A stretch of 64,000 nucleotides of DNA from Candidatus Moraniibacteriota bacterium (GTDB taxonomy: Bacteria; Patescibacteriota; Minisyncoccia; Moranbacterales; GWC2-37-73). The notes under the pieces were generated by a model. That model saw nothing but the letters and a program-made list of their open reading frames with translations. It was not told where the DNA came from and made no database searches. The stretch lies in the NCBI GenBank assembly GCA_035390125.1, contig DAOOTD010000001.1, positions 241,936-305,935 on the forward strand, read 5' to 3'. Shown piece after piece: positions 1 through 64,000 of the stretch (position 1 is its first letter; every line of letters starts with the position of its first letter). Position numbers and translations under genes: made by a program.

Positions 1-983
1 TCAATTAATATATGCTCGCCAAGATTTGCCTCTTCAAGTACTAATGCAGCACCTATACCAGCTAATGCATAAGCATTCATTCTTTGATGATCGTTGGCAC
101 TATGAGTAATTGGAACAAGAATTGCAGGTTTTGCATTTGCAGCAATTTCAGTAATAGATGTGGCCCCAGCTCTGCTTATAATCAAATCGCTTGCAGCAAA
201 AGCATCTCTGAGCTGGTTTGCATTCATGAAAGGAACAGCATAATATCCTTCACGTCCAGACTTTATTCCCAGGTATGCAGCCTCTTCAATAACCTCATTA
301 AAATGTTCTTGGCCAGTTTGATGAATAACCTGATAATAAGGTAAAATTTTCGGAAGAATTTTTATTATAAAATTATTAATAGTTTGAGAACCCTGACTTC
401 CTCCTAATACTAATATTGTTTTTTTTGACTCAGTAAATCCAAGTTTTTTTCTTAATATTAAAGGATCGCCTTCGGTAACTTCAAAACGTATTGGATTTCC
501 AATTAATGCAGTTTTTTCTTTTGGAAAATATTCTTCAGCAGAAGGATAAGCTACTGCTATACGATCAGCAAACTTAGACAGAAATTGATTTGCTATTCCA
601 GGAATACTGTCTGATTCATGAATCATTATTGGTATCCGGTATATCCAAGCAGCTATCACTATAGGTACTGCTACATATCCTCCTTTGGAAAAAATAACAT
701 CAGGAGTAAACCACAGTAAAATCCATAATGACTGGAAAAATCCTATGGGCAGCTTAAAAAAGTCTAAAATATTTTTTAATGAAAAATAGCGACGCATTTT
801 TCCGCTTAAAACAAATTTTGCCGGAATATTTTTTTCCGACATTATTTCCTTCTCCATTTGAGCACCTGATCCTACATATAAAATTTCAAGATCAGGACCA
901 ATCTTTTTTCTAAGCTCATCTATTACTGCAATTAGAGGCGTAAGATGACCACCCGTTCCACCTCCTGTTAATAATACACGCAT
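1..983 (-). CDS. murG: UDP-GlcNAc:undecaprenyl-PP-MurNAc-pentapeptide GlcNAc transferase MurG (C-terminus runs off window start)
   Basis: The reverse translation from the ATG at 983 reads MRVLLTGGGTGGHLTPLIAVIDEL, the MurG G-loop. The frame stays open to position 1. Confidence 0.8.
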   Translation of the reverse strand, partial: MRVLLTGGGTGGHLTPLIAVIDELRKKIGPDLEILYVGSGAQMEKEIMSEKNIPAKFVLSGKMRRYFSLKNILDFFKLPIGFFQSLWILLWFTPDVIFSKGGYVAVPIVIAAWIYRIPIMIHESDSIPGIANQFLSKFADRIAVAYPSAEEYFPKEKTALIGNPIRFEVTEGDPLILRKKLGFTESKKTILVLGGSQGSQTINNFIIKILPKILPYYQVIHQTGQEHFNEVIEEAAYLGIKSGREGYYAVPFMNANQLRDAFAASDLIISRAGATSITEIAANAKPAILVPITHSANDHQRMNAYALAGIGAALVLEEANLGEHILI

Positions 984-1095
984 AAATTTTTATAAATCAT
1001 TTATTTTTTATATTTTTAGACTTTGCTTATAAAAAGCATCGTTATTAATTATATTATAGCAATATGATGCTAAAAAATCTACTTCTTTAATTAGT

Positions 1096-2286
1096 TTACT
1101 TGCAGTTAATATTCAAATGTTTTGAAATGTTAAGCAAAATTCCTACGGCTGACATTAAAAAAATAAGTGATGTTCCGCCATAACTTACAAATGGAAGAGG
1201 AACGCCTGTGAGTGGAACCAACGCTATATTAGCACTTATGTTAATGAAAGCCTGAAAAGCTATCCACATTATTACGCCTGTTGCCAATAATCTTCCAAAC
1301 ATGTCTGGCGAATTCTTTGCGATTTTTATGCCACGTAAAGCTAGCAAAACTATCAAAACAACAAGGGTTACGGCTCCGATAATTCCTAATTCTTCTCCTA
1401 TTATGGCAAAAATTGAATCACCTACTGGTTCTGGTAAATAGTTAAATTTTTGCCGGCTATGGCCTAAGCCGACTCCCAAAAGACCTCCCGATCCTATAGC
1501 TAATAAAGCTTGATTGATTTGATATCCAATTCCTTGCGGATCAAAACCTCTGTCAAGAAAAGTTGCTATACGATTGAAACGATAAGGTTCAATTTTAACA
1601 AGTATCCAAAGCAAAAAAAATCCTAGTATGCCCATTGAAAAAATATGCTTCAGGCTAGCTCCAGATATAAAAAAAATTGAAATAGAGGTAAGTAAAATTA
1701 CACCTAAAGTTCCTATATCTGGCTGCTTTATAATTAAAAATCCTATAAATGCCATAATTCCTAAAAAAGGCAGAAATCCTTCAAGAAAATCTTTTATTCT
1801 GTGAACTCCTCTGCTTTCAAGCCAGGCAGCTAAGTAGATTATTATGGAAAGTTTTGCCATTTCTGAAGGTTGAAATGAAAATGAACCAAGCTGAATCCAG
1901 CGACTGGCACCATATATTTTTGTTCCAATCCCAGGAACAAAAACCAAAATAAGAAATACTAATGAAATAAAAAATAAAGGCACGGAAACTTTTTTCCAAA
2001 AATGATAATCTATCTTAGAAAAAGTATATAGGGCTATAATTCCAGGAATAACACCAAAAAATAACTGGTGTTTAAAAAAATAATATTCGTCAGCAAAACG
2101 CGTTTCGGAATAAATAACTCCTGCACTGGCAATCATAACCAGCCCGAAAGCCAGCAGGATGAGCACAACGGTAAGCAATGTTTTATCTACTGACTTTTCA
2201 TACATAATTTTTGTTTTGAATTTTTCTTTCTCCATTTTTCTATTTCCTTGTGATTTCCGGATAATAAAATTTTTGGCACTTTCCAC
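1096..2286 (-). CDS. ftsW: SEDS-family peptidoglycan polymerase / lipid II flippase (FtsW/RodA)
   Basis: About 10 TM segments and a conserved SEDS C-terminal block (YLPEPVGDSIFAIIGEELGIIG). The gene lies beside murG. The 5' end overlaps trmD, so the real start is probably the internal Met near 2205-2235. Confidence 0.75.
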   Translation of the reverse strand: MESAKNFIIRKSQGNRKMEKEKFKTKIMYEKSVDKTLLTVVLILLAFGLVMIASAGVIYSETRFADEYYFFKHQLFFGVIPGIIALYTFSKIDYHFWKKVSVPLFFISLVFLILVFVPGIGTKIYGASRWIQLGSFSFQPSEMAKLSIIIYLAAWLESRGVHRIKDFLEGFLPFLGIMAFIGFLIIKQPDIGTLGVILLTSISIFFISGASLKHIFSMGILGFFLLWILVKIEPYRFNRIATFLDRGFDPQGIGYQINQALLAIGSGGLLGVGLGHSRQKFNYLPEPVGDSIFAIIGEELGIIGAVTLVVLIVLLALRGIKIAKNSPDMFGRLLATGVIMWIAFQAFINISANIALVPLTGVPLPFVSYGGTSLIFLMSAVGILLNISKHLNINCK

Positions 2287-2864
2287 TTATTAAAAATTTC
2301 TGGTTTTGTATATTGTGGAAATTCAAGATAGCCTTCTTTTGAATGTGATTCTATTTTTGTGCTTTCGTTGTTGCCTAGAACCCCAGGAATTATCCTAGAA
2401 ACGGAATCTGCTACAATCATAGCTGGGATTTCGCCGCCAGTCAGAACGTAATCTCCTATAGAAATTTCTTCATCGGCAATATATTTAGCTACCCTTTCAT
2501 CAACTCCTTCATATCTTCCACAAATAAAAATAAGTTGATCGTATTTTGAAAGCCTTTTAGCATCTTTTTGTGTATATTTTTTACCCTTAGCGGAAAATAA
2601 AACAATCCTTACTTTTAACTTTCGACTCCTGATTTTTGATTTTAAAGATTGAACACATTTATATATTGATTCAATCTTAAGCACCATTCCGGCTCCTCCG
2701 CCATAAGGCGTATCATCCACAGTTTTGCGTTTGTCAGTCGTATAGTCACGTAAATTATGAATGTTAATATCTATTAAGCCATTTTTCCGCGCACGCTTGA
2801 GGATTGACTCATTGAAATACGAATCAAAAATCCTAGGGAAAATTGTGATAATATCAAATTGCAT
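2187..2864 (-). CDS. trmD: tRNA (guanine37-N1)-methyltransferase
   Basis: MQFDIITIFP... and DDTPYGGGAGMVLK, the SPOUT TrmD signature. Confidence 0.85.
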   Translation of the reverse strand: MQFDIITIFPRIFDSYFNESILKRARKNGLIDINIHNLRDYTTDKRKTVDDTPYGGGAGMVLKIESIYKCVQSLKSKIRSRKLKVRIVLFSAKGKKYTQKDAKRLSKYDQLIFICGRYEGVDERVAKYIADEEISIGDYVLTGGEIPAMIVADSVSRIIPGVLGNNESTKIESHSKEGYLEFPQYTKPEIFNKWKVPKILLSGNHKEIEKWRKKNSKQKLCMKSQ

Positions 2865-2999
2865 ATGATTTCCTTTTTAGCTTAACTATGGCCATTTTAT
2901 CATATTTTTGGGAAAACAAAAACCCCAGTTACAGTTGCTAAATATTTTTTTTTATATTATCCTTATTTCAGATAATTAATTATTAAAAAAATAAATTAT

Positions 3000-3431
3000 A
3001 TGACAGGAAACATATTTTCATCCTTAGAAAAAGGGTCTCGATTACCAGAGGAACCGTTAAATCTTCATGGTGATAAAAATGGAAAAGAACAAGAACCTTT
3101 AACAAAAGAATTTCATGTGTGTGATTCAATGAGAACACAATTACTAGAAGAAATTGAACAAGCTATTAGACTTCTTAGTAACTTTGATCCAGACTACAGT
3201 CCAGAGGAATTAAAAGGAATAACAGAAAAATATCATTTGATACCAAGAAACAACATTGATGTTGTACTTGGGGAATTAAAAAATATGAAAAAAAAGTTCG
3301 AAGATAATACTTTTTACATGAACTCTTTAAGGAATATGAATTTTAAACTAGTATTATCTGAACGGGAACCCAAAGAAGCTGATAAATATTTGATGGATGG
3401 TTTAATATCAGGAGCTGCTCAGAAACACTAA
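3000..3431 (+). CDS. hypothetical protein (143 aa), lone plus-strand gene
   Basis: Clean ORF ending 25 nt before a strong bidirectional terminator. No recognisable motif. Confidence 0.4.
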   Translation: MTGNIFSSLEKGSRLPEEPLNLHGDKNGKEQEPLTKEFHVCDSMRTQLLEEIEQAIRLLSNFDPDYSPEELKGITEKYHLIPRNNIDVVLGELKNMKKKFEDNTFYMNSLRNMNFKLVLSEREPKEADKYLMDGLISGAAQKH

Positions 3432-3454
3432 AATTCAATAAAATTAAAAATAGC

Positions 3455-3486
3455 AAAAACCCCAGCAAAAAACTGGGGTTTTTATT
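3455..3486. terminator. bidirectional rho-independent terminator
   Basis: ACCCCAG-CAAAAAA-CTGGGGT followed by TTTTT, with an A-run on the other side. It sits between the convergent genes at 3000-3431 and 3509-3844. Confidence 0.7.
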
Positions 3487-3508
3487 ATATAAAGAATTTT
3501 TGAACAAA

Positions 3509-3844
3509 TTACATATTTCCTAAAACATCATCGATGCTTTTCTTGGGTTCATCTGATGTTTTAGCTGGTCTTTCACCGCGATTTGAACCTTCCGGTTCAT
3601 TAATCTTAAGATTTACGCGTGCATTGTTCCTTGCTCCGATAACTCTCAAAATTGTGCGGAGAGCCTTGGCTGTCTGGCCTTCGCGGCCAATTACCATTCC
3701 CATATCAGCGGGATTTACATCCAGTGATATCAGGACGCCCATTTCATCAATTTTTCTTTCAACCTTTACATCATCAGGATTATCAACGAGTGCTTTTACA
3801 GCAAACTCCAAAAACTCCTGATCAGTAGCTCTTTTGTCTGTCAT
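3509..3844 (-). CDS. khpA: KH-domain RNA-binding protein (KhpA/YlqC-like) with basic C-terminal tail
   Basis: LVDNPDDVKVE...MGMVIGREGQTAKALRTIL matches the KH GxxG core. Classical neighbourhood with trmD. Confidence 0.6.
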   Translation of the reverse strand: MTDKRATDQEFLEFAVKALVDNPDDVKVERKIDEMGVLISLDVNPADMGMVIGREGQTAKALRTILRVIGARNNARVNLKINEPEGSNRGERPAKTSDEPKKSIDDVLGNM

Positions 3845-4002
3845 AATTATGCTTTCTTTAATTACTGATTAATAATAAGAAAGATTCATGAAATAGTTGA
3901 CCAAACCATTTCTATTCTATCTTTCTAGCTAAAATTATAATCTGATTTTTTGTTTTTGTCAATCACGCTAAAAATAAAACAAATAAGTAAAGATAGTTTG
4001 AA

Positions 4003-5418
4003 CTAATTTTTCCTTCTTTTAAATAAAACTGTTACCGTTTTTAAGCATATTTGTATATCAAGCCATAGTGACCAATTTTCTATATAATAAACATCTAACT
4101 TATACTCATCTTCAAATTGCAAATCGCTACGTCCTGATATCTGCGCCATACCCGTAACTCCCGGTTTTATAGTAAGTAAGCGCCTGTGATATTCATTATA
4201 CTTTTCAACTTCTCTTTTCTGGTGTGGTCTTGGACCAACAATACTCATTTCCCCTTTTAAAACATTGAAGAATTGAGGTAATTCATCTATTGAATATTTT
4301 TCTATAAAATTACCCACCCTGGTTTTGCGAGGATCATTTTTTATTTTATACAAAGGACCATGACGTAAACTATGTTTTTCTATTAATTCCTTTTCATATC
4401 TTAAAGCCTCTTCGATTTTTTTATTTTCTTTAGTGACACAATATTCCCACTTCATATAACGGAATTTATAGGCAAAAAATTTTCTGCCATCATTGCCGAC
4501 ACGTTCATTTTTATAAATTATCGGCCGTCCAGTTTCCATCCAAACAGCAGCAGCAACAACTAGCATAATTGGAGAAAAAAGAATAATAAGCAAAATCGAT
4601 CCGATAATATCAAAAGTGCGTTTTAATATTTTGCCCCAGCCATCTAACGGAGTATGCTTAACTTCTATAATTGGTTCTCCATTAAAAATACTGGCTTCAA
4701 ATTTCGCCGTTTGTAGGGTTGTTGGCATAAACTTATAGGCGATATTATTTATTGCACAATAGTCTATAAGCTTTTCCTGTTCTGAATCAGTTATAGATGC
4801 ATCACACGTTATTATTTCATCAACTCCTAACTTGTTCCTTATCTCTTTAATTCTGTGAATACTGGCTGAATCTATATTGGAAACAATTTTATAACCTGAA
4901 TATAGATTGTTTCTTATGGCTTTTTTAATAAGTTCAATCTTGTCGTTATTGCCTATAAGAAGAAGTCTGTGAACACCTATACCTTTGTATCTAAAGAACA
5001 ATTTTTGTATTTCACGCAACATTGACCTTCCAATTATCACATATACCGTTGCCAAAACCCATCCCGCTAAAATTATAAAACGAGAAGAAAACCACTCTCT
5101 TTTTAAAAATATACTCACAATGATAGCGACTAGACCTATAGATGTAGCAGAAAAAACCTTTAAGGATTCTCTTCCAAATTTACGAGTCACTTTCAAGTCA
5201 TATAACCCCTCAAGAGCATAAATTAAAATAAAAAAAGGAACTATCATAATCACAACAATAATGTAGCTCCTAAATGGAAAATTATAAAGTTTTGGCTGAA
5301 GCGCAATGATTTGGGGAATATCACGAATGGCAAAAGCACTAAGCGCTGCCAATATTATCATGGCTATATCCATTGGAACCTGTATTGCACTGAAAAACAA
5401 TTCACTGCGTTTTTTCAT
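4003..5418 (-). CDS. polyprenyl-phosphate sugar phosphotransferase (WbaP/CpsE-type initiating transferase)
   Basis: N-terminal TM block plus the C-terminal 'bacterial sugar transferase' motif DELPQFFNVLKGEMSIVGPRP. Confidence 0.75.
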   Translation of the reverse strand: MKKRSELFFSAIQVPMDIAMIILAALSAFAIRDIPQIIALQPKLYNFPFRSYIIVVIMIVPFFILIYALEGLYDLKVTRKFGRESLKVFSATSIGLVAIIVSIFLKREWFSSRFIILAGWVLATVYVIIGRSMLREIQKLFFRYKGIGVHRLLLIGNNDKIELIKKAIRNNLYSGYKIVSNIDSASIHRIKEIRNKLGVDEIITCDASITDSEQEKLIDYCAINNIAYKFMPTTLQTAKFEASIFNGEPIIEVKHTPLDGWGKILKRTFDIIGSILLIILFSPIMLVVAAAVWMETGRPIIYKNERVGNDGRKFFAYKFRYMKWEYCVTKENKKIEEALRYEKELIEKHSLRHGPLYKIKNDPRKTRVGNFIEKYSIDELPQFFNVLKGEMSIVGPRPHQKREVEKYNEYHRRLLTIKPGVTGMAQISGRSDLQFEDEYKLDVYYIENWSLWLDIQICLKTVTVLFKRRKN

Positions 5419-5435
5419 TTTTATTCTTTAAGTTT

Positions 5436-5800
5436 AAAATTTATCAAGGCATCTCATAAGCCGGATTCTGTCAAGGATAATCATTTATCTATTTCCGATA
5501 TTGCTATTGGAAATTAAGCGACACTTCCAGTACTTCCTAGGGGAGTGCTAGATACGGTCTTGCATCCGGGTAAGGTTTTAGCCGTTTCACCTCTTATATT
5601 ACTATAAGAACTTACCCTATTTTTTCAATAGGATAATTTAATTCTTTCGAATTAAATCGTCTCTGCTCGCACCTCTAAAATTACTTTCGACGGGAGTTAC
5701 CCGCTACCCCGCTACCTGTCATTTATAAGTGACAGGTGAATGTCCGGACTTTCCTCTCTAATAAAAAATTAGAGCGATTATCTCAATGCCTTGATAAATT
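5436..5800 (-). ncRNA. rnpB: RNase P RNA (bacterial type A-like)
   Basis: The minus strand carries GAGAGGAAAGUCCGGAC (P4 5' strand) and GACAGAAUCCGGCUUAU (P4 3' strand). It also has a GGUGCGAGCAGAGACG J11/12-like block and AAGAGGUGAAACGGC. A 15-bp terminal P1 pairs AAUUUAUCAAGGCAU (5800-5786) with 5436-5452. A P3-like hairpin CUCUAAU-UUUUU-AUUAGAG is present. Confidence 0.8.
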
Positions 5801-5823
5801 ATAATCTCAAAGAACTCTATATA

Positions 5824-5832
5824 TTATAGCAT
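5824..5832 (-). promoter_or_regulatory. extended -10 (TGcTATAAT) candidate promoter for rnpB
   Basis: The minus strand reads TGCTATAAT about 24 nt upstream of the P1 5' end. No good -35 is present. Confidence 0.3.
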
Positions 5833-5937
5833 AATGTGACTAATCAACTTTATATAAAAAATACTATTTTGTCAAGTTTCATTGATCACTTCTAATGCTA
5901 TATTATGGCTTATTTAAAGCAATATTTTCATTTTTAA

Positions 5938-7821
5938 TTAATATTTTTCCTTAAAATACCATTCATAAACCTCTTTAGTAACTGGTAAAGCGCTAGAATG
6001 TCCTTCTCCGCCCCCTTCAACAAGTACTACCATTGCAATCTGAGGATTATTATATGGTGCAAATGATATAAACCAACCATGCGTTTGATTATTTGACCCA
6101 AATTGTGCTGTACCAGTTTTTCCCGCAATATCAACTGGAAGATCCTTGAGCGACTGTGCTGTTCCTTCTGTCACAACCTGGCGCATACCTTCTCTAATAA
6201 CATTTATTATATCAGGAGAAACAAAATTCGAACGAATAACTTGTGGCTGTATTAAAGTCAATATTTCATCACCTTTTTTTATTTGAGAAACTATATGAGG
6301 TTTAAAAAGCGTACCACCATTCGCTATGGTTGATGTATAATTAGCAAGCTGAAGAGGAGTTGCTGTTATATATCCCTGACCTATAGCAGCATGATAGCTA
6401 TTACCAATAGACCATTTTTCCCCAATTTTATTCTGTTTCCATTGTTCATCTGGAATAAGCCCACTAGATTCTCCCCCTATATCTATGCCCGATAATTGGC
6501 CAAATCCATATAAGTTATACCATTTTTTCATTCTGTTCATGCCAAGCCCTTCAATTTTACCATAACCACCTCCGATAGTATAAAAAAATATATCATTACT
6601 TTCAGCAATAGCTTTGCGTACATCGCTTGGAGCATGCGCCTTCCAATCACCAAAGGAATAATTGCCTATTTTGAGCACTCCACCTAAACCACTTATAATT
6701 GTTGAGGGGGTTATAATGCCTTCAGATAAAGCAGCTGTAGCAATTACAGGTTTTATTGTAGAACCAGGAGGATATTCACCGGATATTGCACGATTAAAAA
6801 GTGGCTTATTTGAATTATTTATTAATTTTGAATAATCGGTTTCTGATATTTTTTGAGCAAATAAATTATTGTCATAACTTGGTATACTTATCATAGCTAA
6901 CACTTCTCCATTTTGTGGATTTATCGCAACTGCTGCAGCAGTTTTTGTTTTTGTTTTTTCCAAGATATCATTAAGACTGTCATATATTTTTTTTTGCAAA
7001 TTAGCATCAATGCTTAATACTAAATCACTCCCAGGATTTGGATTTATTATTCCTAATTCCCGCTTTATATTTCCCATTGAATCAACCTCCATTTGATTAG
7101 CGCCACGAGTACCCCTTAAAAATTGTTCGTACGACTTCTCTATGCCATGTTTACCAATATAATCAGTAAGTGAATATCCTTGTTCTTTTTCGAGTTCTTT
7201 TTTTTCAATTTTTCCTTCATATCCCAAGATATGAGAAAATATTGAACCATCCATATATGAACGAATCGCTGTTTTTTCAATACTGACACCTGGAATAGAA
7301 TTATTTTTTTCAAGCAAAACAAGAGATTCATCTTGAGAAATGTGTTCTTTAAGTAAAACAGCATTGAGAGAATTTGAAACACTATTTTCTAATTTTGTTC
7401 GAATTTCATTTTCGTCCATTTTTAAAACATCTGAAACAATATTCGCTATTTCTTTTATTTTTTGTTTATCTTTTGGAATGTCGGCTGGTATAATAACAGC
7501 ATCGATACTTGGGATATTACTAACTAAAGCATTGCCACTTCTGTCAAAAATTCTTCCCCTTGATGCTTGTATAACAACTGATCGAATGCTATTGCCTTTA
7601 GAAACATCTTTGTAATAAGCTCCTCTTATTACTGTCAAAAAAAATATCCTGCAAAAAAGAGCTCCGAAAGCAATTAAAATAATCCACCAAAAAACAGTAA
7701 ACCATTTTTTCTCAAAAGGTTTTTCCATTCTGGCAGCTTCTTTTTCTGTAGCCGTAAGCACATAATCTTCAATCTCCATCCCGGAAAAAAACTTTATAAT
7801 ACTACGTTTACGTTTTGGCAT
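5938..7821 (-). CDS. mrdA: penicillin-binding protein 2 (elongasome transpeptidase)
   Basis: N-terminal TM; RGRIFDRSGNALV; SXXK as STIK; KTGTAQ. Immediately downstream of mreBCD. Confidence 0.8.
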   Translation of the reverse strand: MPKRKRSIIKFFSGMEIEDYVLTATEKEAARMEKPFEKKWFTVFWWIILIAFGALFCRIFFLTVIRGAYYKDVSKGNSIRSVVIQASRGRIFDRSGNALVSNIPSIDAVIIPADIPKDKQKIKEIANIVSDVLKMDENEIRTKLENSVSNSLNAVLLKEHISQDESLVLLEKNNSIPGVSIEKTAIRSYMDGSIFSHILGYEGKIEKKELEKEQGYSLTDYIGKHGIEKSYEQFLRGTRGANQMEVDSMGNIKRELGIINPNPGSDLVLSIDANLQKKIYDSLNDILEKTKTKTAAAVAINPQNGEVLAMISIPSYDNNLFAQKISETDYSKLINNSNKPLFNRAISGEYPPGSTIKPVIATAALSEGIITPSTIISGLGGVLKIGNYSFGDWKAHAPSDVRKAIAESNDIFFYTIGGGYGKIEGLGMNRMKKWYNLYGFGQLSGIDIGGESSGLIPDEQWKQNKIGEKWSIGNSYHAAIGQGYITATPLQLANYTSTIANGGTLFKPHIVSQIKKGDEILTLIQPQVIRSNFVSPDIINVIREGMRQVVTEGTAQSLKDLPVDIAGKTGTAQFGSNNQTHGWFISFAPYNNPQIAMVVLVEGGGEGHSSALPVTKEVYEWYFKEKY

Positions 7822-7823
7822 AA

Positions 7824-8339
7824 TTATTTTTCTAATTTAAAGAATTCTTTGATTTTTTTAATCAGAAAAAATAAAAACAAAAACAATATCGAATTAGACA
7901 TAATCTGAAAAGCTATATGTTTCAGACTGCCGAATATTTTCCAATATAAATGAAGATCTTGAAAATTCCAGACTGTTATTAAAGCTATTATACTTTTAGA
8001 AAGAAGAGTGGCAATGATAACAAACATGAACAGCAATACCCACCCTATTCCTTTAACCTCCAGGGACAAGCGTCTGGAAAAAAAACTCACAAAATAAACA
8101 ACTAATGAGAATATTAAAGCGTGTTCTCCTATTACTGAATAAGAAGCTAAATCATATAATATACCGAGAATTATAGACCAGCCTAGGAATGCAAAAAATC
8201 CATCAATTACAGATAGCACCAGCACTAACATTAATACTATATCTCCATTAAAATTTGACCCTAAAATAACCGGCAATATACTGGTTTGAATTACTATTGC
8301 TATAAAAAAAATTAACAAATAAATAAGCTTTTTTTTCAT
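7824..8339 (-). CDS. mreD: rod shape-determining protein MreD (polytopic membrane)
   Basis: 171 aa with about 5 TM helices. Position between mreC and PBP2. Confidence 0.5.
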   Translation of the reverse strand: MKKKLIYLLIFFIAIVIQTSILPVILGSNFNGDIVLMLVLVLSVIDGFFAFLGWSIILGILYDLASYSVIGEHALIFSLVVYFVSFFSRRLSLEVKGIGWVLLFMFVIIATLLSKSIIALITVWNFQDLHLYWKIFGSLKHIAFQIMSNSILFLFLFFLIKKIKEFFKLEK

Positions 8340-8341
8340 TA

Positions 8342-9151
8342 TTATTTATTGTTTTTAATAACAAAAACCATGCGTATATTTGAAATTTGAAGCGGAGCTG
8401 TTAGCACAGCTTGTTGAAAAAGATGGTCTTCGGATTGATGTATTTCTTGAATAGTCCCGACATAAAGTCCGCGTGGAATTTCGCCGCCAATGCCAGACGT
8501 AATTACACTATCACCTATACTAATAGAATCTGTTTGAAGCACCATATCGAATATAATTCCAAGTCCGTATTCTCCTTTTGCAACCCCTTTGGCACCGCTT
8601 TCAACGTCTATTATATTTACAGTGCTTTTAGGATTAGTCAGGAGCATTACCTGTGAACTTTTTCTATTAACTTCATATATACGCCCTATTATAATTCCTT
8701 TAGAAACAATTACTGGCATCCCTGGAAAAATTCCATCTTCGCTTCCTTTATCAATCTCCAGCCAATTGCCGGTGCCACTTGGATCATAGCTAACTATAAA
8801 AGCAGCGGATAAATCATATTTGTCACGTGGAATCAGATTTAATTGTTCGCGAAGTGTTGTATTTTCATTTTTTATATCACTAATTGATGCATTTTCAAAT
8901 AAAAGTACTTGATTATCCCTGATAAGTTGTTCATTTTCGCTTTTAAGTTGATCTATTGATATGATAAATTCCTTAATGTTATTAATTCCAACAGAAAATG
9001 AATAGAAAAACTTTTGAAAAGGTTTTAGTGAGGCTAAAAAACCAGAGCGAACAGGTTTAAAAATATCAGAAGGATTTAAAAAAATAAGCAGCAAAAATAA
9101 TGCTGCAATTATAATAATTTTGAAAAATTTAGTATGAATAAATTTCTGCAT
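8342..9151 (-). CDS. mreC: rod shape-determining protein MreC
   Basis: N-terminal TM, coiled-coil region, and a C-terminal beta domain (GMPVIVSKGIIIGRIYEV...). Confidence 0.7.
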   Translation of the reverse strand: MQKFIHTKFFKIIIIAALFLLLIFLNPSDIFKPVRSGFLASLKPFQKFFYSFSVGINNIKEFIISIDQLKSENEQLIRDNQVLLFENASISDIKNENTTLREQLNLIPRDKYDLSAAFIVSYDPSGTGNWLEIDKGSEDGIFPGMPVIVSKGIIIGRIYEVNRKSSQVMLLTNPKSTVNIIDVESGAKGVAKGEYGLGIIFDMVLQTDSISIGDSVITSGIGGEIPRGLYVGTIQEIHQSEDHLFQQAVLTAPLQISNIRMVFVIKNNK

Positions 9152-9165
9152 TTATTTTATAATTT

Positions 9166-10275
9166 TTATTTGAACGATTTTTCTCTTTGATCCTCCACCA
9201 GAACATCTTTAAGTGTTTCTATATCTTCAAGAACTATGCCGACACCACGAACAACTGCAGTTAGGGGATCCTCCATCATTCTTACTGGCATTTCAGTCTG
9301 ATTTGCAACCAATTTATCCAAGCCACGTATCAAGCTTCCACCGCCAGCTAAAATAATTCCTCTCTGCATTATATCAGAAAGCAATTCTGGAGGTGTTTCT
9401 TCAATAACTGTTTTAATATTATTAATTATGATTCTTATTGAACGTGAAATTGCTTCTCTGATTTGTTCATCATTAATAATAGCTTCTTTAGGCAATCCAC
9501 TGACTAAATCACGTCCACGCACTGAAATTTTTAAAGACTCTTTAGGTGGATAGGCACTTCCAACGGCAATCTTTATATCTTCAGCTGTTTTTTCACCTAT
9601 TAGTAAATTAAATTCATCGCGGCAATAACGTATAATATCTTCATTCATTTCATCACCTGCTACTCTTAGGCTTCTAGCACTTACCACTCCGCCTAGGGAA
9701 ATTACGGCAATTTCTGATGTTCCACCACCAATATCAACAACCATATTTCCTCTTGCATCTGTAACTGGAAGACGAGCTCCTATTGCAGCAGCCATTGGCT
9801 CTTCTATAAGAAATGCTTCACGGGCTCCCGCATTTAAAGCAGCATCGACTACAGCTTTTTTTTCAACTTCCGTAATGCATGAAGGAATACCAATTAATAT
9901 TCGCGGGCGCGGTGAAAAAGAAAAAGAATCTTTGTTTATCTTTTCAACAAAATATTTAAGCATCTGTGTTGTTACTTCAAAATCGCTAACAACTCCATCT
10001 ACAAGTGGCCTTGTTGCAACAATATGACCTGGCGTTTTTCCAACCATACGTTTAGCTTCTCTTCCAATTGCAAGAACCTGCCCGGTACGCTTATTGATTG
10101 CAACTACTGATGGTTCATTAATTACAATTCCCTTGCCCTTAAGATAAACAAGTGTGTTGGCGGTTCCTAAATCAATACCTATATCACGAGATATGTTATT
10201 GAAAAAATTCCCAAAAATACGTTGAAATATGTTTTTTACTTTTTCCCCCATAATATATTTATTTAAATAACACAA
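9166..10275 (-). CDS. mreB: actin-like rod shape protein MreB
   Basis: GIDLGTANTLVY...; DIGGGTSEIAVISLGG; actin/Hsp70 fold motifs. Confidence 0.9.
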   Translation of the reverse strand: MCYLNKYIMGEKVKNIFQRIFGNFFNNISRDIGIDLGTANTLVYLKGKGIVINEPSVVAINKRTGQVLAIGREAKRMVGKTPGHIVATRPLVDGVVSDFEVTTQMLKYFVEKINKDSFSFSPRPRILIGIPSCITEVEKKAVVDAALNAGAREAFLIEEPMAAAIGARLPVTDARGNMVVDIGGGTSEIAVISLGGVVSARSLRVAGDEMNEDIIRYCRDEFNLLIGEKTAEDIKIAVGSAYPPKESLKISVRGRDLVSGLPKEAIINDEQIREAISRSIRIIINNIKTVIEETPPELLSDIMQRGIILAGGGSLIRGLDKLVANQTEMPVRMMEDPLTAVVRGVGIVLEDIETLKDVLVEDQREKSFK

Positions 10276-10340
10276 AAAGGCTTTCCTAAAGGAAATATTT
10301 GCTTTTAAACTTATTGTGTTTTTTGTTTTTACCTTATTTT

Positions 10341-10369
10341 ATAATAAGGCAAGCTAACCTTAATGTCAA
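10341..10369 (-). promoter_or_regulatory. sigma70-like promoter for the mreBCD-mrdA operon
   Basis: The minus strand reads TTGACA, a 17-nt spacer, then TATTAT, about 60 nt upstream of the mreB start. Confidence 0.45.
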
Positions 10370-10378
10370 AAAATGAAG

Positions 10379-11395
10379 CTATAAACCAAATTTAAGTTTA
10401 TTAGCAACATGCTGTTCAAAAGTGGCTGAATAAACTGTATTTTTTGGATTTTTTGGATCAGTTAAGAAATAATTATAATTTGTCTTTTCGGGATTAAGAG
10501 TTGCATGTATAGTATTTATGCCAGGATTAGATATAGGACCTGGAGGCAAACCCTTGTATTTATAGGTATTGTATGGCGATTCAACTTGTGTATCTTCATA
10601 TGTATATTGAGCCTTATTTACACCTAAAATATAGGCTAGAGTGGCACAAGACTGAAGATTACGACCATCGGCAATTCTTTTCCAAAATATGCCTGAAACT
10701 ATTTTGAAATCTTCAATTGTGCTGACTTCTTTTTCTATTATACTTGCCATGGTCAATATTTGAAAGATAGATTTTTTTTGAATAGCGATTTCATTTTTTA
10801 TATCATCATTCATTTTTAATTCGGTATTATTTAAAATCTTTTTTAAAATACCTTCTGGAGTAGCATCTTTTGAAAAATTATAAGTGTCAGGAAAAAGATA
10901 TCCTTCCAGCGAAGCGCTTTCAGGTTTATCTGAAAAAATAGAAAACTGGGAAATGATATCTTTAGGAGGATCATTTACTAAGTTTAAAAAAGCTTTTCCA
11001 TTAAAACCTTTTTCGTCCAAGCGATTGGCCATTTGTTTTGCTGTCCAACCCTCAGGAAAGGTTACGCTCACGAAGGCCTTCTGCGGATTAGTTATTAAAG
11101 TAGCAACTTCTGGAATTGTAAGATTTCCACTTAATAAATATGCTCCTGGATAAATTTTGTTCATTAGATTATGCGACTTAAGATAGAGCCAGAAATATAT
11201 TTTATTGGAAATAATTCCTTCTGATTTAAGATTTTTTGCTATAGCAGTATTACCTTCCCCTTTTTCTATATTAAATATTTTATTTGAATTTCTTGTTCCA
11301 TGAGAAAAATATATTTGATTATAAATATAAAAAAAAGTTCCTATAATGGCTACAGCAATGATAAATATTATGATTATTTTTTTTCCTAATCTCAT
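10379..11395 (-). CDS. mltG: endolytic murein transglycosylase MltG (YceG family)
   Basis: N-terminal TM; YceG-like block ...IASIIEKEV...LQSCATLAYILG...YNTYKYKGLPPGPISNPG. Confidence 0.8.
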   Translation of the reverse strand: MRLGKKIIIIFIIAVAIIGTFFYIYNQIYFSHGTRNSNKIFNIEKGEGNTAIAKNLKSEGIISNKIYFWLYLKSHNLMNKIYPGAYLLSGNLTIPEVATLITNPQKAFVSVTFPEGWTAKQMANRLDEKGFNGKAFLNLVNDPPKDIISQFSIFSDKPESASLEGYLFPDTYNFSKDATPEGILKKILNNTELKMNDDIKNEIAIQKKSIFQILTMASIIEKEVSTIEDFKIVSGIFWKRIADGRNLQSCATLAYILGVNKAQYTYEDTQVESPYNTYKYKGLPPGPISNPGINTIHATLNPEKTNYNYFLTDPKNPKNTVYSATFEQHVANKLKFGL

Positions 11396-11407
11396 TTAGT
11401 TTGTTTA

Positions 11408-12034
11408 TTAATTATTTTCGTCATAAATAAATGGTACAAAAGAAAAACCCGGATATTTTTCTATATAAATATCATCTTCCCCCCTCTTTTCAACATACCA
11501 AACTGAATTCCTTACTGGAATAACCATCTTACCTCCTATGGATAATTGTTTTTCAAATACTGGGGGAATTTCATCAACTGAAGCACTAACCAGAATCCTG
11601 TCATAAGGAGCATTTTTTTCAAATCCATTTTTTGCCGATTCACAGTAAACCTCCGCTATTCCTTTTTTAATGAAACCAAATTTATTAATATTCTTCTTCC
11701 CAATTTCGCATAAATCTTTTATTTTTTCCATTGCCGTCACCCTCCCTTTTTCTCCCACAATATGGGCTAAAAGTCCTGTTGTCCAGCCTGAACCACTTCC
11801 AACATCCAATATGTTTTGTCCGCGTTTCGGATCTAAAAGTTCAAGCATGAAAGCAACTGTCAGTGGCTGAGATATTGTCTGTCCGCATCCTATGGGCAAA
11901 GGTATGTTTGCATCCGACTGAGAAGAAAGGTCTTCTGGAACAAACTCAATCCTGTGCACATTAGAAAAGGCATCAATAATATCATCATTGCGCAAGTATC
12001 CGTTTTTTATTAAATCATTAACAAGGCGACTCAT
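11408..12034 (-). CDS. pcm: protein-L-isoaspartate O-methyltransferase
   Basis: GCGQTISQP...ILDVGSGSGWTT, the PCMT motifs I and post-I. Confidence 0.8.
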   Translation of the reverse strand: MSRLVNDLIKNGYLRNDDIIDAFSNVHRIEFVPEDLSSQSDANIPLPIGCGQTISQPLTVAFMLELLDPKRGQNILDVGSGSGWTTGLLAHIVGEKGRVTAMEKIKDLCEIGKKNINKFGFIKKGIAEVYCESAKNGFEKNAPYDRILVSASVDEIPPVFEKQLSIGGKMVIPVRNSVWYVEKRGEDDIYIEKYPGFSFVPFIYDENN

Positions 12035-12086
12035 AGAAATTTCTAATAATTTTTTAAAATTATGAGATTTTAAAATATGTATTTAA

Positions 12087-12530
12087 CTATATTCCTATTA
12101 CTTGCACTATAACATCGCGCTTTCTAGAACCATCGAATTCAACCGCAAAAATACTTTGATTTTTACCAATTGTAAGTTTGCCTCTTTCGATAGGAATTGT
12201 CTGACTAACTCCTGTTAAAAATGATTTGCAATGCGAGTGTCCATTACTCCTGCCGTCTGAATGCGAAGCCTTACGCAACTCAAATAAATCATGCGAATAT
12301 TGGTCATCAACTGGAGCAAGTTTATATAATACCTTCATGAAATCCTGCATAAGCATAGGTTCGTTATGATTAATAACAATGCCCATAGTAGTATGCGGAG
12401 CAAAAACAATCGCACATCCCTCTCGGACTCTTGAATCATCGATAATTTTTTGAATTTGTTCAGTTAAATCAAAAAATTCTACTTGGCTTTTGCTTTCCAG
12501 ATCAATTTTTTGTTTGTATATTTTTTCCAT
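12087..12530 (-). CDS. yjbQ: YjbQ/UPF0047 family protein (secondary thiamine-phosphate synthase-like)
   Basis: APHTTMGIVINHNEP...GHSHCKSFLTGVSQTIPIERGKL...EFDG, the characteristic YjbQ pattern. Confidence 0.75.
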   Translation of the reverse strand: MEKIYKQKIDLESKSQVEFFDLTEQIQKIIDDSRVREGCAIVFAPHTTMGIVINHNEPMLMQDFMKVLYKLAPVDDQYSHDLFELRKASHSDGRSNGHSHCKSFLTGVSQTIPIERGKLTIGKNQSIFAVEFDGSRKRDVIVQVIGI

Positions 12531-12620
12531 AAATTTTTTTATATTAATTTAAAAAATTACTTATTTTTGTCGTATATTTCATTTTTATTTTACTACAATT
12601 ATTGTTTTATACAAATGTGA

Positions 12621-13547
12621 TTAACTTTTATTTTCAGTAAGTTTCATTTTTTTATAAACACTTCCAGCTGCAACTGCACCTTCAGCTACTGCTGTAGCAA
12701 TTTGGCGAAATTTATTTGAACCTGTTGTGACATCTCCTGCTGCATAAACATGTTCAAGATTTGTGCTCTGATCAGATTTTACAATTATATAATCATGTTC
12801 ATCAGTTTTAACCCCTAATTCCTTAGCAACTACAACCCCAGGCGCAGAACCTATTTCTATAAAAATACCCTGCGTCTCGATTTCTTTTTTTTCTCCATTT
12901 TTTGTTGTATATGATAGTCCAGAAACTTTTTCATCTCCCAATATCTTTTCAATCTCGCTGAAAGATTCTTCTTTTATTTTTTCGTTACTCTTTATTTTTT
13001 CTTCCCAAGCTGGTTCAAAACATTTTGTCCCTTCTTTGTATAAAAGATGTACGGAATTCGCAAATTCAGCCAGATGAAGCGAGGCCGTGGCTGCGCTGTC
13101 GCCTCCACCTATGACAGCCACATCTTTATTTTTGAAAAACATTGCATCACAGATTGCACAATAGGAAATACCTCTGCCAATAAATTTTTCTTCATTTTCA
13201 ATATCAAGCTTTCTTGGATTCATACCAAGCGCAAATATAATGGATTTGCATTCATATTTTTTGTCTTCGCCAATAAAAACAGCAAACCCGCCAGGAACAT
13301 TATCAATGTTTTCCACTGTCGCAGATATTATTTCTCCTCCCAGAGCTGTTGCTTGTTTTTTAAAGCGTTCTGTTAATTCCTGTCCTGAAATTGATTCAAA
13401 ACCAGGATAATTTTCTATCTGCCAAGCTTTTGTAATCTGTCCTCCGATTTCAGCTCCTATAACAAGATGTTTAATTTTATAACGAGATGCATAGATAGAA
13501 GCTCCTAGCCCTGCTGGACCTGCGCCGATAATAATAAGATCGTACAT
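12621..13547 (-). CDS. trxB: thioredoxin-disulfide reductase
   Basis: IIIGAGPAG FAD motif; CAICD redox-active disulfide; GGGDSA NADPH motif. Confidence 0.9.
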   Translation of the reverse strand: MYDLIIIGAGPAGLGASIYASRYKIKHLVIGAEIGGQITKAWQIENYPGFESISGQELTERFKKQATALGGEIISATVENIDNVPGGFAVFIGEDKKYECKSIIFALGMNPRKLDIENEEKFIGRGISYCAICDAMFFKNKDVAVIGGGDSAATASLHLAEFANSVHLLYKEGTKCFEPAWEEKIKSNEKIKEESFSEIEKILGDEKVSGLSYTTKNGEKKEIETQGIFIEIGSAPGVVVAKELGVKTDEHDYIIVKSDQSTNLEHVYAAGDVTTGSNKFRQIATAVAEGAVAAGSVYKKMKLTENKS

Positions 13548-13626
13548 AATTTTATATTGCCTTTTTTAATATTTATCATTGTTTAGTAATTATAGTATAA
13601 ATATGTTTTTAAACAAAATTTTAAAA

Positions 13627-13655
13627 AGCCTCGGAAAAATCCAAGGCTATTTTTA
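13627..13655. terminator. hairpin terminator between trxA and trxB
   Basis: AGCCTCGG-aaaaat-CCAAGGCT with T/A runs on both sides. Confidence 0.4.
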
Positions 13656-13669
13656 AAAATTTTCCTCTT

Positions 13670-13987
13670 TTACATTAAACTTTCCAGCTCTTTCTTGAGT
13701 ATTTCTTTATTTTGCACGCCCGAAAATTCTTTTATAATTTTTCCGTTTTTGAATATTTTAAGAGAAGGAATAGACATAACTTCAAACTTTGAAGCAGCTT
13801 CTCCGTTTTCATCCACATTACATTTGCCTATTCTAATTTTTCCTTCCATCTCCTTGGCTAGTTCATCTATAATTGGTCCCATTATCTGACAAGGTCCGCA
13901 CCAGGACGCCCAAAAGTCAACTAAAGTCACCTTGTCGTTTTTTATAACCTCCTGTTCAAAATTTTCATCAGTAAATTCTATAGCCAT
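13670..13987 (-). CDS. trxA: thioredoxin
   Basis: WASWCGPCQ active site. The tracked ORF starts 15 codons earlier, but MAIEFTDENF is the likely true start. Confidence 0.85.
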   Translation of the reverse strand: MAIEFTDENFEQEVIKNDKVTLVDFWASWCGPCQIMGPIIDELAKEMEGKIRIGKCNVDENGEAASKFEVMSIPSLKIFKNGKIIKEFSGVQNKEILKKELESLM

Positions 13988-14116
13988 ATAACTTAAATGA
14001 TAAGCCTTGATAACCTTCATGAAAAAGATCACCCTGCTTATTTTTATTAATTATTATATTAATGTCCTTTTATAAATAACTAACAATTATTAGCATTAAT
14101 AAAAAATTATCTTTAT

Positions 14117-14833
14117 TTATTTACCCAACCTTCTGCCGCGACTCAGGAAATCATTGATAGCTATTTCGAACTCTTCTATTCCAAAATCAGGATAATATTT
14201 TTCTGAAAAATAAAGCTGAGCATTAGCGGTGTCCCACATCATAAAACCGGCACTTAAATGAGGCTCACCGCCAGTACGAATCATAAAATCAACAGCCGGC
14301 AAAGATTTGGTCATAAGATTTTCCTTTATCGTATCTGCAGAGATAGCTTCTGCTGGAATCTCCTTATTAATAATCTGTTTTATAGCACTAGCCATTTCAT
14401 CATCACCACTGTAAGCCAGAAAAAAATTAAGAACATTCTGGGAATAGTTTTTAGTCGCTTCAAGGCAATCATATAAAACTTTTTTCAAAGAATCCGGAAA
14501 CTGTTCTTCCCAATGGCCAATAAAATTTATTTTTACCTGATGTTTATGAATATCTTCACTTTTGAGCAACTTAGTAAAATGCTCTTCATAAATGCGCAAT
14601 AATTCCCGGCTTTCTTCTATTGGACGCTTTTTGAGGTTTTCCAGAGATGAACCCCAAACAGAAAAACATTTTATCCCAAGATCAAGGGCCTTGCGCAAAA
14701 GTTTTTCAGTATTTTCTGCTCCAGCTTCATGCCCTTTCCAAGGTTTAAGGCCGTGTTCTTTCGCCCAACGGCGGTTTCCATCAGGAATAATAACAACATG
14801 ATTTGGTAAACTATTTTTTCCATTATTTAGCAT
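14117..14833 (-). CDS. uppS: undecaprenyl diphosphate synthase (cis-prenyltransferase)
   Basis: VVIIPDGNRRWAKEHGL; ...RTGGEPHLS. Confidence 0.9.
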   Translation of the reverse strand: MLNNGKNSLPNHVVIIPDGNRRWAKEHGLKPWKGHEAGAENTEKLLRKALDLGIKCFSVWGSSLENLKKRPIEESRELLRIYEEHFTKLLKSEDIHKHQVKINFIGHWEEQFPDSLKKVLYDCLEATKNYSQNVLNFFLAYSGDDEMASAIKQIINKEIPAEAISADTIKENLMTKSLPAVDFMIRTGGEPHLSAGFMMWDTANAQLYFSEKYYPDFGIEEFEIAINDFLSRGRRLGK

Positions 14834-14917
14834 TGCGATACTATAAAAAATTACTTTTTTGGTTAAATTAAAAAAGTTTCATCAACTTTTAAATTATACC
14901 ATGATTATAATATTTGA

Positions 14918-15988
14918 TTAAGCTTCCCTATTTTCTAAATATTCCACTAATCCTGTCAGAAAATTTTTAGCTTCAGGAAAAAAAGCCATCTTTTTTATTT
15001 CCCTTTTTCCTTTTGCCAAATAGCCTGCTGACATTTCTTGAGCATATTCAAGCGCCCCTGTATTTTTCAAGATGTCCTGAAAAACCATAACTTCTTTACT
15101 GGTTATACCCTTTTTGCCTAAAATAAAGTCCAACTGCTTTTTTTGCCTGATATTTAACCACTTATAAGCCCTGATAACCATGATAGATTTTTTTCCTTCT
15201 TCTATATCTGATACGGATAATTTACCTGTTTTTTTCTTATTTCCAAAAACTCCCAGAATGTCATCCTGAATCTGAAAAGCAATTCCTACATTAATGGCAT
15301 ATCGACTCAAACACTGCATTAATTTCTTATTATTTTTGCCAGCTAATATTACACCCATACATAAGGGATTTTCAAAAGTATAGCGAGCTGTTTTATTGGC
15401 ATACATAGCTAAAACTTCTTTTTCGGTAGCTTTTTTCCCCTGTGCAATTTTAACATCCTGTGATTGCCCAACTATTGTAGTTTCTACTATTTTCTGCATT
15501 TTTATCAAAGATTGTAATGTTGTCTTAATGTCAAATCCAGCTTCTAAAATTATTTTGTTGGCCATTGCATAAAGCATGTCACCGGCAATAATGGCGATTG
15601 AATTTCCAAAATGCTGTGCTTCTTCTGCGGGCATATTTTTTTGCTTTTTGCCAGCAAAGAAAGTTTGCAAAGTTTTTTCTCCGTGCCGCAATAGTCCCTT
15701 ATCCATGATATCGTCATGGACAAGAAAAAACATGTGCAATAATTCTGCAGCTGCAGCAGTTTTTATTATTCTTTTCTTATTTTTACCGCCTGCCCCAAAA
15801 TAAGCCTGGCACAAAAGCGCTCCGCGGATTCTCTTTCCTCCGGCTAAAGTTATTTTTTTAATTTGTTCTAGGGCTTCAGCGATAAGCACATCCTCTTTCC
15901 GCACATTTTTAATAAGACCATTAAATTGAAGTTTTAATTCATCGTCTATTTCTTTTTTCAGTTTTATTAAAGTTTCTTTAAAGTTCAT
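14918..15988 (-). CDS. trans-polyprenyl diphosphate synthase (FPP/GGPP/longer chain)
   Basis: Two aspartate-rich motifs: FFLVHDDIMD and FQIQDDILGVFG. Confidence 0.8.
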   Translation of the reverse strand: MNFKETLIKLKKEIDDELKLQFNGLIKNVRKEDVLIAEALEQIKKITLAGGKRIRGALLCQAYFGAGGKNKKRIIKTAAAAELLHMFFLVHDDIMDKGLLRHGEKTLQTFFAGKKQKNMPAEEAQHFGNSIAIIAGDMLYAMANKIILEAGFDIKTTLQSLIKMQKIVETTIVGQSQDVKIAQGKKATEKEVLAMYANKTARYTFENPLCMGVILAGKNNKKLMQCLSRYAINVGIAFQIQDDILGVFGNKKKTGKLSVSDIEEGKKSIMVIRAYKWLNIRQKKQLDFILGKKGITSKEVMVFQDILKNTGALEYAQEMSAGYLAKGKREIKKMAFFPEAKNFLTGLVEYLENREA

Positions 15989-16112
15989 AAAACTTTTTTA
16001 TTTTCACTTTCCTATTATCCCAATTATCGAAAAGCAAGTCAATAATAAATAAAAAAGCAGGAATTAAATCTATTCAGATAACCCTGCTCTTTTTCATGGT
16101 ATAATGCATTTT

Positions 16113-16670
16113 TTAATGCTTGTATTTACTGGGCGTTTCTGATGAAATGTGAGCCATTTCCTCAGACCTTTCTCCTTCCGACCCAACTATTTCAATAATT
16201 GCAAATGATCCACCCGACAAGGCTTTCTCTATCTGGCATTTAGCACAATCGCATTCTGCGCCCCCATTTTCTGCCATCTTGAAAATTCTGAAACCACTTC
16301 TGAGAATAATTTTAGTCCCTTTTTCCCAGAATCCGGTTCTTGTCCTGAATGAATTCCAGAGAATTGACTTTACCAAAATAACCGTCTCCATCTTTGTTTC
16401 TATTTCTTTTATCCTTGCTTTTAACCTCCATGAATCTCCTTGATAATTTTCAAGAGATTTTAAAATTTTCTCCGCTTCATCTGAAATTTTTGTCATGTAA
16501 GTTAATAAAGCCTTTTCATAATCACTTAATATTCCAAGCTGGACATCCCCCTCTTCTGGATGAAATTTAACATCTACGAAATCTCCACTTTTAAGTATTT
16601 TAAAAACTTCTAAGAGAAAATTTCCTTCTAAAGCCTTAGCTATTATTCCTTTTTTATTATCTCCTTTCAA
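16113..16670 (-). CDS. hypothetical protein (185 aa) with C-terminal CxC...CxxC cluster; first gene of GC-richer island
   Basis: ORF reading ...AENGGAECDCAKCQ.... No family recognised. Confidence 0.4.
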   Translation of the reverse strand: MKGDNKKGIIAKALEGNFLLEVFKILKSGDFVDVKFHPEEGDVQLGILSDYEKALLTYMTKISDEAEKILKSLENYQGDSWRLKARIKEIETKMETVILVKSILWNSFRTRTGFWEKGTKIILRSGFRIFKMAENGGAECDCAKCQIEKALSGGSFAIIEIVGSEGERSEEMAHISSETPSKYKH

Positions 16671-16798
16671 AGTACACCTCCTTTATATCTTGTATATTTA
16701 GGTTTTTAACCCAATCTTCTGATTATACATAAAACACAAAAAAAGTCAACCACCGACTAGTATTATTATAATTTTCTTTATATAGTCAAATAAAAAAT

Positions 16799-17398
16799 TT
16801 AGTGCTTATTTTTTATGTGTCCCTTAGTCGGCCCATCAAGCATAATTTTAAAATCTGCTGAAGTATAAGCACACCCTGGTTTTGGCCATTCATCATAATC
16901 AGCACAGCAGTCTTCGTCCATGTGATTCTTATTTTTTCTTGAGCTCCATCCCGGCTTGTCTTTTTCAGCGGGACAATGGGTACCTTTTTTAATATAATCT
17001 GACCTATTATTTTTGGGAGCAGAATTTATTGATTGATGATTGGCATTTTGGGATAATTTTCTTGCAGAATTTTCTTTTTCAATAGCCTCTCTTAATTCTA
17101 TGATTCTATCCGGTTTTTTATTAAACAGTATCTTATCATCACTTTTATGTATAATATTATACTTCTTTGGATTATTGCCATATGTTATATAAGGAACAGA
17201 ATACATATTTACTGTTTCATTTTTTACTGTTTTTTCTCCAATAATAACCTCCTGAAAATATTTCTCGGCCTGATTTAATGTCGTCACTGTTTTGACGCCT
17301 TCAATAAAATTTTCCTCAGCGAATGAAACATCAGACACTAAAAATCCTGCAAAAACACATGAAGTAATCAAAGAATATCTGAAAATACCATTTCGCAT
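16799..17398 (-). CDS. secreted hypothetical protein with Cys-rich C-terminus
   Basis: Signal-peptide-like N-terminus (MRNGIFRYSLITSCVFAGFLVSDVSFA) and a C-terminal cysteine cluster (...HCPAEKDKPGW...DEDCCADYDEWPKPGCAY). Confidence 0.45.
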   Translation of the reverse strand: MRNGIFRYSLITSCVFAGFLVSDVSFAEENFIEGVKTVTTLNQAEKYFQEVIIGEKTVKNETVNMYSVPYITYGNNPKKYNIIHKSDDKILFNKKPDRIIELREAIEKENSARKLSQNANHQSINSAPKNNRSDYIKKGTHCPAEKDKPGWSSRKNKNHMDEDCCADYDEWPKPGCAYTSADFKIMLDGPTKGHIKNKH

Positions 17399-17477
17399 AT
17401 ATTGTAATAGATATGATTATTTTTATATTCTCCTAAAATATACATTATAATACATATTTGGCAATAAATTATTTTAA

Positions 17478-17503
17478 TAAGATAAAGCCCTATTGATTGC
17501 TCA
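17478..17503 (-). terminator. rho-independent terminator after the repeat-protein gene
   Basis: Perfect 11-bp stem AGCCCTATTGA / TCAATAGGGCT with loop TTGC, followed by a T-rich stretch on the minus strand. Confidence 0.6.
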
Positions 17504-17557
17504 ATAGGGCTCATGTTCTGATTTACAGAAAGTTTTCTTTTGTACATTTGCGGCTTA

Positions 17558-18817
17558 TTACTGTTGTACATTTATATTTTTGTAGCAGACTAATGCTATC
17601 ATTCTGAATTCGCTATTCAGATCTTTGTGGAATTTTTTAATTATTTCAGGAGGAATATTTTTCATGATTGATGGCATTATTTCACGGCAATGAGCCAGCA
17701 CCATGCCTTTGAAATCTTCCGGACAATCATTAAAACGATCACTTAACTCATCAATGGATATAATCGTCTTTAAAACATTACTGTATTGGTTTCCGATAAG
17801 CCCATTGAATGTTTCGTCACAATTGTCAAATAAATCTTGAAGTTTTTTCAGTGATGTTTCTTTTTTGATCAACTGGAGAGCATAATGAGCATACAATGGC
17901 ACAAAATGTTCTTCACATTCTTCATGAAGATTATCCAGCTGTTCAAAGGACTCGATTTTACTCAACAATTTGTCGTATGGATCAAAATAGAAATCTTCGA
18001 ATTCTTCCGGACAGTCATTGAAATGTCTTTCGAGATCTTCAATTGATTCAACCGTATATAATAATTTCTGATACGGCCCCTGGAAAAGATCATTGAAAGC
18101 ATCAGGACAATTTCCACGTCGTTCTTCAAGTTCTTCAAACGAAGTGATAGCATCCAAAAGTTCTCCGTAGCGCTGCTTGATAAGTTCATCGAATTGATCC
18201 TGGCCAAGACAATTTCCGTATTTCTCTTCCAGCTCTTCAAGAGAAGCTTCTTTCAGAAATTGCGGAAAAAGTTCCTTATACCTAGAAGTAATGGCTTCGT
18301 CAAATTCTTCAGGACAATTTTCATATCTATCTTCCAGTTCTTCCAAAGAAACTTCTTTCAAAAGTCGTCCATAAAATTCTTTAATAAGTTCATTAAATCT
18401 ACCTGGATTAAGACCATTTCCAAACTCGTCTTCCAGCTCTTCCAGAGAGGCTTCTTGTAGAAATCGGGGGAAAAGGTCTTCATATCGAGCAATAATGATA
18501 TCCTGAAAATTATCAAAATTCATGCTGTTGGCCTCTTTCACCTGTTCAATATCATTGATAACTGAAAGAAGTTCTTTTAGGCGAACACCGATAAGAAACT
18601 TAAATTGCTGGGGACATTTATCGTTTTGCCGACTAAGTTCTTCAAGATCCTGAATGTTAGCCAGAATATCCTTGAACCCATATTCTGATATTGGCTCATT
18701 TGATTTGGATGATGAAATCGGATTTTTTGTAATCGTTTTTGAGATTGGTTCATCAACAAAAAGATTCTCCCACCAGTTGTCCAGCCGCTCCAATAATCTT
18801 ATTAATGCTTTTAACAT
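17558..18817 (-). CDS. acidic tandem-repeat protein (about 10 repeats of 32-35 aa, each with one conserved Cys)
   Basis: Repeat consensus roughly S-[LI]-EELE-[DE]-x-[FY]-x-[ND]-C-P-[ED]-[ED]-F-x3-[IL]-x2-[RQ]-Y-x-[EK]-L-[FL]-P-x-F-L-K-EA. Examples: NCPEEF, NCPDAF, DCPEEF, NCDETF, DCPEDF, KCPQQF. Confidence 0.6.
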   Translation of the reverse strand: MLKALIRLLERLDNWWENLFVDEPISKTITKNPISSSKSNEPISEYGFKDILANIQDLEELSRQNDKCPQQFKFLIGVRLKELLSVINDIEQVKEANSMNFDNFQDIIIARYEDLFPRFLQEASLEELEDEFGNGLNPGRFNELIKEFYGRLLKEVSLEELEDRYENCPEEFDEAITSRYKELFPQFLKEASLEELEEKYGNCLGQDQFDELIKQRYGELLDAITSFEELEERRGNCPDAFNDLFQGPYQKLLYTVESIEDLERHFNDCPEEFEDFYFDPYDKLLSKIESFEQLDNLHEECEEHFVPLYAHYALQLIKKETSLKKLQDLFDNCDETFNGLIGNQYSNVLKTIISIDELSDRFNDCPEDFKGMVLAHCREIMPSIMKNIPPEIIKKFHKDLNSEFRMIALVCYKNINVQQ

Positions 18818-18953
18818 ATCTATATCCTGCCTCCTTTAAATGGTTTATTTTTTAGCTTGTAAAATAACTTTTGAACAATTTACTGTATCAAATTATTATT
18901 TATTTGTCAATTGTCCATAAATTGTTCATATATAACGTATCTAAATAAAGAAA

Positions 18954-18985
18954 AAGGGTCCTGTAGTTTTCTACAAGACCCTGCC
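18954..18985 (-). terminator. terminator after hypothetical gene 19013-19672
   Basis: GGGTCCTGTAG-ttttc-CTACAAGACCC with one mismatch. The minus strand follows with TTTTTCTTTATTT. Confidence 0.5.
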
Positions 18986-19012
18986 TAATAATTTTTAGTT
19001 TACTTGAATTCC

Positions 19013-19672
19013 CTATGCCGACACTTCTTCAAACACTGCCTTGGTGTGTTCAGCGTTAGCGAATTTAGCATAAAAAAGACGAACATTCACGGTGCCTTTG
19101 GTCAGACTGAGTAAGGTTTTCGCCACCTTACCCAAATCAATCTTGTGCCGATTTACCATATTTCCGGCTACGCGCAGGAATTGATTTCCTATAATATCTT
19201 TCATGCTCTCGTACTTTTTGCAATCCTCATGGTTTATAAGGACAATAAGCTTAATCGAGTCATGTTTACTTAAAAACAGACTGATTATATCACTTACTAC
19301 CTTAAACTCTTTGGGGAAAGTTTCGCGTTCGGAAAATGAAGCGGCCGCACCAGGTATGACTACCGGAATATATTGTCCTGATGCCAATCCCAATTCATTG
19401 TGGATAAATTGATCAAAGGCGTTTTGGAAACGCGGATCATTACAATGAATTACGATTGCTTCCGGATGACTTATGTTTAAGTCATATTCCTTGACCACTG
19501 ACTGCATTTGTTCTTCATTCCTACCCTTACCGGACAAATTTGAATCACCATTGATTCCGCTTTCTAATGCTTTATTGTTTGCCTGTTGCCGGTTATTTTC
19601 TTTCCTATCGGGGAAAGGTATTGGCTTTTTTTCTAATGAGATACCACTTTTCCCTTTTTGATTTTTATCCAT
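19013..19672 (-). CDS. hypothetical protein (219 aa), third gene of the NfeD-flotillin operon
   Basis: Low-complexity N-terminus, then a conserved-looking core ...AIVIHCNDPRF...YIPVVIPGAAASF.... No family recognised. Confidence 0.45.
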   Translation of the reverse strand: MDKNQKGKSGISLEKKPIPFPDRKENNRQQANNKALESGINGDSNLSGKGRNEEQMQSVVKEYDLNISHPEAIVIHCNDPRFQNAFDQFIHNELGLASGQYIPVVIPGAAASFSERETFPKEFKVVSDIISLFLSKHDSIKLIVLINHEDCKKYESMKDIIGNQFLRVAGNMVNRHKIDLGKVAKTLLSLTKGTVNVRLFYAKFANAEHTKAVFEEVSA

Positions 19673-19767
19673 TTAACCCTCCTATTTCTTGATAGTAAAG
19701 TGCACGGGAACAGATTCGCCCCCGTGCACAAATTTCATCATCACGCCCTATCGAGCGTTATGATTTT

Positions 19768-21360
19768 TCACTTTTTTTCTTCAGATCCTGCATTTTTGTC
19801 GGCAACCATTGATAATGCTTCACCAATGTTTACGCCGGCTTTTTTGAACAGATCTTCCAGGTCAATACCTTGGGTTTTCAAAATTCTGACAACATTGGCT
19901 ACTGTCTGAGGAACTATGCTTCCCATGGTCTGAAGACCTTCACCTTTTCCGCCCATATCAACGATTTTGATGTTGTCGATGCTGCCAAAAGGTAAGGCCA
20001 CGCTCTTGAAAATCGATTCTCCGACTTTGGCCAGTGCTTCTCCACCTTTGTCTACCAGGGCCGGCAAGCGGTCGAGGATAATAATCAGACGCGAGGCATC
20101 ATTCATTTGAGCCAATGCTTCAGCCATGGCCTTGGTACCAGTAGCTTCAGCGGTAAGTTTCTTTTCCACCTTGGCCGCTTCGCCTTCCGCCGATGCCATC
20201 AAAGTAGCTCTGATCTTATTGGCTTCACCTTCGCCTTCCATTGTTTGTGAAACCTTATCAGCTTCAGCTTTGATTTGAACTTTTTTGGACTCGCCTTCCG
20301 CTTCCGTAATTGTGGCTTGCTTATTTGCATCAGCGTCAATAAGTTTTTTCTTCTTGGCTGCTTCGGCCGGCATAACAACGGTGGCTTCGAGTTCTTTCCC
20401 TACCCTTATAACTTCTTTTTCCTGCACATGCGTCTGGGCTTCTTTTTCTGCCGCATCACGTTCAGCTTCCTTGACTTTGAGAACTTTTGACTGATCAGCC
20501 AATTCAATATTTTTTGCCATCTCTGCTTTGGCATTTGCAGTTTCAGTAATGACTTTCATATCGGCAATTTTTACATCGCGGTTCTTATTTGCTTCCGCGA
20601 CCTTGGCTGCATTTTCAGCAGTAACTATCGACGCATCACGTTCGGCATCAGAGACTTTAATTGTTGATTCTCTTTGCGCCTCAGCAACTTTAATGTCTGC
20701 ATCACGTTTAGCTTCGGCCACTGTCTGTTTGCCCAGCGAATCAATGTATCCGTACTGGTCATTGATATCCTGGATAACCAAAGTGATGATGCGCACGCCA
20801 AGAAGCTTTAATTCGGCGCCGGATTCTTCCAGAACTTTCTTATTGAATTCGTCACGCCGTCTCAGTAATTCCTGGATATCCAGTTTACCGATAATTGACC
20901 GCAAATGACCTTTCAGGATGTTTTGGATAAATTTGTTGATTTCTTCTTCAGATTTTCCCAGAAATGCTTGTGCAGCATTGACCAAGTCTTCGAACTCAGT
21001 CGATAACTTGCAGGTTGCCACACCTCTGACTTCAACTTTTACGTTATCTTTATTGGGAATAGATGATTCGTTTATTTCCACCTGAAAGGCGGATGTCGAC
21101 ATTTCCTGGTAATTTTCTACGAATGGGATTTGTACCTTGCCGCCGCCACATACTACCTTAAATCCGAGTGAATATTTTTTGTTTTCAGGAGCGGGACCGG
21201 TATATGTATATTGTCTTCCATAAAAAACACCGACTGCATTTGGCGGAATTTTTTTGTATCTGCTTGCGATGTACTTAAGAGCAAGTATGATACCCACAAC
21301 AACCAACAAAATCATGCCCGGAACAAACGCCTTACTTACAATACTTGATAAAATTTCCAT
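19768..21360 (-). CDS. floT: flotillin-like SPFH/band-7 protein (FloT/YuaG family)
   Basis: N-terminal TM hairpin, an SPFH domain, a long Ala/Glu-rich repeat coiled-coil (AEAKRDADIKVAEAQRE...) and the flotillin C-terminus. Confidence 0.8.
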   Translation of the reverse strand: MEILSSIVSKAFVPGMILLVVVGIILALKYIASRYKKIPPNAVGVFYGRQYTYTGPAPENKKYSLGFKVVCGGGKVQIPFVENYQEMSTSAFQVEINESSIPNKDNVKVEVRGVATCKLSTEFEDLVNAAQAFLGKSEEEINKFIQNILKGHLRSIIGKLDIQELLRRRDEFNKKVLEESGAELKLLGVRIITLVIQDINDQYGYIDSLGKQTVAEAKRDADIKVAEAQRESTIKVSDAERDASIVTAENAAKVAEANKNRDVKIADMKVITETANAKAEMAKNIELADQSKVLKVKEAERDAAEKEAQTHVQEKEVIRVGKELEATVVMPAEAAKKKKLIDADANKQATITEAEGESKKVQIKAEADKVSQTMEGEGEANKIRATLMASAEGEAAKVEKKLTAEATGTKAMAEALAQMNDASRLIIILDRLPALVDKGGEALAKVGESIFKSVALPFGSIDNIKIVDMGGKGEGLQTMGSIVPQTVANVVRILKTQGIDLEDLFKKAGVNIGEALSMVADKNAGSEEKK

Positions 21361-21412
21361 GAATTCTTTCCTCTCTTTCGTTTGATTTTATAATTTGGGT
21401 TTATGCTACTTA

Positions 21413-21934
21413 TTATACAGTTTTCACTGTAAGTTTTCCGCCAACAACCTTTTCAACGATAACTGTTTTGTCTTTATCTATCGGTTTACCGTCATTGGAA
21501 CAGGCCATAAACGTACAGTAACGTCCATTCATGGTCATTCCTACTTCTCCGATGGCGCCTTGATCAATAGGCGTAACAACCGTAGCTGTTAATCCTACCG
21601 CGTCAGAAGTATTAACTACCGATGAGCCTTGCTGTTTGTAAATTGCTTTATAAACAAGCCACATTACGATAGCAAAAAAAACTCCTGAGCTTGCGCCGAC
21701 AAAAGATGCATTTGGATACGACAAATCATAGTAACGAGCTACCGCACCTGCGGCACCAAAGGTCATTATGAATGTCGATATCACCTTCATGGAAAAAATA
21801 CTGACCGTTGATTCGCCACTTCCGCCGGCATCATGACTTACGTCATGATCATGATCCATATCATGGTCACCGAAAATGTGGGATCCAATGGTAAGTAATA
21901 ATCCTGACAACGCAATTGCAACAAAAATCAACAT
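21413..21934 (-). CDS. nfeD: NfeD-like membrane protein, short form (YuaF-like), flotillin partner
   Basis: Two N-terminal TM helices and a C-terminal OB-fold-like beta domain. An AAAGGAGGG RBS precedes the internal ATG at 21934. The tracked ORF start at 22084 is probably too long. Confidence 0.65.
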   Translation of the reverse strand: MLIFVAIALSGLLLTIGSHIFGDHDMDHDHDVSHDAGGSGESTVSIFSMKVISTFIMTFGAAGAVARYYDLSYPNASFVGASSGVFFAIVMWLVYKAIYKQQGSSVVNTSDAVGLTATVVTPIDQGAIGEVGMTMNGRYCTFMACSNDGKPIDKDKTVIVEKVVGGKLTVKTV

Positions 21935-22095
21935 AAAAAACCCTCCTTTCTTTTTCTCTTTATTCGTTGTATTTTGTTTGTAAAAATTTAATTGTAAAAC
22001 AACGCTATTGCAAAAATTATTGCAACCTTCTTGTATAGCAGATAAATATAATTTTGTCAAGTGGTGAAAGTATTTTATTATCATTTTCTTTGCAA

Positions 22096-22137
22096 TAAAA
22101 AATAAGGCTCAAGCAAGCCTTATTTTTATCGCGTACA
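22096..22137. repeat. direct repeat copy 1 (hairpin AATAAGGCT-CAAGCA-AGCCTTATT plus ATCGCGTAC)
   Basis: About 40 nt are identical to 22628-22669. Confidence 0.7.
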
Positions 22138-22263
22138 CTTCGCACTCACTGGTTGGAACCAAATCATGAGAGAATTGGTTAAATGGGATAAACTTAAGAA
22201 AGGTATCAACCCTTTTATTATTGAAGATTTATTAAAGGCTAGAGAAATAAATAAGGCAAGGGG

Positions 22264-22524
22264 TTAGCCTTGCCTTGTGGAAGATTTGTCTTTTTCCCTC
22301 TCTGCATTCATTTTATTTGCTCTCACATGAAGAGCCTCCGCTGGAGTAATTTTTTGTTTAGCAAATATGTTTATTATTTTGGTTGCAGCTTTCGCGGCGG
22401 AGAATGATTTGGCCGCTTCTTTATAAACAAAACTGCCGTCTTCTTCTTTTTTGAAATTCTTCTTTTGATCGTCGGGAACTTTTTCGAAAGAATCAAATTG
22501 CTTCGGTTTAAACATTTCAGACAT
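22264..22524 (-). CDS. small basic hypothetical protein (86 aa)
   Basis: ORF bracketed by the two direct-repeat copies. Its own hairpin AAGGCAAGG...CCTTGCCTT overlaps the stop codon. Confidence 0.4.
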   Translation of the reverse strand: MSEMFKPKQFDSFEKVPDDQKKNFKKEEDGSFVYKEAAKSFSAAKAATKIINIFAKQKITPAEALHVRANKMNAEREKDKSSTRQG

Positions 22525-22627
22525 ATTTTTTGATTATTTAATATTTATATCTTTATTCTAACACCTAACAACAAACGCGCAAGATTATAAAAAATATAAA
22601 TTGGTTCCAACTACTCCCCTAAGGTAT

Positions 22628-22669
22628 AAAAAAATAAGGCTCAAGCAAGCCTTATTTTTATCGCGTACC
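22628..22669. repeat. direct repeat copy 2; also the terminator immediately 3' of tRNA-Glu
   Basis: Same about 40 nt as 22096-22137. The repeat overlaps the last 3 nt of the tRNA. Confidence 0.7.
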
Positions 22670-22737
22670 ACCACGGGGAATCGAACCCCGGTTACCAGGA
22701 TGAGAACCTGGCGTCCTAGCCGCTAGACGATGGTGGC
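22666..22737 (-). tRNA. tRNA-Glu (anticodon CUC)
   Basis: Minus strand reads GCCACCATCGTCTAGCGGCTAGGACGCCAGGTTCTCATCCTGGTAACCGGGGTTCGATTCCCCGTGGTGGTA. Manual cloverleaf fold with G1-U72. CCA is not encoded. Confidence 0.75.
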
Positions 22738-22834
22738 ATTTGCATGAATTTTATAATACCAATCTTTTCAAATTAAGCAACAGAAACAAGCTATTCTCTG
22801 GCTTCTGAGAATGTAAAATAATTTATAAAAATTT

Positions 22835-24130
22835 CTACAGCCTTACAAATGGTTTCTTTTTCCATTCCTTGTTCTGTCTACAAAGAAGTTTTTTGGCTTG
22901 AGTAGGATCAGCTATTATCTTTTCAACTATTTTCTCCATCCTCATCCCTTGCGAACCTTTAACTAGGACAAAGTCTCCTTCTTTTATAAACTGGGATATT
23001 TTTTCGGCAGCTTTTTCCGGATCATCAAACCGCAAAATATTTTGCTCAGGAAATCCTAGCGTAATCAATTGGCCGACTGTGTGCTGCATTCTATTACCAA
23101 CAGCTATAAAAGCATCTATGTTTTCTGAAAATATTTTTTTGCCAACTTCCTTATGGCCTGATTCTGTTTGATCACCAAGTTCTAACATATCCCCAAGAAC
23201 AGCTATTTTTCTTTTGGCTCTAAGCTGGCCAAGAACTCCCAGCGCCGCAATTGTAGAAATGGGTGAAGCGTTATACGTATCATCAATTATGTAGCTGCCT
23301 TTTATGCCTGGAAGAAGATTGAGCCTACCTAAAGGAGCACGAAAAGATTCTATAGCCTGTGCAATATCAACTAAATTCATTTTAAATATTATTCCGACAC
23401 TCACTGCTGCTAAAGCCGGATATACATAATGTGATGCTAAAAGATTTTTAAGGCGGATAGGAATGTTTTTACCGTCATAATTGAGCTTGAAGCTTATGCC
23501 TTCAGGACTCTCGTTTTCATAATTATAAATCAGATTAGATCCATTGACAGTGGCGTTTTCATTTAAACCATACGTTAGAACATGTGCCTTGGTTCGATTG
23601 GCCATTTCCATAACAAGTTCTTCATCGGTATTTAAAATTGCATATCCATCAGGGTTTAATGATTCAATAAGTATTCTTTTTTCTTTAGCAATGTTTTCAA
23701 CTGTATTAAAAAACTCAATATGGCTCAAAGAAACGTTTGTAACAACTCCTACCATAGGATGTATGAATGACATGAAATATTTCATGTCATCTGGGCGATC
23801 GACTCCGAGTTCAAACACTAAAATTTCCGGATAAAATGGAAACACCAATATGAAAATCCATTTAAAAAATACCCATATCCATTTGAAAATATTTTTATTG
23901 CCGCTTTCGGCTCCAATAATTGTTAATGGAATTCCAATTTCATTATTATAATTTTTCTGATTTTCACGTACATTATATCTATAGGAAAGCACCGTAAAAA
24001 TAGCTTCTCTAGAAGAAGTTTTTCCAACTGATCCAGTAATAGCCACAATTTTAGGCTTATGACGCTTAAGAACGGCAATAGCCATGAGACGCAGTATTTT
24101 TTCTAAAAATATTAGCTTCTTTGACTTCAT
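22835..24130 (-). CDS. murF: UDP-MurNAc-tripeptide--D-Ala-D-Ala ligase MurF (with a hydrophobic insertion)
   Basis: Mur ligase P-loop AITGSVGKTS; MurF-specific NNEIGIPLT and DDTYNASP. An unusual roughly 45-aa hydrophobic insert (WIWVFFKWIFILVFPFYPEILVF) is present. Confidence 0.7.
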   Translation of the reverse strand: MKSKKLIFLEKILRLMAIAVLKRHKPKIVAITGSVGKTSSREAIFTVLSYRYNVRENQKNYNNEIGIPLTIIGAESGNKNIFKWIWVFFKWIFILVFPFYPEILVFELGVDRPDDMKYFMSFIHPMVGVVTNVSLSHIEFFNTVENIAKEKRILIESLNPDGYAILNTDEELVMEMANRTKAHVLTYGLNENATVNGSNLIYNYENESPEGISFKLNYDGKNIPIRLKNLLASHYVYPALAAVSVGIIFKMNLVDIAQAIESFRAPLGRLNLLPGIKGSYIIDDTYNASPISTIAALGVLGQLRAKRKIAVLGDMLELGDQTESGHKEVGKKIFSENIDAFIAVGNRMQHTVGQLITLGFPEQNILRFDDPEKAAEKISQFIKEGDFVLVKGSQGMRMEKIVEKIIADPTQAKKLLCRQNKEWKKKPFVRL

Positions 24131-24138
24131 AATAAAAT

Positions 24139-26100
24139 TTAATCGCTTGATGTAATAACTTTTTCTCTTGATTCTTTCTTGTCATTTTTTTCAGTTGCCT
24201 GGTTTACTGGCTGTGAAACTACCTGATTTGGTGGCCATTGTATTGGCGCCATTTTTGCTAGTGGACTTGATTCTGGATTTTCTGTAGGCGATACTTTGTA
24301 ATATTTAAGCAAAAACTTCATAACCTGTCCAAATGCTGGTGCAGCTGAAGATTCTGCCCATTGTACATCTCTGGGATTTACAATTTTTACTAAAACAACA
24401 AATTTAGGATCATCTATAGGTGCATATCCAGCAAAAGAACCTATGTTCATACCTTCTTCATATCCTTTTGAACCAGATTTTGCAATCTGGGCTGTTCCCG
24501 TCTTCCCTCCCACAAGATAACCTGGAACATCGGCACGTTTTCCGTGGCCTTCAACCACAACGCTTCTGAGCATTTTTGATATCTGCTCAGCCGTACTTTC
24601 TGAAATAACTTGCCTTACCTCTTCAGGCTTAATTTCTTCTTCATGCCCGTCGCTATAGCGTAACCTATCAACAATCTGCGGTTTCATTAGAACACCCTTA
24701 TTGGCAAATACGGCGTACCCGGAAATTAGTTGCAAAGGAGTTACAGAAATACCCTGCCCGAAAGATGCAGTAAAAAAGTTAATGGTTATTTTTGGATTAT
24801 TTAGATTTTTTATATTTCCAGGAACTTCTCCAGGCAATTCTATGCCACTTTTTTCCCCAAATCCAAACCTTTGTATATAATCAGCAAATTTCTTATTGCC
24901 AACTAATTTTTCAATATATATTACTCCTGTATTCAGTGATTTTTCTAAAACTTGAGTCATTGTCTGCACTCCATTAGCTTTCATGTCAGAATTATGTATA
25001 CTATACCCTGCTTCTTTAACAACTCCTGTATCTGTATAAGTAGTATCTGGATTAATTTTTCCGCTATCTATTCCTGTTGCTACAGTAAAGGCTTTGAAAA
25101 CTGAGCCTGATTCATATGGTTGACTGACAGCAGAGTTGACGAATCTGGAAATATCTTCTGTCTTTGAGAATTCATTGGGATTAAAACTTGGTTGGTTTGC
25201 CATAGCCAATATCTTTCCAGTTTTAGGATCCATAACTATAATAGTCCCGCTATCTGCCCTAAAACCTTCAACTGCTTCCTTTAATATTTTTTCCACTTCA
25301 AATTGAACGGTATGATTTATGGTTAAAATAAGATCAGGACCATCTTTTTTCTCCTGCAGTTTTCGTTCACTCATAGGTATCCACCTTCCACGTGAATCGC
25401 TTTCCTGCGAAAGTGAGCCTGACTCTCCGCAAAGTTTCTTTTCCCAATAAGCTTCAAGCCCATACATTCCGCGTTGCTGTTCACCATCTGATCCGACAAA
25501 CCCAATAACTTGGGCAGCCAGTTCTTTAGCCGGATAATATCTAAAGCTCTCTCCCAAAAAATATACCCCGGCTATCTTCGCCTCTTGTATTTTTCTAACT
25601 TCATCATCAGAAAGTTTATGTTTGAGTATTTCAAACATATCATTAGGATCACTGCTTAATTTATCTTTTATAAAATCTTTATCTAATCCTAAAATATCAG
25701 ATAATTTTTCACTTGCTTCATTCACATTTTCAATTTCTTTAGGAACTGCATAAGCCATTTGAAGCTCTTGATTTACAGCTATTGGATAAAGCTGATTCTC
25801 ATCTTGTAAAAAAACCTCTCCGCGCTTAGCTAAAAGTTTAGTAGTACTTTTATGCTGGTTTTCAGCCAATTCTAAATAGGTAGAATGCCTATTCACCTGA
25901 AGAACAAACAATTTTGCTAAAATGCAAAAAGCTGTAAAAAAGATAAAAAAAATTAAACAATATATTCTCCAATTATTTTCTCCACAATCAGCATACGGCA
26001 TTTTTTGTTTTATTGTTTTTGTCTTATTCATAGCCATCGAGTCCAAAAATAATCTAAGCTTCTCAATTTTTACTGCCCTTTGAATCATTGCCATAGGCAA
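24139..26100 (-). CDS. ftsI: penicillin-binding protein (FtsI/PBP3-like divisome transpeptidase)
   Basis: SVFK (SXXK) and KTGTAQ motifs, N-terminal TM. Located in mraZ-rsmH-ftsL-ftsI order. The start probably lies at an internal Met to avoid overlap with ftsL. Confidence 0.8.
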   Translation of the reverse strand: MPMAMIQRAVKIEKLRLFLDSMAMNKTKTIKQKMPYADCGENNWRIYCLIFFIFFTAFCILAKLFVLQVNRHSTYLELAENQHKSTTKLLAKRGEVFLQDENQLYPIAVNQELQMAYAVPKEIENVNEASEKLSDILGLDKDFIKDKLSSDPNDMFEILKHKLSDDEVRKIQEAKIAGVYFLGESFRYYPAKELAAQVIGFVGSDGEQQRGMYGLEAYWEKKLCGESGSLSQESDSRGRWIPMSERKLQEKKDGPDLILTINHTVQFEVEKILKEAVEGFRADSGTIIVMDPKTGKILAMANQPSFNPNEFSKTEDISRFVNSAVSQPYESGSVFKAFTVATGIDSGKINPDTTYTDTGVVKEAGYSIHNSDMKANGVQTMTQVLEKSLNTGVIYIEKLVGNKKFADYIQRFGFGEKSGIELPGEVPGNIKNLNNPKITINFFTASFGQGISVTPLQLISGYAVFANKGVLMKPQIVDRLRYSDGHEEEIKPEEVRQVISESTAEQISKMLRSVVVEGHGKRADVPGYLVGGKTGTAQIAKSGSKGYEEGMNIGSFAGYAPIDDPKFVVLVKIVNPRDVQWAESSAAPAFGQVMKFLLKYYKVSPTENPESSPLAKMAPIQWPPNQVVSQPVNQATEKNDKKESREKVITSSD

Positions 26101-26476
26101 CTGAAGAATTTTCTTCGAGATATTTTACACTCGAGACATTAATCATGCCAGCACTCTTGGATTCTTCTTCGATACGATACAATGATTTCAATTCGGCCTC
26201 TTTTATTCTTAGAGATTCTTTAATTTTCTCCTGCTCAGCAATTTCTTTTTCCACTTTGCGTATTTCAATGCCTTTGACAGCCGTCTGATTTATAGAATAA
26301 ACATAGAATAATCCTGAAAATACAGCACATGCAAAAACAATAAACACTGGGTTTATAAATCCCGCTGTGTGTGATTTTAGCGCCTCAATAGGCTGCCAAT
26401 TTGTTTGTATTTTTCTTTTTATTTTTGGTTGCCAATTTAAGGGTTTTTTCCTTATGACAACAGTTCTATTGATCAT
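26063..26476 (-). CDS. ftsL: FtsL-like small bitopic cell-division protein
   Basis: Single TM followed by a coiled coil. Position between rsmH and ftsI. Confidence 0.5.
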   Translation of the reverse strand: MINRTVVIRKKPLNWQPKIKRKIQTNWQPIEALKSHTAGFINPVFIVFACAVFSGLFYVYSINQTAVKGIEIRKVEKEIAEQEKIKESLRIKEAELKSLYRIEEESKSAGMINVSSVKYLEENSSVAYGNDSKGSKN

Positions 26477-26508
26477 TTCTCATGGATCCCCCCAGAGAAA
26501 TAAATGGA

Positions 26509-27435
26509 TTAAATTTTTTCTATCACTCTTAGTTTTGCACTGCGAGCGCGATTATTGATTTTAATCTCGCTATAGCTTGGTGCAATAGGCCTATGATTGA
26601 CTAACCTGGCAATTGGATTGATATGGCATTGGCATACCGGAAATTCCGGCGGGCAAATGCATCCCCTAGCATTTTCCCTGAAAGCATATTTTACCAATGA
26701 ATCCTCACCAGAGTGAAAGGTGATTATTGCAAGCCTTCCTTGTGGCTTTAGCACTTCTATTGCCTGGGAAAGAAACGAATCAAGAGATTCCAACTCACGA
26801 TTCACTTCTATCCTTAGCGCTTGAAATGTTTTTGTTGCATAATGTATTTTCTTCCGTTTATATATATCAGGAACCGAATGCCCTATTATTTCGACAAGTT
26901 CTGATGTCCAGTTTAGCGGTTTTTCTCTGCGCCTAATAACAATATTTCTGGCAATTGAACGGGCATATTTTTCATCGGCTAAATACTTGAGTATTTTTTC
27001 CAGTTCTTTTTCTGTGTAAGTATTCAGAATTTCGGCTGCTGTAATTCCCTTAGTCATATCCATACGCATATCGAGGGCTGAATCGTTTCGGAAACTTATT
27101 CCGCGCTTCGCATCTTCCAGTTGATCAGATGAAATTCCCAAATCTGCCAGAATTGCATCGACTTTTTCTATTTTTAAATTAGCTAAAATATTTTTTAAAT
27201 TCGCAAAATTGTCATTTACCAGGTATATATTTTTCGATTCTTTTATTTCGGCAAACCTTTTTATCGCCTGGATATCCTGATCTATTGCAATCAATATTCC
27301 GCTATCTCCTATTTTCTCAATAATTTTAAAACTATGTCCTCCTCCTCCTAATGTTGCGTCAACTACAATCATTCCTGGTTTTAAATTGAGGGCTTCTATT
27401 GCTTCTTTCAATAAAACTGTCTTATGAATAGGCAT
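26509..27435 (-). CDS. rsmH: 16S rRNA (cytosine1402-N4)-methyltransferase
   Basis: VDATLGGGGHS...ILADLGISSDQLEDAKRGISFRNDSALDMRMD. Confidence 0.9.
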   Translation of the reverse strand: MPIHKTVLLKEAIEALNLKPGMIVVDATLGGGGHSFKIIEKIGDSGILIAIDQDIQAIKRFAEIKESKNIYLVNDNFANLKNILANLKIEKVDAILADLGISSDQLEDAKRGISFRNDSALDMRMDMTKGITAAEILNTYTEKELEKILKYLADEKYARSIARNIVIRRREKPLNWTSELVEIIGHSVPDIYKRKKIHYATKTFQALRIEVNRELESLDSFLSQAIEVLKPQGRLAIITFHSGEDSLVKYAFRENARGCICPPEFPVCQCHINPIARLVNHRPIAPSYSEIKINNRARSAKLRVIEKI

Positions 27436-27437
27436 AT

Positions 27438-27884
27438 TTAGTAGATTCCCAGTTTGCCAAGCTGTTCTGCGATTTCATCGGTATTTTTTTCGGCGCCTGT
27501 TTTATATATCTTCCACTTCTTTTCATCCCAAATTTCCAATCTATTGAAAAGTCCCGCAATCGTAACTGAGCGTCCAAGCCCTGCATATTCTTTAAGATAT
27601 TCCGGCAGTAATACTCTGCCTTGGCTGTCTATGTCACTTTCAATTGCGCCAGCCAGCATTAAACGCACAAAACTTCTGGTAGTTGATTCGCCCATTGGCA
27701 ATGTCCCTAATTTTTCCGCTAAATCTTTCCATACTTTAGCTGGATACACAAATAGGCATTTGTCTAAACCGCGAGTGATTACAACCTTGCCTCCCAATTC
27801 TTTTCTGAATTTTGAAGGAAGCGCTAAGCGCTTTTTTGGATCTATGCTGTGTTGATACTCTCCGATAAACATATTGTTATTCAA
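27438..27884 (-). CDS. mraZ: transcriptional regulator MraZ
   Basis: MFIGEYQHSIDPKKRLALPSKFR plus a second DXXXR repeat. Confidence 0.85.
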   Translation of the reverse strand: MNNNMFIGEYQHSIDPKKRLALPSKFRKELGGKVVITRGLDKCLFVYPAKVWKDLAEKLGTLPMGESTTRSFVRLMLAGAIESDIDSQGRVLLPEYLKEYAGLGRSVTIAGLFNRLEIWDEKKWKIYKTGAEKNTDEIAEQLGKLGIY

Positions 27885-28038
27885 AATACCGATTTATTTT
27901 TGGGAGCACAAAATCATAACTACCCCTTTATAGCAATTATTTTTTTATTGTAATAATATGGGGATGCGATTTCTACAGATACAATATTTGTTTGCGTATT
28001 TGTAGTTTTTAATCGCAACATGTATTACATCGTATTCA

Positions 28039-28100
28039 CCACTTTATTCCACTTTACTACATTATGATGTAATTTTACTCCACCAATCTACATACGTCAA
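28039..28100 (-). promoter_or_regulatory. Pmra promoter (TTGACG-17-TAAAAT) with two MraZ-box direct repeats (AAAGTGG at 10-bp spacing)
   Basis: Minus-strand -35 at 28095-28100 and -10 at 28072-28077. AAAGTGGAATAAAGTGG lies at 28039-28055, between the -10 and mraZ. Confidence 0.5.
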
Positions 28101-28177
28101 CACTTTTTTAACAATAAAAAAATGGCTTTAATAAGCCATTTTTAAAAAGTTATCCACAGTTTTTTTCTATAAAAAAT

Positions 28178-28303
28178 CTATTCTTCTATTTCTTTCATTT
28201 CTTTACCACAGCAGACCAAAACACCGCCACCAACAGTGATAACTTCAACTTCATTTCCGCAAATTTCGCAGCGATATATTTCGCCTATTTTTTCGACTGC
28301 CAT
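28178..28303 (-). CDS. desulforedoxin-like small protein (41 aa, Cys4 iron centre)
   Basis: Translation is [41 protein letters not shown], matching the desulforedoxin pattern YKCELCG...GGG.LVCCG. It is below the ORF-track size cutoff. Confidence 0.65.
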
Positions 28304-28322
28304 AATATTATTTTTTAAAAAA

Positions 28323-29513
28323 TTATTTGTACGATTTATTTTTATTTTTCAGATATGAATAATATTCTTCGTTATTGCTGTTTTTTATTGAATATTTTTC
28401 AATCGCTTTTTTACAAGCTCTTTCGCCAATTTCTTTCCTTAAATTTTCATCAATAACAAGCCTCTCTATTTTTTCAAACCATTCTTTTTCTCCACTCGCA
28501 ACAAAGCCATCAATTCCATCCTTAATTGCTTCTCTGAAAGTCTGAGTTGCTGCTGCTATAGTTGGAATTTTCATTATTCCAGCTTCAAAAAATTTCAGTT
28601 CTGAACGAGCTTCGCAAAACGGATTCCCGATTTCCAGTGGCGCTAAATTAATATCCACATTGGCAATATTGGCAAAATGTTTTTCTCTAGGAACAAAAGA
28701 CAGCCTTATTGTCCTACTGGAAAATTTATTAAGCCCATTCTCTATATCCAGCGGCCCTGCTAAAAATAATTCGACATTTTCATATTTTTCCATGATCTGT
28801 ATCAATGGCCCAGTGATAGTTGCGAAATCTTTATTATGGCTGGATGTTCCGCTGAAATAACCTATCCTAACAGCTTCGTTAGCCTTTAGCTTAGTTAGCT
28901 TTTTAGCTTCAAGGATTCCAGCAGCTATTTCAATATCTTTTTCAGAAAGCTTATTGGAAACAACAAAAACTTTTTTGCCATATTCTTTTATTTTTTCCGC
29001 CAGAAAAACAGTTGAGGTTGTACAAACTTTAACATAAGGATCTCTAAGTATTTCTCCGCCTATTCCATTTTCAAAAAATTTCTTTTCAAATTCATTGGCA
29101 TTTTTGAAAAAGTCCTGCTGTTTGATATATCCGGGATCAAAAAGCAGATCATCAGTTTCAAAAATAATTTCCTTATTTTCTTTCTTAAGCTTCTTTATAA
29201 ATTTTTGGATTTGCGGAATATAGGAAACCTTGTGAAAAACAAAAATGTTGAACTTGTCCGCACAGGACATCAGCATTGGATGTTCCTGGACAACAGAAGA
29301 GCATTTAAGCCCATGTAGACTCAATTCCTCTGCTACATTAAGCACGCGATAACGTGAGCTATCCCCCACTATTCCGCTGGAAATGAACAATACGTCGCCT
29401 GATCCAGCAGGATGCAACATTGAAAAGAAAACCTTTATAATCTTTTTCAGCCCATAAAAAAACCCTTCTTGCCCGAAAATGGCTCTTATTTTTCCTAAAT
29501 ACCTTTTAAGCAT
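28323..29513 (-). CDS. glycosyltransferase, GT4-like (GT-B fold)
   Basis: C-terminal E-x7-E region ([18 protein letters not shown]...DGIDGFVA). Confidence 0.65.
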
Positions 29514-29617
29514 AAGATTTATTCCTTTATAAATTACAGGAATCGCCTTGCAATTTCAAGGCTACCTTTAAACTTTTGGAATGATTCAATTTTACCTTAA
29601 AAATTTTTTAAAATCAA

Positions 29618-29645
29618 AAAGGATGGCAAATCCCATCCTTTTTAT
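29618..29645 (-). terminator. terminator after the CARDB gene
   Basis: AAGGATGG-caaatc-CCATCCTT, followed by a T-run on the minus strand. Confidence 0.5.
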
Positions 29646-29668
29646 TAGCAAGTCTTTTTTATCTTGAG

Positions 29669-30591
29669 TTAATGAATAGGAATTACGGTTTTAGTGGAAA
29701 CATTATTTCCCTCGTTGCTTTCATTAACATCATCATCAGTATCAACAACAACTTTGGTCGCATAAGTTGACCATCCACCATAAGTATACTCGCAAGAAAC
29801 ATCCTTGCTTTCTCCAGCTTTCAATTCATCAATTTTGCCATCACAAGAAGCCGAATAGGCATTTGACCACCATTCCCATTTAAAGGAACCAGCGTTTGTT
29901 TGGCCCTTATTTTTAATGGTAATTTTAACTTTGAATTCTTCCCCCATTACCGGGTCATGATTAAAATCATATTCACTGACAGACAAATCAGCTTTTCCAT
30001 GAATAGGAACAACTTGTTTTTTGGCAACATTATTATTTTCATCGCTTTCATCTACATCATTCTGGGAATCAACAATAGCTTTTGTCGCATAATCTGACCA
30101 GCTTGAATAAGTATAATTGCATTGGACAGTGTTGCTGCCGCCAGCCTGAATGGCTGATACTTTCTTCTTGCATATCTGTTCAGAAGCAGTTGCCCACCAT
30201 TCCCAATAAAATTCTCCTGACGCAGCTTGCCCTTTATTGGCAATTTCCACTATAACAACAAATTCAGATCCCATTTTTGGTTCTTCACTAAAAACATATT
30301 TTTCACGTAGAGATCAGCCTTTTTAACCTCTACAGGTACTGCCGTGGCTGTTCCATTAGCCGGAGGATTTACATTTGGAGTAATTTCCTTTGCAACTTCT
30401 TCATTTGCAGGTGTGTTATTTTTAACAGTTTCATTTTCCTTTTGGGAATTTTTAATCAAGCTATTAACAAAAAGAGTGGCTAATATAATAACTGCTGCAG
30501 ATAAAATAATTATTATAAATATTAAAATTTTCTTTGAATTAGGCGCTTTGCCTGATTCATTATTGATATTGGATACATTTTCTTGTTCCAT
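29669..30591 (-). pseudogene. membrane-anchored surface protein with two CARDB-like domains, interrupted by a 1-nt frameshift in an A5 run (about 30299-30303)
   Basis: ORFs 30250-30591 (TM anchor plus linker, ends ...KADLYVKN) and 29669-30274 (starts ...EKYVFSEEPKMGSEFVVIVEIANKG) together reconstruct a repeat that aligns to the second CARDB repeat (KADLSVSEYDFNHDPVMGEEFKVKITIKNKG). One extra A restores the frame. Confidence 0.6.
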
Positions 30592-30634
30592 ATTTTTATA
30601 ATTTAATATTTAATTTATTCTATTTTAGCTTATC

Positions 30635-31144
30635 TTACTGGGTTTGTCTAATTTTATTTTTCTGCCTCTTGTATAAAAAAATAGCATAAACAATGACTAA
30701 TATGGCTACATTCGGAAAAAATATAATTGGATTGCCCCAGCCGATTCCATCAATCATAAAATCAGATATTGGCCAGAGAAACGGGGTCGGAAAAAAATCA
30801 AAAGAATGGCTGGGAATATCTATTAAAATGTGAAGCCCCCAGGCGCCCAAAATCCAGTATGGTTTTTTGCGTATAAGCCAAACAGCAAAAAATGTCGCAA
30901 AAAAAATAATCAGGCTATGGGTAATGCCATAGAGAATATGCACATACCCTGGGATAAGGCTTTGATCCATATGCCCTTTGGAAAAATCTATTTCTTGAGC
31001 AAATCCCAGTATCCTAGCAGCCATAAAAATTCCAAAAGAAAAAATATCAGGACTTATTCCAATTAAAAAAGCTTTTATATAATCTTTGGCATTTTTTCTG
31101 CCAAAAGCTATGCCCCCGTAAAGACCGTGGGAAATTATATCCAT
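30635..31144 (-). CDS. membrane-bound metal-dependent hydrolase (DUF457/YdjM family)
   Basis: MDIISHGLYG... N-terminus, 4-5 TM helices, conserved His residues. Confidence 0.55.
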   Translation of the reverse strand: MDIISHGLYGGIAFGRKNAKDYIKAFLIGISPDIFSFGIFMAARILGFAQEIDFSKGHMDQSLIPGYVHILYGITHSLIIFFATFFAVWLIRKKPYWILGAWGLHILIDIPSHSFDFFPTPFLWPISDFMIDGIGWGNPIIFFPNVAILVIVYAIFLYKRQKNKIRQTQ

Positions 31145-31164
31145 ATTATTTTTGTGTCCTAAAA

Positions 31165-31929
31165 TTATTTAAGGAGCACTCCCCCATCAGCAACTATAAT
31201 CGATCCTGTCATATATGAAGATGCTTCGCTTGCCAAAAATAAAGCTATTGTTGCCATTTCATCAGGTTCGCCCATTCTTTTCATCGGTATAGACTTGGCA
31301 AAATCACTGGGATCAACTTGGCTGGTTCCTTCTGTTTGCACTCCGCCTGGAGCAATAGCATTAACTCTTATTCCCTTATCAACTAATTCCAGCGCTAAGT
31401 TTTTAGTAAACCCCCATACTCCATGCTTTGAAGCATCATAAGCTGCCAAACCAACCATACTTGGATGCAAGGCATCTATTGAAGCTATATTAATTATATT
31501 TCCTCCACCATTTTTTATCATTATTTTAGCAGCTTCTCTCGAGCACATAAAAACACCGCGAAGATTAACCATCTGAACTTTATCCCATTCTTCCACGCTC
31601 ATATCCATAGCATTAGCAAAAGGGAAAATTCCGGCATTGTTAATCATGATGTCAATTTTTCCAAAGTTTTTTTCAGTTTCATTTATCAGGTTTTTTACAT
31701 CTTCTTCAAGACTAACATCAGTTTTAACAAAAATAACCTTAACTCCAAATTCTTTGGAAACAAGACTGGCTTTTTGATTGCCAGCTTTCTCGTTTATATC
31801 TGCTATAACAACATCTGCTCCTGCTTCAGCAAACCGGCGCACTATTCCATAGCCTATACCCAAGGATCCACCCGTAACAATCACTGATTTGCTTTTAAAA
31901 TCAAAAATTTCTTCAATCTTTTTATTCAT
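31165..31929 (-). CDS. SDR-family oxidoreductase
   Basis: TGGSLGIG Rossmann motif, NNAG, and the catalytic Y-x3-K (YDASKHG). Confidence 0.8.
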   Translation of the reverse strand: MNKKIEEIFDFKSKSVIVTGGSLGIGYGIVRRFAEAGADVVIADINEKAGNQKASLVSKEFGVKVIFVKTDVSLEEDVKNLINETEKNFGKIDIMINNAGIFPFANAMDMSVEEWDKVQMVNLRGVFMCSREAAKIMIKNGGGNIINIASIDALHPSMVGLAAYDASKHGVWGFTKNLALELVDKGIRVNAIAPGGVQTEGTSQVDPSDFAKSIPMKRMGEPDEMATIALFLASEASSYMTGSIIVADGGVLLK

Positions 31930-31993
31930 ATTTTTTAATTATTTAATTTATTATTTTATTTTTTCTGCATTTCCTACAATAATATTTATTTTA

Positions 31994-32680
31994 TCATATC
32001 ACTTCATAAAACACATCCTTTCTTTCAATAATAACTTTCCACTGGTTCTTTTTAGCCACACGATAGAGTTTTTTATTGGGATTAAAACATATGGGCTTGC
32101 TGACTACTTTGAACATCGGAATATCAGACTCGGTATCTCCAACAGCTATGGAATTTTTGATAGTTAATTTTTCTTTTTCTATAACTCTTTGCAGAACTTT
32201 AGCTTTATTGCTTATCATCTCTCTATGCATTATCGCGCCAGTAAATATTCCTTTTTCGTTCACTTCATACATCCTTCCATATGCTTTATTAAAACCCATA
32301 CGTTTACAAAATTCATCCACTATTATTTTAGGAGAATTAGAAATAGCCAACAGAAAATAATCTTTTTTCTTAAGCTCTTGGATTAAATCTCTGGTATATT
32401 GATAAGTCTGGCTTCTTTTAGCAGCTATGACTTTTTTAGAAATTTTTATAAAATCATTATATTTAACTCCTTTTATGTTAAGCTCAAACGCCCTAACCAC
32501 TCTATCTATATATTTTTCATATGAATCTTTCCTGTTAAGCCAGTTTTTGTGCTGTTTAGAATAATATTTTTTAGCAGATGATTTAAACAGCCCAGCCTCA
32601 ATCAATGCTTCAGTTATTTCTATTAAAAGACTAGACCTGAAAATTGTTCCATCTATATCAAATATTGCAATTTTTTTCAT
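31994..32680 (-). CDS. HAD-IB family hydrolase (phosphoserine phosphatase-like)
   Basis: FDIDGTI motif I; GDTESD motif IV. Confidence 0.65.
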   Translation of the reverse strand: MKKIAIFDIDGTIFRSSLLIEITEALIEAGLFKSSAKKYYSKQHKNWLNRKDSYEKYIDRVVRAFELNIKGVKYNDFIKISKKVIAAKRSQTYQYTRDLIQELKKKDYFLLAISNSPKIIVDEFCKRMGFNKAYGRMYEVNEKGIFTGAIMHREMISNKAKVLQRVIEKEKLTIKNSIAVGDTESDIPMFKVVSKPICFNPNKKLYRVAKKNQWKVIIERKDVFYEVI

Positions 32681-32701
32681 ATTTCCATTTTAAATTTTAA
32701 G

Positions 32702-35149
32702 CTATAGGCTTATTTCTACTTTTTCACCATTAACCGCTTCTCCGGAAATTATTTTTTTAGCAATAATTCCTTCAACTGTATCTTCAATATATCTGTTTAC
32801 TGAACGCGCTCCGAAAATTGGATTATACCCTTTTTGGATTATGTCATTAATAACATTTTCACTAAAAGTTATTTCTATATTTTTTTCTTTAGCTACACGA
32901 CGTGCAAATTTATCTAATTGAAGACGTACAACGCTTACTAATTCCCGGCCATTGAGTGGACGGAAAAATATAACGCCATCAAAGCGATTCAAAAATTCGG
33001 TGCGAAATATGTTATTCTCAATTACGTAATCTATGATTGCCTCTTTTATTTCCTCTGCTGGAATATTTTCTTCAACCATTTTTTTAATCAATGATGCACC
33101 CGCATTAGATGTTGCAATAATCATGGTATTAGTAAAATTTATTTTTTCTCCGAAGGCATCTGTAACAAATCCTTCGTCAAGAATTTGAAGAAATATGTCT
33201 AAAATTTCAGGATAAGCTTTTTCTATTTCATCTAAAAGCAATAAAGAATAAGGATTGTCTTTTATTTGCGTAACTAACCTCCCCGGCTGATTAAGCTGAT
33301 TCGATCCCAATAAACGATCGATTGAATTGGGCATTTGAAATTCGCTCATATCTAAGCGAACTATTCTTGATTCATCCCCGAAATAAGCTTTTGCCAGAGC
33401 TTTAGCAGTTTCTGTTTTACCGACTCCAGTCGGTCCGAGAAAAAGAAAGCTTCCTATAGGTTTTTTTGAATTTCCTATTCCACTACGAGATCTTCGAAAA
33501 GCTTCAGCTACATGGTTTATAGCTTCTTCTTGGCCAATAACCTGTCGATGAAGCGTATCTTCAAGGTTTAATAGTTTTTTTCTTTCTTCGCCCTCAACCT
33601 GTCCGTGCTTCACTCCGGTTTTTAACGTCAGATAATCATTGACTGTTTTTTCAGTAATAAATTGTTCATCAGACTTTTTTTCCCAAAACATAAGAACATT
33701 CATTGCCAAATCCAATGCACGTTCAGGCAATGGAAATTCCCAATTATATCTACTACTGTTAGTTATGATTTCCTTTATAGATTTATAGGTAAATATTATC
33801 CTTTTATTTTCATATCTTTGCATTTGAAAAAGCAAAATTGCCGCTGTTTCATCTTCAGATGGCTCACGCATTTCAATAACCTCAAAATATTTTATAATCT
33901 GATCATGTTTCTCAATTAAGTGATGGTATTCTTTAGTGGTTGATGTGGCAATTATTTGAAAAGTTGGAACCTCGAGAAACTCACTAATAACCGCTGAAAT
34001 GTCTGGATGAAAAGTATTAACTTCCTTGCCTATAAAATTTTCCATATTTTCAATAACCAAAACAACATTACCTGCATAACTAGCTTCATGAAAAAGCAAA
34101 CGCATAAAATTCTCTACATCTTCTCCCTTGTTTATAGCATCAGAAATAGCCCGGCCTAAATCCAGCAGAAGTATCCTAATATCCTCTATTTCTTTTTCTT
34201 CATCTATTCGTATATTTCGTGCCAATGAATGAATGAGAGTTTTCTTGCCAACTCCAGAATTACCGACTATTAATACGCAATTCTGATCCGGCCGCTGAAT
34301 AATCATTTTAAGAATTTCATATTCTTCATTCCGTCCAATAAGTTCTGTCTTGCCGTAATCAGTCCAATCGCTTTCTGATAAATCCTTACAATATTTGTCT
34401 AAGTTAACGGTATAACCATAATGCCAATGCATTCCAATTGGCCTTATTTTTTTTAAATTTTCTAAACGCCAAAATCTTCCTGAATTGTTTTTTTTCTCTT
34501 CATCTAAAAACTCATGCCTTATTAAATATTGATAATCTTTTTGCGTAAGCCCTCTGGCTCTAAGAAAATCATCCAATAATTTTTCATCACTCATTATTTC
34601 TTTTGGAAATCTTTTGCCAACTATGCCAAGCCTTCCGCATATCCTTTCAAATGATTTGTGCTTTAAAAATTCATCAGGCCCCATTTCCGTTGCTACAATT
34701 TTTGTGTCATTAAGATAGCAATAAATTGAAAAAATTATCCAACCTAAAACAAAACCGCCTGAAAAAAACGGGTTAATAAGTCCCTTTATTGAGAATGCAA
34801 ATAAAAACAAGAAGAATAACGGGGCGCTGATCCAGATAAAGTTAATTACTATTCCAAAAAATATAACTGCAATAAATAATGCTATTCCAAAACAAATTAT
34901 TACCAAGCGGACTATTATGCCAATGAAGCGAGAAATTATATTCTCAATTATAATCTCAAGTGTCCTAAAGGGATGCAATCCGCGCCAGCTTTGTATAGAA
35001 ACGTCCCGATGCCAAGGATAAACCAACGTTTTTAAAAGTCGGAATATGGAGAAATTCCTAAAAACAAAAAACAGAAAGTTTTTCCAAATTTCCAATAGCT
35101 CCCAAACGCCTTGACTGTAATACCAATAAAAAAAATTAGGCTTTTTCAT
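32702..35149 (-). CDS. membrane-anchored double-AAA+ ATPase of the ClpA/ClpB class (N-terminal multi-TM domain, no M-domain)
   Basis: About 170 aa with 4 or more TM helices. D1 Walker A is GNSGVGKKT. D2 reads LFLGPTGVGKTETAKALA...LLLLDEIEKA...GARSVNRYI (ClpB-like sensor 2). No IGF/LGF loop was seen. Confidence 0.65.
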   Translation of the reverse strand: MKKPNFFYWYYSQGVWELLEIWKNFLFFVFRNFSIFRLLKTLVYPWHRDVSIQSWRGLHPFRTLEIIIENIISRFIGIIVRLVIICFGIALFIAVIFFGIVINFIWISAPLFFLFLFAFSIKGLINPFFSGGFVLGWIIFSIYCYLNDTKIVATEMGPDEFLKHKSFERICGRLGIVGKRFPKEIMSDEKLLDDFLRARGLTQKDYQYLIRHEFLDEEKKNNSGRFWRLENLKKIRPIGMHWHYGYTVNLDKYCKDLSESDWTDYGKTELIGRNEEYEILKMIIQRPDQNCVLIVGNSGVGKKTLIHSLARNIRIDEEKEIEDIRILLLDLGRAISDAINKGEDVENFMRLLFHEASYAGNVVLVIENMENFIGKEVNTFHPDISAVISEFLEVPTFQIIATSTTKEYHHLIEKHDQIIKYFEVIEMREPSEDETAAILLFQMQRYENKRIIFTYKSIKEIITNSSRYNWEFPLPERALDLAMNVLMFWEKKSDEQFITEKTVNDYLTLKTGVKHGQVEGEERKKLLNLEDTLHRQVIGQEEAINHVAEAFRRSRSGIGNSKKPIGSFLFLGPTGVGKTETAKALAKAYFGDESRIVRLDMSEFQMPNSIDRLLGSNQLNQPGRLVTQIKDNPYSLLLLDEIEKAYPEILDIFLQILDEGFVTDAFGEKINFTNTMIIATSNAGASLIKKMVEENIPAEEIKEAIIDYVIENNIFRTEFLNRFDGVIFFRPLNGRELVSVVRLQLDKFARRVAKEKNIEITFSENVINDIIQKGYNPIFGARSVNRYIEDTVEGIIAKKIISGEAVNGEKVEISL

Positions 35150-35206
35150 TGCTAGTTTTTGTTTTGATTTACTTAATTTTACATCATAAAAAATCGCTTT
35201 GCAAAT

Positions 35207-37018
35207 ATGAAAATAACGGGTATAATCGAAACAATGAAAGATTTAAAATTGTCATCAAAAGATTACCAATTTTTTCTTTTTAAGGCCCTGTTTTGGTTAG
35301 GCGCAGCCTGGATTGGTTTCATAGCCGCATTAGGAGGTTTTTTTTATGCGCCTTATTTATGGATTTTGATTGTTATTCTAGGAATCTTTCTGTTTTATTA
35401 TTTTATATTAAAAAATGGATATTCTGTAATTATTTCCCGTGAAATGCTGGCAATAAGCATGATATCAATTCTTACGGTAATCTTATTTTCTTATTTTTCA
35501 ACTCCCACTATTTTTTCAGGCAGGGATCAGGGATCTATTAGCGAAGCTGCTATAAGATTAGTTCAGAATCATACTTTTGAATTTTCAACTCCTGCTAGCA
35601 CGGAATTTTTTAAAATTTATGGACCAGGCCGAGCACTCAATTTTCCTGGTTTTTATTATTCCAATGAAGGTAACCTGACAACTCAATTCCCCTTGGTTTA
35701 CATAGTCTGGCTAGCACTTTTTTATTCTCTTTTTGGAACCATCGGATTCATAGTGGCTAATGCTATTTTGTTTTTTATTTTTATTCTTTCTTTTTATTTA
35801 CTTGCCAGGCTATTCTTAAGATTTCCCTATGCTTTATTAACACTAACTTTTACCTTAACTTCTTTTTCTTTCATGTGGTTCTCAAAATTTACGCTCAGTG
35901 AAAACATGGCATTGTCTCTTTTATGGCTATCCATATTGTCATTGATGCTTTTTCTGAAAAACTTTAGAAGATTTTATTTTTACGTATTCCTTATGTCTTC
36001 AACACTTCTTTTTTTCACACGCATTGAAGGAATCGCTATTATGATTGTTTCTGCAATCATAATCCTATACAATAGTGCTGTCAGAAAATTCATAAAAGAA
36101 AAAATTTTCCTGAGGTTCTTTCTGCCAGTAATATTTTTTACCATAATTTTTATAGCAAATATTTTCAGGGATTTCAGTTTTTATCACGAGGTTGCAAAAG
36201 TATTTTTATCCCCTTTTATTTACTCTCAAGACAGATATGCCGACGTACTTAAAGATATCGTTTTGCCAGCTTTTTATATTGAAAAGTTGTTCTTAATATA
36301 CGGATTAATAGGTTTTTTTATAGTCGGAGCTATTGGCATATTTTTTTTCATTTGGAAAAAAGAGTATTATAAGCTTATCCCTCTTTTTATAGCCCTGCCT
36401 ACTTTTATATATTTCTTTGATTCTCATATAACTAATGATAACCCTTGGATGCTCAGGCGATTTATGTTCTCTCTTTTGCCTATCGGAATTTTCTATTCTG
36501 GACTAATTTTGGGACGAGGCTTGGAAAATATGAAAAGTAAAAAAATCTTTATTTTTTCAGGCATTATTTCTATATTGCTTATTGTCAACAATTTTCCACC
36601 ATTTTTAAAATATCTAACTTTTTCAGAGAATCAAGGACTTGATAAGCAGACAGCAACATTCGCAAAAAATTTTTCCTCTCATGATCTCATCCTTATGGAC
36701 CGTGAAACAACTACTGATGGTTTAAATATGATTAGCGGACCCCTTAGTTCAATTTATGGGAAAAATGCAGTATATTTTTTCAATATAAATGATCTGGCAA
36801 AATTAGACCTAAAAAAATTCAGTAACACATATCTTGTTGCTCCAAATAAACAGGTGCCTTATTATTTAAATAGTTCAATAGCCAATAGGCTTGTACCAGA
36901 AAATGAATATAATTTTACTTTTTTAAAATTAAAAGCAAATCAGAATGATGGCGTCAAATGGCCAGAAAAAGAAGAGATTTCGGCAAGCGGTAAAATATTT
37001 AAAATTAAAAACAATTAA
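35207..37018 (+). CDS. polytopic membrane glycosyltransferase, GT-C fold (ArnT/PMT-like)
   Basis: More than 12 TM segments. The first external loop SGRDQGSISEAAIRL resembles the GT-C D-E-x-x-Y-A-E-I-A loop motif. Confidence 0.45.
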   Translation: MKITGIIETMKDLKLSSKDYQFFLFKALFWLGAAWIGFIAALGGFFYAPYLWILIVILGIFLFYYFILKNGYSVIISREMLAISMISILTVILFSYFSTPTIFSGRDQGSISEAAIRLVQNHTFEFSTPASTEFFKIYGPGRALNFPGFYYSNEGNLTTQFPLVYIVWLALFYSLFGTIGFIVANAILFFIFILSFYLLARLFLRFPYALLTLTFTLTSFSFMWFSKFTLSENMALSLLWLSILSLMLFLKNFRRFYFYVFLMSSTLLFFTRIEGIAIMIVSAIIILYNSAVRKFIKEKIFLRFFLPVIFFTIIFIANIFRDFSFYHEVAKVFLSPFIYSQDRYADVLKDIVLPAFYIEKLFLIYGLIGFFIVGAIGIFFFIWKKEYYKLIPLFIALPTFIYFFDSHITNDNPWMLRRFMFSLLPIGIFYSGLILGRGLENMKSKKIFIFSGIISILLIVNNFPPFLKYLTFSENQGLDKQTATFAKNFSSHDLILMDRETTTDGLNMISGPLSSIYGKNAVYFFNINDLAKLDLKKFSNTYLVAPNKQVPYYLNSSIANRLVPENEYNFTFLKLKANQNDGVKWPEKEEISASGKIFKIKNN

Positions 37019-37023
37019 ATATT

Positions 37024-38355
37024 ATGTTTGATTTAACTGAAGAAATAAAACTTGAAAATTATTTGCGCAAAAAATATTTGATTGCTAAGTTTTTCTTATA
37101 TTTGTTTTTTCTGATAGGCACACTTTTTATATTGAACCGAATTATTTTTCCTCTCATATCATTTTCTTTATCTTTTGACAATATAAACTCTCCTAAAAAT
37201 ACGCTGGACTTATCCAGTACAATGTCCCAAGCTGAAGCAATAAAAAAAGGCTTTGTCAAAAATAATGAGGATATGATCTTTACTGCAAGTCCCTTAGGAA
37301 ACTTCTCTTATTCCACTATTAAATTAAAGACAAGCAAGGATTCTGAAAATATCGAAGGAACTTCCATAAAGATACGCAGATCTTATGAAGCTTTTTTCTA
37401 TCCAACTGGTGATCCGGTTGGTTTCAGAAATGGAACTCTTCTTTTTGCAAACGGTTCTTATTATATAATTTCCGGTGATGCTCTCAGAAAATTTTCAAAT
37501 AATAATATAGTCGAACAGCTTGGTTATTCAAAAGACTCTTTTCTGAATGTTTCTTTAGATGATTTAAAATACAACAAAAATGGAGCTGATATAACTGATG
37601 CAAATATTTACCCAGATGACACTTTTTTTAATATTGGCGACACTTACTATCAACTAAAAAACCGCCAGCTTTTCCCTTTCGTAAGTGCCGGGGCCTTTTT
37701 GTCAAAATTCGAATCCGGACAAGCAATTATAAAAAATGATGATTTTTTAAACCGATATAAGATATCAGAAACATACCTTGGATTCACGGATGGCACATTA
37801 GCATCTTTGGCTCCATCGGTTTTTTTCCTGAGCGAAGAAAAAAGCTATCCTATATCAAATGCAGAAACTTTTGTCAAAAAGGGGTTCAATTGGGACGATG
37901 TTATTCAGATTAATTCGGAGGAACTCAGTATTTATAAAAAACAAAAACAATTCACTTATAACCAGCCACATCCGGATGGAACTTTATTTTTGGATAGGAA
38001 GACAAATACATATTTCATCATTAAGGATAAACAAAAGCGTCCCATAGAAAGTTTAGCTGTTGCCAAAACATATTCAAAACAGAAACCAGTAATAGTAGAT
38101 TCCGAAGAAAGCGAAACTATTGTTTCATGCCAATTGAAAAAAGTATTTTTTCCAAAAAACACATACGAATGTGATGCTATGCTTAATTCTATGAATAATT
38201 TTATTGGTATTGATTTTCAGATTGATTTAAAATTTGCAAATAATGCAAAAATAAATAATGCCAGCATAACCTTCTTTACAGCAAAGAATTTTGATAATTT
38301 CATGGCTTTTCTCTCGGGAACAAAAACGAGTCTAATAATTAATTATACTAAATAG
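37024..38355 (+). CDS. hypothetical N-terminally anchored extracytoplasmic protein (443 aa)
   Basis: Single N-terminal TM. No family recognised. Translationally coupled to neighbours. Confidence 0.4.
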   Translation: MFDLTEEIKLENYLRKKYLIAKFFLYLFFLIGTLFILNRIIFPLISFSLSFDNINSPKNTLDLSSTMSQAEAIKKGFVKNNEDMIFTASPLGNFSYSTIKLKTSKDSENIEGTSIKIRRSYEAFFYPTGDPVGFRNGTLLFANGSYYIISGDALRKFSNNNIVEQLGYSKDSFLNVSLDDLKYNKNGADITDANIYPDDTFFNIGDTYYQLKNRQLFPFVSAGAFLSKFESGQAIIKNDDFLNRYKISETYLGFTDGTLASLAPSVFFLSEEKSYPISNAETFVKKGFNWDDVIQINSEELSIYKKQKQFTYNQPHPDGTLFLDRKTNTYFIIKDKQKRPIESLAVAKTYSKQKPVIVDSEESETIVSCQLKKVFFPKNTYECDAMLNSMNNFIGIDFQIDLKFANNAKINNASITFFTAKNFDNFMAFLSGTKTSLIINYTK

Positions 38356-38360
38356 CCATA

Positions 38361-38765
38361 ATGTATATTCCAAAATTACCAGTACTAAATAAGAATTACG
38401 TGCTTATAGTATATAAACTTCTACATGATGCTTTATTCCTTTTGCTTATGTTTTTTATTTTTATGTTAATAGCTGAAGGGGCATTGCCTGGAGTTGTTTC
38501 TTCTCATATAAGCTTTATACTCGTCATTCTTCCTATATTATTAATTTTTATATTTATAATTCTCATAGGAAAAAAGTTTGACCTGACTTATACCTCTCCT
38601 GCAATCAAAAAAAACAGGTTATTGCCTGTTCTAATTCTGCTAACTTTTCTATTATTAGGAAATTCCCTTTTGAAATTTGCCTTTTGGGAAAATATAATTA
38701 TTGTAATTTCTACTTTATTTTTGTTTTTACTTTTATACCAAATAATTTTCGAGCCTAAAGATTAG
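38361..38765 (+). CDS. small integral membrane protein (134 aa)
   Basis: 3-4 hydrophobic helices. Confidence 0.35.
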   Translation: MYIPKLPVLNKNYVLIVYKLLHDALFLLLMFFIFMLIAEGALPGVVSSHISFILVILPILLIFIFIILIGKKFDLTYTSPAIKKNRLLPVLILLTFLLLGNSLLKFAFWENIIIVISTLFLFLLLYQIIFEPKD

Positions 38766-39880
38766 GCTGAAATTAAAATATCGAGCGTTTCTTTGGCACA
38801 TTTTCCCCACGAAAAGCTTTTTACATGTTCAGTCCCTTTTTGTATCAATTTATCTTCAAGTGATTTTTCTTGCATAACTTTATCTATACAATCAGCTAAA
38901 TCCTTGCTATTTTCTGTTTGAAAATAAAGCACCGCATCTCCACCGACTTCAGTTAAACTTGAATTTTTAGCACAAATTACAGGAACACCAGAAGCCATAG
39001 ATTCCAATATAGGTATCCCGAAACCTTCATAAAGTGACGGAAAAATAAATAATTTTGCATTCCGATAAATTGCGGATAATTTTTCGAATTCAAGATTTCC
39101 AGTGATAATTATGTCTTTTTTGAATCTGCTGTTATTTATTCTTTTAATTATATTATCGCTTTTCCAAGCAGGAGAACCAGCAATAACTAGCTTTAAATCA
39201 ATATTGCCTTCTTTTATTTTTTCAAAAGCCTCAATAAGAACTCCAAGATTTTTTCTTGGCTGAATTGCGCCGACGTATAATAAATAAGATTTAGCTTTTA
39301 GACAATACTTTTTCAGTATTATTTCTGAGTTTTCTTGAGAAATATCCTTTTGGAATAATTCACTGTCAAATCCATGATAAACAACGGAAATTTTATCATT
39401 TTTAATTTCAGGATAAAATTTTAAAATATCATTTTTAGTCGAATGTGAAACAGCGATAATATGATCAGCATTTTTAATAGCCATATTACTTAATTTATTA
39501 AGCTTAAAAAGATCTTTATTAGTGAAATATTTCGGAAATATTTTAAAGGCTAAATCGTGAATAGTAACTATGACCTTTGTATTCTTATTTCGGAGTAAAG
39601 GTATATTATGTACTGGCATCCAAAGGATATCAGGTCTATCTATAAAAACTTCAAAAGCAAAACGAGTCTGCGTCCATAAAAATGGAAAAGGAATTTTTCT
39701 TATTGAATAATTATTAAAATCTGGAGGAGTTAGGTGATGATTGAAAAAATCTCTGTGATAAATAAAAAATTTATCGGTTTTATCAAGATTACCGAAATTT
39801 TTGAGCATATTAAAAAGATAAACTCTGGTGCCATCTATCCTGTTATGATCCAAATCTGCCGCATGAATTGCAATCTTCAT
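38762..39880 (-). CDS. glycosyltransferase, GT4 family
   Basis: EGFGIPILESMASGVPVICAKNSSLTEVGGDAV, the GT4 nucleotide-sugar binding region. Confidence 0.75.
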   Translation of the reverse strand: MKIAIHAADLDHNRIDGTRVYLFNMLKNFGNLDKTDKFFIYHRDFFNHHLTPPDFNNYSIRKIPFPFLWTQTRFAFEVFIDRPDILWMPVHNIPLLRNKNTKVIVTIHDLAFKIFPKYFTNKDLFKLNKLSNMAIKNADHIIAVSHSTKNDILKFYPEIKNDKISVVYHGFDSELFQKDISQENSEIILKKYCLKAKSYLLYVGAIQPRKNLGVLIEAFEKIKEGNIDLKLVIAGSPAWKSDNIIKRINNSRFKKDIIITGNLEFEKLSAIYRNAKLFIFPSLYEGFGIPILESMASGVPVICAKNSSLTEVGGDAVLYFQTENSKDLADCIDKVMQEKSLEDKLIQKGTEHVKSFSWGKCAKETLDILISA

Positions 39881-39884
39881 AAAT

Positions 39885-40619
39885 TTATTTTATTTCTAAT
39901 TTCTTTAAAAATTCTTCTAGCTCTTTTCCTTGTATTTTTCTATAATGTCCTAAACCTAAATTGCCTAATTTGATATTCATTATTCTGATTCTTCTTAAAT
40001 CAGTTATTCCCCACCCGAGATTATCGCACATCCTCCTGATTTGATGTTTCTTGCCTTCTGTCAGAATTATATTGAAAGTAAAATCATCTTTTTTATTGAT
40101 AATGCACGGCTTGGTTTTAAAATCTTCCAGCTGAACTCCGACACTCATAATTTTCAAAAAGATATTTTTAATAGGCTTATTTACCTTAATTACATATTCT
40201 TTTTCATGATTTCTGTTTGGATTTAAAAGTTTATCAGTAATGCGTCCATCATTAGAAAGGATAATAAGACCATGAGAAATTTTATCTAGGCGTCCGATGG
40301 GAAAAATGTCCTCTGGAAATTTACCACCATCTTTTATCTTTTTACCGGTCTGATTGTCTTGATTGGTTAATTCTCCCTTAGGCTTATTATAAGCTAAATA
40401 AACATATTCTTTAACCTTTCTATAAACTTTTAAATCTACTTTGACTTTGTCATTTTCATAGACTTTATCACCTATCCTGGCTTTTTTGCCGTTTATTTCA
40501 ACTATTCCTTTCGTAATAAATCCATCCGCTTCCCTGCGACTACAATAATTATGGAGTGCCAAATAGCGGTTAATGCGTATTGGATAGTCTATTTTATTTA
40601 TTTGTTTTGTATTATTCAT
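39885..40619 (-). CDS. rluB: rRNA pseudouridine synthase (RsuA/RluB family; S4 domain plus catalytic domain)
   Basis: S4-like N-terminus; GRLDKISHGLIILSNDG catalytic Asp motif. Confidence 0.8.
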   Translation of the reverse strand: MNNTKQINKIDYPIRINRYLALHNYCSRREADGFITKGIVEINGKKARIGDKVYENDKVKVDLKVYRKVKEYVYLAYNKPKGELTNQDNQTGKKIKDGGKFPEDIFPIGRLDKISHGLIILSNDGRITDKLLNPNRNHEKEYVIKVNKPIKNIFLKIMSVGVQLEDFKTKPCIINKKDDFTFNIILTEGKKHQIRRMCDNLGWGITDLRRIRIMNIKLGNLGLGHYRKIQGKELEEFLKKLEIK

Positions 40620-40661
40620 TTATAAAGCTTATCCTATTTTAAATGATTTAACAAGAAAATC

Positions 40662-40689
40662 TTGATTTTCTCAATATTTCTGATATACT
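40662..40689 (+). promoter_or_regulatory. candidate promoter for tRNA-Gln (TTGATT-16-TATACT)
   Basis: Hexamers seen 36 nt upstream of the tRNA 5' end. Confidence 0.35.
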
Positions 40690-40725
40690 TTATTTTGTTT
40701 GATACATGCATTTTTCAAGATATTT

Positions 40726-40796
40726 TCCGAGGTCGTCTAATGGTAGGACAACAGGTTCTGGTCCTGTTTATTGGAGTTCGAATCTCTACCTCGGAA
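40726..40796 (+). tRNA. tRNA-Gln (anticodon CUG)
   Basis: TCCGAGGTCGTCTAATGGTAGGACAACAGGTTCTGGTCCTGTTTATTGGAGTTCGAATCTCTACCTCGGAA. Cloverleaf with U1-A72, typical of tRNA-Gln. Confidence 0.7.
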
Positions 40797-40843
40797 CAAA
40801 AGCAATAAAGTACTTTATAAAATTAAATTATGGAGGCAGGACT

Positions 40844-41158
40844 ATGACGAATGATGAAGAAAAAAAATATGCTAAAATCCGTAGCCTCTGTGACATAATA
40901 GGAGGCTTAAATTCAACTGAGAAACAACGTCAAAGAGCATGGGAACAGCTCATGCCTATGGCAAGTAGCACTACGCTAAGCACCTTAATCGCAGCTAAAT
41001 ATTCTTGGCTAGAATTTACAGATGAATATAAAGAGAAAGCATGGCGAGAATTAAAAAAACGAAATATAGAAAACGATGAGATTAATTTGCATTATTTAGC
41101 GGTCAACGCTCCAGAACCATGGTGTGAAGAAGCCAGAGAATTAGAAGAAAAAACATAA
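40844..41158 (+). CDS. hypothetical protein (104 aa)
   Basis: GGAGG RBS 6 nt before the ATG at 40844. The longer tracked ORF (40706-) would overlap the tRNA and is rejected. Confidence 0.45.
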   Translation: MTNDEEKKYAKIRSLCDIIGGLNSTEKQRQRAWEQLMPMASSTTLSTLIAAKYSWLEFTDEYKEKAWRELKKRNIENDEINLHYLAVNAPEPWCEEARELEEKT

Positions 41159-41186
41159 GAAAAATATTATTAATAAACGAAAAATA

Positions 41187-41220
41187 AAATCCCCAAGCCA
41201 TAATGGTAAAGGGATTTTTT
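41187..41220. terminator. bidirectional terminator between 40844-41158 (+) and ftsX (-)
   Basis: AAATCCCC...GGGATTT hairpin with T-runs on both strands. Confidence 0.5.
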
Positions 41221-41241
41221 AATTATATCGTTCTGAAATCT

Positions 41242-42153
41242 CTATACTTTCAAATATCTTTTAATCGCAATAAGTCCGCTGATGGTTCCGAGAGCTATGC
41301 CTGAAAAGATAAGTGAAATAAAGATAATAAAGAAATTATCTAAATAAAACGAGAAAATGTTCTCTCCAGAAATGCTGTTCTGGGTAATCGGCGCCAAAAA
41401 TTTTGAAGTTATACCAAGAAAAATCATAACTAAAAATGCAGATGCTACTCCATAGAAAATACCTTCAAAAACAAAAGGCATACGAATATAAACATTTGAA
41501 GCTCCGACAAGACGCATAACTTCAAACTCACTTTTGTGTGCATACATAGTAAGTCTGATAGCATTAAATGTTATCATTATACCGATAAAAATAAAGACTA
41601 AACCGAGAGTAAAGCCGATTTTTTCTACAAGTTTAACAATTGAGTTAAGCCGCTGAACAGCTTCTTTATGTTCTTCAAAGTCGATATTACTTATACTATC
41701 TGCAAAACTAGACTTACTGATTGCTTGTGTAATTATACCGTACTGTTCAGGGTTTTTAGCTTTTATAACTAAAGAAGATAGCAATGGATTGTCTCCTATC
41801 AACTCAAGTGCACGCGAAATGGAATCACTATTGTTTGTGATTTTCTTGAAATTTTCTAATGCTTGTTCCTTAGTAACATAATCTATTGATTTTATTTCAT
41901 CATATACAACCAGCTTATTTTTTATATCCAATATTGTATTTTCCTCAATATCTGAATTGAAATACACACTGACGCTTAAATCATCCTGTATGTTTTTTAA
42001 AATGATATTTGTAGTCACGCCTAAAATAAAAGTAACACTTATCACATATAGGGATATTGCCAAAACACTAACGGTTGCAAAACTTAGCCATCCGTTACGA
42101 CGAAAATTATCAAGTCCTTCAAAAAATGTGCGTTTTAATTTTATTAATTTCAT
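41242..42153 (-). CDS. ftsX: cell-division ABC permease-like protein FtsX
   Basis: 4-TM FtsX topology with a large first extracellular loop. Downstream of ftsE. Confidence 0.75.
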   Translation of the reverse strand: MKLIKLKRTFFEGLDNFRRNGWLSFATVSVLAISLYVISVTFILGVTTNIILKNIQDDLSVSVYFNSDIEENTILDIKNKLVVYDEIKSIDYVTKEQALENFKKITNNSDSISRALELIGDNPLLSSLVIKAKNPEQYGIITQAISKSSFADSISNIDFEEHKEAVQRLNSIVKLVEKIGFTLGLVFIFIGIMITFNAIRLTMYAHKSEFEVMRLVGASNVYIRMPFVFEGIFYGVASAFLVMIFLGITSKFLAPITQNSISGENIFSFYLDNFFIIFISLIFSGIALGTISGLIAIKRYLKV

Positions 42154-42207
42154 AATTCTGTCTTCTTTTTAATTTTTTGTTTTTAAATCTTATAAATCTA
42201 GCAAAAA

Positions 42208-42936
42208 TCATAGAACTTGTTTCTTTTTTTCTTCGGTAATATTTTTTTCTTTTGAGTTATCCTCATATTTTCCTTTTTCATTATCTCTTACTAGTTTTCC
42301 CTTTTCTAATTCCAGCACACGACGATTTAGTTTATCTACAATACCCTTATTGTGTGAAGCTAATAAAACAGTAGTTCCCATGCTGTTTATTTTTAAAAGT
42401 AATTGTACGATTTCCCAAGTTGATGTAGGGTCAAGATTTCCTGTAGGCTCATCTGCAATTATAACCAAAGGTTTGCACACAAGCGCCCTGGCTATACAAA
42501 CTTTTTGTTTTTCACCACCTGATATCTGATTTGGATATTTTTCCATTTTATCTCCCATACCGACAATATCTAAGATTTGAGGAACAAGTTCTTTAATTTC
42601 TTCTTCTGAGCTATCTGAAACTTCAAGAGCATAAGCAACATTTTCATAAACTGTTTTTTTAGGAAGCAGTTTAGAATCTTGGAAGACTGTGCCTATATTA
42701 CGGCGATAAAATGGAAGAAGTTTCTTGTTTATTTCATCTAAAGGACGATCATTAAAATATACACGTCCTCCTGTTGGCTGTTCTTCTGCATATATCAACT
42801 TAAGCAAAGTTGATTTACCTGATCCGCTATGTCCAATAATAGAAACGAATTCTCCTTTTTTTATAAAAAGATTAACGTTCTCTAGGGCTACAAAATCACC
42901 TGGGTATATTTTAGAAACATTATCGAACCTGATCAT
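42208..42936 (-). CDS. ftsE: cell-division ATP-binding protein FtsE
   Basis: Walker A GHSGSGKST; signature LSGGEKQKVCIARAL. Confidence 0.85.
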   Translation of the reverse strand: MIRFDNVSKIYPGDFVALENVNLFIKKGEFVSIIGHSGSGKSTLLKLIYAEEQPTGGRVYFNDRPLDEINKKLLPFYRRNIGTVFQDSKLLPKKTVYENVAYALEVSDSSEEEIKELVPQILDIVGMGDKMEKYPNQISGGEKQKVCIARALVCKPLVIIADEPTGNLDPTSTWEIVQLLLKINSMGTTVLLASHNKGIVDKLNRRVLELEKGKLVRDNEKGKYEDNSKEKNITEEKKKQVL

Positions 42937-42977
42937 TTTTATATTTTTTAATAATTTTGCTATGTTTTAATTATATA

Positions 42978-44076
42978 CTATTTTTTCTGAGCCGCAAAGC
43001 GTAGATAGTCCTCTATTAATTCATGAAGATCACCGCTCAAGACTTTTTCCGCATCACTGGTTTCATATTTTGTACGATGGTCTTTAACCATTTTATAAGG
43101 ATGCAGAACATAAGAACGGATCTGATTCCCCCATTCCGCACTTTTATATTCACCCCTGAGTTTTTGTTTTTCTTCCTGCTGTTTTTCTAAATATAATTTA
43201 TGTATCCGGGCCTTTAAAACACGCATGGCTTGTTCCTTATTCTGCAGTTGAGATCGTTCGCTTTGGCACATTGAAACTGTTCCGGTTGGGATATGTGTAA
43301 TCCGTACAGCACTGTCTGTAGTGTTCACATGCTGTCCGCCAGCCCCTGAAGATCTGTAAGTATCAATAATTAAGTCTTGTGGCTGAATCACTACTTCAGA
43401 AATTTCTTCAATAATCGGCAAAACCTCTACTAATGCAAATGATGTTTGGCGCAAATTATCAGCATTGAATGGGGAAAGCCTTACCAAACGATGCACACCT
43501 GCTTCGCCTTGCAGATATCCATAAGTATAAGCACCTGAAATTTCAATTGTTGCGCTTTTTATCCCAGCTTCTGTTCCTTTCGATTCTTCTACTATCTTGG
43601 TTTTGAACCCATTTTTTTCAGCCCATCTTAAATACATCCTGAGAATCATTTCTGCCCAATCTTGAGCATCTACCCCCCCAGCTCCACTACGGATAGCCAA
43701 AATGACATCATTTTGATCGTATTTTCCACTAAGTAATGATTTAAATTCCAGATCATCAAAATCTTTTTGTAATTTATCGACTTGTTTTTTAATTTCTTTT
43801 AATTCTTCGTCTGTGCCGGATTCAAACAGATTTACAAGTTCTAATAACTCTTTTGCTTTTTTTTCTATATTTTCAAAATTTTCCAATTCATTTTTCAAAA
43901 GCTCAAGCTCTTTAGAAATCTGGGCAGCTTTTTGCGTATCACTCCAAAAATACTTAGCAGACATTTTTTCCTCCAATTCTAATATTTTTTGTTTTTTTTG
44001 TTCAACGTCAAAGATAGTCCCGCAAAAGCGGGAGCTTAGATTTTATATTTTCAAGTTTTTCTAAAATTTCTTTCAT
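42978..44076 (-). CDS. prfB: peptide chain release factor 2 with programmed +1 frameshift (short ORF0 MKEILEKLENIKSKLPLLRDYL, then CTT TGA C, then main frame)
   Basis: The main frame has SPF and GGQ motifs. Upstream, in the 0 frame, ATG at 44076 runs to TAT CTT TGA C at 44007-44013, with GGGA 3 nt upstream (SD-like). The +1 frame continues DVEQKKQKILELEEKMSAKYFW into the tracked ORF. Confidence 0.85.
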
Positions 44077-44081
44077 AAATT

Positions 44082-44828
44082 TTATTCAAGTAGCAAAAGC
44101 GTAGACATCATAGCAACGCCAACACCCATAAACACTAATTGCCAGATTGAATGACTTATTTTCTCTCCATTATTCTTGTGCAATTCCGGAATCATATCCG
44201 CACTGGCTATATATATAAATCCTCCGGCAGCAACTGGCACTAAAGCATTTGCTATGATTTCTATATTTAAGCTTATTAATAAAGTCACTATTGCACCAAC
44301 TATTGCAGAAATTGCCGATATAAAATTATAAAGCAGTGCCTTTTTTTTTGTAAAGCCGGCATATAAAAGAACTCCAAAATCTCCTATTTCCTGTGGTATT
44401 TCGTGCATAATTACTGCCAAAGTAGTAGCAATACCAACTGGAATACTAACCAAATAACTGACGGCTATGATTACTCCATCAATAAAATTGTGGATAGCAT
44501 CTCCGAAAAAAATTACATAAGGCAATACTTTTTCATGTTTCTCACAGTGTTCATCGTGGCAGTGCCGCCAATGCAAAAATTTTTCCAATATGAAAAAGAT
44601 TATAAAACCAACTAAAACCAAAAAAGATACATGTATGCCTTCTTTTTCCATAGCCTCAGGAATCAAATGCAAAAAAGCATCACCCAAAAGCGTGCCAGCA
44701 GCAAAGCTGACTAAAAAAATTAAAATCTCATGAAATTTTTTTGATTTCCAAGAAAAAACAAAAATACCTATGAGGGAAATAAGGCTTACAATCAAAACGC
44801 TTATTAAGGTATATATCCAGACTTGCAT
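44082..44828 (-). CDS. zupT: ZIP-family divalent metal transporter (ZupT-like)
   Basis: HNFIDGVIIA and HEIPQEIGDF metal-binding motifs. About 8 TM. Confidence 0.8.
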   Translation of the reverse strand: MQVWIYTLISVLIVSLISLIGIFVFSWKSKKFHEILIFLVSFAAGTLLGDAFLHLIPEAMEKEGIHVSFLVLVGFIIFFILEKFLHWRHCHDEHCEKHEKVLPYVIFFGDAIHNFIDGVIIAVSYLVSIPVGIATTLAVIMHEIPQEIGDFGVLLYAGFTKKKALLYNFISAISAIVGAIVTLLISLNIEIIANALVPVAAGGFIYIASADMIPELHKNNGEKISHSIWQLVFMGVGVAMMSTLLLLE

Positions 44829-44860
44829 TTATTATAAATAAATTTATTTTATAAGATAAT

Positions 44861-44930
44861 CCACCTATTAGAATCGAACCCCAGTAGCAGAAACTTCTTT
44901 TCGCTACGGGACAGGCTGATGACACTTTAT
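44861..44930 (-). other. tRNA-like remnant (T-loop GGGGTTCGATTC and GGTGG similar to the tRNA-Glu 3' half, but no foldable cloverleaf)
   Basis: The minus strand reads ...CTGCTACTGGGGTTCGATTCTAATAGGTGG. The T-stem 3' strand is missing. Confidence 0.25.
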
Positions 44931-44938
44931 TTATTATG

Positions 44939-45011
44939 AGCCGATGGCCGGGATTGAACCGGCGACCTATGCGTTACGAGTGCATTGCTCTACCAGCTGA
45001 GCTACATCGGC
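44939..45011 (-). tRNA. tRNA-Thr (anticodon CGU)
   Basis: GCCGATGTAGCTCAGCTGGTAGAGCAATGCACTCGTAACGCATAGGTCGCCGGTTCAATCCCGGCCATCGGCT. Confidence 0.75.
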
Positions 45012-45023
45012 ATAGCTCATATT

Positions 45024-45932
45024 TTAGCTTATCTGAGCCTTTTTTACAAGTGTTTTAAAATTTTCATTAACCGTCTTTTGAATATCTGCAATTACTGATT
45101 TATTTTTTGGAACAAATAGATGTTTAAAACGTCCTTGGGTTTTTAAAAATTCTTCGACTGGCTTTGGATTTTTAGGTGTGTAATTAATTACGTAATTTCC
45201 ATTTTCTATTTCATAAAGTGGCCAGAAATTTGTTTCAGTGGCTAATTTTCCAATATTGACATACTGAGACGTTGGGAATTTCCAAAGATTCGTGCATGGC
45301 TGAAGCACTAACAAAAATGATGGTCCCGGAGTTTTTAAGGCTTTTTTGGCTTTCTTTTTTAGATCAGAAAGATATGCAACATTAGCCTGTGCCAAATAAG
45401 AAATATTATGCGCTTTCACAATTTCCATTAAATCTTTTCTTTGCTTTGATTTTCCGAAAGAATCACTGCCAGCTGGTTCCGTTTCCGTGTTAGCACCAAA
45501 AGGTGTTCCGCCAGATCTTTGTCCGCCCGTATTCATGTATCCTTCATTGTCATAACAAACATACAGAAAATCGTGTCCACGTTCCAACGCTCCAGAAAGA
45601 GCCTGGAGACCGATATCATATGTTCCCCCATCGCCACCAAAGGCAACAATTTTAGCAGGCTTTTTTAGTTTCTTGTTTTTCATTAATGCCTTTTGGGCAG
45701 CATCTATTCCAGATGCCGTTGCCGCTGCATTGCCAAAAGCGCTATGGATATAGGGAACTTTCCAGGAAGTATTCGGATATATAGTTGTAGTTACTTCCAA
45801 ACATCCTGTTGCATTGGAAACAATCACAGGCTCATTTGTTGCACCAAGTACTGTCCGTACAATAGCCGGTATCCCGCATCCTGCGCAAGTCGCATGACCC
45901 GGAGCTAATTTTTTAGTTAAATCTTTATTCAT
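45024..45932 (-). CDS. porB: pyruvate/2-oxoacid:ferredoxin oxidoreductase beta subunit (TPP-binding)
   Basis: GHATCAGCG...GGDGGTYDIGLQAL (TPP/Fe-S region). Confidence 0.85.
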   Translation of the reverse strand: MNKDLTKKLAPGHATCAGCGIPAIVRTVLGATNEPVIVSNATGCLEVTTTIYPNTSWKVPYIHSAFGNAAATASGIDAAQKALMKNKKLKKPAKIVAFGGDGGTYDIGLQALSGALERGHDFLYVCYDNEGYMNTGGQRSGGTPFGANTETEPAGSDSFGKSKQRKDLMEIVKAHNISYLAQANVAYLSDLKKKAKKALKTPGPSFLLVLQPCTNLWKFPTSQYVNIGKLATETNFWPLYEIENGNYVINYTPKNPKPVEEFLKTQGRFKHLFVPKNKSVIADIQKTVNENFKTLVKKAQIS

Positions 45933-45937
45933 GCTTT

Positions 45938-47104
45938 TTATTTCAGATATTTTATTTTATTGCTTATTTCCCCTTCTTCTAGATCCTTAAAAACTTTTTC
46001 AATATCTTTTTGTAATGTGTCACGCCCACCAAGACCATAAATATAGCTGGCAATTTCATTTTTGTGACTGCCGGCGTGATGCAAACTATTTACAATATCC
46101 TGATATAATGGCGGATAGGCTCCTATGGAAATAGCCCTGTCTAAAACAGCAATTTTTCTTACATGCGCTATTTCGCGTCCAATTTCCCTATATGGGAAAG
46201 GCCTGTATAGTTTAATATTCAAAAGTCCGACTTTTTTTTCTTTTTTGCGTAAACTATCTATAACATCCTTAGCGGTTCCTGCGGTTGCACCCATCATAAC
46301 TATTACATAATCTGCATCCTCTAATTTATATGTTTCAAAAATCCCATGTTTTCTTCCGGATATATTCATATACTCTGCACACAATTTCTTATATTCCGTT
46401 TTTGCTTTTTCTATTGCTTCTTCCTGGTCCAGCTTGAAATCAAAATATGAGTTTTGCAGAGCCAAAGCTCCGAATGTCACGGGACTATTAAAATCAAGCA
46501 ATGATTTTTCAGCTTTTCTGTCACCCAAAAAATTTTTTATTGATTTATCGTCACAAATTTCGAGCCTTTCTGTCGTATGCGAAGTATGGAAACCGTCCAT
46601 AATCGACATTACAGGCAAATCAATTGATTCGGATAGCTTCAAAGCTATTATTGTATTGTCATAAGCCTCCTGCACATTTTCGGAGAAAATTTGGACCCAG
46701 CCAGCTTCGCGCACAGCCATGACATCACCATGCTCACCATGGATATTAAGCGGAGCACTTAGAGCGCGAGAACTAACGCACATTAAAATTGGAAGCCTTA
46801 GCCCACTGGCAATCGGCAACATTTCTGCCATATATAAAAGTCCCTGCGAACTGGTTGCTGTTATTGCTCTTGCACTCGCTGCTGAGGCTCCAATTGTGGC
46901 ACTCATGGCACTATGTTCTGATTCAACCTGAACTATTTCTGTTTTGACTTTTCCATCAGCTTTCATTTTGGCATATGTTTCTATAATCGGAGTCTGTGGA
47001 GTAATAGGATAAACAGCCATTACGTCAGGATTAATTTGACGTAAAGCCTCAGCCATCGCTGCACCACCAGTCATTGCTTCAATTTTTTTATTATTTTTAT
47101 CCAT
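45938..47104 (-). CDS. porA: pyruvate:ferredoxin oxidoreductase alpha subunit
   Basis: Pfor domain I/VI-like sequence. Operon context. Confidence 0.8.
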   Translation of the reverse strand: MDKNNKKIEAMTGGAAMAEALRQINPDVMAVYPITPQTPIIETYAKMKADGKVKTEIVQVESEHSAMSATIGASAASARAITATSSQGLLYMAEMLPIASGLRLPILMCVSSRALSAPLNIHGEHGDVMAVREAGWVQIFSENVQEAYDNTIIALKLSESIDLPVMSIMDGFHTSHTTERLEICDDKSIKNFLGDRKAEKSLLDFNSPVTFGALALQNSYFDFKLDQEEAIEKAKTEYKKLCAEYMNISGRKHGIFETYKLEDADYVIVMMGATAGTAKDVIDSLRKKEKKVGLLNIKLYRPFPYREIGREIAHVRKIAVLDRAISIGAYPPLYQDIVNSLHHAGSHKNEIASYIYGLGGRDTLQKDIEKVFKDLEEGEISNKIKYLK

Positions 47105-47371
47105 TTATTTTTTCATAATAATAGCTTTTACAGGGCAGACTGATGCGCAGACTCCACAGCCTTTGCAATAATCATAATCGATTTCTGCAACTTTCTTGTT
47201 TTTATTTTTTGATTTTTTATTCTTCAATTCAATAGCTGCTTCCGGGCAATATGAAACACAAATGCCACATCCAATACATTTTGATATATCAATTTCTGGC
47301 TTCATATAACGCCAATCTCCTGTTTTGGAAGAATTTTTAATACTATGCTTTATAATAGCTCCTTTTTCCAT
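47105..47371 (-). CDS. porD: pyruvate:ferredoxin oxidoreductase delta subunit (2x[4Fe-4S] ferredoxin)
   Basis: CIGCGICVSYCP and CKGCGVCASVCP. Confidence 0.85.
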   Translation of the reverse strand: MEKGAIIKHSIKNSSKTGDWRYMKPEIDISKCIGCGICVSYCPEAAIELKNKKSKNKNKKVAEIDYDYCKGCGVCASVCPVKAIIMKK

Positions 47372-47379
47372 AATTTTGT

Positions 47380-47952
47380 TTATATTTCATCATAACCAAC
47401 TTGCATGGCTTGTATTGTTTTTTCTGTAAGTTCTTTTCCGATTTTAGGAGTAAAAACTTTCCTGAAAATCTGCATAGCATTTTCTAGGGTTATAATTTCT
47501 GAAATTTTTATAAAATAACCCATGAGCACCATGTTGGGATTTGGATTGCTAGTAATTTTCAGTGCAATTCCTGTTGCATCTATAGTGCGGATTTTACCTT
47601 CAAAATTAGGAACTTTTTTACGGATTTCTTCAGGATTTTTTTTTGAGTTAACGACCAATATTTCATCTTTATCCAAGTTTTTCACAACATCCTGGCAATC
47701 TATGACTGTTTCATCTAAAACAACCACAACATCCGGATCAATAACTGGCTCCTGGGTCCTGATTTCTTTTTCTGAAATTCTTAAAAACATTCTAGTTGGG
47801 GCACCTGATCTTTCCGGACCAAAAAATGGGAACGCTTTGACATATTTTCCTTCCAAAATAGCCGAATGCGCAATAAGCTCAGAAGCTGTTTTAGCTCCCT
47901 GCCCTCCACGTGCAAAAAAAATGACTTCAAATGTATCCTTATTGAATTTCAT
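47380..47952 (-). CDS. porG: pyruvate:ferredoxin oxidoreductase gamma subunit
   Basis: ARGGQGAKTASELIA..., typical of the Por gamma subunit. First gene of the operon. Confidence 0.8.
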   Translation of the reverse strand: MKFNKDTFEVIFFARGGQGAKTASELIAHSAILEGKYVKAFPFFGPERSGAPTRMFLRISEKEIRTQEPVIDPDVVVVLDETVIDCQDVVKNLDKDEILVVNSKKNPEEIRKKVPNFEGKIRTIDATGIALKITSNPNPNMVLMGYFIKISEIITLENAMQIFRKVFTPKIGKELTEKTIQAMQVGYDEI

Positions 47953-47980
47953 ATTTATAAGAATATCATATTTTTAAACA

Positions 47981-48010
47981 AAAAAACAGGGGGTAGCCCC
48001 TGTTTTTAAT
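47981..48010. terminator. strong hairpin terminator between dsbA-like gene and por operon
   Basis: AACAGGGGG-tagc-CCCCTGTT followed by TTTTT. Confidence 0.65.
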
Positions 48011-48026
48011 TTATTTTTAAATCTAT

Positions 48027-49154
48027 CTATTTACTCAGCTGCTCATCAACAATTTTCTTGATATCATCATAACTTGCCAACGAAGTTTCAATATCAGTTC
48101 CTAAGAAAATAGATGGGGTTTCATTGATTCCAAAGCTTTGACCATCATTGGATGACTGGACTAATTTTTCTTGATATTTTTTATCGTTTAGACATTGGTT
48201 AAAATCACTTGTATTTAGACCCAGTTGTGATGCAAATGATTTCATTATTACAGTCGCATCTTTAAGTTTACTCCAGCTCGCCTGTGATGAATAAAGCTTT
48301 TCAGCATAAACCATAAATTTTCCCTGTTCATTAGCACATTCAACAGCTAAGGCAGCACTCAGTGATTGTGTAGATGTTGGCATAAAATAATTCTTAAAAG
48401 AAAATTGAATTTTATCCCCATAATCTTTTATCAATTTAGAAACAACATCTTTAAAGAATTTAGCATCAATTGGATTTGCAAAATCAGAAAATTCAATAAT
48501 TTTTACTTTAGCATCATTTGGACCAATTTTTATATCATTTTCATTGATTGCAGGAGCAATAAGATATTTTCCTATCGGAAATCCAGCTTCTGCGCTTTTG
48601 ATTGCATATGAATCCTCTTTTTTATCGAAAAATGCCTGCGCCTGAGAAAATAAACTTGTTTGTTCAATTTCTTTTGAAAAAATAAAAGCTGGAATTGTTT
48701 TTATTGAGAATTGATTAACGAGTTTCTTCCCCTGCTCAGAAGCAACATCAATTTTTTTAGTAAGTATAGTTGGAATAACTTGCTTAAGCGCCACGAGAAT
48801 TTCATCGGGCTTGCATGCATCACCGCAGGTATCATCATTGAGAACCTGAACTGTTATAACTGGCTCATTGTACGCAACCCATGACTTTCCGTTTGAAGAA
48901 AAAACATCAGTATTGTCCAGTGCACGTTGAGAAAATCCGCCTCCACGTAACAGCTGGACTACATCGACAAACAAACTTCCAACAAACAAACCGCCCAACA
49001 ATATCAAAGCTGAAATAAGATTTTTAATTTTCTTTTCTTTAGACTGCAATAAATCATCTTCCTCTTCTGGCTTTTCTGCCAAAGTTAATGACTCTATCCT
49101 TTCTTGCTCTTCTTTTTCAGATAATGATTTTGAGTCCTTTTTTTCTTCTTCCAT
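48027..49154 (-). CDS. membrane-anchored DsbA-like thioredoxin-fold protein lacking the canonical CxxC (has CGDAC in the N-terminal domain)
   Basis: Acidic N-terminus, one TM, then a DsbA-like domain with IEFSDFANPIDAKF where DsbA has EFSDYQCPFC. The only Cys pair is DDTCGDACKPDE. Confidence 0.5.
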   Translation of the reverse strand: MEEEKKDSKSLSEKEEQERIESLTLAEKPEEEDDLLQSKEKKIKNLISALILLGGLFVGSLFVDVVQLLRGGGFSQRALDNTDVFSSNGKSWVAYNEPVITVQVLNDDTCGDACKPDEILVALKQVIPTILTKKIDVASEQGKKLVNQFSIKTIPAFIFSKEIEQTSLFSQAQAFFDKKEDSYAIKSAEAGFPIGKYLIAPAINENDIKIGPNDAKVKIIEFSDFANPIDAKFFKDVVSKLIKDYGDKIQFSFKNYFMPTSTQSLSAALAVECANEQGKFMVYAEKLYSSQASWSKLKDATVIMKSFASQLGLNTSDFNQCLNDKKYQEKLVQSSNDGQSFGINETPSIFLGTDIETSLASYDDIKKIVDEQLSK

Positions 49155-49177
49155 AATTATGTGTATTTATTAATTAT

Positions 49178-49519
49178 TTATTGTTGCAATTGCTCACTTT
49201 CTGCCTGATTATCAATTTGTTCCTGCTGAGTCTGTTGGGCCGCCTGAATTGCTTCCGCCTGTTGCTGTTCTAAATTTCTTTTCATTGATTCTATATCATA
49301 TGAACTTTTACCTGATGCAATTTTGTAATCACTAAAACCTATCGTTATCTTTTTTACTGCTTCAGTTTTTATAGTAATTCCTATTAAAATTCCAAGGATG
49401 AAAAAAAGCAACATCTCAAAAATAGCTCCGCGTTTCAATTTTTTGCCTGAATCTTCGTAAATTATGGATGATTCTGATTTAGACTCATTCACTTCAATAT
49501 CTTCTATTTCCTTTTTCAT
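49178..49519 (-). CDS. small membrane protein with Gln-rich tail (113 aa)
   Basis: One TM helix. Confidence 0.35.
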   Translation of the reverse strand: MKKEIEDIEVNESKSESSIIYEDSGKKLKRGAIFEMLLFFILGILIGITIKTEAVKKITIGFSDYKIASGKSSYDIESMKRNLEQQQAEAIQAAQQTQQEQIDNQAESEQLQQ

Positions 49520-49562
49520 ATTTATTTTTTAGCATTAATATTTGATTTAAAACTAACATATA

Positions 49563-49592
49563 GAAAAAAAACCCACAACTTGCGGGTTTTTC
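49563..49592 (-). terminator. terminator after ABC permease
   Basis: The minus strand reads AAACCCGCAAGTTGTGGGTTTTTTTT. Confidence 0.5.
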
Positions 49593-49608
49593 TAAATATT
49601 GCATAATT

Positions 49609-50865
49609 TTATTCTTTACGCAAAGCATCCATGGGTGATAACTTTGATGCCTTCCAAGCCGGGTAATAACCAAAGATTATGCCTGTTGCCATTGAAAAGC
49701 CTACTCCAAGTAAAATAGAGTTGAGCGTCAATGAAAGTTGCAAAGAAAAACCAAGTAGAGAAAAAATGTATGAAAAAGCAAGATTTATCAAAAAACCAAG
49801 AATTATTCCAACAATACCGCCAAGAGATGTAAGGATAATAGCTTCAAAGAGAAATTGCCTAAGAATATCTTTCGATTTTGCGCCGACTGCTTTGCGCAGC
49901 CCTATTTCAAAAGTCCTTTCAACTACCGCAACATACATAATATTCATGATTCCAACCCCGCCGACTATAAGAGAGATTGAGGTAAGCGCTAAAAGCAAAA
50001 TCGTAATAACATTAAAAACGTCGTCAATAATTTTCTTTGCTTCCTGCATCGTCATGACTGAAAAATCTTCCTGCTCCGGCTTTGGAGTTCTATGTAATCT
50101 TTTTAAAAGATCTGTAATATCAGAAGCAGTCACATCGATTTTACTGACGTCCTTTACTTTCACCGTTATATATCTCACATAATCAATTCCGAGAATTTTC
50201 TTTTCAAGAGTCTGTACTGGAATATAGATTAATTCGTCATAATTAAAGAATGTTACTGTTCCTCTTTTTCCTAAAACACCAATCACCTTAAAATTTAGGC
50301 CTTTTATTTTTACATCTTTTCCAATAGGACTTTCATTTTTAAAGAGCGCCTCTTTTATATCCTGTCCTATCACAATAACCTGCGCCAAACTATTGTCTTC
50401 ACTTTCAGTATAAAACATGCCTTCGGAAACCTTTGCTCCAGCATCAATTAAGGGATAGTTTGCGCCACTGCCAAAAAGCATTGATCTTTTATTTTCACCT
50501 TTGTAAGAAACTATTTCTTGTCCCATTGTTCCAGCGGCATAACTATCTACGTTGGGAAGTTTTTTTATTTCTTCTCCATCTGAAGTTTTTAGTGTCGTAA
50601 TTTGAACTCCCATAGCCTGACCCATAGCGTTTTCAGAAGATGTCGCTGATGTTGATGGAACTTTTGTTTCAATCTGGATTATATCATTGCCATAGCTATC
50701 AAATTGTCCCATTATGTATTTTTTTACGCCTTCACCACTGGAATTAACCACAATAACCGACATAATTCCGATCACCACTCCAATTAACGTTAAAACAGTT
50801 CGGCCCTTATTATTCCGGAGATTTCGCAAGGCAAGTTTTATTGATAATATAAATCGTTTAAACAT
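49609..50865 (-). CDS. ABC transporter permease, MacB/FtsX-like (periplasmic domain plus 4 TM)
   Basis: MacB periplasmic core and a C-terminal FtsX-type 4-TM bundle. Confidence 0.75.
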   Translation of the reverse strand: MFKRFILSIKLALRNLRNNKGRTVLTLIGVVIGIMSVIVVNSSGEGVKKYIMGQFDSYGNDIIQIETKVPSTSATSSENAMGQAMGVQITTLKTSDGEEIKKLPNVDSYAAGTMGQEIVSYKGENKRSMLFGSGANYPLIDAGAKVSEGMFYTESEDNSLAQVIVIGQDIKEALFKNESPIGKDVKIKGLNFKVIGVLGKRGTVTFFNYDELIYIPVQTLEKKILGIDYVRYITVKVKDVSKIDVTASDITDLLKRLHRTPKPEQEDFSVMTMQEAKKIIDDVFNVITILLLALTSISLIVGGVGIMNIMYVAVVERTFEIGLRKAVGAKSKDILRQFLFEAIILTSLGGIVGIILGFLINLAFSYIFSLLGFSLQLSLTLNSILLGVGFSMATGIIFGYYPAWKASKLSPMDALRKE

Positions 50866-50866
50866 A

Positions 50867-52108
50867 TTATTCGTATCTTAATGCTTCCATAGGCGAAATT
50901 TGCGAAGCTTTGCGGGCAGGATAAATACCAAAAATGATTCCGATCAAAACCGAAATGAATGTTCCTACAATTATCGAGCTTAGCGATATTATGAATTGCC
51001 AAGAATAACCCAGAGCATTAATTACAAGTGAAGCTAAAAATGAGATCAGAATTCCAATTATTATGCCTATTGTTCCTCCAACAAGTGTAATAAAAACCGA
51101 TTCAGACAAAAATTGCGTTATTATATGCCTGGTTCTCGCACCGACTGCTTTTCGAAGTCCGACTTCGCGAATTCTTTGATTTACTGAAATAAGCATAATA
51201 TTCATAATCCCAATCCCCCCAACCAGCAGTGAAATTCCAGCAATACCAGCCAGAAAATATTTCAAAACATTAGTAATTTTGTTTATCATTTCCAGAGCTT
51301 GCGCTGTGTTCCTTACAGAGAAATCGTCATCCGTAGGATTTTTGATATTATGCTTCATTCTGATTGTATATTTCACATCAGCAACTGCCCGATCCATATT
51401 CTCAAAAGAATCTATTTTTACGCGGGCAAAATTTAGATAATTTATTCCCAGTATTATTTTCTGCGCTGTCTGCAGGGGAACATAAATCATTTCATCAACA
51501 TTGGAAAATCCGGAAGATCCTTTTTTCTCAAAAATTCCAATCACGGTAAAATTCGTACCCTTCAAAGAAAAAACTTTTCCAATTGGATCTTCATTTTCAA
51601 AAAGATCTTCGGATTTTTTGGATCCGATAACCGCCACTCGAGCCAGTCCATTATCCTCTTCATTAGTAAAAAATCTTCCGGCTTGCAATTTATTATTCTC
51701 AACATCAATAAACCCGGCAGAAACTCCTTGAAAATTGCTCTGAGTAGAATTGCTTTTATATTCAGCTGTTGCAACTCCGCTAACATATCCAGAAATTGCA
51801 ATTACATTAGGAACATTTTTTTTGAGCATTATTGCTTCAAGATCTGAGGTTTTGAGCGTTGTTGTCACTATGCCAAGCGCAGATGCCGGCGGACCTTTTT
51901 CATCAGAAGCTCCGGGAAGTATGCCGACCAGATTTGTCCCCATTCCATTAACCTGATCAACAATAAGCTGTTGGGCACTGGCACCTATAGCCATGACAAT
52001 AATTACCGATGCAATTCCGATAATTATTCCAAGAATTGTTAAAAACGAGCGGAATTTCGCCGCCATAAGGTTTTTATATGAAATTTTTATAGGCGCAGAA
52101 AATTTCAT
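50867..52108 (-). CDS. ABC transporter permease, MacB/FtsX-like (paralogue)
   Basis: Same architecture. Translationally coupled. Confidence 0.75.
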   Translation of the reverse strand: MKFSAPIKISYKNLMAAKFRSFLTILGIIIGIASVIIVMAIGASAQQLIVDQVNGMGTNLVGILPGASDEKGPPASALGIVTTTLKTSDLEAIMLKKNVPNVIAISGYVSGVATAEYKSNSTQSNFQGVSAGFIDVENNKLQAGRFFTNEEDNGLARVAVIGSKKSEDLFENEDPIGKVFSLKGTNFTVIGIFEKKGSSGFSNVDEMIYVPLQTAQKIILGINYLNFARVKIDSFENMDRAVADVKYTIRMKHNIKNPTDDDFSVRNTAQALEMINKITNVLKYFLAGIAGISLLVGGIGIMNIMLISVNQRIREVGLRKAVGARTRHIITQFLSESVFITLVGGTIGIIIGILISFLASLVINALGYSWQFIISLSSIIVGTFISVLIGIIFGIYPARKASQISPMEALRYE

Positions 52109-52109
52109 A

Positions 52110-52862
52110 TTATTTCAATAATGCTCCTTCTCCATCTGCAATTAATCTGTCTTTTACCGGATCATCAGCTATAATCTGGCCATCTTTTACATAGATAATG
52201 CGTTTGGCGTGTTTGGCAGTATAAGTTTCGTGGGTAACTAAAATAATAGTATGCCCGGAATTATTTAAATCCTGCAAAATTTTCATAACCGCTATTCCTG
52301 ATTTTGAATCCAAATTTCCAGTCGGCTCATCGGCAAAAATAATTTCCGGATCATTAACTAAAGCCCTGGCAATGGCAACACGTTGTTTTTCTCCACCAGA
52401 AAGTTGATTGGATAAATATTTTATCCTATGTTCCATGCCCACAGATTTAAGGGCTTTTTCTACTTTTCCTCTGTTATGTGTTTCAATATGCTCTTCATCA
52501 TAAAGAAGCGGCAGTTCAGTATTTTCATAGACTGTCGTCCTCGGCAAAAGATTAAAAGATTGAAATACAAATCCGATTTTTTTATTGCGCAATTTCGCTA
52601 ATTCATCGTCTGTATAATCATTGATATTTTTACCTTCAAAAAGATAAGTTCCGTCAGTTGCGCGATCAAGCATCCCGAGAATCTGCATCAATGTAGATTT
52701 CCCTGATCCTGAAGGACCCATAATGGAAACGAATTCGCCTTTTTCAATGCTAAAAGTCATCCCACACATAGCTTTGGTTTTCACGCCTTCGTTTTCGTAT
52801 GTTTTGCAAAGGTTTTCAACTTTGATTAGGGATGTTGACATTTTGATTATTTTGTAGCACAA
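52110..52862 (-). CDS. ABC transporter ATP-binding protein (MacB/LolD-type)
   Basis: GPSGSGKST; [15 protein letters not shown]. The probable start is [11 protein letters not shown]. Confidence 0.85.
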
Positions 52863-52932
52863 TTAAGCATTAGCATAAATACTTTAAAAAAATAATTTAA
52901 CGGCTCAATGAAGCCAGAGGAGGATAGAAATT

Positions 52933-53130
52933 ATGAAAGCTATGCTATTCGGAAAGTTAAGACCCGGAGATAAATTTATTTTATCAGAAGATTCAAATGT
53001 ATTTCTTACAAAATTATATATCTCTGAAAAAAAATCTTCAAAAGGGAAAGAGCAACCATTCACAGCTAAATTTATAAGAAGCGGATCGCCTGCTAGGATT
53101 CCTGAAGATGAAGAAGTTTTTAAGATATAA
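52933..53130 (+). CDS. small hypothetical protein (65 aa), convergent to the efflux operon
   Basis: GGAGG RBS 8 nt upstream of the ATG. A plus-strand hairpin terminator lies 25 nt downstream. Confidence 0.5.
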   Translation: MKAMLFGKLRPGDKFILSEDSNVFLTKLYISEKKSSKGKEQPFTAKFIRSGSPARIPEDEEVFKI

Positions 53131-53154
53131 TAAATCTTACAAATTAACAGCAAT

Positions 53155-53193
53155 GAAGCCCCGATATTAAAAATATTGCGGGCTTTTATTTTG
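53155..53193 (+). terminator. terminator after the 65-aa gene
   Basis: GAAGCCCCG...CGGGCTT followed by TTTATTTT. Confidence 0.5.
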
Positions 53194-54208
53194 TCGTCAC
53201 AAATGTCACGACTTTTTCTCCACCTTTAAGTCCTGAGGTTATCTCCACTATCCCTTCATCACCTTCTAAACCTGTTTCGACAAAAACTTTTTTGGTCGTA
53301 TTGTCAATTTCTTGCAAAACATCTACATATTTTTTATTTCCTTCTGTCTTGATAGCACGCTGTGGAACCATAAGCACGTTATCTTTTTGGTTTGTATGCA
53401 CATCAATATTGGCGCTCATGCCAGCCTTAAGACGCGAATCGAGATTATCCAATTTAAGTTTTATCCTGTAATAAACAACATCTTGAATAACTGTTGAAGC
53501 TGGATCAATTTGGCTAATTGTAGCATTGAAAATTTCTTCTGAAGAGAAAGCGTCAAATGTGACTTCGGCCTTCTGCCCAATTTGGATTTTGATTATATCA
53601 GATTCGGGGACATTAGCCTGTATTAGCAAGTCTTCTTTTTGAGCTATAGTTATAACCGGACTATTAAGACTTAAAACTACAGTTTCTCCCGGATCAGCTG
53701 TTCTTCTGATTACGATTCCGTCAATTGGAGAAATCATTCTGACATCCCTAAGCTGATCTCTGATAGCATTGACGCCTTCCTGAGCTTGAGTTACTTGCGC
53801 CTTTTGGGCTCTCTTCTGCTCAGAAGAATAGGCATCATCATTTTCATCATCCTTATCTCTAATATCATCCAAAATTTCTTCCTGATATTTAACTTGCGCT
53901 TCTGCCTGGCGAAGCTGCGAAAGTAAACTGCCTGTATCAATAATTGCTAAAATCTGACCTTTTTTAACAGTATCGCCAACATCTACACTTATGCTTTTTA
54001 AAATACCAGTGGTCTTGAAAGTTAGGTCAATTTGTTCATTCGGATTTACCTTGCCTGTCACAGAAACTGTCTGTGACAATGTCCCTTTTTCAACATCGGC
54101 TGTGGTATAGGTTGTTTTAGGCTGGCGGCTTTTGATATACAAAAAAACACTGCCAACAATTGCAGCTATAATAATAATCCAAACTACCCATTTACGTGCC
54201 TTAGCCAT
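53186..54208 (-). CDS. periplasmic adaptor (membrane fusion protein, HlyD/MacA family)
   Basis: N-terminal TM, coiled-coil hairpin, beta-barrel and lipoyl-like domains. Confidence 0.75.
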   Translation of the reverse strand: MAKARKWVVWIIIIAAIVGSVFLYIKSRQPKTTYTTADVEKGTLSQTVSVTGKVNPNEQIDLTFKTTGILKSISVDVGDTVKKGQILAIIDTGSLLSQLRQAEAQVKYQEEILDDIRDKDDENDDAYSSEQKRAQKAQVTQAQEGVNAIRDQLRDVRMISPIDGIVIRRTADPGETVVLSLNSPVITIAQKEDLLIQANVPESDIIKIQIGQKAEVTFDAFSSEEIFNATISQIDPASTVIQDVVYYRIKLKLDNLDSRLKAGMSANIDVHTNQKDNVLMVPQRAIKTEGNKKYVDVLQEIDNTTKKVFVETGLEGDEGIVEITSGLKGGEKVVTFVTTK

Positions 54209-54229
54209 AAGATTTTTTGTTTTTTATAT

Positions 54230-54661
54230 TTATAATAAAGTGTTCTGCCTACTTTGAGCGTCTAGTGCTTCATTTACCAATGCATCGGCAATTTTGTTTT
54301 TCTCCCTGTAAATATGGTTAAAATTCACACTTTTAAAATCTAATATTAGATTCCAAACTTCCAGAAACAATTCCTGAATATTTTTTTCTTTAACTTTATA
54401 TTCATGTTTCAACTGCTTAGTAACAAATTCACTATCCAGATAGCATTCAACTAAATAATCCTTGGCCTTATTCTTGCCGATCAGTTGCTTGATTTTTTTC
54501 AAACCAAAAATTACCGCTTCATATTCGGCTTCATTGTTGGTTTTTTCCCCAATATAATGCCCGTATTGCTTATGCAGGGTTTCAATGTAAACGCCGATGG
54601 CCGCTGGTCCGGGGTTATTTCTTGATCCGCCGTCGGTATACATTACTATCTTCTGTTCCAT
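54230..54661 (-). CDS. rnhA: ribonuclease HI
   Basis: YTDGGSRNNPGPAAIGV...NNEAEYEAVI...DS (DEDD catalytic residues). Confidence 0.8.
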   Translation of the reverse strand: MEQKIVMYTDGGSRNNPGPAAIGVYIETLHKQYGHYIGEKTNNEAEYEAVIFGLKKIKQLIGKNKAKDYLVECYLDSEFVTKQLKHEYKVKEKNIQELFLEVWNLILDFKSVNFNHIYREKNKIADALVNEALDAQSRQNTLL

Positions 54662-54741
54662 AATAAAAATCGCATATTAGAAATTCCTTCCTAAATGTTA
54701 ACATTTTATGGATAAATTCGCAATTAGCTTCTAGACTTAAT

Positions 54742-55563
54742 TTATATCAATCTGGCGGTCAGATATCCTATCCCCATGGGGCTTTCATAGCTCAAAAGCT
54801 TTATTTTATATTCTTTGCCGTGCAAAGCTCCGAAAAGTATCATAAAAGATCTTATTCCGCATTCAGCTACTTCGGACACAAGCGGATTTTTTAAGTCCAT
54901 AATACCTTTAATGTTATTTTCTTTCAGATAACGAAGCATTAACCGATCAAATTCTTTGGCTTTTGGCGAAAAACCAACAGGAGATTTTGGTGAAAGTTTG
55001 TGCGATAAATCGCCACTGGCAATAATGGCAACGCGCTTCTCAGTATTCTCATCTATTATTTTCTGCAATATCTGCCCGTAACGATAATGAAAATCATAGT
55101 CCATAAAAGAGAAGGATAAATGAACGATTTTAGGTTTTATTTTTTTCAAAAGATGGTAAAGCGGAATCAAAGCGCCATAATCCAGTGGATTTTTCCTAAG
55201 TTCCGCAGGAAACTCTCTTATAAAGCAAGCCGAGAAAAGCTCGTCAGCAATTTGCAAGTCATTGTTAAAAGTGAATGATTTTTTAATTCCAAACTGCTCA
55301 AAATCGCCAGCTAATTTTCTGGCATAATTTATAACAAAGAAATATTGTTCCAGATGAGCATGCGGGGAAATTATAACAACAACATCAGGATCCGCTTTTT
55401 CCAATCCTGTCCTTAGTTGATCAAAAGCCTGGAGAGTTTTCTTTATAGTCCTTGAATTTCCTTTTTTTCCTATACCAGGCACACTCTCCGGCGGATGAGG
55501 CATTATAGCTGCGAATACTATCATACAATTAATCTTAATAATAAAATACGTAGTATAATACAA
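54742..55563 (-). CDS. class III extradiol dioxygenase-like / Memo-LigB family protein
   Basis: AAIMPHPP...VVIISPHAH...ASGDLSHK. Family call is tentative. Confidence 0.4.
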   Translation of the reverse strand: MYYTTYFIIKINCMIVFAAIMPHPPESVPGIGKKGNSRTIKKTLQAFDQLRTGLEKADPDVVVIISPHAHLEQYFFVINYARKLAGDFEQFGIKKSFTFNNDLQIADELFSACFIREFPAELRKNPLDYGALIPLYHLLKKIKPKIVHLSFSFMDYDFHYRYGQILQKIIDENTEKRVAIIASGDLSHKLSPKSPVGFSPKAKEFDRLMLRYLKENNIKGIMDLKNPLVSEVAECGIRSFMILFGALHGKEYKIKLLSYESPMGIGYLTARLI

Positions 55564-55586
55564 GTTAATGCCTTTTTTCTTTTATT

Positions 55587-56039
55587 TTAACCTCTTATTT
55601 TTTGCGCTAATTCAGTTAATTGTTTATCATCGGCACGTTTATAATCATGTGAAGAAATGTAACCTTCATATTTTTCAAAATATTTATCCACGTTAGAATG
55701 GACAGGTTCCCATTTTTCAATCTTTGTTCCATGCATGGGAAAAAGTTTGGCATGTAAATGGTCAACTCCGAAACCTTCAAAAATCATTCCCGTCCTGCCT
55801 ACATCTTCAAGTTTTTCATCCAGAATTTTTCCAACTTTTTTAGCAGCTATGACTAATTCCTTTAAAACATCTTCCGGTGCATCAAAAGCATAACTTGAAT
55901 AATGTTCTTTTGGTATAACAACAGTGAAACCTTCCGTGTTCGGAAAAATTGTAAGAAAAGCTATATGCCTTTCATCTTCCCAGATTTTATGACTGGGTAT
56001 TTCGTCTTTAATAATTTTGCAAAAAACACAGTCTTTCAT
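55587..56039 (-). CDS. HIT-family nucleotide hydrolase
   Basis: CVFCKII...GFTVVIPKEH...VDHLHAKLFP (histidine triad). Confidence 0.75.
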   Translation of the reverse strand: MKDCVFCKIIKDEIPSHKIWEDERHIAFLTIFPNTEGFTVVIPKEHYSSYAFDAPEDVLKELVIAAKKVGKILDEKLEDVGRTGMIFEGFGVDHLHAKLFPMHGTKIEKWEPVHSNVDKYFEKYEGYISSHDYKRADDKQLTELAQKIRG

Positions 56040-56165
56040 AGATTTTTTCTTTTAATTTTTATAAAATATTTTAAACTAATTTAACACTCTTAAAAGTAAA
56101 TATTATTAAAAGAGATTGGATTTATATTTAAATTCAACCTCTTTTTATGTATTTTTGCAAGGGTA

Positions 56166-56726
56166 TTAAAGAATAAAAACTGCTGCCGCAATTACAGTTG
56201 TGTATTCTTCTTTTTTATTTCCTTGCGCCGTTTGCGCAATTGACCGGCTCTTGAAAATCTTACCAGAAGCCTTATACACCTCCTCTCTTTCGCTCCAAGC
56301 CTGTTCTGGATCAAATTCTATCCCCAAGGTACTTGCGAGCATTGTTGCAGCTAAGTCTTCAGCAATATCAGAAATTTCTTTCTCATTTTTGCCGAAGCAA
56401 TGATGCTCTGACAAATATCCATACATTTTTTTCTTATCTGCTGGAATAGCCAGCCCTACAGCCGAACCTACTAAGCGGCTTGTTTCACTAGTAGCATTTC
56501 TTGCCATAACGCAATAGGTTATTTGTCCAGGCCTCAGCAATTTCAAACCTTCTTTTTTTGTTATGATTTTGCAAGAAGGAGGTAAAATGCTCGACACTTG
56601 GACTAAATTGCATTTCTCAATGCCAGCCTTTCTAAGCGCCAGTTCAAAAGAAGAGAGCTCATGCTTATGCTCTCCCACCCCTCTGGTAAAAAAAACTTTC
56701 TTAGGAACCACTTTGTCACCTCCCAA
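56166..56726 (-). CDS. pdaD: pyruvoyl-dependent arginine decarboxylase
   Basis: FFTRGVGEH...[10 protein letters not shown]...[11 protein letters not shown] (Ser-Ser self-cleavage site)...LAIPADKK. Confidence 0.7.
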
Positions 56727-56839
56727 TTTTTTAATTTTTTATTTTAAAACTAGTTAATTATAACAAGAAATGCAGATTTGCAAATAAAAAAGCAGATGAG
56801 TTATCCACTTTTTCTAAAAATAAATTTTTCAGCTGTTTA

Positions 56840-58228
56840 TTATAAGTTTTTTTGGAAATAATCCTGCAGTTCTGAAATTTTAATCCTTTCCTGTTTCATA
56901 GTGTCGCGATCGCGGACTGTCACTGCCTCATCTTCCAGTGATTCAAAATCAACAGTCACACAATACGGAGTTCCGATTTCATCCTGCCTTCTATACCTCT
57001 TTCCCACATTTCCATTATCATCAAATTCGCACATGAATTCTTTTCTTAATTCATTATAAATATTTTTGGCTTTCTCAACTAATTCAGGTTTATTCTTCAT
57101 TAGCGGGAAAATTGCAATTTTGATCGGAGCAAGCCTCTTGTCTAATTTCAAAACAACTCTCTGCTCACCATTAACTTCTTCCTCCGTGTAAGCCTTATCT
57201 ACAAACATCAAAAAAATTCTGTTAAGCCCTGCTGACGTCTCCATAATGTGAGGAATATATTTTTCTTTTGTTTTTTCATCAAGATAACTCAGATCAACTC
57301 CTGAAAATTTTGAATGCTGAGAAAGATCCCAATTACCACGAGCATGAATTCCTTCAACTTCCTTGAAACCTCCAAGTGACTTGAAATTATACTCAATGTC
57401 ATATGCTTCTGATGCATAGTGTGCTAATTTTTCATGTTTATGCCATTTAATATCTTCCTTTTTCATTCCGTATTCTAAATACCAATCCCAACGCAATTTT
57501 TTCCACATTTCATATTTTTCTTTCATATCATTTGGGTGCAGAAAATATTGCATTTCCATCTGCTCAAATTCACGAGTGCGGAAAATGAACTGGCGAGCAA
57601 CAATTTCATTCCTGAAGGCTTTGCCAATTTGCGCTATTCCAAAAGGAATCTTAGCACGTGTTGAATCCAAAATATTTTTATAATTCAAGTATATTCCTCC
57701 ACAAGTTTCCGGTCTGAGATAAACTACATTTTCTTCACTAAGAGCTTCCGTCGGCGAGCCTAAATTTGATTTCACCATCAATGAAAACCTTTTAGCTTCA
57801 GTAATTTCAGTTGAGCTGCAATTTTGGCATTTTAATTTTTTCTGCTCTCTGAGTTTATTAAGTTCTGCATTAATAAATTCCAAAGATTCTTTGTCAGCAT
57901 TTATTCCGAAGCTTTCCAAAATCTGATCGGCACGCATGCGGTTTTTGCATTTCTTACAGTCGATTTGTGGATCATCAAAACTGTCCACATGCCCTGAAGC
58001 TTTCCAGGTCATCGGGTGCATAAATATGGCGCTATCCAATCCTACGACATCATCCTGAAGCTGAACCATATGCTTCCACCAAGCATCGCGAATATTATTT
58101 TTGAGAAGTGTTCCATAATGGCCATAATCATATACTGCCGCAAAACCACCATAAATTTCAGAAGATGGAAATACAAATCCCCTTCTTTTACAAAGTGAAA
58201 CTATTTTATCCATTGAATTATCCGACAT
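56840..58228 (-). CDS. glyQS: glycine--tRNA ligase (dimeric class II, GlyQS type)
   Basis: N-terminal RRGF(V/I)FPSSEIYGG and class II motifs. Confidence 0.9.
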   Translation of the reverse strand: MSDNSMDKIVSLCKRRGFVFPSSEIYGGFAAVYDYGHYGTLLKNNIRDAWWKHMVQLQDDVVGLDSAIFMHPMTWKASGHVDSFDDPQIDCKKCKNRMRADQILESFGINADKESLEFINAELNKLREQKKLKCQNCSSTEITEAKRFSLMVKSNLGSPTEALSEENVVYLRPETCGGIYLNYKNILDSTRAKIPFGIAQIGKAFRNEIVARQFIFRTREFEQMEMQYFLHPNDMKEKYEMWKKLRWDWYLEYGMKKEDIKWHKHEKLAHYASEAYDIEYNFKSLGGFKEVEGIHARGNWDLSQHSKFSGVDLSYLDEKTKEKYIPHIMETSAGLNRIFLMFVDKAYTEEEVNGEQRVVLKLDKRLAPIKIAIFPLMKNKPELVEKAKNIYNELRKEFMCEFDDNGNVGKRYRRQDEIGTPYCVTVDFESLEDEAVTVRDRDTMKQERIKISELQDYFQKNL

Positions 58229-58305
58229 ATTTATATTATCTTAGCTTTATTTATAATGTATTTATACTATTTTTTCTGATAAAAAACAAGCTGAGATTAT
58301 GTTTC

Positions 58306-58788
58306 TTATTTTAACAATTCATACATAGCTATCCCGGCTGCCACGGAAACATTAAGAGACTCTTTTTTCCCACGCATAGGAATGGAAACCACAGCATCAC
58401 ATTTTTTCAGAACCGATTTTGGTATACCTTCCACCTCGTTGCCCAGAATAAGTGTCGCCGGGAAAAACAGTTTAATTTTTTTTATATCTTGACTATTTTT
58501 AGTTCTTTCCAAAGCAACGATTTTTATTTTTTTCTTTTTCAATTCTTCCATGAGATTCTTCAGATTTTCATATTTTTTCCAAGCAATAGTTTTTTCTGCA
58601 CCCAAAGCTGTTTTTTCGATCATTTTATCCGCTTGTGTTTTATGCAATTTATTTTTATCCGGCGGACAAGGTGTATAGCCAGTCAAATAAATCTGGCTGA
58701 CCCCTGCCCCATCAGCAGTACGAAAAATAGCGCCTACATTATAAGCACTGCGTATGTCATGCAATATCAGAAAGAGTTTTTTCCGCAT
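58306..58788 (-). CDS. SpoU/TrmH-family RNA 2'-O-methyltransferase
   Basis: DIRSAYNVGAIFRTADGAG...LILGNEVEGIP...SLNVSVAAGIAMYE. Confidence 0.8.
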   Translation of the reverse strand: MRKKLFLILHDIRSAYNVGAIFRTADGAGVSQIYLTGYTPCPPDKNKLHKTQADKMIEKTALGAEKTIAWKKYENLKNLMEELKKKKIKIVALERTKNSQDIKKIKLFFPATLILGNEVEGIPKSVLKKCDAVVSIPMRGKKESLNVSVAAGIAMYELLK

Positions 58789-58790
58789 AT

Positions 58791-59981
58791 TTATTTCTTT
58801 GCAGATAAAATTTTATTAATGGCATCCTCATCTTTGCACTTATAGGCATTATCCGGAGAATAAAACCTTTTTTTTGGTCCATAGCAACCACCATTAGTTT
58901 TATCTAACACACCAAAAAATGGCATTAAAAAACCCATATTTTGTGAATTAAACTTATTATATAAATTTTGCAAAGTTTCGGCTCTTTTTTCCTTGGTCAT
59001 TCTGGCAAAAATATCCAAATCATCCGAAATTATTCCAGACCAATCAAGATGCAATAAAACATTTTTAGCTTTACTGGCAAAATTTTCATGCCACAAAAGC
59101 GCCCAGCAACTCCCTCTTCTAGAAAGACATGGACCGTCTTCAATATTGCCGTCAGAATCAATTCCTACGCCACCCTCGATATAATCGAAGAGTTTAAGAT
59201 AATTAGGATCAGTTATGCTTCCAGTTTGTGCTCCGATAACAACATTAACCCCCTTTTTCTTAGCATAATCACGAATATCTTTTATTATTTTAGGGGCATA
59301 ATCCTTGTCTCCACTTTCCTGCATATATATCTGTCCGAAAGTAAAGCTTTGCACGCCCAGATCTATAGCTTTATGTGTTATATATTCAATATAATCACGA
59401 TATTCTTTACTGGCAAAATTAGGCTTGCAGGTATGTTCACCCCAGGTATTTTCACTACCATCCCTGCACATCGCTTTAAAATCAAATTCCCTGCCTATTT
59501 CATTTTTAAAATATTCATCACGATAATCAATAGCTTCTGCAATAAACATTCCGTAAACCACATCCTTTTTTGTAATCTGGCTCATAACATAATCAACAGT
59601 AGTAAAATCCGGTGGCGTCAGCCAGGTTTCAATAGCTCTGTGCAGATAATAACAATTGGAACGGTTTATAAGTTCAATAAATTTTTCGTTCTCAGGATTA
59701 TATTCCGAAAGAAGCCCATCCGCCACACATCCTTGTTTTTTCAGACGTTCCATATCTACCGGCTTGGGCTTTGGACGATGGATAACTATAGGATTTTCGA
59801 TTATTTTAGATTTTCTGGCTGTTTCTTCTTCAGCAGCTTTTTCTTCCGCAACAATTCTAGCCGCCGCTTCTTCCGCTTCTTTTTTTATTTTATTTTCACG
59901 CACAAAGAAAAAAATAACGGCTGTAAAAACAACAACCACTAGTAAAGATGACAAAAATATTTTTTTCATCCCGTCAGACAT
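58791..59981 (-). CDS. membrane-anchored hypothetical extracytoplasmic protein (396 aa)
   Basis: N-terminal TM, Ala/Glu-rich linker, then a Cys-containing globular domain. Unknown family. Confidence 0.4.
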   Translation of the reverse strand: MSDGMKKIFLSSLLVVVVFTAVIFFFVRENKIKKEAEEAAARIVAEEKAAEEETARKSKIIENPIVIHRPKPKPVDMERLKKQGCVADGLLSEYNPENEKFIELINRSNCYYLHRAIETWLTPPDFTTVDYVMSQITKKDVVYGMFIAEAIDYRDEYFKNEIGREFDFKAMCRDGSENTWGEHTCKPNFASKEYRDYIEYITHKAIDLGVQSFTFGQIYMQESGDKDYAPKIIKDIRDYAKKKGVNVVIGAQTGSITDPNYLKLFDYIEGGVGIDSDGNIEDGPCLSRRGSCWALLWHENFASKAKNVLLHLDWSGIISDDLDIFARMTKEKRAETLQNLYNKFNSQNMGFLMPFFGVLDKTNGGCYGPKKRFYSPDNAYKCKDEDAINKILSAKK

Positions 59982-60253
59982 ATTTTTTATTTATATGCTT
60001 TGGATTTATTGAGAATTATGTCCTTTATGATAAACACGCTTTTGCCTGAAACTTTCATCTTTGGTTTTTTCTTTTTATCCCTTTTTTCCGCTTTTATTTT
60101 TGATTTTTTCATAAAAATCTATATATATTAATTATACAATTTTCAACTGAATTTTCTCACAATTAAATATAAAATGCAAAATAAAAAAGCACACCTTATA
60201 AAAACCAAGGCATGCTTATCTTTTTTAAAATAATAATATTTTTTCCAAAAATT

Positions 60254-60634
60254 TTAAAGCCCGGCTTTCGTGTCAGACATCTCTGTTTCACTGAAATCAG
60301 TAGAACTCATCGAACCAATTTGATTATCTAACTGCTCTAATTCATAGTCAAAATCAACAGGAAGCTGAGATATTGAAACGGGTTTTTCTGTTTCTGCCTG
60401 CACATTTTGGTTTGTTGTTGGCGCCTCCGGCAAAGATTTTGAAGTATTGTTTTCGGACTGTGTTATTTTCTCTTCTGTCACAACATTCTGAACTTTAGCA
60501 TTTTTTTCTCCCATAAAATAAGAAACTATTGCAATCAAAATCACAACTATAGTGACTAGTATGCTGATAACAACAAATGGCCATTTTTGCTTTGATGTTT
60601 TAGGAAAATTTTGATTTATTGGTCTTATGTCCAT
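60254..60634 (-). CDS. hypothetical bitopic membrane protein (126 aa)
   Basis: One TM. Acidic tail. Confidence 0.35.
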   Translation of the reverse strand: MDIRPINQNFPKTSKQKWPFVVISILVTIVVILIAIVSYFMGEKNAKVQNVVTEEKITQSENNTSKSLPEAPTTNQNVQAETEKPVSISQLPVDFDYELEQLDNQIGSMSSTDFSETEMSDTKAGL

Positions 60635-60655
60635 AAAATTTTATTTTTCAATTAA

Positions 60656-61231
60656 TTAATTTGATTGCTTTTGATTCTTTATTTCCAGTATATCCTGCTT
60701 GATGACATTTTTTATATAATTGCGAATTTCGTCATCGCCACTTTTGATATTTTTTAAAAGCGTCCTGGCCTCTACTAATTTTACTTTTACTTCAGAATTA
60801 GTATGATCACAGGCATAATTTTTTATTTCATTCAACTTATTCAAAAAAGCCGTATAATCACTTTTGAGCTTGCTGATTTTATTGTTAAGTGTTGAAACAT
60901 CAGATTTAATATCAGTTAAATCATATCCAAGAGCTTCTAATTTAGTTATCATTTTATCTAAACGCGACTTTATGTTTTCATAGGCAGGTATATGAAAATT
61001 TCTTCTTTCTTCGAATGTATTGATTCTATTTTCTATTGCTTTAGTGATTTTATCACATCTGGCCTGTGTAAGCGTGGAGTTCGAAATCTGACTACCTAAA
61101 TTTTGAGAAATTCCTAGTGGATTTAAAGTAACTGCATGCGCTATTGAAAACGACGCTAAACCAGCAAAAAAAATGACCGCTAATAATATCTTTTTCATAA
61201 GCTTATTTTTAAATAAATTATACATTTTCAT
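60656..61231 (-). CDS. secreted coiled-coil hypothetical protein
   Basis: Signal-peptide-like N-terminus MKKILLAVIFFAGLASFSIAHA. Confidence 0.4.
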   Translation of the reverse strand: MKMYNLFKNKLMKKILLAVIFFAGLASFSIAHAVTLNPLGISQNLGSQISNSTLTQARCDKITKAIENRINTFEERRNFHIPAYENIKSRLDKMITKLEALGYDLTDIKSDVSTLNNKISKLKSDYTAFLNKLNEIKNYACDHTNSEVKVKLVEARTLLKNIKSGDDEIRNYIKNVIKQDILEIKNQKQSN

Positions 61232-61304
61232 TATACAATATAAATAATAAATTGGCTATAAATGATTTTTTCGTAAATAAAAAAACACTTCACTGAGCGT
61301 TTTT

Positions 61305-61378
61305 TGGCACGGGATAGAGGAATCGAACCTCTGCCAACGGTTTTGGAGACCGCCGTACTACCACTATACGAATCCCGC
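61305..61378 (-). tRNA. tRNA-Trp (anticodon CCA), CCA encoded
   Basis: GCGGGATTCGTATAGTGGTAGTACGGCGGTCTCCAAAACCGTTGGCAGAGGTTCGATTCCTCTATCCCGTGCCA. Confidence 0.7.
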
Positions 61379-61400
61379 ATTGTCACTTTTACATGACAGG

Positions 61401-61565
61401 TTATTTCATTTCCTTGTGCAGTGTATGTTTTTTACAAAATTTACAATACTTATTCATTTCTAACTTCTCTTTGATCTTCTTCTTGTTGCGTGAAGTATAA
61501 TATGTAATTCTTTTGCATTCGCTGCATTTCATCTTTACCAAATTTTCCTTAGTTTTTGTTGCCAT
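61401..61565 (-). CDS. rpmG: 50S ribosomal protein L33
   Basis: Translation is MATKTKENLVKMKCSECKRITYYTSRNKKKIKEKLEMNKYCKFCKKHTLHKEMK (CxxC...CxxC zinc ribbon). Below the ORF-track cutoff. Confidence 0.8.
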   Translation of the reverse strand: MATKTKENLVKMKCSECKRITYYTSRNKKKIKEKLEMNKYCKFCKKHTLHKEMK

Positions 61566-61611
61566 AAAATTTTTATATATATAAAAAAAATTAAAAAATT
61601 ATAAATTTCTG

Positions 61612-61683
61612 AGCCCAGAGGGAGAATCGAACTCCCGACATCATCCTTACCATGGATGCGTTCCGCCACTGAACTATCTGGGC
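61612..61683 (-). tRNA. tRNA-Thr (anticodon GGU)
   Basis: GCCCAGATAGTTCAGTGGCGGAACGCATCCATGGTAAGGATGATGTCGGGAGTTCGATTCTCCCTCTGGGCT. Confidence 0.75.
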
Positions 61684-61711
61684 GTCCATGGCTTTTTATT
61701 TTTCATTTTGA

Positions 61712-61798
61712 TGGTGGGCAGTGAGGGATTCGAACCCCCGAAGGTACAAGACCGGCTGATTTACAGTCAGCTGCGATTGACCACTCCGCCAACTACCC
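61712..61798 (-). tRNA. tRNA-Tyr (anticodon GUA), long variable arm, CCA encoded
   Basis: GGGTAGTTGGCGGAGTGGTCAATCGCAGCTGACTGTAAATCAGCCGGTCTTGTACCTTCGGGGGTTCGAATCCCTCACTGCCCACCA. Confidence 0.7.
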
Positions 61799-61828
61799 TT
61801 TTTATATAAAGATTTTTCTATCTTTATG

Positions 61829-61900
61829 AGCCGACTAAGGGATTCGAACCCATAACCTACTGTTTACAAAACAGTTGCTCTACCATTGAGCTAAGTCGGC
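61829..61900 (-). tRNA. tRNA-Thr (anticodon UGU)
   Basis: GCCGACTTAGCTCAATGGTAGAGCAACTGTTTTGTAAACAGTAGGTTATGGGTTCGAATCCCTTAGTCGGCT, with one T-stem mismatch. Confidence 0.65.
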
Positions 61901-61905
61901 AATTA

Positions 61906-62559
61906 TTACATTATTATCATTTTTTCAATCTTACGGATTCTAATTTTTGCTTTATAATGAGACGGGCTCAGCATCAGAACTTGTTTGAAACATTCATGCG
62001 AATCGCGAAAATTCTTACTTTCCAAATAATAATCACCCAATCTTTCATATGCTTCAATATCACGAGGATTTATTGCAATCCTTTTTATAAGAGCTTCTTC
62101 TAATTTGCTTTTCTCCTTATTTTCCATCTGCGGATTAGTTACAGCTTCACGAATTAAGGGACGAATAGGCTTCTCGTCTTGAATATTTTTGGGAAGTTTT
62201 TCTTGAATAATATTCTCCTTACTTTTGTCATTTTCTTTTATATCTTGTGATTTTTCTGTTTCCTGCTGTTCAATAATTTTGCGTTGCCTTTTCTCGTGTA
62301 TGGAATGAAACCAGCTGTTACTTATATTATGGAATTTTAACGATAATAACTTGAATTTATGCATAAGTCTTTCTAAAATTTTCAGCATAAATTGTCCAAC
62401 TGCAGAAATAACCATAGAAATTTTTCTCTTTGGTTTTTTTTCTCCTTCCTCTTTGGAATTTTCTTGAGCTGGAATCTGTTGGGCTTTACGGGAAAAAAAT
62501 ATTACAAGCACTGAAAGACTTATAATAATTACAATTGGTGGTATTATATAATTCAACAT
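61906..62559 (-). CDS. hypothetical membrane-anchored protein with a C-terminal TPR-like motif
   Basis: N-terminal TM. The C-terminus reads AYERLGDYYLESKNFRDSHECFKQVLMLSP. Confidence 0.35.
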   Translation of the reverse strand: MLNYIIPPIVIIISLSVLVIFFSRKAQQIPAQENSKEEGEKKPKRKISMVISAVGQFMLKILERLMHKFKLLSLKFHNISNSWFHSIHEKRQRKIIEQQETEKSQDIKENDKSKENIIQEKLPKNIQDEKPIRPLIREAVTNPQMENKEKSKLEEALIKRIAINPRDIEAYERLGDYYLESKNFRDSHECFKQVLMLSPSHYKAKIRIRKIEKMIIM

Positions 62560-62604
62560 ATTAATTAAAAATTAAGATTCAATTTATTCATTCAAAAATA
62601 TTTC

Positions 62605-63381
62605 TCACTTTAATCCATCCTTTTTAACAACTGAAATTCCACCATCTTCCATTTTTATCTTAATATCTCCTGTTAGTACATTAAATTCCATAACTTCACC
62701 TTTGCCCTCTTTAACTGATATTTTGCTATGTATCTCAGGAAAACCTTCAAGCATTTGTTGGTATTGAGCAGCTTCATAAGAAAGACAGCACATTAATCTT
62801 CCACAAACTCCCGATATTCTTTCACTTCCACGATGGGCTACCTGTTGAATTCTGGCCATATCTATTGATATGCTTGGTAAATTACCGGAAAATCTTAAGC
62901 AACATAAATCACGTCCGCAAACTCCGCATCCGCCTAATTTTCTAGCTTCATCCCTTGATCCAACTTGATGTAAGCGTACACTGCGATGGAATATTTTAGA
63001 GAGATTTTTAACCAATTCACGAAAATCTATCCTTTCATCAGCTGTAAAAAGTACAATTGCGTTGCTTCCATCTAAACTTATATGAACGTCTACTAGCTTC
63101 ATATTCAGACCCAGACGTTTTATTTCACTCTTGCTTAAATTTGCAATTTCATCTTTCTTTTCCTTATTTTTTGCGTATGTGCTAAGATCCCGTTCTGTTG
63201 CTTTTCTTAATATTGTTGTTCTTTTTTCTTCTAAAATATTACCTTCTTCTGGTTCAATGAGACCGATTTCATTACATGATTCCTCTTTAACTACTACCAA
63301 ATCTCCGTCTTGTAGCTCTAAATCGCTATTGCATTGGCGGGCAGGTTCCCAACTATACACACGAACTGAATATGTATACAT
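62605..63381 (-). CDS. ricT: PSP1 C-terminal domain protein (RicT/YaaT-like)
   Basis: GGCGVCGRDLCCL and GVCGRLMCCL cysteine motifs, characteristic of PSP1/YaaT. Confidence 0.55.
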   Translation of the reverse strand: MYTYSVRVYSWEPARQCNSDLELQDGDLVVVKEESCNEIGLIEPEEGNILEEKRTTILRKATERDLSTYAKNKEKKDEIANLSKSEIKRLGLNMKLVDVHISLDGSNAIVLFTADERIDFRELVKNLSKIFHRSVRLHQVGSRDEARKLGGCGVCGRDLCCLRFSGNLPSISIDMARIQQVAHRGSERISGVCGRLMCCLSYEAAQYQQMLEGFPEIHSKISVKEGKGEVMEFNVLTGDIKIKMEDGGISVVKKDGLK

Positions 63382-63424
63382 AACTTTTCAATCTTATATT
63401 GGCCTCGAAACTTTATTAAAAAGA

Positions 63425-64000
63425 TTACAATTCAAAACGGATTATTTCTCCAACCTGTATATTCTCTCCTATCTTCCCTACTTTTTCAATAATCAATTCT
63501 CCTATCGTAATATCGGGATTTTTGACGAAAGACTGTGTCAAAAGAGCTGATTCTTCACGAAATTTTTTCTCCTTGCCTACCATTATTTTTTCAATCATTT
63601 CAGGGTTTTTGCCTTCCGTTATTAATTGGGCTTTCCATATTTCTTTTTCCTTATTTATGATTTCATCAGAAACATCTTCTGGTTTAATAAATTTCGGATT
63701 CATAGCAGTAACATGCATTGCAATATCTTTGGCCAGCTGTTTAAATTCTTCATTACGGGCAACAAAATCTGTTTCACAAAGAAGCTTTACTAATGAAGCT
63801 ACACGATTATTTGAATGAACATAAGACGCAACAACACCTTCTTTAGCCTCCCTGCTAGCTTTTTTAGCAGCTTTACTTTCTCCTGATTTGCGAAGCAGTT
63901 CTATAACCTTTTCCTCATCCATACCAACCTCATCAATAGCTTTTTTTATTGCAACCACGCCTGCTCCAGTACGCTCTCTGATTTTTTTGATAAGATCCAA
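63425..64000 (-). CDS. tsf: translation elongation factor Ts (start at or just beyond the window end)
   Basis: IKKIRERTGAGVVAIKKAI (UBA-like N-terminus); CETDFVARN. Confidence 0.8.
   Translation of the reverse strand: MDLIKKIRERTGAGVVAIKKAIDEVGMDEEKVIELLRKSGESKAAKKASREAKEGVVASYVHSNNRVASLVKLLCETDFVARNEEFKQLAKDIAMHVTAMNPKFIKPEDVSDEIINKEKEIWKAQLITEGKNPEMIEKIMVGKEKKFREESALLTQSFVKNPDITIGELIIEKVGKIGENIQVGEIIRFEL

Follow-up and report, generated by a model that had tools for sequence, protein, structure and literature searches.

A tRNA-Glu-ispA junction in a Candidatus Moraniibacteriota genome carrying an NfeD-flotillin operon with a carbonic-anhydrase-like third gene

Do the seven genes between tRNA-Glu and a polyprenyl synthase gene in a Candidatus Moraniibacteriota genome form one acquired island? 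The window analysed here is a 64,000-nucleotide stretch of that genome (GCA_035390125.1, DAOOTD010000001.1:241936-305935); coordinates are counted from its first letter, and all genes of the window described below are on the minus strand. A sequence-only reading had proposed that a GC-richer block of about 6 kb was acquired horizontally beside the tRNA and that its left half is a candidate envelope or defence-type module. All seven minus-strand ORFs that it listed (g86, nfeD, floT, g219, g419, g199 and g185, in order from the tRNA) are present between tRNA-Glu (anticodon CTC; 22665-22737; ARAGORN and Rfam), the 3' end of which faces the variable region, and the ispA-like polyprenyl synthase gene (14918-15988; Pfam E 4e-53), the conserved right-hand anchor of the junction. 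The end coordinate given for the block, 22140, excludes the 86-aa gene (22264-22524) of its own list. We think it likely that the tRNA-Glu(CTC)-ispA stretch is a hot spot of gene gain, a mosaic of independent units rather than one island, to which this lineage has added the g86 unit, the nfeD-floT-g219 trio, g419 and g185. Only the trio still looks compositionally foreign, and it would be a cassette transferred as a whole between lineages, in which the third gene encodes a predicted carbonic-anhydrase-like partner of flotillin.

Base composition and the nfeD-floT-g219 operon

The region 19.0-22.0 kb is the GC maximum of the 64 kb. GC in its 1-kb windows is 0.406, 0.452 and 0.391 and peaks at 0.482 over 500 nt, while the window as a whole averages 0.341 (sd of the 1-kb values 0.029); the region is richer as claimed, but the 45-50% estimated by eye was somewhat too high. 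The most deviant 3-kb tetranucleotide window is 19001-22000 (z 4.5). GC3 exceeds the prediction from host codon usage by 0.144 in floT (z 4.3) and by 0.13 in g219 (z 3.9), whereas the largest excess in 39 host genes is 0.071. The GC3 excess of g86 has a z of 2.5, and that of g185 and g199 is about zero. The segment 16.1-18.8 kb, which had been counted in the GC-richer block, has ordinary host composition (1-kb GC 0.337, 0.302 and 0.350; 500-nt GC 0.27-0.38; tetranucleotide z 0.19), and neither composition nor codon usage is atypical in g185, g199 or g419. By GC, tetranucleotides and GC3 the anomaly is confined to 19.0-22.06 kb (GC 0.39-0.48).

This GC-rich core is one operon of 3.05 kb with its own promoter, ribosome-binding sites and terminator. 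Its leader/promoter region (21935-22062) contains TTGACA...TATACA followed by an AAGGAGG ribosome-binding site. This site and the orthologue starts place the start of nfeD (21413-21934) at 21934, which shortens the product from the 223 aa first read to 173 aa. The gap between nfeD and floT (19768-21360; 530 aa) is 52 bp. Between floT and g219 (19013-19672; 219 aa) lies a GC-rich hairpin without a clear T tract (19700-19729), which may be an mRNA stabiliser or an attenuator, and an intrinsic terminator composed of a 12-bp stem and a T tract (18955-18982) closes the operon. The closest trio copy, in contig L010 (FloT 77% identical), shares 72% DNA identity over 22062-19862 and 19494-19026 by blastn. 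This homology starts at 22062, so that the leader/promoter region is conserved, and ends at 19026; it sets the limits of the cassette.

The nfeD product is a short NfeD with three predicted transmembrane segments followed by a C-terminal NfeD OB-type domain, encoded directly upstream of floT on the same strand. Pfam NfeD (PF01957) was matched by all eight trio NfeDs with a best E of 1.2e-7, the window copy scoring 19.3 bits against a cut-off of 29.1, and the trio NfeD profile matches the solved domain of YuaF (PDB 2k14; E 3.3e-4). FloT has the architecture of a flotillin-type SPFH protein: it matches Pfam Band_7 over the cut-off (E 1.1e-24) and the Flot domain weakly (E 1e-3), and flotillin-2 and flotillin-1 are its nearest relatives of solved structure (E 1.5e-39). 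It aligns with the NCBIfam FloT model over the full length of that model, at 242 bits, far below the equivalog cut-off of 700. The order of short NfeD, flotillin-type SPFH protein and third gene is that of B. subtilis yuaF(nfeD2)-floT-yuaI and of SPFH-NfeD operons; the module recognised earlier is indeed present, with a third gene unrelated to yuaI. This gene encodes a predicted zinc protein of the beta-carbonic-anhydrase fold, whereas yuaI encodes an acetyltransferase. The trio may also differ from other SPFH-NfeD operons in a conserved His/Asp-rich loop after TM1 of NfeD, GDHDMDHDHDVSHD, the conservation of which was judged within the trio NfeD alignment.

Spread of the trio and its origin

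Sequences at least 39% identical to g219 lie just downstream of NfeD-flotillin genes in 8 of 8 independent contexts (the window, L004, L005, L006, L008/L009, L010, L012 and L014), the flanks of which are all different. Gene order and strand are kept in all eight despite these unrelated flanks and 39-76% divergence, and the pattern of pairwise identity is common to the three proteins. Some carriers are Patescibacteria-type contigs (L005 and the low-GC L004, L010 and L014); the trio also occurs in unrelated higher-GC genomes. In L010 it has a GC of 0.518 (floT GC3 0.655) versus 0.384 in its flanks and adjoins the 3' end of a tRNA, and it is more GC-anomalous in its host than the window trio is in its own. 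Unrelated flanks in all eight contexts, together with a closest copy that is more GC-anomalous and also adjacent to a tRNA, therefore support horizontal acquisition for the trio only. The earlier claim of horizontal acquisition beside the tRNA is supported for the trio, by composition, absence from the junction in close relatives, patchy unrelated contexts and the stronger anomaly in its closest copy, and is not supported for the rest of the block. As to direction and mechanism of transfer, we infer gain by this lineage at the tRNA. SPFH operons are patchily distributed, and horizontal spread has been proposed for them (PMC13086221).

An alternative is that the trio is ancestral and vertically inherited, that its GC reflects an Ala/Glu-rich flotillin and codon-usage selection, and that the relatives have lost it. 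Gene loss is common in genomes of the Candidate Phyla Radiation (Patescibacteria), and the presence of the trio in several Patescibacteria-type contigs agrees with this explanation. In five other hosts the GC of the trio exceeds that of the flanks by only 0.5-3 points, which weakens the case for a foreign origin. The GC of floT expected from amino-acid composition is 0.385 and that observed is 0.436, so about half of its raw excess comes from the Ala/Glu-rich sequence. However, none of the 39 host genes reaches the GC3 excess of floT and g219 (z about 4), and floT of L010 has its high GC3 although its host has a GC of 0.38. Each genome carries the trio in a different context, and three independent relatives lack it at the orthologous junction. 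Moreover, copies from non-streamlined genomes with 52-55% GC share 58-59% identity with FloT, whereas the identity of IspA between Moranbacteria-like relatives is only 43%. Vertical descent of the trio is therefore unlikely, and we favour its transfer as a cassette.

The carbonic-anhydrase-like third gene

The product of g219, listed earlier as a 219-aa unknown, can be assigned: it has the alpha/beta fold of beta-carbonic anhydrases and is predicted to be a zinc protein. A disordered N-terminal extension of about 60 aa precedes a core of about 150 aa that carries C77-x-D79-x-R81 and H148-x-x-C151. These would be the Cys, His and Cys zinc ligands and the Asp-Arg dyad (CxDxR ... HxxC). Across 29-30 sequences, C77, D79, R81, H148 and C151 do not vary, and the C, D, H and C of the site are also invariant in distant family members. 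The five residues pair with C42, D44, R46, H98 and C101 of E. coli Can in an hhalign comparison that has a weak score.

Pfam Pro_CA (PF00484) was not matched, Pro_CA_2 (PF20393) was matched at 25.5 bits, below its cut-off of 30, NCBIfam gave no match, and no solved structure in the PDB was matched at the sequence level. The one PADLOC match was a weak, stray one to a methyltransferase model (E 1.6e-4). Identity to beta-carbonic-anhydrase relatives (Cab 1g5c, COS hydrolase 3vrk, CS2 hydrolase 3ten, CsoSCA and LCIB) is only 9-18%. The protein differs from them also in its smaller core, in the clade-specific motifs PKEFK and YAKFA, and in its strict linkage to NfeD-flotillin. Our reading of the literature turned up no report that connects flotillin or NfeD with a protein resembling carbonic anhydrase. 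The third gene encodes a previously undescribed predicted zinc carbonic-anhydrase-like protein, and the trio is a new variant among the known SPFH-NfeD operons.

It may be asked whether g219 is instead a stand-alone, housekeeping-type gene that neighbours the flotillin operon by chance, with no functional coupling. In 3 of 3 cases, distant family members (31-34% identity) lie away from flotillin, and the fold is therefore independent of flotillin; the hairpin between floT and g219, and the other gene that is inserted at this position in L012, are likewise compatible with separate units. Against this, the order and strand of the trio persist through all eight contexts, and divergence co-varies across the three proteins. 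PKEFK and YAKFA are specific to those flotillin-linked sequences that were examined; relatives without the linkage have not retained them. The single terminator stands after g219, and none with a T tract stands before it. A chance neighbour is thus improbable, and we take the g219 protein as a candidate partner of flotillin.

How the three proteins may work together can be outlined as follows. Flotillin would be anchored by its N-terminal hydrophobic segment, and its oligomers would form an SPFH dome or ring at the membrane, on the cytoplasmic side. NfeD, the short form encoded here, would bind flotillin through its C-terminal OB-type domain and aid its assembly. The g219 protein would be a soluble enzyme of the beta-carbonic-anhydrase fold with a Cys-His-Cys/Asp-Arg zinc site, associated with the flotillin scaffold as a dedicated client or partner. 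Its probable reaction at such a membrane microdomain is the interconversion of CO2 with bicarbonate and a proton, or else the hydrolysis of a similar small compound, for example COS; we infer this activity, as well as the physical association of the three proteins. FloA and NfeD act jointly on client proteins (PMC11222466). Islands of streamlined genomes already offer one case of a client gene dedicated to flotillin, in the flotillin-associated rhodopsin (FAR) clusters of SAR11, HIMB59 and Pseudothioglobus (bioRxiv 10.1101/2023.01.04.522823). In these clusters, too, flotillin is tightly and consistently linked to one client gene, in a variable region or island and in distant taxa. The FAR client, however, is a membrane rhodopsin paralogue whereas the g219 product is a soluble beta-carbonic-anhydrase-like protein, and the partners and sizes differ.

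The tRNA-Glu-ispA junction and its other units

The junction in relatives shows which genes were added. In L098 and L099 (GC 0.36; MurF 79-80% and IspA 71% identical to those of the window), MurF is followed by tRNA-Glu(CTC), then after about 100 bp by a g199 homologue and after a further 85 bp by ispA, and the junction holds nothing more. A 9.7-kb contig has a matching order (MraZ, RsmH, PBP, MurF, g199 homologue, IspA, UppS), and in the more distant relative L019 tRNA-Glu(CTC) lies about 330 bp from ispA. DNA homology with L098 breaks off exactly at the tRNA-Glu 3' end (window 22665); it reappears at 16975-16808 and again at 16056. Since a close relative has MurF, tRNA-Glu, a g199 homologue and ispA, g199 (16799-17398) is resident. 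The search for an empty junction, proposed with the sequence-only reading, thus gave a divided answer: the trio, g86, g419 and g185 are missing in the relatives, and g199 is present. Because g199 lies within the block, the extra DNA forms two separate blocks, one of 5.27 kb (g86 unit, trio and g419) and one of 0.74 kb (g185; 16057-16798). The basal state of the junction would be MurF, tRNA-Glu, (g199), ispA.

Some hallmarks of tRNA-linked islands are found here. Insertion is at the tRNA-Glu 3' end, close relatives lack the DNA at this site, and composition is atypical, the latter for 19.0-22.06 kb only. A perfect 40-nt direct repeat, with two copies in the window and none expected by chance, is att-like and may be comparable to the repeats around att-flanked, cis-mobilisable remnants without an integrase. 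Copy A (22629-22668) spans the final nucleotides of tRNA-Glu and the tRNA hairpin terminator, and copy B (22097-22136) lies 35 bp upstream of the start of the trio cassette; both are also present in the independent assembly L003. Unlike in tRNA-linked islands, however, the repeat takes in just 3-4 nt of the tRNA itself, and the two copies enclose only a 532-bp unit, leaving the trio outside. A search for further copies, degenerate ones included, found none at the far end of either the trio or the block. The interval 16.1-22.7 kb contains no integrase, transposase or other mobility gene, and the seven proteins gave no match to recombinase families of Pfam, NCBIfam, PHROGs and PADLOC. The sole gene in the 532-bp unit, g86, encodes an 86-aa basic protein without a family match (Pfam, NCBIfam, PADLOC, PHROG) or a viral relative. 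It has its own terminator (22253-22276) and is bracketed by 16-nt imperfect inverted repeats at 22152-22167 and 22596-22611.

Acquisition of the whole 6-7 kb from g185 to g86 as one island with a left-half envelope or defence module is very unlikely: all seven genes do lie between the tRNA and a housekeeping gene, and six of the seven are missing from close relatives at this site, but the compositional anomaly covers just 3 kb, resident g199 at the L098/L099 junction separates the extra DNA into two blocks, the block comprises at least four units each with its own promoter and terminator, the whole lacks flanking repeats, no PADLOC or meaningful PHROG match supports such a module, and in the closest trio relative the place downstream is taken not by g419 but by a gene for a CCA-adding enzyme. 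We thus prefer to read the stretch as a mosaic of independent units.

The suggested module in the left half also finds no counterpart, as g185, g199 and g419 occur together in no relative examined. PADLOC gave no match other than the stray one of g219, and PHROG gave no meaningful match. An anti-phage defence system was considered and is not supported, as no component otherwise matched a known defence family and no association of g185, g199 and g419 is conserved in the relatives.

Each of the three genes has its own features. The g185 gene (16113-16670; TTG start with a ribosome-binding site; promoter-like site at 16722-16749) encodes a lineage-specific protein with a CxCxxC motif and without a family match in Pfam, NCBIfam or PADLOC; its 90% cluster has three members from one organism type. 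The secreted g199 protein, of host-like composition, has an invariant Cys-rich C-terminal domain, HMDEDCC-x-D-x-DEWPKPGC. The acidic, all-alpha g419 protein (17558-18817) is an orphan of the alpha-solenoid type, built from about 10 repeats that are each 32-35 aa long (S-[LFI]-E-E-L-E-x2-[YF]-x-N-C-P-E-x-F...Y-x2-L-L); a promoter-like site (18882-18910) and a terminator (17485-17512) belong to its gene alone.

Gene order of the locus

The window belongs to a metagenome-assembled genome of Candidatus Moranbacteria (Patescibacteria), in which the proteins of the locus are deposited as P5548_02455 to 02485 (MAG TPA). Identical contigs are present in JGI, ENA and Logan assemblies, and the source metagenomes are JGI 3300025715, ERZ795055 and SRR4244739. 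All genes of interest lie on the minus strand and are transcribed in the order MurF (22835-24130), tRNA-Glu(CTC) (22665-22737), g86 (22264-22524), nfeD (21413-21934), floT (19768-21360), g219 (19013-19672), g419 (17558-18817), g199 (16799-17398), g185 (16113-16670), ispA (14918-15988), uppS, trx and trxB, where the g numbers give protein lengths in amino acids.

The ATG of nfeD at 21934 is preceded by a strong ribosome-binding site and orthologues begin at the same point; therefore the protein has 173 amino acids. An AGGAGG site stands ahead of the g219 ATG at 19672, and a terminator with a 12-bp stem follows g219 at 18955-18982. With a promoter-like site (TTGACA-17-TACAGT), a ribosome-binding site and a terminator, g419 forms a unit of its own; g86 likewise has a separate terminator, and g185 has a promoter match of 11/12. 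Some assemblies annotate a gene of 59 or 67 aa at 17368-17571. This 67-aa ORF runs across the hairpin of the g419 terminator (17485-17512) and for that reason is unlikely to be real.

The nfeD-floT-g219 cassette in other contigs

Close homologues of g219 are few, and a search of 5.8 billion proteins found 29 of them. All readable contexts with a g219 homologue of at least 39% identity were compared, namely the window and seven others (L004, L005, which is a Patescibacteria MAG, L006, L008/L009, L010, L012 and L014). In all eight, genes for NfeD (about 175 aa), a flotillin (about 545 aa) and the g219 homologue lie in this order on one strand, while the flanks differ in every case and the host GC ranges from 0.37 to 0.64. 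Pairwise identities follow one pattern across the three proteins. None of g86, g419, g199 and g185 travels with the trio in any other context seen. The sole break of the trio was found in L012 (5905-7713, host GC 0.64), where a heparinase II/III-like gene stands between the flotillin and the CA-like gene. In distant members of the g219 family (31-34% identity), flotillin was not adjacent in three of three cases.

The closest copy of the trio is that of L010, with protein identities to the window of 76, 64 and 65%. DNA identity of 72% extends over window positions 22062-19862 and 19494-19026, which defines the limits of the cassette. The L010 trio (281-3171) has a GC of 0.518 and a floT GC3 of 0.655, and its flanks have a GC of 0.384. 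It lies about 250 bp past the 3' end of a tRNA gene (L010 1-28) other than that of the window, and looks like a fresher acquisition of the cassette. The most divergent trio (39-50% identity) is that of L004 (CAYGDX010000001.1), the only species-representative genome with a FloT relative, where the locus GC is 0.37 and the neighbouring PBP is 26% identical to that of the window; 'uncultured Gammaproteobacteria' is its database label only. A FloT scan of genome contigs returned one locus, at 49% identity. A plasmid search (tblastn) with g219 gave no match, and viral contigs scanned with g219 (profile), g419, g86 and g185 held no relatives.

The CA-like protein as a candidate flotillin client

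The g219 product is a zinc-site protein of the beta-carbonic-anhydrase fold. In a weakly scoring profile alignment with E. coli Can, five residues (C77, D79, R81, H148 and C151) pair with the zinc ligands and the Asp-Arg dyad of Can. The zinc residues are retained throughout the wider family, which comprises 774 cluster representatives in a profile search, 63 of them with E at or below 1e-30. The PKEFK and YAKFA motifs are confined to flotillin-linked sequences among those examined. Searched against the PDB at the sequence level, the g219 profile gave chance matches only. Members of the family bear no annotation but 'hypothetical protein', and a fold and a probable active site are now assigned to them.

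FloT carries a Band_7/SPFH domain (E 1e-24) and spans the whole NCBIfam FloT model, under the equivalog cut-off. Among solved structures, eukaryotic flotillin-2 and flotillin-1 come nearest, both deposited as large oligomeric assemblies. All eight trio NfeDs match PF01957, and their profile matches the solved YuaF domain; a weak Bac_rhodopsin match in one of the eight orthologues (E 0.0015-0.0023) was regarded as transmembrane-segment noise. In all eight, TM1 is followed by a loop rich in His and Asp, GDHDMDHDHDVSHD or a variant of it, at residues ~22-40 of the window NfeD (alignment A3). The loop suggests metal binding, which would be notable beside a zinc enzyme.

Flotillins and the NfeD proteins that partner them occur widely in bacteria, but their clients and purpose are poorly defined. 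In membrane microdomains, client proteins are acted on by flotillin and NfeD together (PMC11222466), and in streamlined genomes a flotillin gene can be tied, within an island, to a single client gene dedicated to it (bioRxiv 10.1101/2023.01.04.522823). Strictly linked and co-inherited, and open to interpretation as an enzyme, the third gene of the cassette provides a testable candidate for the client of one flotillin subtype. The present analysis established the gene content, fold, motif conservation, strict linkage and co-divergence of the cassette. The CA-like protein is probably linked in function with flotillin and NfeD: a soluble beta-CA-like zinc enzyme would be the dedicated partner of the flotillin/NfeD scaffold and may act on the cytoplasmic side of the membrane. 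CO2/bicarbonate interconversion would be its likeliest activity; true carbonic anhydrase activity is somewhat less likely than not. More speculative, and on balance rather unlikely, is the wider idea that the flotillin-linked CA-like clade constitutes a previously unrecognised three-component microdomain system of an NfeD with a possibly metal-binding loop, a flotillin and a CA-like enzyme. In such a system the SPFH scaffold would confine to the membrane, or regulate there, an enzyme that converts between CO2 and bicarbonate plus a proton, or senses CO2, and the system would spread horizontally, ultra-small Patescibacteria included. In the literature searched we found no paper linking flotillin/NfeD with a carbonic anhydrase and no mention of PF20393. 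The conserved NfeD-flotillin-beta-CA-like cassette is new; the operon type itself is already known.

Probable gene gain downstream of tRNA-Glu

The sequence-only reading had described a GC-rich island of about 6 kb at 16113-22140, suggested to be horizontally acquired, with a candidate envelope or defence-type module in its left half. The mean GC of the window is 0.341 (1-kb s.d. 0.029). It is raised only at 19.0-22.0 kb (1-kb windows 0.406, 0.452 and 0.391); over 500 nt it peaks inside floT at 0.482, the highest value in the 64 kb. The left half, for which 38-43% had been claimed, has the same GC as the flanks (0.337, 0.302 and 0.350). Tetranucleotide distances agree: among 3-kb windows, 19001-22000 deviates most (z 4.5), and 16001-19000 is unremarkable (z 0.19). 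Codon usage in 39 host genes served to separate amino-acid from codon effects on GC. Amino-acid composition alone predicts a GC of 0.385 for FloT, whereas 0.436 was observed. The GC3 excess was +0.144 for floT (z 4.3), +0.13 for g219 (z 3.9), +0.07 for nfeD (z 2.0), +0.08 for g86 (z 2.5), +0.055 for g419 (z 1.6) and about zero for g185 and g199; the maximum over the 39 host genes was +0.071. Thus, the anomaly is real but covers 3 kb, not 6 kb.

An empty ispA-tRNA-Glu junction in relatives had been put forward as a check on acquisition. An IspA scan of metagenomes gave only relatives at 45% identity or less. Two contigs of truly close relatives (L098 and L099) were reached via g199 homologues, and their MurF and IspA are 79-80% and 71% identical to those of the window. 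In both, MurF and tRNA-Glu(CTC) are followed after about 100 bp by a g199 homologue and, 85 bp further on, by ispA. A third contig has the same MurF-g199 homologue-ispA order plus the entire upstream dcw cluster, and in L019, a more distant relative, tRNA-Glu(CTC) lies about 330 bp from ispA without g199. The junction is free of the trio in all of them. DNA homology of the window to L098 reaches the exact 3' end of the tRNA (22665). Two further stretches follow, one in the region encoding the g199 C-terminus (16975-16808) and one that starts at 16056 and enters ispA. These breakpoints therefore define two extra blocks in the window: 17399-22664 (5.27 kb), which holds the g86 unit, the trio and g419, and 16057-16798 (0.74 kb), which holds g185. 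The g199 gene is a resident of the junction. Because it stands between two separate extra blocks, a single island is ruled out. Acquisition is supported for the trio only, by its composition, its absence at the relatives' junction and its varied contexts. An island in itself is nothing out of the ordinary; what this locus cleanly illustrates, for the Candidate Phyla Radiation (Patescibacteria), is the stepwise gain of genes immediately downstream of a tRNA gene.

No integrase or transposase was recognised in the block. A perfect 40-nt direct repeat, composed of the 3' nucleotides of tRNA-Glu and its terminator hairpin, occurs at 22629-22668 and at 22097-22136 (copy B, 35 bp from the 5' limit of the cassette). 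It is not an assembly artefact, since both copies are found in an independent assembly. The 532-bp unit that the copies bracket contains g86 alone, and imperfect 16-nt inverted repeats lie just inside them (22152-22167 and 22596-22611). The g86 unit resembles a remnant flanked by att sites, or a very small element mobilisable in cis. When the distal ends of the block were searched for att-like copies of the 3' end of tRNA-Glu, only the known 40-nt copy came up, and the repeat had no match in viral contigs. In L019, a tandem duplication (778-868 and 869-959) just upstream of ispA comprises the last 17 nt of tRNA-Glu(CTC) and 74 nt of its flank. Together with the 40-nt repeat, this duplication makes the tRNA-Glu 3' flank look recombination-prone across the lineage.

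The supposed envelope or defence module found no backing: no meaningful match came from scanning all the unknown proteins with PADLOC and PHROGs, and g419, g199, g185 and g86 match no defence or phage families. Family searches gave zero matches for g185 and g86 and no known family for g199, and no specific structural relative of g419 was found. The g419 protein, which has only two homologues, is acidic (D+E 88 versus K+R 46) and consists of about ten repeats of 32-35 aa; a model predicts an all-alpha solenoid of two-helix repeats (pLDDT 85). The g199 protein has a signal-peptide-like N-terminus, and N-terminal parts vary within its small family of secreted proteins, which numbers 12 in the search. 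Its Cys-rich C-terminal domain of about 60 aa carries a near-invariant NHMDEDCCxDYDEWPKPGCAY...MLxGPTxGH, of which HMDEDCC...DEWPKPGC is invariant, and 11 proteins share it (alignment A4). A gene of this family lies between tRNA-Glu and ispA in all three contexts examined.

Elsewhere in the window, and unrelated to the cassette, a bacterial class A RNase P RNA is encoded on the minus strand at 5441-5793 (Rfam, 122.5 bits).

Follow-up and report, generated by a model that had tools for sequence, protein, structure and literature searches.

Repeat gene and its flanking signals

The window is the whole stretch of DNA that was analysed, 64,000 nucleotides in length, and it comes from an uncultured bacterium of the Patescibacteria (CPR). 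Its minus strand carries a gene for a 419-aa repeat protein at exactly the coordinates given by an earlier note, which had left the strand unstated. The gene, the signals around it and its upstream neighbours are the following.

17485..17512, minus strand: intrinsic terminator-like hairpin with 12-bp stem, 4-nt loop and T-rich tail, 45 nt past the stop codon
17558..18817, minus strand: coding sequence of the 419-aa repeat protein, stop codon included (ORF call, orthologues, AF2 model)
18828-18825, minus strand: AGGA, with the ATG 7 nt downstream (read from the sequence)
18830..18834, minus strand: GGAGG ribosome-binding site, with the ATG 12 nt downstream (read from the sequence)
18882..18910, minus strand: sigma-70-like promoter, TTGACA (18910-18905), 17-nt spacer and TG-extended TACAGT (18887-18882) (consensus match only)
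19013..19672, minus strand: beta-carbonic-anhydrase-like (CA-like) protein, 219 aa (weak Pro_CA_2 match; invariant CxDPR and NHEDC)
19768..21360, minus strand: FloT-type flotillin (SPFH/Band_7), 530 aa (Pfam Band_7, 1.1e-24)
21413..22084, minus strand: NfeD-like membrane protein, 223 aa (the Pfam NfeD_TM protein of L005 is 34% identical)

The promoter agreed with the consensus at 10 of 12 positions, and the extended TG was present. The TTGACA box, the GGAGG site and the terminator noted before were all found at the level of consensus, only the terminator stem being 12 bp and not 11 bp. The terminator of the upstream gene lies at 18982-18955. With a promoter of its own and terminators on both sides, the repeat gene seems monocistronic, and co-transcription with the flotillin module is not indicated. 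The DNA is AT-rich (30-35% GC), and 20 promoter-like matches were found against 12.2 ± 3.6 expected from shuffles. This is just modestly above expectation, so the regulatory signals serve as weak, supportive evidence. The GC content of the repeat gene equals that of its neighbours and of the surrounding chromosome.

Repeat units and composition

Self-correlation of the protein (BLOSUM62) had its maximum at a lag of 32 residues, where z was 10.3 relative to 200 shuffles, and harmonics followed at 64 and 96. Super-repeat lags of 68 and 100 were also seen; they reflect the duplication of blocks of two and three units within the N-terminal half. An iterated unit HMM recovered ten units, nine of them at i-E-values between 1e-13 and 1e-17 and unit 2 in degenerate form. 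The protein is therefore periodic, and the number of units is matched with the approximately ten tandem repeats first described.

The length of the unit needed correction: 33-35 aa was found among the N-terminal units only, close to the 34-35 aa proposed at first, but the six C-terminal units are 32 aa. The long consensus proposed at the same time fits unit 4, and the general one is SLEELExxxxNCPxxFxxLIxxRYxELLxxxx. Pairwise identity of the units to unit 4 is 22-53%. We found no tandem repeat at the DNA level in the repeat gene, which means that the units are old and diverged.

The protein is rich in acidic residues (E 13.6%, D 7.4%), with a net charge of -42 and pI of 4.48, so its description as acidic holds. 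The long orthologues are all acidic as well (pI 4.3-4.6, net charge -29 to -45).

Database searches and family members

Pfam-A hmmscan gave no named repeat family for the whole protein (E up to 10), nor for 22 single units and 10 family members (E up to 1), and the models of TPR, HEAT, ARM, PPR, Sel1, ankyrin and TAL-effector repeats were all without match in these scans. Neither the protein nor its units or relatives exceeded a cutoff in NCBIfam, PADLOC or PHROGs. PDB sequences were searched with the protein and with profiles of the orthologues and of the unit, and nothing came below E 0.05. The first impression that the pattern is not that of TPR, HEAT, PPR or Sel1 thus agrees with Pfam, NCBIfam and PDB sequence searches, and the Pfam search revealed no clear match to a known family.

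Scattered sub-threshold matches (COG5_N, TRCF, Zw10_N, Vps51, Sublancin, Nif11) were also seen, and they come from LEELE together with an RFGxxP-like hairpin motif. The relative P0002 reached 29.9 bits against DUF2396 (PF09654; cutoff 21), where its best stretch, residues 300-338, is one unit and aligns to positions 73-111 of the 157-position model; against TIGR02652 it reached 20.6 bits (cutoff 99.55). Membership in DUF2396/TIGR02652 was rejected, as P0002 had no stretch that was significant alone, and the window protein and eight other members were unmatched. The likeness to DUF2396 would at most reflect a shared hairpin motif. No relevant literature was found on DUF2396, on PF20393 or on Patescibacteria plus flotillin.

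A search of metagenomes for the repeat had also been suggested. A profile of the 32-position unit, used for an exhaustive HMMER search against 1.84 billion representatives, found 13 proteins, of which three (P0009-P0011) carry 21-aa 'SGRFQNCPDGFKTVRTV' repeats and were excluded as unrelated. Word-indexed searches of 5.8 billion clusters revealed two relatives; these searches were saturated by common LEELE words, with two matches each. Four proteins are orthologue-like (P0001, P0003, P0004, P0005); they are 33-49% identical to the window protein and have its N-terminal helix and its C-terminal tail, and their unit number varies. Six shorter or more distant relatives (P0002, P0006, P0007, P0008, P0012, P0013) have the window protein's unit. 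The family alignment gave no relative in a pattern-based, not exhaustive, scan of one genome per GTDB species, and none on viral contigs in an IMG/VR scan.

The identical protein was present on about 12 metagenome contigs, which reach 278 kb in length and share one and the same chromosomal context, with genes for cell wall, division and housekeeping functions. Copies from four samples were 100% identical over up to 21 kb, i.e. clonal. The GlyRS encoded in the window shows 69-75% identity to those of Patescibacteria MAGs. The repeat protein is real and rare, and represents a previously undescribed repeat type.

The extreme negative charge in periodic arrangement, in an orphan family of patchy distribution, would suit a protein which imitates nucleic acid or another polyanion, as in anti-restriction, or which is exported from this episymbiont into its host cell. 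CPR bacteria live attached to hosts. We consider this highly improbable, since there was no PADLOC match, no member on viral contigs and no viral structural relative (BFVD), and PHROGs gave just one match of E 0.0085 to a family of unknown function. Moreover, no signal peptide and no secretion-system neighbourhood were seen, and the gene, with the same GC as the surrounding chromosome, sits among housekeeping genes.

Another reading takes the SLEELE...Cys units as leader-plus-core modules of a RiPP or glycocin-like substrate, with loop cysteines that are S-glycosylated or otherwise modified. S-glycosylation of these cysteines was initially suggested by the sub-threshold match to Sublancin (E 0.029; the sublancin-family glycopeptide model gave E 2.7), by a weak Nif11 match in P0002 and by a GT2 glycosyltransferase gene which starts 0-114 nt after the distant member P0013. 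But this GT2 resembles polyprenyl-phosphate sugar synthases (AglJ/PpgS) and is not SunS-like, and next to the window gene or its orthologues there is neither a glycosyltransferase nor a radical SAM enzyme, a protease or an exporter, so the idea was rejected and we give it almost no weight. All these matches are also under the curated cutoffs (Sublancin 15 bits vs 26.9), and a confidently folded solenoid of 419 aa is unlike a peptide precursor.

Predicted fold and protein anatomy

The AF2 model with a 10-sequence MSA had a mean pLDDT of 87.8 and pTM of 0.63, was all alpha, and contained 275 residues at pLDDT of at least 90; the single-sequence run (pLDDT 41) was uninformative. In the model the units are regular, with helix A, a two-residue turn and helix B. 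According to AF2 and DSSP the unit begins with a helix A that is Ser-capped and has about 10 aa, then turns over 2-3 residues at Cys-Pro, and continues as a helix B of 15-21 aa. The best fold matches of the model were designed helical repeats and HEAT/ARM/TOG-type solenoids. The protein is therefore predicted to belong to the alpha-solenoid class, in which tandem hairpins are stacked into an elongated all-alpha array; this is matched with the helix-turn-helix repeats expected from the repeat length, and the structure prediction that had been proposed as a check did return a solenoid. The overall curvature of the predicted solenoid is uncertain at pTM 0.63. The segments of the protein are listed below.

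18758..18814, minus strand: N-terminal amphipathic helix, residues 2-20, MLKALIRLLERLDNWWENLF (AF2 helix; hydrophobic moment)
18686..18757, minus strand: disordered S/T/P/K-rich linker, residues 21-44 (pLDDT <50 at 25-39, no secondary structure)
17657..18652, minus strand: array of 10 helical-hairpin units, residues 56-387 (unit HMM, unit alignment, DSSP)
17561..17656, minus strand: C-terminal two-helix cap, residues 388-419 (AF2 helices 390-399 and 402-418)

The N-terminal helix has a hydrophobic moment of 0.70, which is the maximum of the protein (mean 0.31, sd 0.13), and its L..L...W pattern is common to the orthologues. The length of the linker differs between orthologues. The C-terminal cap is common to the orthologue-like members, with an 'EFCEN...LALAC' tail in P0001, P0003, P0004 and P0005. 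Neither a signal peptide nor a TM segment was apparent in the protein (maximum 19-residue Kyte-Doolittle score 0.98).

Cysteine column

Eight of the ten units carry Cys at the conserved position (C68, C168, C203, C237, C269, C301, C333 and C365). Unit 2 is without it, unit 3 has Gly, and C377 and C411 lie outside the column. It means that the invariant cysteine in each repeat, giving about nine thiols, was an overstatement. On the whole the earlier observation is partly confirmed: it was largely right, with strand, unit length and Cys count corrected.

Among 61 aligned units of 11 proteins, the column is filled by C 51 times (84%), A 3, G 2, M 2, S 2 and D 1 time, and it is among the four most conserved positions of the unit. 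C203, C237, C269 and C333 are invariant in the five orthologue-like sequences, and they account for four of the 44 invariant columns. The Cys content of the family is 2.4-4.0%. In the AF2 model the two-residue turn between helix A and helix B starts with Cys, and because Cys opens the turn, the model would line up the thiols on a single edge of the solenoid, one in each repeat.

As judged from the alignment, the substitutes A, G, M, S and D would be expected of a small residue in the packing or the turn no less than of a chemically active one. On the other side, the occupancy of 84% and the invariance look stronger than is usual for a replaceable packing residue. The scarcity of S, T, D and N as substitutes, together with the strong conservation, leaves a thiol-specific role open.

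Such a role, in line with the metal-binding or redox ladder suggested at first, would be that of a functional thiol ladder, in which the cysteines stand at the N-terminus of helix B, the helix dipole lowers the thiol pKa, and the thiols act chemically. They could carry metal (Cu(I), Zn or Fe) or persulfide, serve, as the cell would be an anaerobe, for sacrificial buffering of redox changes, or form a covalent attachment rail. The filled column would speak for it, as would the retention of C203, C237, C269 and C333 at 33-49% identity, the Cys content, and the fact that the usual N-cap residues S/T/D/N almost never substitute for Cys. Cys-Pro at a helix N-terminus also resembles the activated Cys of thioredoxin-fold CxxC motifs, and genes for thioredoxin and thioredoxin reductase are present 3.5-5 kb downstream in the window. 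However, there is a single Cys per unit, and no CxxC, conserved His or second ligand was found in the unit consensus or alignment. From typical solenoid spacing, successive cysteines are expected about one repeat rise apart, so neighbouring thiols would likely be too far from each other to chelate a shared metal or to form disulfide bonds. In addition, P0002 retains the fold signature with Cys in just 5 of 10 units, thioredoxin genes were not found near the orthologues in L005, L007 and L009, and neither Pfam nor NCBIfam gave a match to a metal-binding or redox family. We regard a thiol ladder as doubtful.

Gene neighbourhood and flotillin module

NfeD and flotillin are a canonical operon pair that co-evolves and is accompanied by variable extra genes (PMC2636767). 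Flotillin-NfeD is proposed to stabilise unfolded proteins at membrane microdomains (PMC11222466). The FloT neighbour in the window aligned in full length to the NCBIfam FloT model with 241.9 bits, below the 700-bit cutoff. The CA-like gene adjoins NfeD-Band_7 in all six lineages examined. The CA-like protein itself is among the deposited proteins of a Candidatus Moranbacteria MAG, where it is called hypothetical.

On the minus strand of the window the order is NfeD, FloT, CA-like and repeat gene. A second organism (L005/L008, GC 37%) has the order repeat gene P0003, NfeD, FloT and CA-like, with P0003 directly upstream of NfeD. All four proteins share 33-38% identity between the window and L005/L008, and the flanking genes are unrelated, which argues that the adjacency outlived a rearrangement. 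In total, flotillin adjacency was seen in two of the four lineages with usable context. No flotillin was found within the available flanks of L007 and L009: the L009 orthologue is located between infB-rbfA and nrnA-clpP, and the L007 orthologue among unannotated genes. Relatives of the repeat protein were absent from four further genomes with the NfeD-FloT-CA-like trio (L096-L099), some of which are clearly non-CPR. The linkage of the repeat gene with the flotillin module is suggestive, not established.

These contexts bear on the possibility that the protein is a stand-alone acidic scaffold of some other process, e.g. of the cell envelope or division, and that its position beside flotillin is inherited or coincidental. 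The gene has its own promoter and terminators, the L009 and L007 orthologues are in non-flotillin contexts, and the trio can occur without the repeat protein. The short relatives adjoin SpoIID, a POTRA/FtsQ-like gene or a polyprenyl-phosphate GT2 gene, and this also would fit a role at the envelope. But the same module is adjoined at opposite ends, at about 35% identity and with differing flanks, and adjacency by chance would be expected at about 2 in 1000 per genome when about 1000 genes are assumed. A stand-alone scaffold is possible, though we think it rather unlikely.

Proposed role of the repeat protein

Our preferred explanation is that the protein is a soluble, cytoplasmic and strongly acidic alpha-solenoid, made up of the amphipathic helix, a flexible linker of about 25 residues, ten hairpins and the two-helix cap. 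In the predicted fold each hairpin has a Ser-x-x-Glu capping box at its start, a Gly/Asn/Asp C-cap at the end of helix A, then the Cys-Pro turn and a restart with Pro-Glu-Glu; by this capping pattern, the conserved positions are mostly hydrophobic core and helix caps. The Glu/Asp-rich helices A could together present a long continuous acidic surface, and the protein may act as a Patescibacteria-restricted scaffold or adaptor which binds a basic or cationic partner along this surface. The number of repeats varies across the family via block duplication, and variation of unit number in this way is typical for scaffolds. The N-terminal amphipathic helix might act as a tether of the protein, either at the membrane or on some partner within the NfeD-flotillin-carbonic-anhydrase-like module. 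The unit cysteine would be chiefly a turn and packing residue, forming a 'cysteine ladder'.

For this whole package, a cytoplasmic acidic solenoid scaffold which is perhaps tethered to flotillin and has mainly structural cysteines, we estimate a probability of about 45%. Our confidence in the predicted fold alone is much higher. A bolder combination would place a helix-dipole-activated thiolate array of 8-10 hairpins at the cytoplasmic face of CPR flotillin microdomains, as a poly-thiol relay or reservoir for metal, persulfide or redox equivalents, or as a rail for covalent attachment, and we take it as a long shot.

If the preferred reading is true, the protein would bring a new helical-hairpin repeat sequence family, clean enough for repeat-protein engineering. 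Its appeal for this purpose is the exact 32-aa register, the capping of both helices and a high-confidence model obtained from ten sequences only. It would also be among the few leads on lineage-specific cytoplasmic partners of flotillin modules in the poorly understood Patescibacteria. A single strongly conserved Cys at the hairpin turns of an alpha-solenoid is unusual, and if the thiolate-array reading were true, it would be a kind of cysteine-ladder solenoid without described counterpart. If the Cys is merely structural and the adjacency coincidental, the protein would be one more orphan scaffold in an orphan-rich candidate phylum.

Comparison with known systems

TALE repeats of Xanthomonas TAL effectors and their BurrH/MOrTL relatives are 33-35 aa in length and have a conserved Cys30. 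As in the repeat protein, they have two helices per unit and a conserved Cys at a fixed position in most repeats. However, TALEs bind DNA, are basic and have a variable di-residue loop, while the repeat protein has a net charge of -42, and the Cys of TALEs is inside the second helix, not at the turn. No Pfam match to a TALE-type family was found at E up to 10. The resemblance to TALE repeats is best read as analogy, not relationship.

Leucine-rich repeats (LRRs) of the CC type, with their Asn/Cys ladder, also have a recurring Cys at a fixed position, and there it forms a structural ladder and is not a ligand. LRRs are beta-alpha horseshoes of 20-29 aa, whereas the repeat protein is predicted as all alpha and shares no sequence or fold similarity with them. 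The structural reading of the cysteine column is modelled by analogy on these CC-type ladders and on TALE Cys30, with which it may be comparable.

For the neighbourhood, the comparable case is yuaF-floT-yuaI of B. subtilis, where a lineage-specific extra gene also stands beside the NfeD-flotillin pair (PMC2636767). YuaI is a GNAT acetyltransferase and is unrelated in sequence to the repeat protein. Unlike that locus, the linkage here was seen in two lineages only, and the repeat gene is seemingly transcribed separately.

In architecture, the alpha-solenoid hairpin classes (HEAT, TPR, Sel1, PPR and the de novo DHRs) are the closest to the repeat protein, which is a new repeat family inside this known architectural class.

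The NfeD-flotillin module

Three genes, encoding NfeD, a FloT-type flotillin and a small beta-carbonic-anhydrase-like protein, form a module which was kept in each of the six lineages that we looked at, among them high-GC genomes from outside the CPR. The module is located as follows:

Window, 19013-22084, minus strand
L008 (second organism with an orthologue of the repeat protein), 11701-14609
L096, 5662-8504
L097, 5507-8498
L098, 3085-8498
L099, 400-3509 (L096-L099, genomes without a relative of the repeat protein)

The third protein is about 165-220 aa long, matches Pfam Pro_CA_2 weakly and carries the invariant motifs C-x-D-P-R and N-H-E-D-C, which as a sequence pattern resemble the zinc ligands of beta-carbonic anhydrase. 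We found no literature on a carbonic-anhydrase-like third partner of NfeD-FloT.

Surroundings of the module and the repeat gene

An exact 40-bp direct repeat (AAAAAATAAGGCTCAAGCAAGCCTTATTTTTATCGCGTAC), which contains a hairpin-terminator-like element, is present in the window in two copies 532 bp apart:

22097-22136, copy 1
22629-22668, copy 2

One of them adjoins tRNA-Glu (22665-22737, minus strand) at its 3' end; the second sits a short way upstream of where NfeD begins. The pair could have arisen by duplication of a terminator, or it could be what is left of an insertion at the tRNA.

The repeat gene is followed immediately downstream by two orphan genes:

16799-17398, minus strand, 199-aa protein
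16113-16670, minus strand, 185-aa protein

In the 199-aa protein the N-terminus is hydrophobic and resembles a signal peptide, and the C-terminus is rich in Cys (HCPAEKD...DCCADYDEWPKPGC). Neither protein had a Pfam or PADLOC match, and no homologue of either was detected near the orthologues in loci L005, L007 and L009.

Four samples independent of one another (JGI, Logan, ENA) yielded contigs L001-L004, which were 100% identical with window 7558-28817 over up to 21 kb except for one indel in L004. It appears that a single clonal Moranbacteria population is widespread across these four samples.

Relatives and look-alikes of the repeat protein

The relatives P0002, P0006, P0007 and P0013 (L091-L093, L095) are short and near-neutral, with 2-10 units, and in all four the stop codon closely follows a half unit that is cut short, C-[PS]-x-G-[LM]-[KR]-x-[LVK]-[FY]-[FLIV]. 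This common ending points to a separate subfamily whose hydrophobic C-terminus is conserved. A polyprenyl-phosphate-type GT2 gene follows P0013.

In L009, the P0004-type orthologue (9698-10786) has a TTG start, and a basic segment of about 100 aa that looks unrelated stands in place of the amphipathic helix and linker which the other orthologues have at the N-terminus. The difference may be a real exchange of the N-terminus, or it may come from a frameshift or a wrongly assigned start.

Among the matches of the unit profile were also three proteins of 21-aa 'LSGRFQNCPDGFKTVRTVSK' repeats (P0009-P0011). They are basic, have a period unlike that of the window protein and match only through the F-x-N-C-P-D-x-F segment, and are probably unrelated.

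The Pfam TRCF domain matched three of the ten scanned family members weakly (best E 4e-06), in the window protein at:

residues 228-265, stretch with the weak TRCF likeness (Pfam scan)

The C-terminal domain of Mfd contains a helical hairpin reading roughly 'ELxDRFGxxPxE', which is close to 'ELEERFGNCPEEF' of the repeat unit, and the likeness is probably a convergent hairpin-capping motif.

Follow-up and report, generated by a model that had tools for sequence, protein, structure and literature searches.

By its sequence, the dx gene described here is a real and conserved gene that encodes a four-cysteine iron protein, a desulforedoxin, and it occupies positions 28178 to 28303 of the window (the whole 64,000-nucleotide stretch of DNA that was analysed). 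We consider it likely that dx is a stand-alone desulforedoxin gene in a transcription unit closed by a terminator, and that its product, an Fe(Cys)4 carrier, would act as an electron shuttle in defence against oxygen and ROS. The original prediction of a 41-aa desulforedoxin-like gene at this place is correct to the last residue of the translation. It gave no strand; the 41-codon ORF that translates exactly to the predicted peptide is on the minus strand, and the same positions read on the plus strand give a meaningless translation.

Features of the dx locus

The features to which the argument refers are listed here in the order in which the minus strand reads them.

28323 to 29513, minus strand: glycosyltransferase-family gene of 396 aa, an ORF with weak Glyco_trans_1_4 and Glycos_transf_1 matches
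28178 to 28303, minus strand: dx, stand-alone desulforedoxin gene of 41 codons, with ATG at 28303 and stop codon TAG at 28180-28178
28150 to 28158: perfect DnaA-box 9-mer, TTATCCACA on the plus strand and TGTGGATAA on the gene strand, 19 nt past the dx stop
28111 to 28143, minus strand: hairpin AAAAATGGCTT-ATTA-AAGCCATTTTT (28143 to 28118) followed by a T-run, from a terminator scan, starting 35 nt after the dx stop
28072 to 28100, minus strand: mraZ/dcw promoter-like site TTGACG-17-TAAAAT, with 10 of 12 consensus matches the best sigma-70-like site in the region
28055 to 28039, minus strand: direct repeats AAAGTGG-AAT-AAAGTGG with a 10-bp period, just downstream of the -10
27872 (ATG) onward, minus strand: mraZ, followed by rsmH, ftsL, ftsI, and murF, the dcw operon after the promoter

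Coding status and conservation

The conservation in related genomes that the original prediction proposed to check is borne out: the small ORF recurs at the same position in relatives, and values of dN/dS between 0.06 and 0.13 in the dx frame, at dS of 0.6-1.2 among five distinct coding sequences, indicate strong purifying selection. All nine sequences in our protein alignment are 41 aa long, with the four cysteines, the GGG, and the LVCC invariant, and the eight dx homologs found in 90% clusters are also 41 aa each, at 78-88% identity. The description of the gene as unannotated was right for ORF lists with a 60-aa floor but not for public gene callers, which already label the exact protein with PF06397 in JGI and Logan assemblies (at least 4 of 16 public contigs). 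A JGI contig of 278,679 bp is among the public contigs that carry the exact protein, and in one source a relative at 88% identity bears the name 'desulfoferrodoxin-like iron-binding protein'.

No Shine-Dalgarno motif stands before dx, and its A/T-rich leader resembles those of the neighbouring genes. This is normal here, because only 9 of the 57 window genes have GGAG, GAGG, or AGGA within 22 nt before the start and most leaders are A/T-rich, a pattern which suggests that translation initiation in the window is largely independent of Shine-Dalgarno pairing.

Family, metal site, and predicted fold

A search with the profile of Desulfoferrod_N, the family named in the original prediction, places dx firmly in it: the peptide scores 57.7 bits against PF06397 (E 8.9e-16), 35 bits above the gathering score of 23 bits, and covers profile positions 4-35 of 36. 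It also passes the cut-off of NCBIfam TIGR00319, the desulfoferrodoxin FeS4 iron-binding domain (46.3 bits against 36.05), and the best PDB match by sequence is the desulforedoxin of D. gigas (1CFW/1DXG, E 2.7e-9), followed by desulfoferrodoxin (Dfx) N-terminal domains. The four cysteines, C12, C15, C31, and C32, form the pattern C-x2-C-x15-CC with the last two adjacent, a ligand spacing identical to that of the Dx centre in SORGOdb, CXXCX15CC (PMC3116461). An AlphaFold2 model built from nine close homologs (mean pLDDT 84) has the desulforedoxin fold: in a Foldseek comparison with the PDB the top match is 1dxg_A, at an rmsd of 0.6 A over 35 columns and a target TM of 0.92, the next ranks are five Dfx chains, and all remaining matches have E > 1.

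With the 36-aa D. gigas protein (1DXG, 1CFW) dx shares the PF06397 domain, the single-domain form, the cysteine spacing, and the GGG-x-LVCCG turn. The original prediction described the match to the desulforedoxin fold as nearly residue for residue, which is accurate for the metal-binding and turn motifs (C-x2-C-G ... GGG-x-LVCCG), which are identical, but too strong for the whole, where 17 of 31 aligned residues agree (55%; 48% in the Foldseek alignment). Compared with the D. gigas sequence, dx is longer by three residues at the N-terminus and ends in an acidic tail, KEMKEIEE; its host is probably a CPR bacterium, uncultured and low in GC, whereas D. gigas is a sulfate reducer. Centre I of desulfoferrodoxin, or 2Fe-SOR (1DFX, 1VZG, 2JI1; Dx-SOR in SORGOdb), is homologous to dx and has the same Fe(Cys)4 motif, but dx lacks the SOR catalytic domain and therefore cannot reduce superoxide by itself. 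Rubredoxin is likewise a small Fe(Cys)4 one-electron carrier and a likely functional analogue of dx, but it belongs to a different family and binds its metal with two CxxC pairs, whereas dx has one CxxC and an adjacent CC; the Pfam scan of dx returned no rubredoxin family at E <= 10. Zinc-ribbon families all score below their thresholds (LysW 15.4 against 27, Zn_ribbon_8 15.2 against 34.4, and RpoP 16.3 against 89 bits).

Distribution of stand-alone desulforedoxins

An exhaustive HMMER scan of 1.84 billion representatives returned 722 proteins at E <= 1e-3. Among the best 150 of these 722, taken as 50%-identity representatives, 122 are at most 100 aa long, and 116 of those short proteins have exactly one CxxCx15CC, with a median of 12 residues past the motif; thirteen of the 150 are Dfx-sized (101-140 aa), and there are a few tandem Dx proteins. 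The tandem proteins, such as P0011 (73 aa), P0023 (93 aa), and P0014 (195 aa), string together two to four desulforedoxin-like modules, in some of which the Cys motif is degenerate. Eleven proteins of more than 300 aa, among them giant multi-repeat proteins that ranked at the top of the scan, were set aside as false positives since none has the Cys motif (P0009, for example, consists of GNVYVAD...GGG repeats). Stand-alone ORFs of roughly 40-50 aa occur in metagenome-assembled genomes (MAGs) of Omnitrophota, Bathyarchaeota, Actinomycetes, Thermoleophilia, Planctomycetia, and Deltaproteobacteria. The stand-alone class is thus widespread and well populated, and dx is an ordinary member of it; our literature search for desulforedoxin or desulfoferrodoxin in CPR bacteria or Moranbacteria found nothing specific.

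The probable transcription unit and its boundaries

Only 19 nt separate the end of the glycosyltransferase gene from the start of dx, and our scan of the window found neither a promoter-like nor a terminator-like site between them, so that the glycosyltransferase gene is probably co-transcribed with dx. We also found no dx-proximal promoter upstream of the gene in the window or in locus L027, where the upstream gene, which is FtsX-like, is divergent. The same glycosyltransferase family stands upstream of dx in L026, L028, and L031, and in these loci a gene for a 66-67-aa protein, absent from the window, lies between the two (L026:997-1200, L028:491-691, L031:465-668). This small protein (MEQEILNKL..KIDAIYVSVEK..) is thus conserved in three relatives that are more diverged, belongs to no Pfam family, and has a hydrophobic C-terminal half with which it probably spans the membrane. 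In L005 dx follows two genes without a Pfam family.

On the downstream side, the DNA right after dx varies among relatives, and conservation begins at the DnaA box and extends over the block that follows. The DnaA box, which precedes the mraZ -35 by about 50 nt, is unchanged in every relative examined, while the DNA just before it cannot be aligned; it may provide a DnaA input to the dcw promoter. An origin of replication (oriC) beside dx is ruled out, as the window shows no enrichment of DnaA boxes (2 perfect, and 22 at up to one mismatch where 20.3 are expected). The hairpin that follows folds as RNA at -13 kcal/mol (z = -3.4) and is present in every relative whose sequence reaches that far. 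Its loop-closing pair covaries, being T-A in the window, C-G in L011, and A-T in L028-L030, which supports a structural role, most simply that of a terminator for the dx unit; we regard the hairpin as a probable intrinsic terminator that would end dx transcription.

Beyond the hairpin the promoter-like site TTGACG-17-TAAAAT is unchanged in all five sequences of the spacer alignment, and both of its hexamers recur unchanged in L028-L030. The original prediction had placed dx upstream of the dcw promoter, and so it is: this site, read from 28100 to 28072, comes next before mraZ, and as a putative promoter it would lie outside the dx unit and mark its downstream boundary. The AAAGTGG repeats just after it and a GTGGAG at 28078-28083 (minus strand) that overlaps the -10 are equally unchanged in the five aligned sequences. 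We take them to resemble MraZ operator boxes, which suggests autoregulation of the dcw operon. The mraZ leader (27873-28065, minus strand) is unusually long, at about 193 nt in the window and 205-340 nt in relatives, and blocks within it, especially 27975-28003 and 27902-27927, appear more conserved than dx synonymous sites. RNAalifold predicts hairpins in the leader with 8 pairs kept through double changes, in an alignment of only 7 sequences; a short Shine-Dalgarno-like AAAGGGG followed by an ATG in the leader is not conserved as an ORF, and the dx-mraZ spacer, leader included, has no Rfam match. Taken together, dx, which starts 19 nt after the glycosyltransferase gene, would be the last cistron of a short unit that ends at its own terminator, ahead of a separately promoted mraZ/dcw operon.

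Relatives and host

The MraZ proteins of close relatives are 88-93% identical to that of the window. The labels of the two nearest reference MAGs conflict, and one is probably wrong: L012 (DAIUDF010000003.1, MraZ identity 89%) is assigned to Candidatus Moraniibacteriota, of the Patescibacteria/Parcubacteria group, and L011 (CAZFCX010000032.1, MraZ identity 92%) to an uncultured member of the Bdellovibrionales. The low GC content of the window (34%) and the scarcity of Shine-Dalgarno motifs in it fit a CPR host, and the organism is probably a low-GC, fermentative Patescibacteria/CPR bacterium resembling Moraniibacteriota. Elsewhere the window carries a class A bacterial RNase P RNA (5441-5793, minus strand, 122.5 bits), mreB-mreC-mreD-PBP2 at 5938-10275, and a cluster of four tRNA genes at 61308-61900 (minus strand).

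Proposed function and partners

By analogy with the D. gigas protein, the dx product would be a homodimer in which the four cysteines of each chain bind one iron as a distorted tetrahedral Fe(Cys)4 site. Alternating between the Fe(III) and Fe(II) states, it would carry single electrons at a potential near 0 mV, around which desulforedoxin-like centres lie (PMC7482061). A centre near 0 mV is far above ferredoxin potentials, so dx would be an electron sink outside the ferredoxin energy chain. It could serve as a rubredoxin-equivalent shuttle that accepts electrons at low potential from an NAD(P)H or ferredoxin oxidoreductase and passes them to an oxygen- or ROS-detoxifying enzyme, for example a rubrerythrin or a one-iron superoxide reductase, which would be encoded elsewhere in the genome. 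No settled physiological role is known for a stand-alone desulforedoxin, even that of D. gigas.

Several comparisons are relevant to such a role. In the desulforubrerythrin of Campylobacter jejuni a desulforedoxin-like N-terminal domain works with a rubrerythrin peroxidase module, to which it is fused, and has a high potential of +240 mV (PMC7482061); dx differs in being a free protein with no rubrerythrin nearby. That fusion is paralleled by the adjacent genes of an Omnitrophota locus (L013:3201-4718), where dx is flanked by a flavodoxin/4Fe-4S protein on one side and by a rubrerythrin (PF02915 at 107.5 bits, with a rubredoxin-like domain) on the other and the dx stop adjoins the rubrerythrin start, in what looks like an oxidative-stress gene cluster. 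This is the one locus with an oxidative-stress neighbour among eight distant stand-alone loci; the other neighbours tested were of unrelated or unknown kinds, namely DUF5661, SIMPL, FBPase, and three proteins without a family match, and in L019 a pyridine-nucleotide-disulphide oxidoreductase lies about 1 kb from dx on the opposite strand. In T. denticola tde1754, which its authors call a desulforedoxin, is induced by oxygen (PMC2965109), and rubrerythrin-like families are found in some CPR lineages (PMC8406219). Pfam tables that cover the window and roughly 10 kb of flanking DNA on each side list no SOR, rubredoxin, rubrerythrin, or flavodiiron gene; a thioredoxin and a TrxB-like flavoprotein form a pair at 12621-14020 of the window.

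The original prediction joined dx to a por operon as signs of an anaerobic, ferredoxin-based redox metabolism. The operon is real, with POR gamma, Fer4 delta, POR_N alpha, and TPP beta at 45024-47952 on the minus strand, but it is 17 kb away and unlinked to dx, and the metabolism, plausible for such an organism, is suggested rather than demonstrated by these genes.

Alternative explanations

This kind of domain is most familiar from the N-terminus of desulfoferrodoxin, the TIGR00320 equivalog model matches dx residues 7-40, and the gap of 293 nt on the 3' side of dx is about the size of a SOR domain; dx could on these grounds be the remaining N-terminal piece of a two-domain desulfoferrodoxin (2Fe-SOR) that has decayed, a pseudogene fragment, a reading that is almost certainly wrong. 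Only profile positions 5-38 of 125 are matched by TIGR00320, for 39.7 bits against a cut-off of 146.9. A tblastn search of the window with a complete Dfx (from L021) recovered the Dx part alone, on dx itself, and a search of the whole window with the SOR domain gave a best match of E = 0.32, lying elsewhere. Translation of the 293-nt spacer meets stops in all three frames, and the spacer is filled by the conserved terminator, the promoter, and the mraZ leader. Nor does dx behave as a fragment in its relatives, all of which keep the same length and stop position at a dN/dS around 0.1. As far as sequence can tell, the decayed form is refuted, and dx is a single-domain polypeptide that has a start and a stop of its own and is fused to neither a SOR nor a rubrerythrin module. 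The original prediction had called it a stand-alone desulforedoxin, and the PF06397 score, the gene's own stop, its terminator, its conserved length, and the lack of a SOR remnant all agree with that description. It is unlikely, too, that this stand-alone protein is a desulforedoxin-fold metal module with no redox job, whether a structural knuckle around zinc, a buffer or chaperone for metals, or an adaptor for another protein. In vitro the D. gigas desulforedoxin also takes up metals other than iron, several PDB entries with its sequence are among the matches of dx, neither the window nor roughly 10 kb on either side of it encodes a redox partner, and LysW and Zn_ribbon_8 show a weak, sub-threshold likeness. 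Those zinc-ribbon scores, however, are below cut-offs of 27-34 bits where the PF06397 score is far above its own, the GGG-x-LVCCG sequence, which beyond the cysteines is typical of the iron protein, is invariant, and the arrangement of adjacent cysteines is one peculiar to the Fe(Cys)4 centre of desulforedoxin (PMC3116461).

The position of dx raises the question of a tie to cell division, through co-regulation with the dcw operon or a redox input into its expression, for example by read-through of the terminator. In all 12 close-relative loci that extend far enough mraZ lies downstream of dx, L028-L031 carry part or all of the mraZ/dcw control block, and the conserved, perfect DnaA-box 9-mer sits between dx and the terminator. 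We nonetheless find the tie highly improbable. A conserved terminator and an independent promoter separate dx from dcw, and in L011 and L012 a GIY-YIG gene that looks like a mobile insertion (L012:563-847, PF01541 at 53.9 bits, and the corresponding stretch in L011) stands between dx and the control block and disturbs neither. The relatives are close, so that a shared gene order is expected by descent, and no mraZ match turned up in the distant stand-alone loci L013-L020; for both reasons we read the place of dx beside dcw as neighbourhood and not function. A different proposal, which we think very unlikely, is that in this minimal lineage, which resembles Moraniibacteriota, dx works without any of the classical acceptors (SOR, rubrerythrin, flavodiiron), for instance as the sole rubredoxin-type carrier for an envelope- or division-related enzyme. 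Such a role would explain why dx is held between the glycosyltransferase unit and the dcw control region with its DnaA box and MraZ-type boxes, and, if true, would be the first physiological role for a stand-alone desulforedoxin.

Significance

The family, fold, and motif of dx are textbook matter and stand-alone copies are abundant in public data, so the import of the finding goes little beyond correct annotation. It does show that a 60-aa ORF floor loses a real gene for a well-understood metalloprotein. For the organism itself, a probable CPR bacterium with a sparse inventory, dx contributes one small redox protein, and it hints at some handling of oxygen or ROS in an organism with a POR/ferredoxin-type metabolism.

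Follow-up and report, generated by a model that had tools for sequence, protein, structure and literature searches.

A conserved envelope sugar-transfer gene set of uncharacterised protein families in Candidatus Moranbacteria

We analysed an eleven-gene locus (28323-39880) in a window of 64 kb of DNA from an uncultured member of Candidatus Moranbacteria (Patescibacteria, CPR), and find that one half of the locus consists of conserved envelope sugar-transfer genes from uncharacterised protein families. The locus is a composite and not a single unit, and contains three kinds of genes, i.e. a conserved glycan-assembly core, a clade-specific ATPase and a strain-specific four-gene insert. With modest confidence, we consider that these observations are best explained by a core that assembles a cell-wall glycopolymer, accompanied by the ATPase and the insert.

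Results

Five genes of the locus travel together

The open reading frames (ORFs) listed for the locus in an earlier, sequence-only reading are all present at their coordinates, and the gene calls are borne out. The three genes at 35207-38765 belong to the small number of genes on the plus strand of the window, as that reading pointed out for the first of them. For comparison we used 82 related loci, nearly all of them from separate species. They were collected through their similarity to the GT-C protein (35207-37018, plus strand) and are therefore uninformative on genomes without GT-C. Only five genes travel together in these loci, i.e. GT-C and its operon partners p443 and p134 (together 35207-38765, plus strand), a GT4 enzyme (38762-39880, minus strand) and a divergent GT-B enzyme (28323-29513, minus strand). 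The tight operon, in which gaps of 5 bp separate the genes for GT-C, p443 and p134 (the p134 start lies 5 bp past p443), is complete in 62 of 67 loci, and its linkage can be traced down to ~38% identity. The presence and absence of p443 and p134 are identical, with both missing in the other 5/67 loci; the p134 count includes tblastn matches for two loci (L033 and L070) overlooked by the ORF-based HMM search. The GT4 gene, which converges on the operon and overlaps it by 4 bp, is on the opposite strand at most 3 kb downstream of GT-C in 60/67 loci, and is still convergent and adjacent in loci that have lost p443/p134 (L064, L065, L075, L082). The gene for the divergent GT-B lies at most 7 kb upstream of GT-C in 44/64 loci. 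Thus, the proposal of a syntenic unit holds for the five-gene core, which is conserved in relatives, but not for the eleven-gene locus as a whole.

Inertia can preserve the order of genes in small CPR genomes, and conserved adjacency therefore overstates functional linkage. Accordingly, we considered that there is no functional unit, and that adjacency is an inherited order in a streamlined genome with the transferases serving separate pathways. The region is flanked by housekeeping blocks, with dcw genes at one end and rluB, tRNA-Gln and ftsEX at the other; GT4 and rluB are separated by a 4-bp gap and apparently co-transcribed, the divergent GT-B gene is found anywhere between 0.1 and 6.5 kb upstream, and the AAA+ gene described below exemplifies an unrelated gene that is stably maintained inside the cluster. 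However, this explanation is very unlikely given the spacing and co-inheritance of the three operon genes, the retention of GT4 where p443 and p134 are lost, and the observation that glycan genes recur in relatives although the surrounding genes change.

The recurrent neighbours of the core in relatives encode NAD-epimerase/dehydratase (37/53), DUF4012 (34/53), nucleotidyltransferase (20/53), RmlD (17/53), ABC-2 permease (17/53), GT2 (10/53) and a second GT-C (8/53), and further polysaccharide neighbours are dTDP-sugar isomerase, ABC-2/Wzt, Wzy_C and LytR_cpsA_psr. CPR and Gram-positive bacteria are enriched in DUF4012, which has been linked to CPS/EPS clusters (PMC6744442). The rhamnose/epimerase, ABC-2 exporter, GT2 and DUF4012 genes around the core in relatives favour assembly of a cell-wall glycopolymer over glycosylation of the CARDB protein encoded within the locus.

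The CARDB gene is part of a strain-specific insert

The sequence-only reading suggested that the locus functions in surface-protein O-glycosylation or glycopolymer synthesis, with the CARDB protein as a candidate substrate. The CARDB gene (29669-30591, minus strand; CARDB 115 bits) codes for a CARDB protein, as had been described, which is membrane-anchored and has two CARDB domains; however, the gene is frameshifted. The called ORF (29669-30274) covers only part of its true span, as the loss of one base from a run of A divides the gene into two ORFs (A5 at 30299-30303 in the window versus A6 in L087, a locus in which GT-C is 94% identical to that of the window and the CARDB ORF is intact with 307 aa), and the transmembrane anchor is encoded in the upstream ORF (30250-30591). 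The next three genes, all on the minus strand, encode a 169-aa YdjM/DUF457 membrane protein (30635-31144), previously called a membrane hydrolase, which matches PF04307 exactly at the cutoff (29.0 bits); a 254-aa SDR (31165-31929; adh_short_C2 228 bits), which belongs to the NF005559 glucose 1-dehydrogenase subfamily (237.5 bits, cutoff 215); and a 228-aa HAD-IB phosphatase-like hydrolase (31994-32680; TIGR01490 115 bits, cutoff 98). The SDR is of the classical FabG/glucose-1-dehydrogenase type and not an extended nucleotide-sugar SDR.

While these family assignments stand, the genes do not belong to the conserved unit. By phmmer (E<=1e-3), CARDB and YdjM were found in 0/82 related loci, and SDR and HAD-IB in 1/82 each, with the SDR homologue being weak; HAD-IB was found in L087 and L007 only. 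The complete insert CARDB-YdjM-SDR-HAD-IB is present only in the window and L087, and in most relatives the same variable slot contains DUF4012, often with a second GT4. We conclude that the four genes are a strain-specific insert in a variable slot. With these genes being passengers, the region represents a trimmed glycan cluster rather than a unit for the glycosylation of surface proteins.

The whole locus could nevertheless be a surface-protein O-glycosylation system in which GT-C glycosylates the adjacent CARDB protein. GT-C is encoded near this anchored protein, the PMT, PglB and PglL families of GT-C enzymes glycosylate proteins, and 8/31 GT-C family members have weak PMT_2 matches. However, PMT_2 is a broad GT-C model and these matches lie below its cutoff, the co-occurrence check gives no support to CARDB as a substrate, the CARDB gene is disrupted in the window, the slot has a different content in most relatives, and the neighbours there are polysaccharide and not glycoprotein genes. 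We therefore regard this possibility as highly improbable; GT-C may glycosylate another protein target, e.g. a pilin or an S-layer protein. In total, a role in an envelope glycopolymer is plausible for part of the region, while protein O-glycosylation is neither shown nor favoured since neither transferase matches a characterised pathway above a curated cutoff.

GT-C is a divergent GT-C-fold protein

The central protein of the core is a polytopic membrane protein of 603 aa without a sequence-family match in Pfam, NCBIfam or PDB. In its AlphaFold (AF2) model (pLDDT 86, pTM 0.88), ~13 helices span the membrane, the first outside loop contains two short helices, and the C-terminal residues 478-603 form a soluble domain. 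In Foldseek searches with this model against PDB, the 24 best matches were all GT-C enzymes, with ALG12 as the top match (E=6e-7, TM 0.50) followed by PglB, STT3, DPY19, ArnT, ALG9, Pmt4, AftD and Pmt2. Thus, the earlier GT-C call holds at the level of the fold, and the modelled structure identifies the protein as a divergent GT-C-fold glycosyltransferase. The family comprises 258 clusters (50% identity) at E<=1e-30, its invariant residues include G105-R-D-Q-G109, E232-N233, R272/E274 and R417-R418, and 5/31 members have weak Glyco_transf_22 matches.

The operon partners are a putative glycan-binding protein and a small membrane protein

p443 (37024-38355, plus strand; 443 aa) has a single N-terminal transmembrane helix and conserved cysteines, matches no known family and is a new protein family. 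Its model consists of four tandem ~60-aa EccB/PlyCB-like repeats and a carbohydrate-binding-module-like beta-sandwich; EccB repeats resemble the wall-binding protein PlyCB (PMC4769845). From these modelled repeats and the sandwich, p443 probably binds wall glycan.

The 10 best Foldseek matches of p443 are all EccB proteins, and in one clade a membrane-anchored, unfoldase-like AAA+ protein is encoded divergently beside the operon. This raises the possibility that p443 is genuinely homologous to EccB and that the operon encodes part of a secretion or envelope-spanning machine, with the Hsp100-like ATPase as its motor. However, the TM-score is only 0.13, the module order is unlike that of EccB1, p443 does not match the EccB Pfam family, the AAA+ gene is missing from about two thirds of the loci, genes for EccC/FtsK-type proteins, EccD/YukD or mycosin were not found in any annotated neighbourhood, and the operon partner of p443 is clearly a GT-C enzyme. 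We regard this scenario as extremely unlikely.

The third operon gene (38361-38765, plus strand) encodes p134, a 134-aa protein with four hydrophobic segments forming four transmembrane helices and a conserved AExxLPGxxSS motif; among 33 members, no convincing match to GtrA or another Pfam family was found. Its size and co-inheritance allow a guess at the role of p134, with flippase and activator/stabiliser subunit as candidates.

The membrane-anchored AAA+ ATPase is a neighbour in one clade

The 815-aa protein encoded divergently from GT-C (32702-35149, minus strand) is a membrane-anchored double AAA+ ATPase of the Hsp100/ClpB-like type (AAA_2 152 bits, ClpB_D2-small 68 bits) with a hydrophobic block at residues 66-146. 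D1 has degenerate Walker motifs (A, GVGKKT; B, IEN), D2 is canonical and matches ClpB with 339 bits, and the score of the protein falls far short of all NCBIfam equivalog cutoffs. The gene is at most 500 bp upstream of GT-C in only 22/64 loci, which form a single clade. Thus, the membrane AAA+ assignment is correct, but the protein is two-module, ClpB-type and chaperone-like, and is not part of the universal core.

Two GT-B enzymes of unequal similarity to known families accompany GT-C

The 372-aa protein encoded at 38762-39880 is solidly a canonical GT4 enzyme, as had been claimed (Glycos_transf_1 120 bits, Glyco_transf_4 53 bits; EX7E motif at E285-E293), and its nearest PDB relatives are retaining GT4 enzymes of the MshA, GlgM and BshA types; it reaches no NCBIfam equivalog. 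The other protein for which a GT4 assignment had been made (28323-29513; 396 aa) is a weak GT1/GT4-like protein. Its own Pfam matches are borderline and C-terminal only (Glyco_trans_1_4 27.6 bits, cutoff 27; Glycos_transf_1 26.3 bits, cutoff 26.4), the alignment of its profile with GT4 structures is limited to their C-terminal ~80 residues, and EX7E is absent at the homologous site; however, 35/35 orthologues match Glycos_transf_1 (best 2e-14), which supports a GT-B enzyme. In relatives its gene usually adjoins DUF4012. Overall, classification of the transferases firmly gives the GT-C fold and GT4 but no characterised pathway above a curated cutoff, and no transferase of the locus reaches a curated equivalog (NCBIfam).

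The core could alternatively make a membrane-anchored lipoglycan or glycolipid following the logic of PIM/LM/LAM or lipoteichoic-acid (LTA) anchors, the two GT-B enzymes glycosylating a lipid inside and GT-C extending it outside from polyprenyl-phosphate sugars. Two GT-B genes are strictly linked to one GT-C gene in a core without GT2, GT4 is weakly similar to PimA, diacylglycerol glucosyltransferases and LTA-anchor glycosyltransferases, and the best fold matches of GT-C include the Dol-P-Man-dependent mannosyltransferases ALG12 and ALG9, the donor class of which is shared by mycobacterial GT-C mannosyltransferases. We find this alternative rather unlikely, as these sequence similarities are all far below family cutoffs, a lipid-specific feature was not found, and in relatives the neighbouring Rml, ABC-2 and LCP genes speak for a polysaccharide linked to the wall.

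As previously reported, a priming sugar-phosphate transferase is encoded elsewhere (4003-5418, minus strand; 471 aa; Bac_transf 215 bits, CoA_binding_3 29 bits), at a distance of 23 kb from the closer end of the region and ~30 kb from the gene for GT-C. This polyprenyl-phosphate sugar-phosphate transferase of the WbaP/CpsE type is a possible candidate for the initiating enzyme of the core.

Discussion

In the cell-wall glycopolymer model that we favour, the cytoplasmic GT-B enzymes would build or extend a polyprenyl-phosphate-linked (or lipid-linked) glycan from nucleotide sugars at the inner membrane face. After export, GT-C would transfer sugar from a polyprenyl-phosphate-linked donor to the glycopolymer at the outer face, with the invariant D107 in the first outside loop as the putative catalytic residue and R106, R272 and R417/R418 as candidates for binding phosphate. 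p443 would be anchored beside GT-C, its repeats and sandwich possibly holding the acceptor glycan or the wall, and p134 might be an obligatory small membrane subunit, with flippase or activator as guesses. Genes for a GT2-type polyprenyl-phosphate sugar synthase, a GtrA/Wzx flippase, an ABC-2 exporter and an LCP ligase as well as rml genes are absent from the 64-kb window, and the pathway can therefore not be reconstructed from it; the cluster is a trimmed version without exporter, nucleotide-sugar and lipid-linked-donor genes in these 64 kb.

Multicomponent GT-C systems that decorate wall polysaccharides provide a known framework, e.g. GacI/J/K/L in S. pyogenes and WpsI/WpsH/WpsJ in L. lactis for the rhamnose-rich wall polysaccharides of Gram-positive bacteria (PMC9574508). 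As in these systems, the core has a GT-C without sequence similarity to other GT-Cs that is encoded with small membrane proteins in a polysaccharide cluster, the clusters of relatives also hold rml, ABC-2 exporter and GT-B/GT-A transferase genes, and WpsH, which has a large outside domain and is encoded next to WpsI, parallels p443. By contrast, the core and the window lack a GT-A polyprenyl-phosphate sugar synthase and a GtrA/Wzx flippase, the fixed partners of the core are two GT-B enzymes, the host is a CPR bacterium, and no homology to GacJ, GacK, WpsH or GtrA was detected for p443 and p134.

In the three-component Gtr-type systems (GtrA/GtrB/GtrC and CsbB/GtcA/YfhO) as well as in ArnT with ArnE/F, a GT-C is likewise paired with a small membrane protein of 110-140 aa with ~4 transmembrane helices; however, none of 33 p134 members matches GtrA (PF04138) or EamA/SMR-type families, and the Moranbacteria core has no adjacent GtrB/ArnC-type GT2 and has an extra EccB-like partner. 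The mycobacterial PIM/LM/LAM pathway, with the GT4 enzymes PimA/PimB' and the GT-C enzymes PimE/MptA/MptB, similarly combines two cytoplasmic GT4-type enzymes with an outside-acting GT-C, and the best fold matches of our GT-C include polyprenyl-phosphate-mannose-dependent enzymes. Here, PimA is only marginally similar in sequence (28 bits), inositol and lipid genes are absent, and the neighbours in relatives suggest a wall polysaccharide.

The AAA+ protein shares two AAA+ modules and the ClpB_D2-small domain with the Hsp100 proteins ClpB/ClpA, and its D2 is about as similar to that of ClpB as Hsp100 proteins are among themselves; however, it has N-terminal transmembrane segments instead of a Clp_N domain, lacks the long middle domain and has degenerate D1 Walker motifs. 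Finally, p443 resembles EccB of type VII/ESX systems in its N-terminal transmembrane helix followed by four ~55-60-aa beta/alpha repeats and a beta core, and in its conserved cysteines, but differs in the lack of sequence similarity, in the low TM-score and in the absence of T7SS genes nearby, and the modules are arranged as core-R1-R2-R3-R4-core in p443 versus R1-core-R2-R3-core-R4 in EccB1.

A conserved cluster centred on a GT-C protein

The region is flanked on one side by dcw genes (mraZ, mraW and a PBP, 24139-27884) and on the other by rluB, tRNA-Gln and ftsEX (39885-42936), in a window of ~33% G+C whose minus strand holds nearly all genes. Every ORF listed for it by the sequence-only reading was present at its coordinates. 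The family assignments mostly held; of these, the first "GT4" is better read as a divergent GT-B protein and the extent of the CARDB gene was corrected. In total, the observation is confirmed, its real feature being a conserved GT-C-centred cluster of uncharacterised families; the earlier interpretation, surface-protein O-glycosylation or cell-wall glycopolymer synthesis with the CARDB protein as candidate substrate, is partly supported. All homologues of the region's proteins came from Moranbacteria-like Patescibacteria, as did every named locus and match, and the cluster thus looks confined to this group.

The GT-C call for the 603-aa membrane protein encoded on the plus strand at 35207-37018 was borne out by its fold. 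Searches of Pfam, NCBIfam and PDB sequences with this protein returned nothing, by phmmer or with a 31-sequence profile, and it matched neither PMT_2 (PF13231) nor Glyco_transf_22 (PF03901) even at E<=1; among its 31 relatives, weak matches to PMT_2 were found in eight (best 1.2e-5) and to the Alg9-like Glyco_transf_22 in five (best 1.5e-3). As the sequence searches were all empty, the assignment comes from the fold search. The AlphaFold (AF2) model (pLDDT 86, pTM 0.88) has ~13 long membrane helices, in line with the 8-13 or more helices of the polytopic GT-C superfamily and with the many hydrophobic segments in a hydropathy scan, as well as a first outside loop with two short helices and a C-terminal soluble domain. 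In a Foldseek search of the PDB, the 24 best matches were GT-C enzymes throughout (probability 0.94-1.0, best E=6e-7, TM up to 0.50), with ALG12 first, followed by PglB, STT3, DPY19, ArnT, ALG9, Pmt4, AftD and Pmt2.

The first extracytoplasmic loop contains the acidic residue (modified DXD) of the superfamily: G105-R-D107-Q-G109 is invariant in the alignment; within this loop, which follows the third helix, it sits where the first of the two short helices begins. R272 and R417/R418 are invariant arginines. From the arrangement in GT-C enzymes, we infer that D107 is the acidic catalytic residue and that R272 and R417/R418 bind phosphate. On the best-supported reading, the donor used by this protein would be a polyprenyl-phosphate-linked sugar; a donor-synthase gene was not found within the 64-kb window. 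At E<=1e-30, the GT-C family comprises 258 clusters defined at 50% identity.

Five genes recur across related loci

We compared 80 loci with a GT-C homologue from a one-genome-per-species collection (two from one MAG) and six metagenomic loci by tblastn, all-against-all clustering, phmmer and HMMs, with Pfam-annotated genes in six of the fetched loci. Among the 67 or 64 loci with enough flanking DNA, the gene for p443, a 443-aa protein (37024-38355, plus strand), directly followed the GT-C gene in 62/67. When the tblastn hits for L033 and L070 are included, these 62 loci also carried the gene for p134, a 134-aa protein (38361-38765, plus strand), and the remaining five lacked both genes. The convergent GT4 gene (38762-39880, minus strand) was found in 60/67, and the divergent GT-B gene (28323-29513, minus strand) lay <=7 kb upstream of the GT-C gene in 44/64. 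Both p443 and p134 were missing in five species (L064, L065, L075, L082 and L029), and in four of them, all except L029, the GT4 gene directly abuts the GT-C gene, indicating that the GT-C/GT4 pair is the most persistent element. Synteny, which the sequence-only reading proposed to check, extends to these five genes but not to the CARDB, YdjM, SDR and HAD genes, which were found in 0/82, 0/82, 1/82 and 1/82 loci, respectively.

In the typical arrangement, the GT-C, p443 and p134 genes lie on one strand and all other genes on the opposite strand. Upstream come, in order, an ABC-2 permease, a small gene, an NAD-epimerase, the divergent GT-B, DUF4012, a second GT4 and, in one clade only, an AAA+ gene; downstream, GT-C, p443, p134 and the convergent GT4 are followed by nucleotidyltransferases, RmlD, an epimerase and a dTDP-sugar isomerase. 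Beside the core in relatives, we found NTP_transferase in 20/53, RmlD in 17/53 and ABC-2 in 17/53, and GT2 was <=10 kb from the GT-C gene in only 10/53. None of ABC-2, epimerase, NTP_transferase, RmlD, DUF4012 and GT2 was found in the 64-kb window; for GT2, this was determined by tblastn with the relatives' GT2 sequences and by Pfam scans of 48 window ORFs. With the core kept and these genes absent, the window holds a reduced version of the cluster.

The CARDB protein had been put forward as a candidate substrate. Because CARDB was found in none of the 82 loci with a GT-C gene, this proposal fails the co-occurrence test; glycosylation of some other protein by the core is a less likely rival to the reading given below.

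p443 and p134 are partners without a known family

A "Candidatus Moranbacteria bacterium" MAG encodes a protein (P0121) with 100% identity to p443. Neither full-length nor single-repeat p443 profiles matched a known family among PDB sequences and Pfam; a match to Wzz by one member at E=0.01 was treated as noise. In its model (pLDDT 90), an N-terminal transmembrane helix is followed by four tandem ~60-aa beta/alpha repeats and a beta-sandwich. The ten best Foldseek matches were all EccB of type VII secretion (E=2e-6), and the next was at E=0.2. In EccB1, a transmembrane helix is likewise combined with four repeats and a beta core, and these repeats are similar to PlyCB, a wall-binding phage protein (PMC4769845). 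Even so, p443 is probably not an EccB: the rigid-body TM-score to EccB was 0.13, the module order differs, no EccB Pfam match was found among 35 p443 members, and no T7SS families were found in the annotated neighbourhoods. We read the likeness as a shared repeat fold, with p443 as a putative wall-binding partner of the GT-C protein.

p134 contains four hydrophobic helices, and an AExxLPGxxSS motif is conserved in it. Neither this protein nor 32 orthologues matched GtrA or Wzx at E<=0.1, and no other Pfam family was matched convincingly.

The two GT-B transferases

The convergent GT4 is solid, with both GT-B domains above cutoff (Glycos_transf_1, 120 bits; Glyco_transf_4, 53 bits) and an EX7E motif at E285-E293. 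The gene at 28323-29513 had likewise been read as a GT4. In Pfam it scores 27.6 (cutoff 27) and 26.3 (cutoff 26.4), and its PDB matches are confined to the last ~80 residues. Glycos_transf_1 was matched in 35/35 orthologues, but the EX7E motif is absent from the homologous position; the protein is probably a divergent GT-B enzyme.

The priming enzyme placed at a distance, at 4003-5418, is indeed a WbaP/CpsE-type Bac_transf protein. Together with RNase P RNA (5441-5793), it is embedded in a full rod-shape set (1096-10275) in this CPR genome, which comprises RodA/FtsW-like, PBP2-like, MreC and MreB proteins, with MreD probably at 7824-8339.

Variable genes between the GT-B and GT-C genes

The slot between the divergent GT-B gene and the AAA+ or GT-C genes (28323-35149 in the window) is variable, as seen in L007, L001, L003 and L008. 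Most relatives carry DUF4012 in it, often with a second GT4; in L007, it holds a HAD gene (76% identical), two unknown genes and DUF4012. The CARDB-YdjM-SDR-HAD insert was seen only in the window and in L087, a relative with a 94%-identical GT-C protein, and no composition anomaly was found across it. On the minus strand, the assignments of CARDB (115 bits, two domains, above cutoff), a classical SDR (31165-31929, 228 bits) and HAD-IB (31994-32680, TIGR01490, 115 bits) are clear, whereas YdjM (30635-31144), read as a membrane hydrolase, scored 29.0 bits, which equals its cutoff. The idea that SDR and HAD act in the manner of DprE2 and its phosphatase, with polyprenyl or nucleotide sugars as their substrates, was rejected, as the SDR is classical and both are absent from relatives. 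The membrane-anchored CARDB gene spans 29669-30591 and is split into two ORFs by a one-base deletion: the A-run at 30299-30303 is A5 in the window versus A6 in L087, where the 307-aa ORF is intact. The frameshift may stem from slippage or an assembly error, or it may mark a young pseudogene.

The "membrane AAA+" gene (32702-35149, minus strand) encodes, as recognised, a membrane protein, and more precisely an Hsp100/ClpB-like ATPase that has two modules and, near its N terminus, a hydrophobic block. Transmembrane segments replace the Clp_N domain and the long middle domain is absent. The second module, D2, is canonical (GPTGVGKT, LLLLDEIEKA); D1 is degenerate, with GVGKKT instead of GxxGxGK[ST] as Walker A and VLVIEN, i.e. 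IEN instead of DE, as Walker B, so that, unlike in Hsp100/Clp class I proteins, only one of the two AAA+ modules has canonical Walker motifs. The D1 Walker positions were not fully conserved over 25 orthologues, and the protein fell well short of the equivalog cutoffs for ClpA, ClpB and ClpV. Its N-terminal 270 aa, used as query for homologues, gave five fragments only and no useful information, and a literature search for membrane-anchored Hsp100/ClpB-like ATPases (membrane ClpB with Moranbacteria or Patescibacteria) found nothing relevant. Only 22/64 loci, which all belong to one clade, have this gene as the divergent neighbour; across that clade, the glycan cluster retains a membrane-anchored Hsp100 whose first ring is degenerate.

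Scans for promoter-like sites (57 versus 62 expected by chance) and terminator-like sites (14 versus 7.8 ± 3.2 by chance) were at or near chance; one of the latter is a hairpin at 28143-28118, after the divergent GT-B gene. Elsewhere in the window, a 150-aa ORF (40706-41158, plus strand) overlaps tRNA-Gln(CTG) at 40726-40797, and at least its 5' part is therefore non-coding. A MacB-type ABC system at 49609-54208, consisting of two MacB_PCD/FtsX permeases, an ATPase and an HlyD-family adaptor, deserves note in an organism presumed to have only one membrane. Two large minus-strand ORFs, 17558-18817 (419 aa) and 58791-59981 (396 aa), have no Pfam match.

Proposed function and comparison with known systems

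CPR/Patescibacteria are uncultured episymbionts in which the envelope mediates host attachment. To our knowledge, almost nothing is known of their wall-glycan synthesis, and our literature search combining Moranbacteria or Patescibacteria with GT-C or glycosyltransferase found nothing relevant. Our best-supported reading gives the five-gene core a role in assembling or decorating a glycopolymer of the cell envelope. The GT-B enzymes would act on a lipid-linked intermediate inside the cell. Outside it, the GT-C protein would take sugar from a polyprenyl-phosphate donor and transfer it, and p443 may hold the glycan or wall; p134 may be an obligate small subunit. Lipoglycan synthesis by the core is a less likely alternative. 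A bolder version of envelope-glycopolymer decoration strikes us as rather unlikely: that GT-C, p443 and p134 form an undescribed three-subunit extracytoplasmic glycosyl-transfer machine, in which p443 docks GT-C on the wall glycopolymer, p134 replaces GtrA/Wzx/GacJ-type parts and the partners are GT-B rather than GT-A enzymes, with one clade having recruited a membrane Hsp100 with a dead first ring.

The GT-C cluster does not open a new biological principle. The analysis defines a lineage-wide GT-C family with two unannotated obligate partners and two linked GT-B enzymes, and separates this core from passenger genes that a reading of the sequence by itself would lump in. Annotation changes from "hypothetical protein" to GT-C transferase and, for p443, to candidate wall-binding partner. 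Moreover, complex prediction, heterologous expression and binding assays gain concrete targets.

Among known systems, EccB of the T7SS supplied the ten best fold matches of p443, at a low TM-score and with another module order; p443 did not match the EccB sequence family, and no EccC, EccD or MycP genes were found among the annotated neighbours. The Gtr, CsbB-GtcA-YfhO and GacIJKL systems have a GT-A (GT2) polyprenyl-phosphate sugar synthase, whereas none is adjacent to the core here, and a GtrA- or Wzx-family flippase, whereas p134 matches neither; with both parts missing, the core is not a member of those GT-C systems. Rhamnose-rich ABC-dependent clusters contain rmlABCD, an ABC-2 permease with its ATPase and rhamnosyltransferases, none of which is in the window, whereas some lie beside the core in relatives. 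The nearest counterparts overall are the multicomponent GT-C systems of streptococci and lactococci, which decorate rhamnose-rich wall polysaccharides (PMC9574508).
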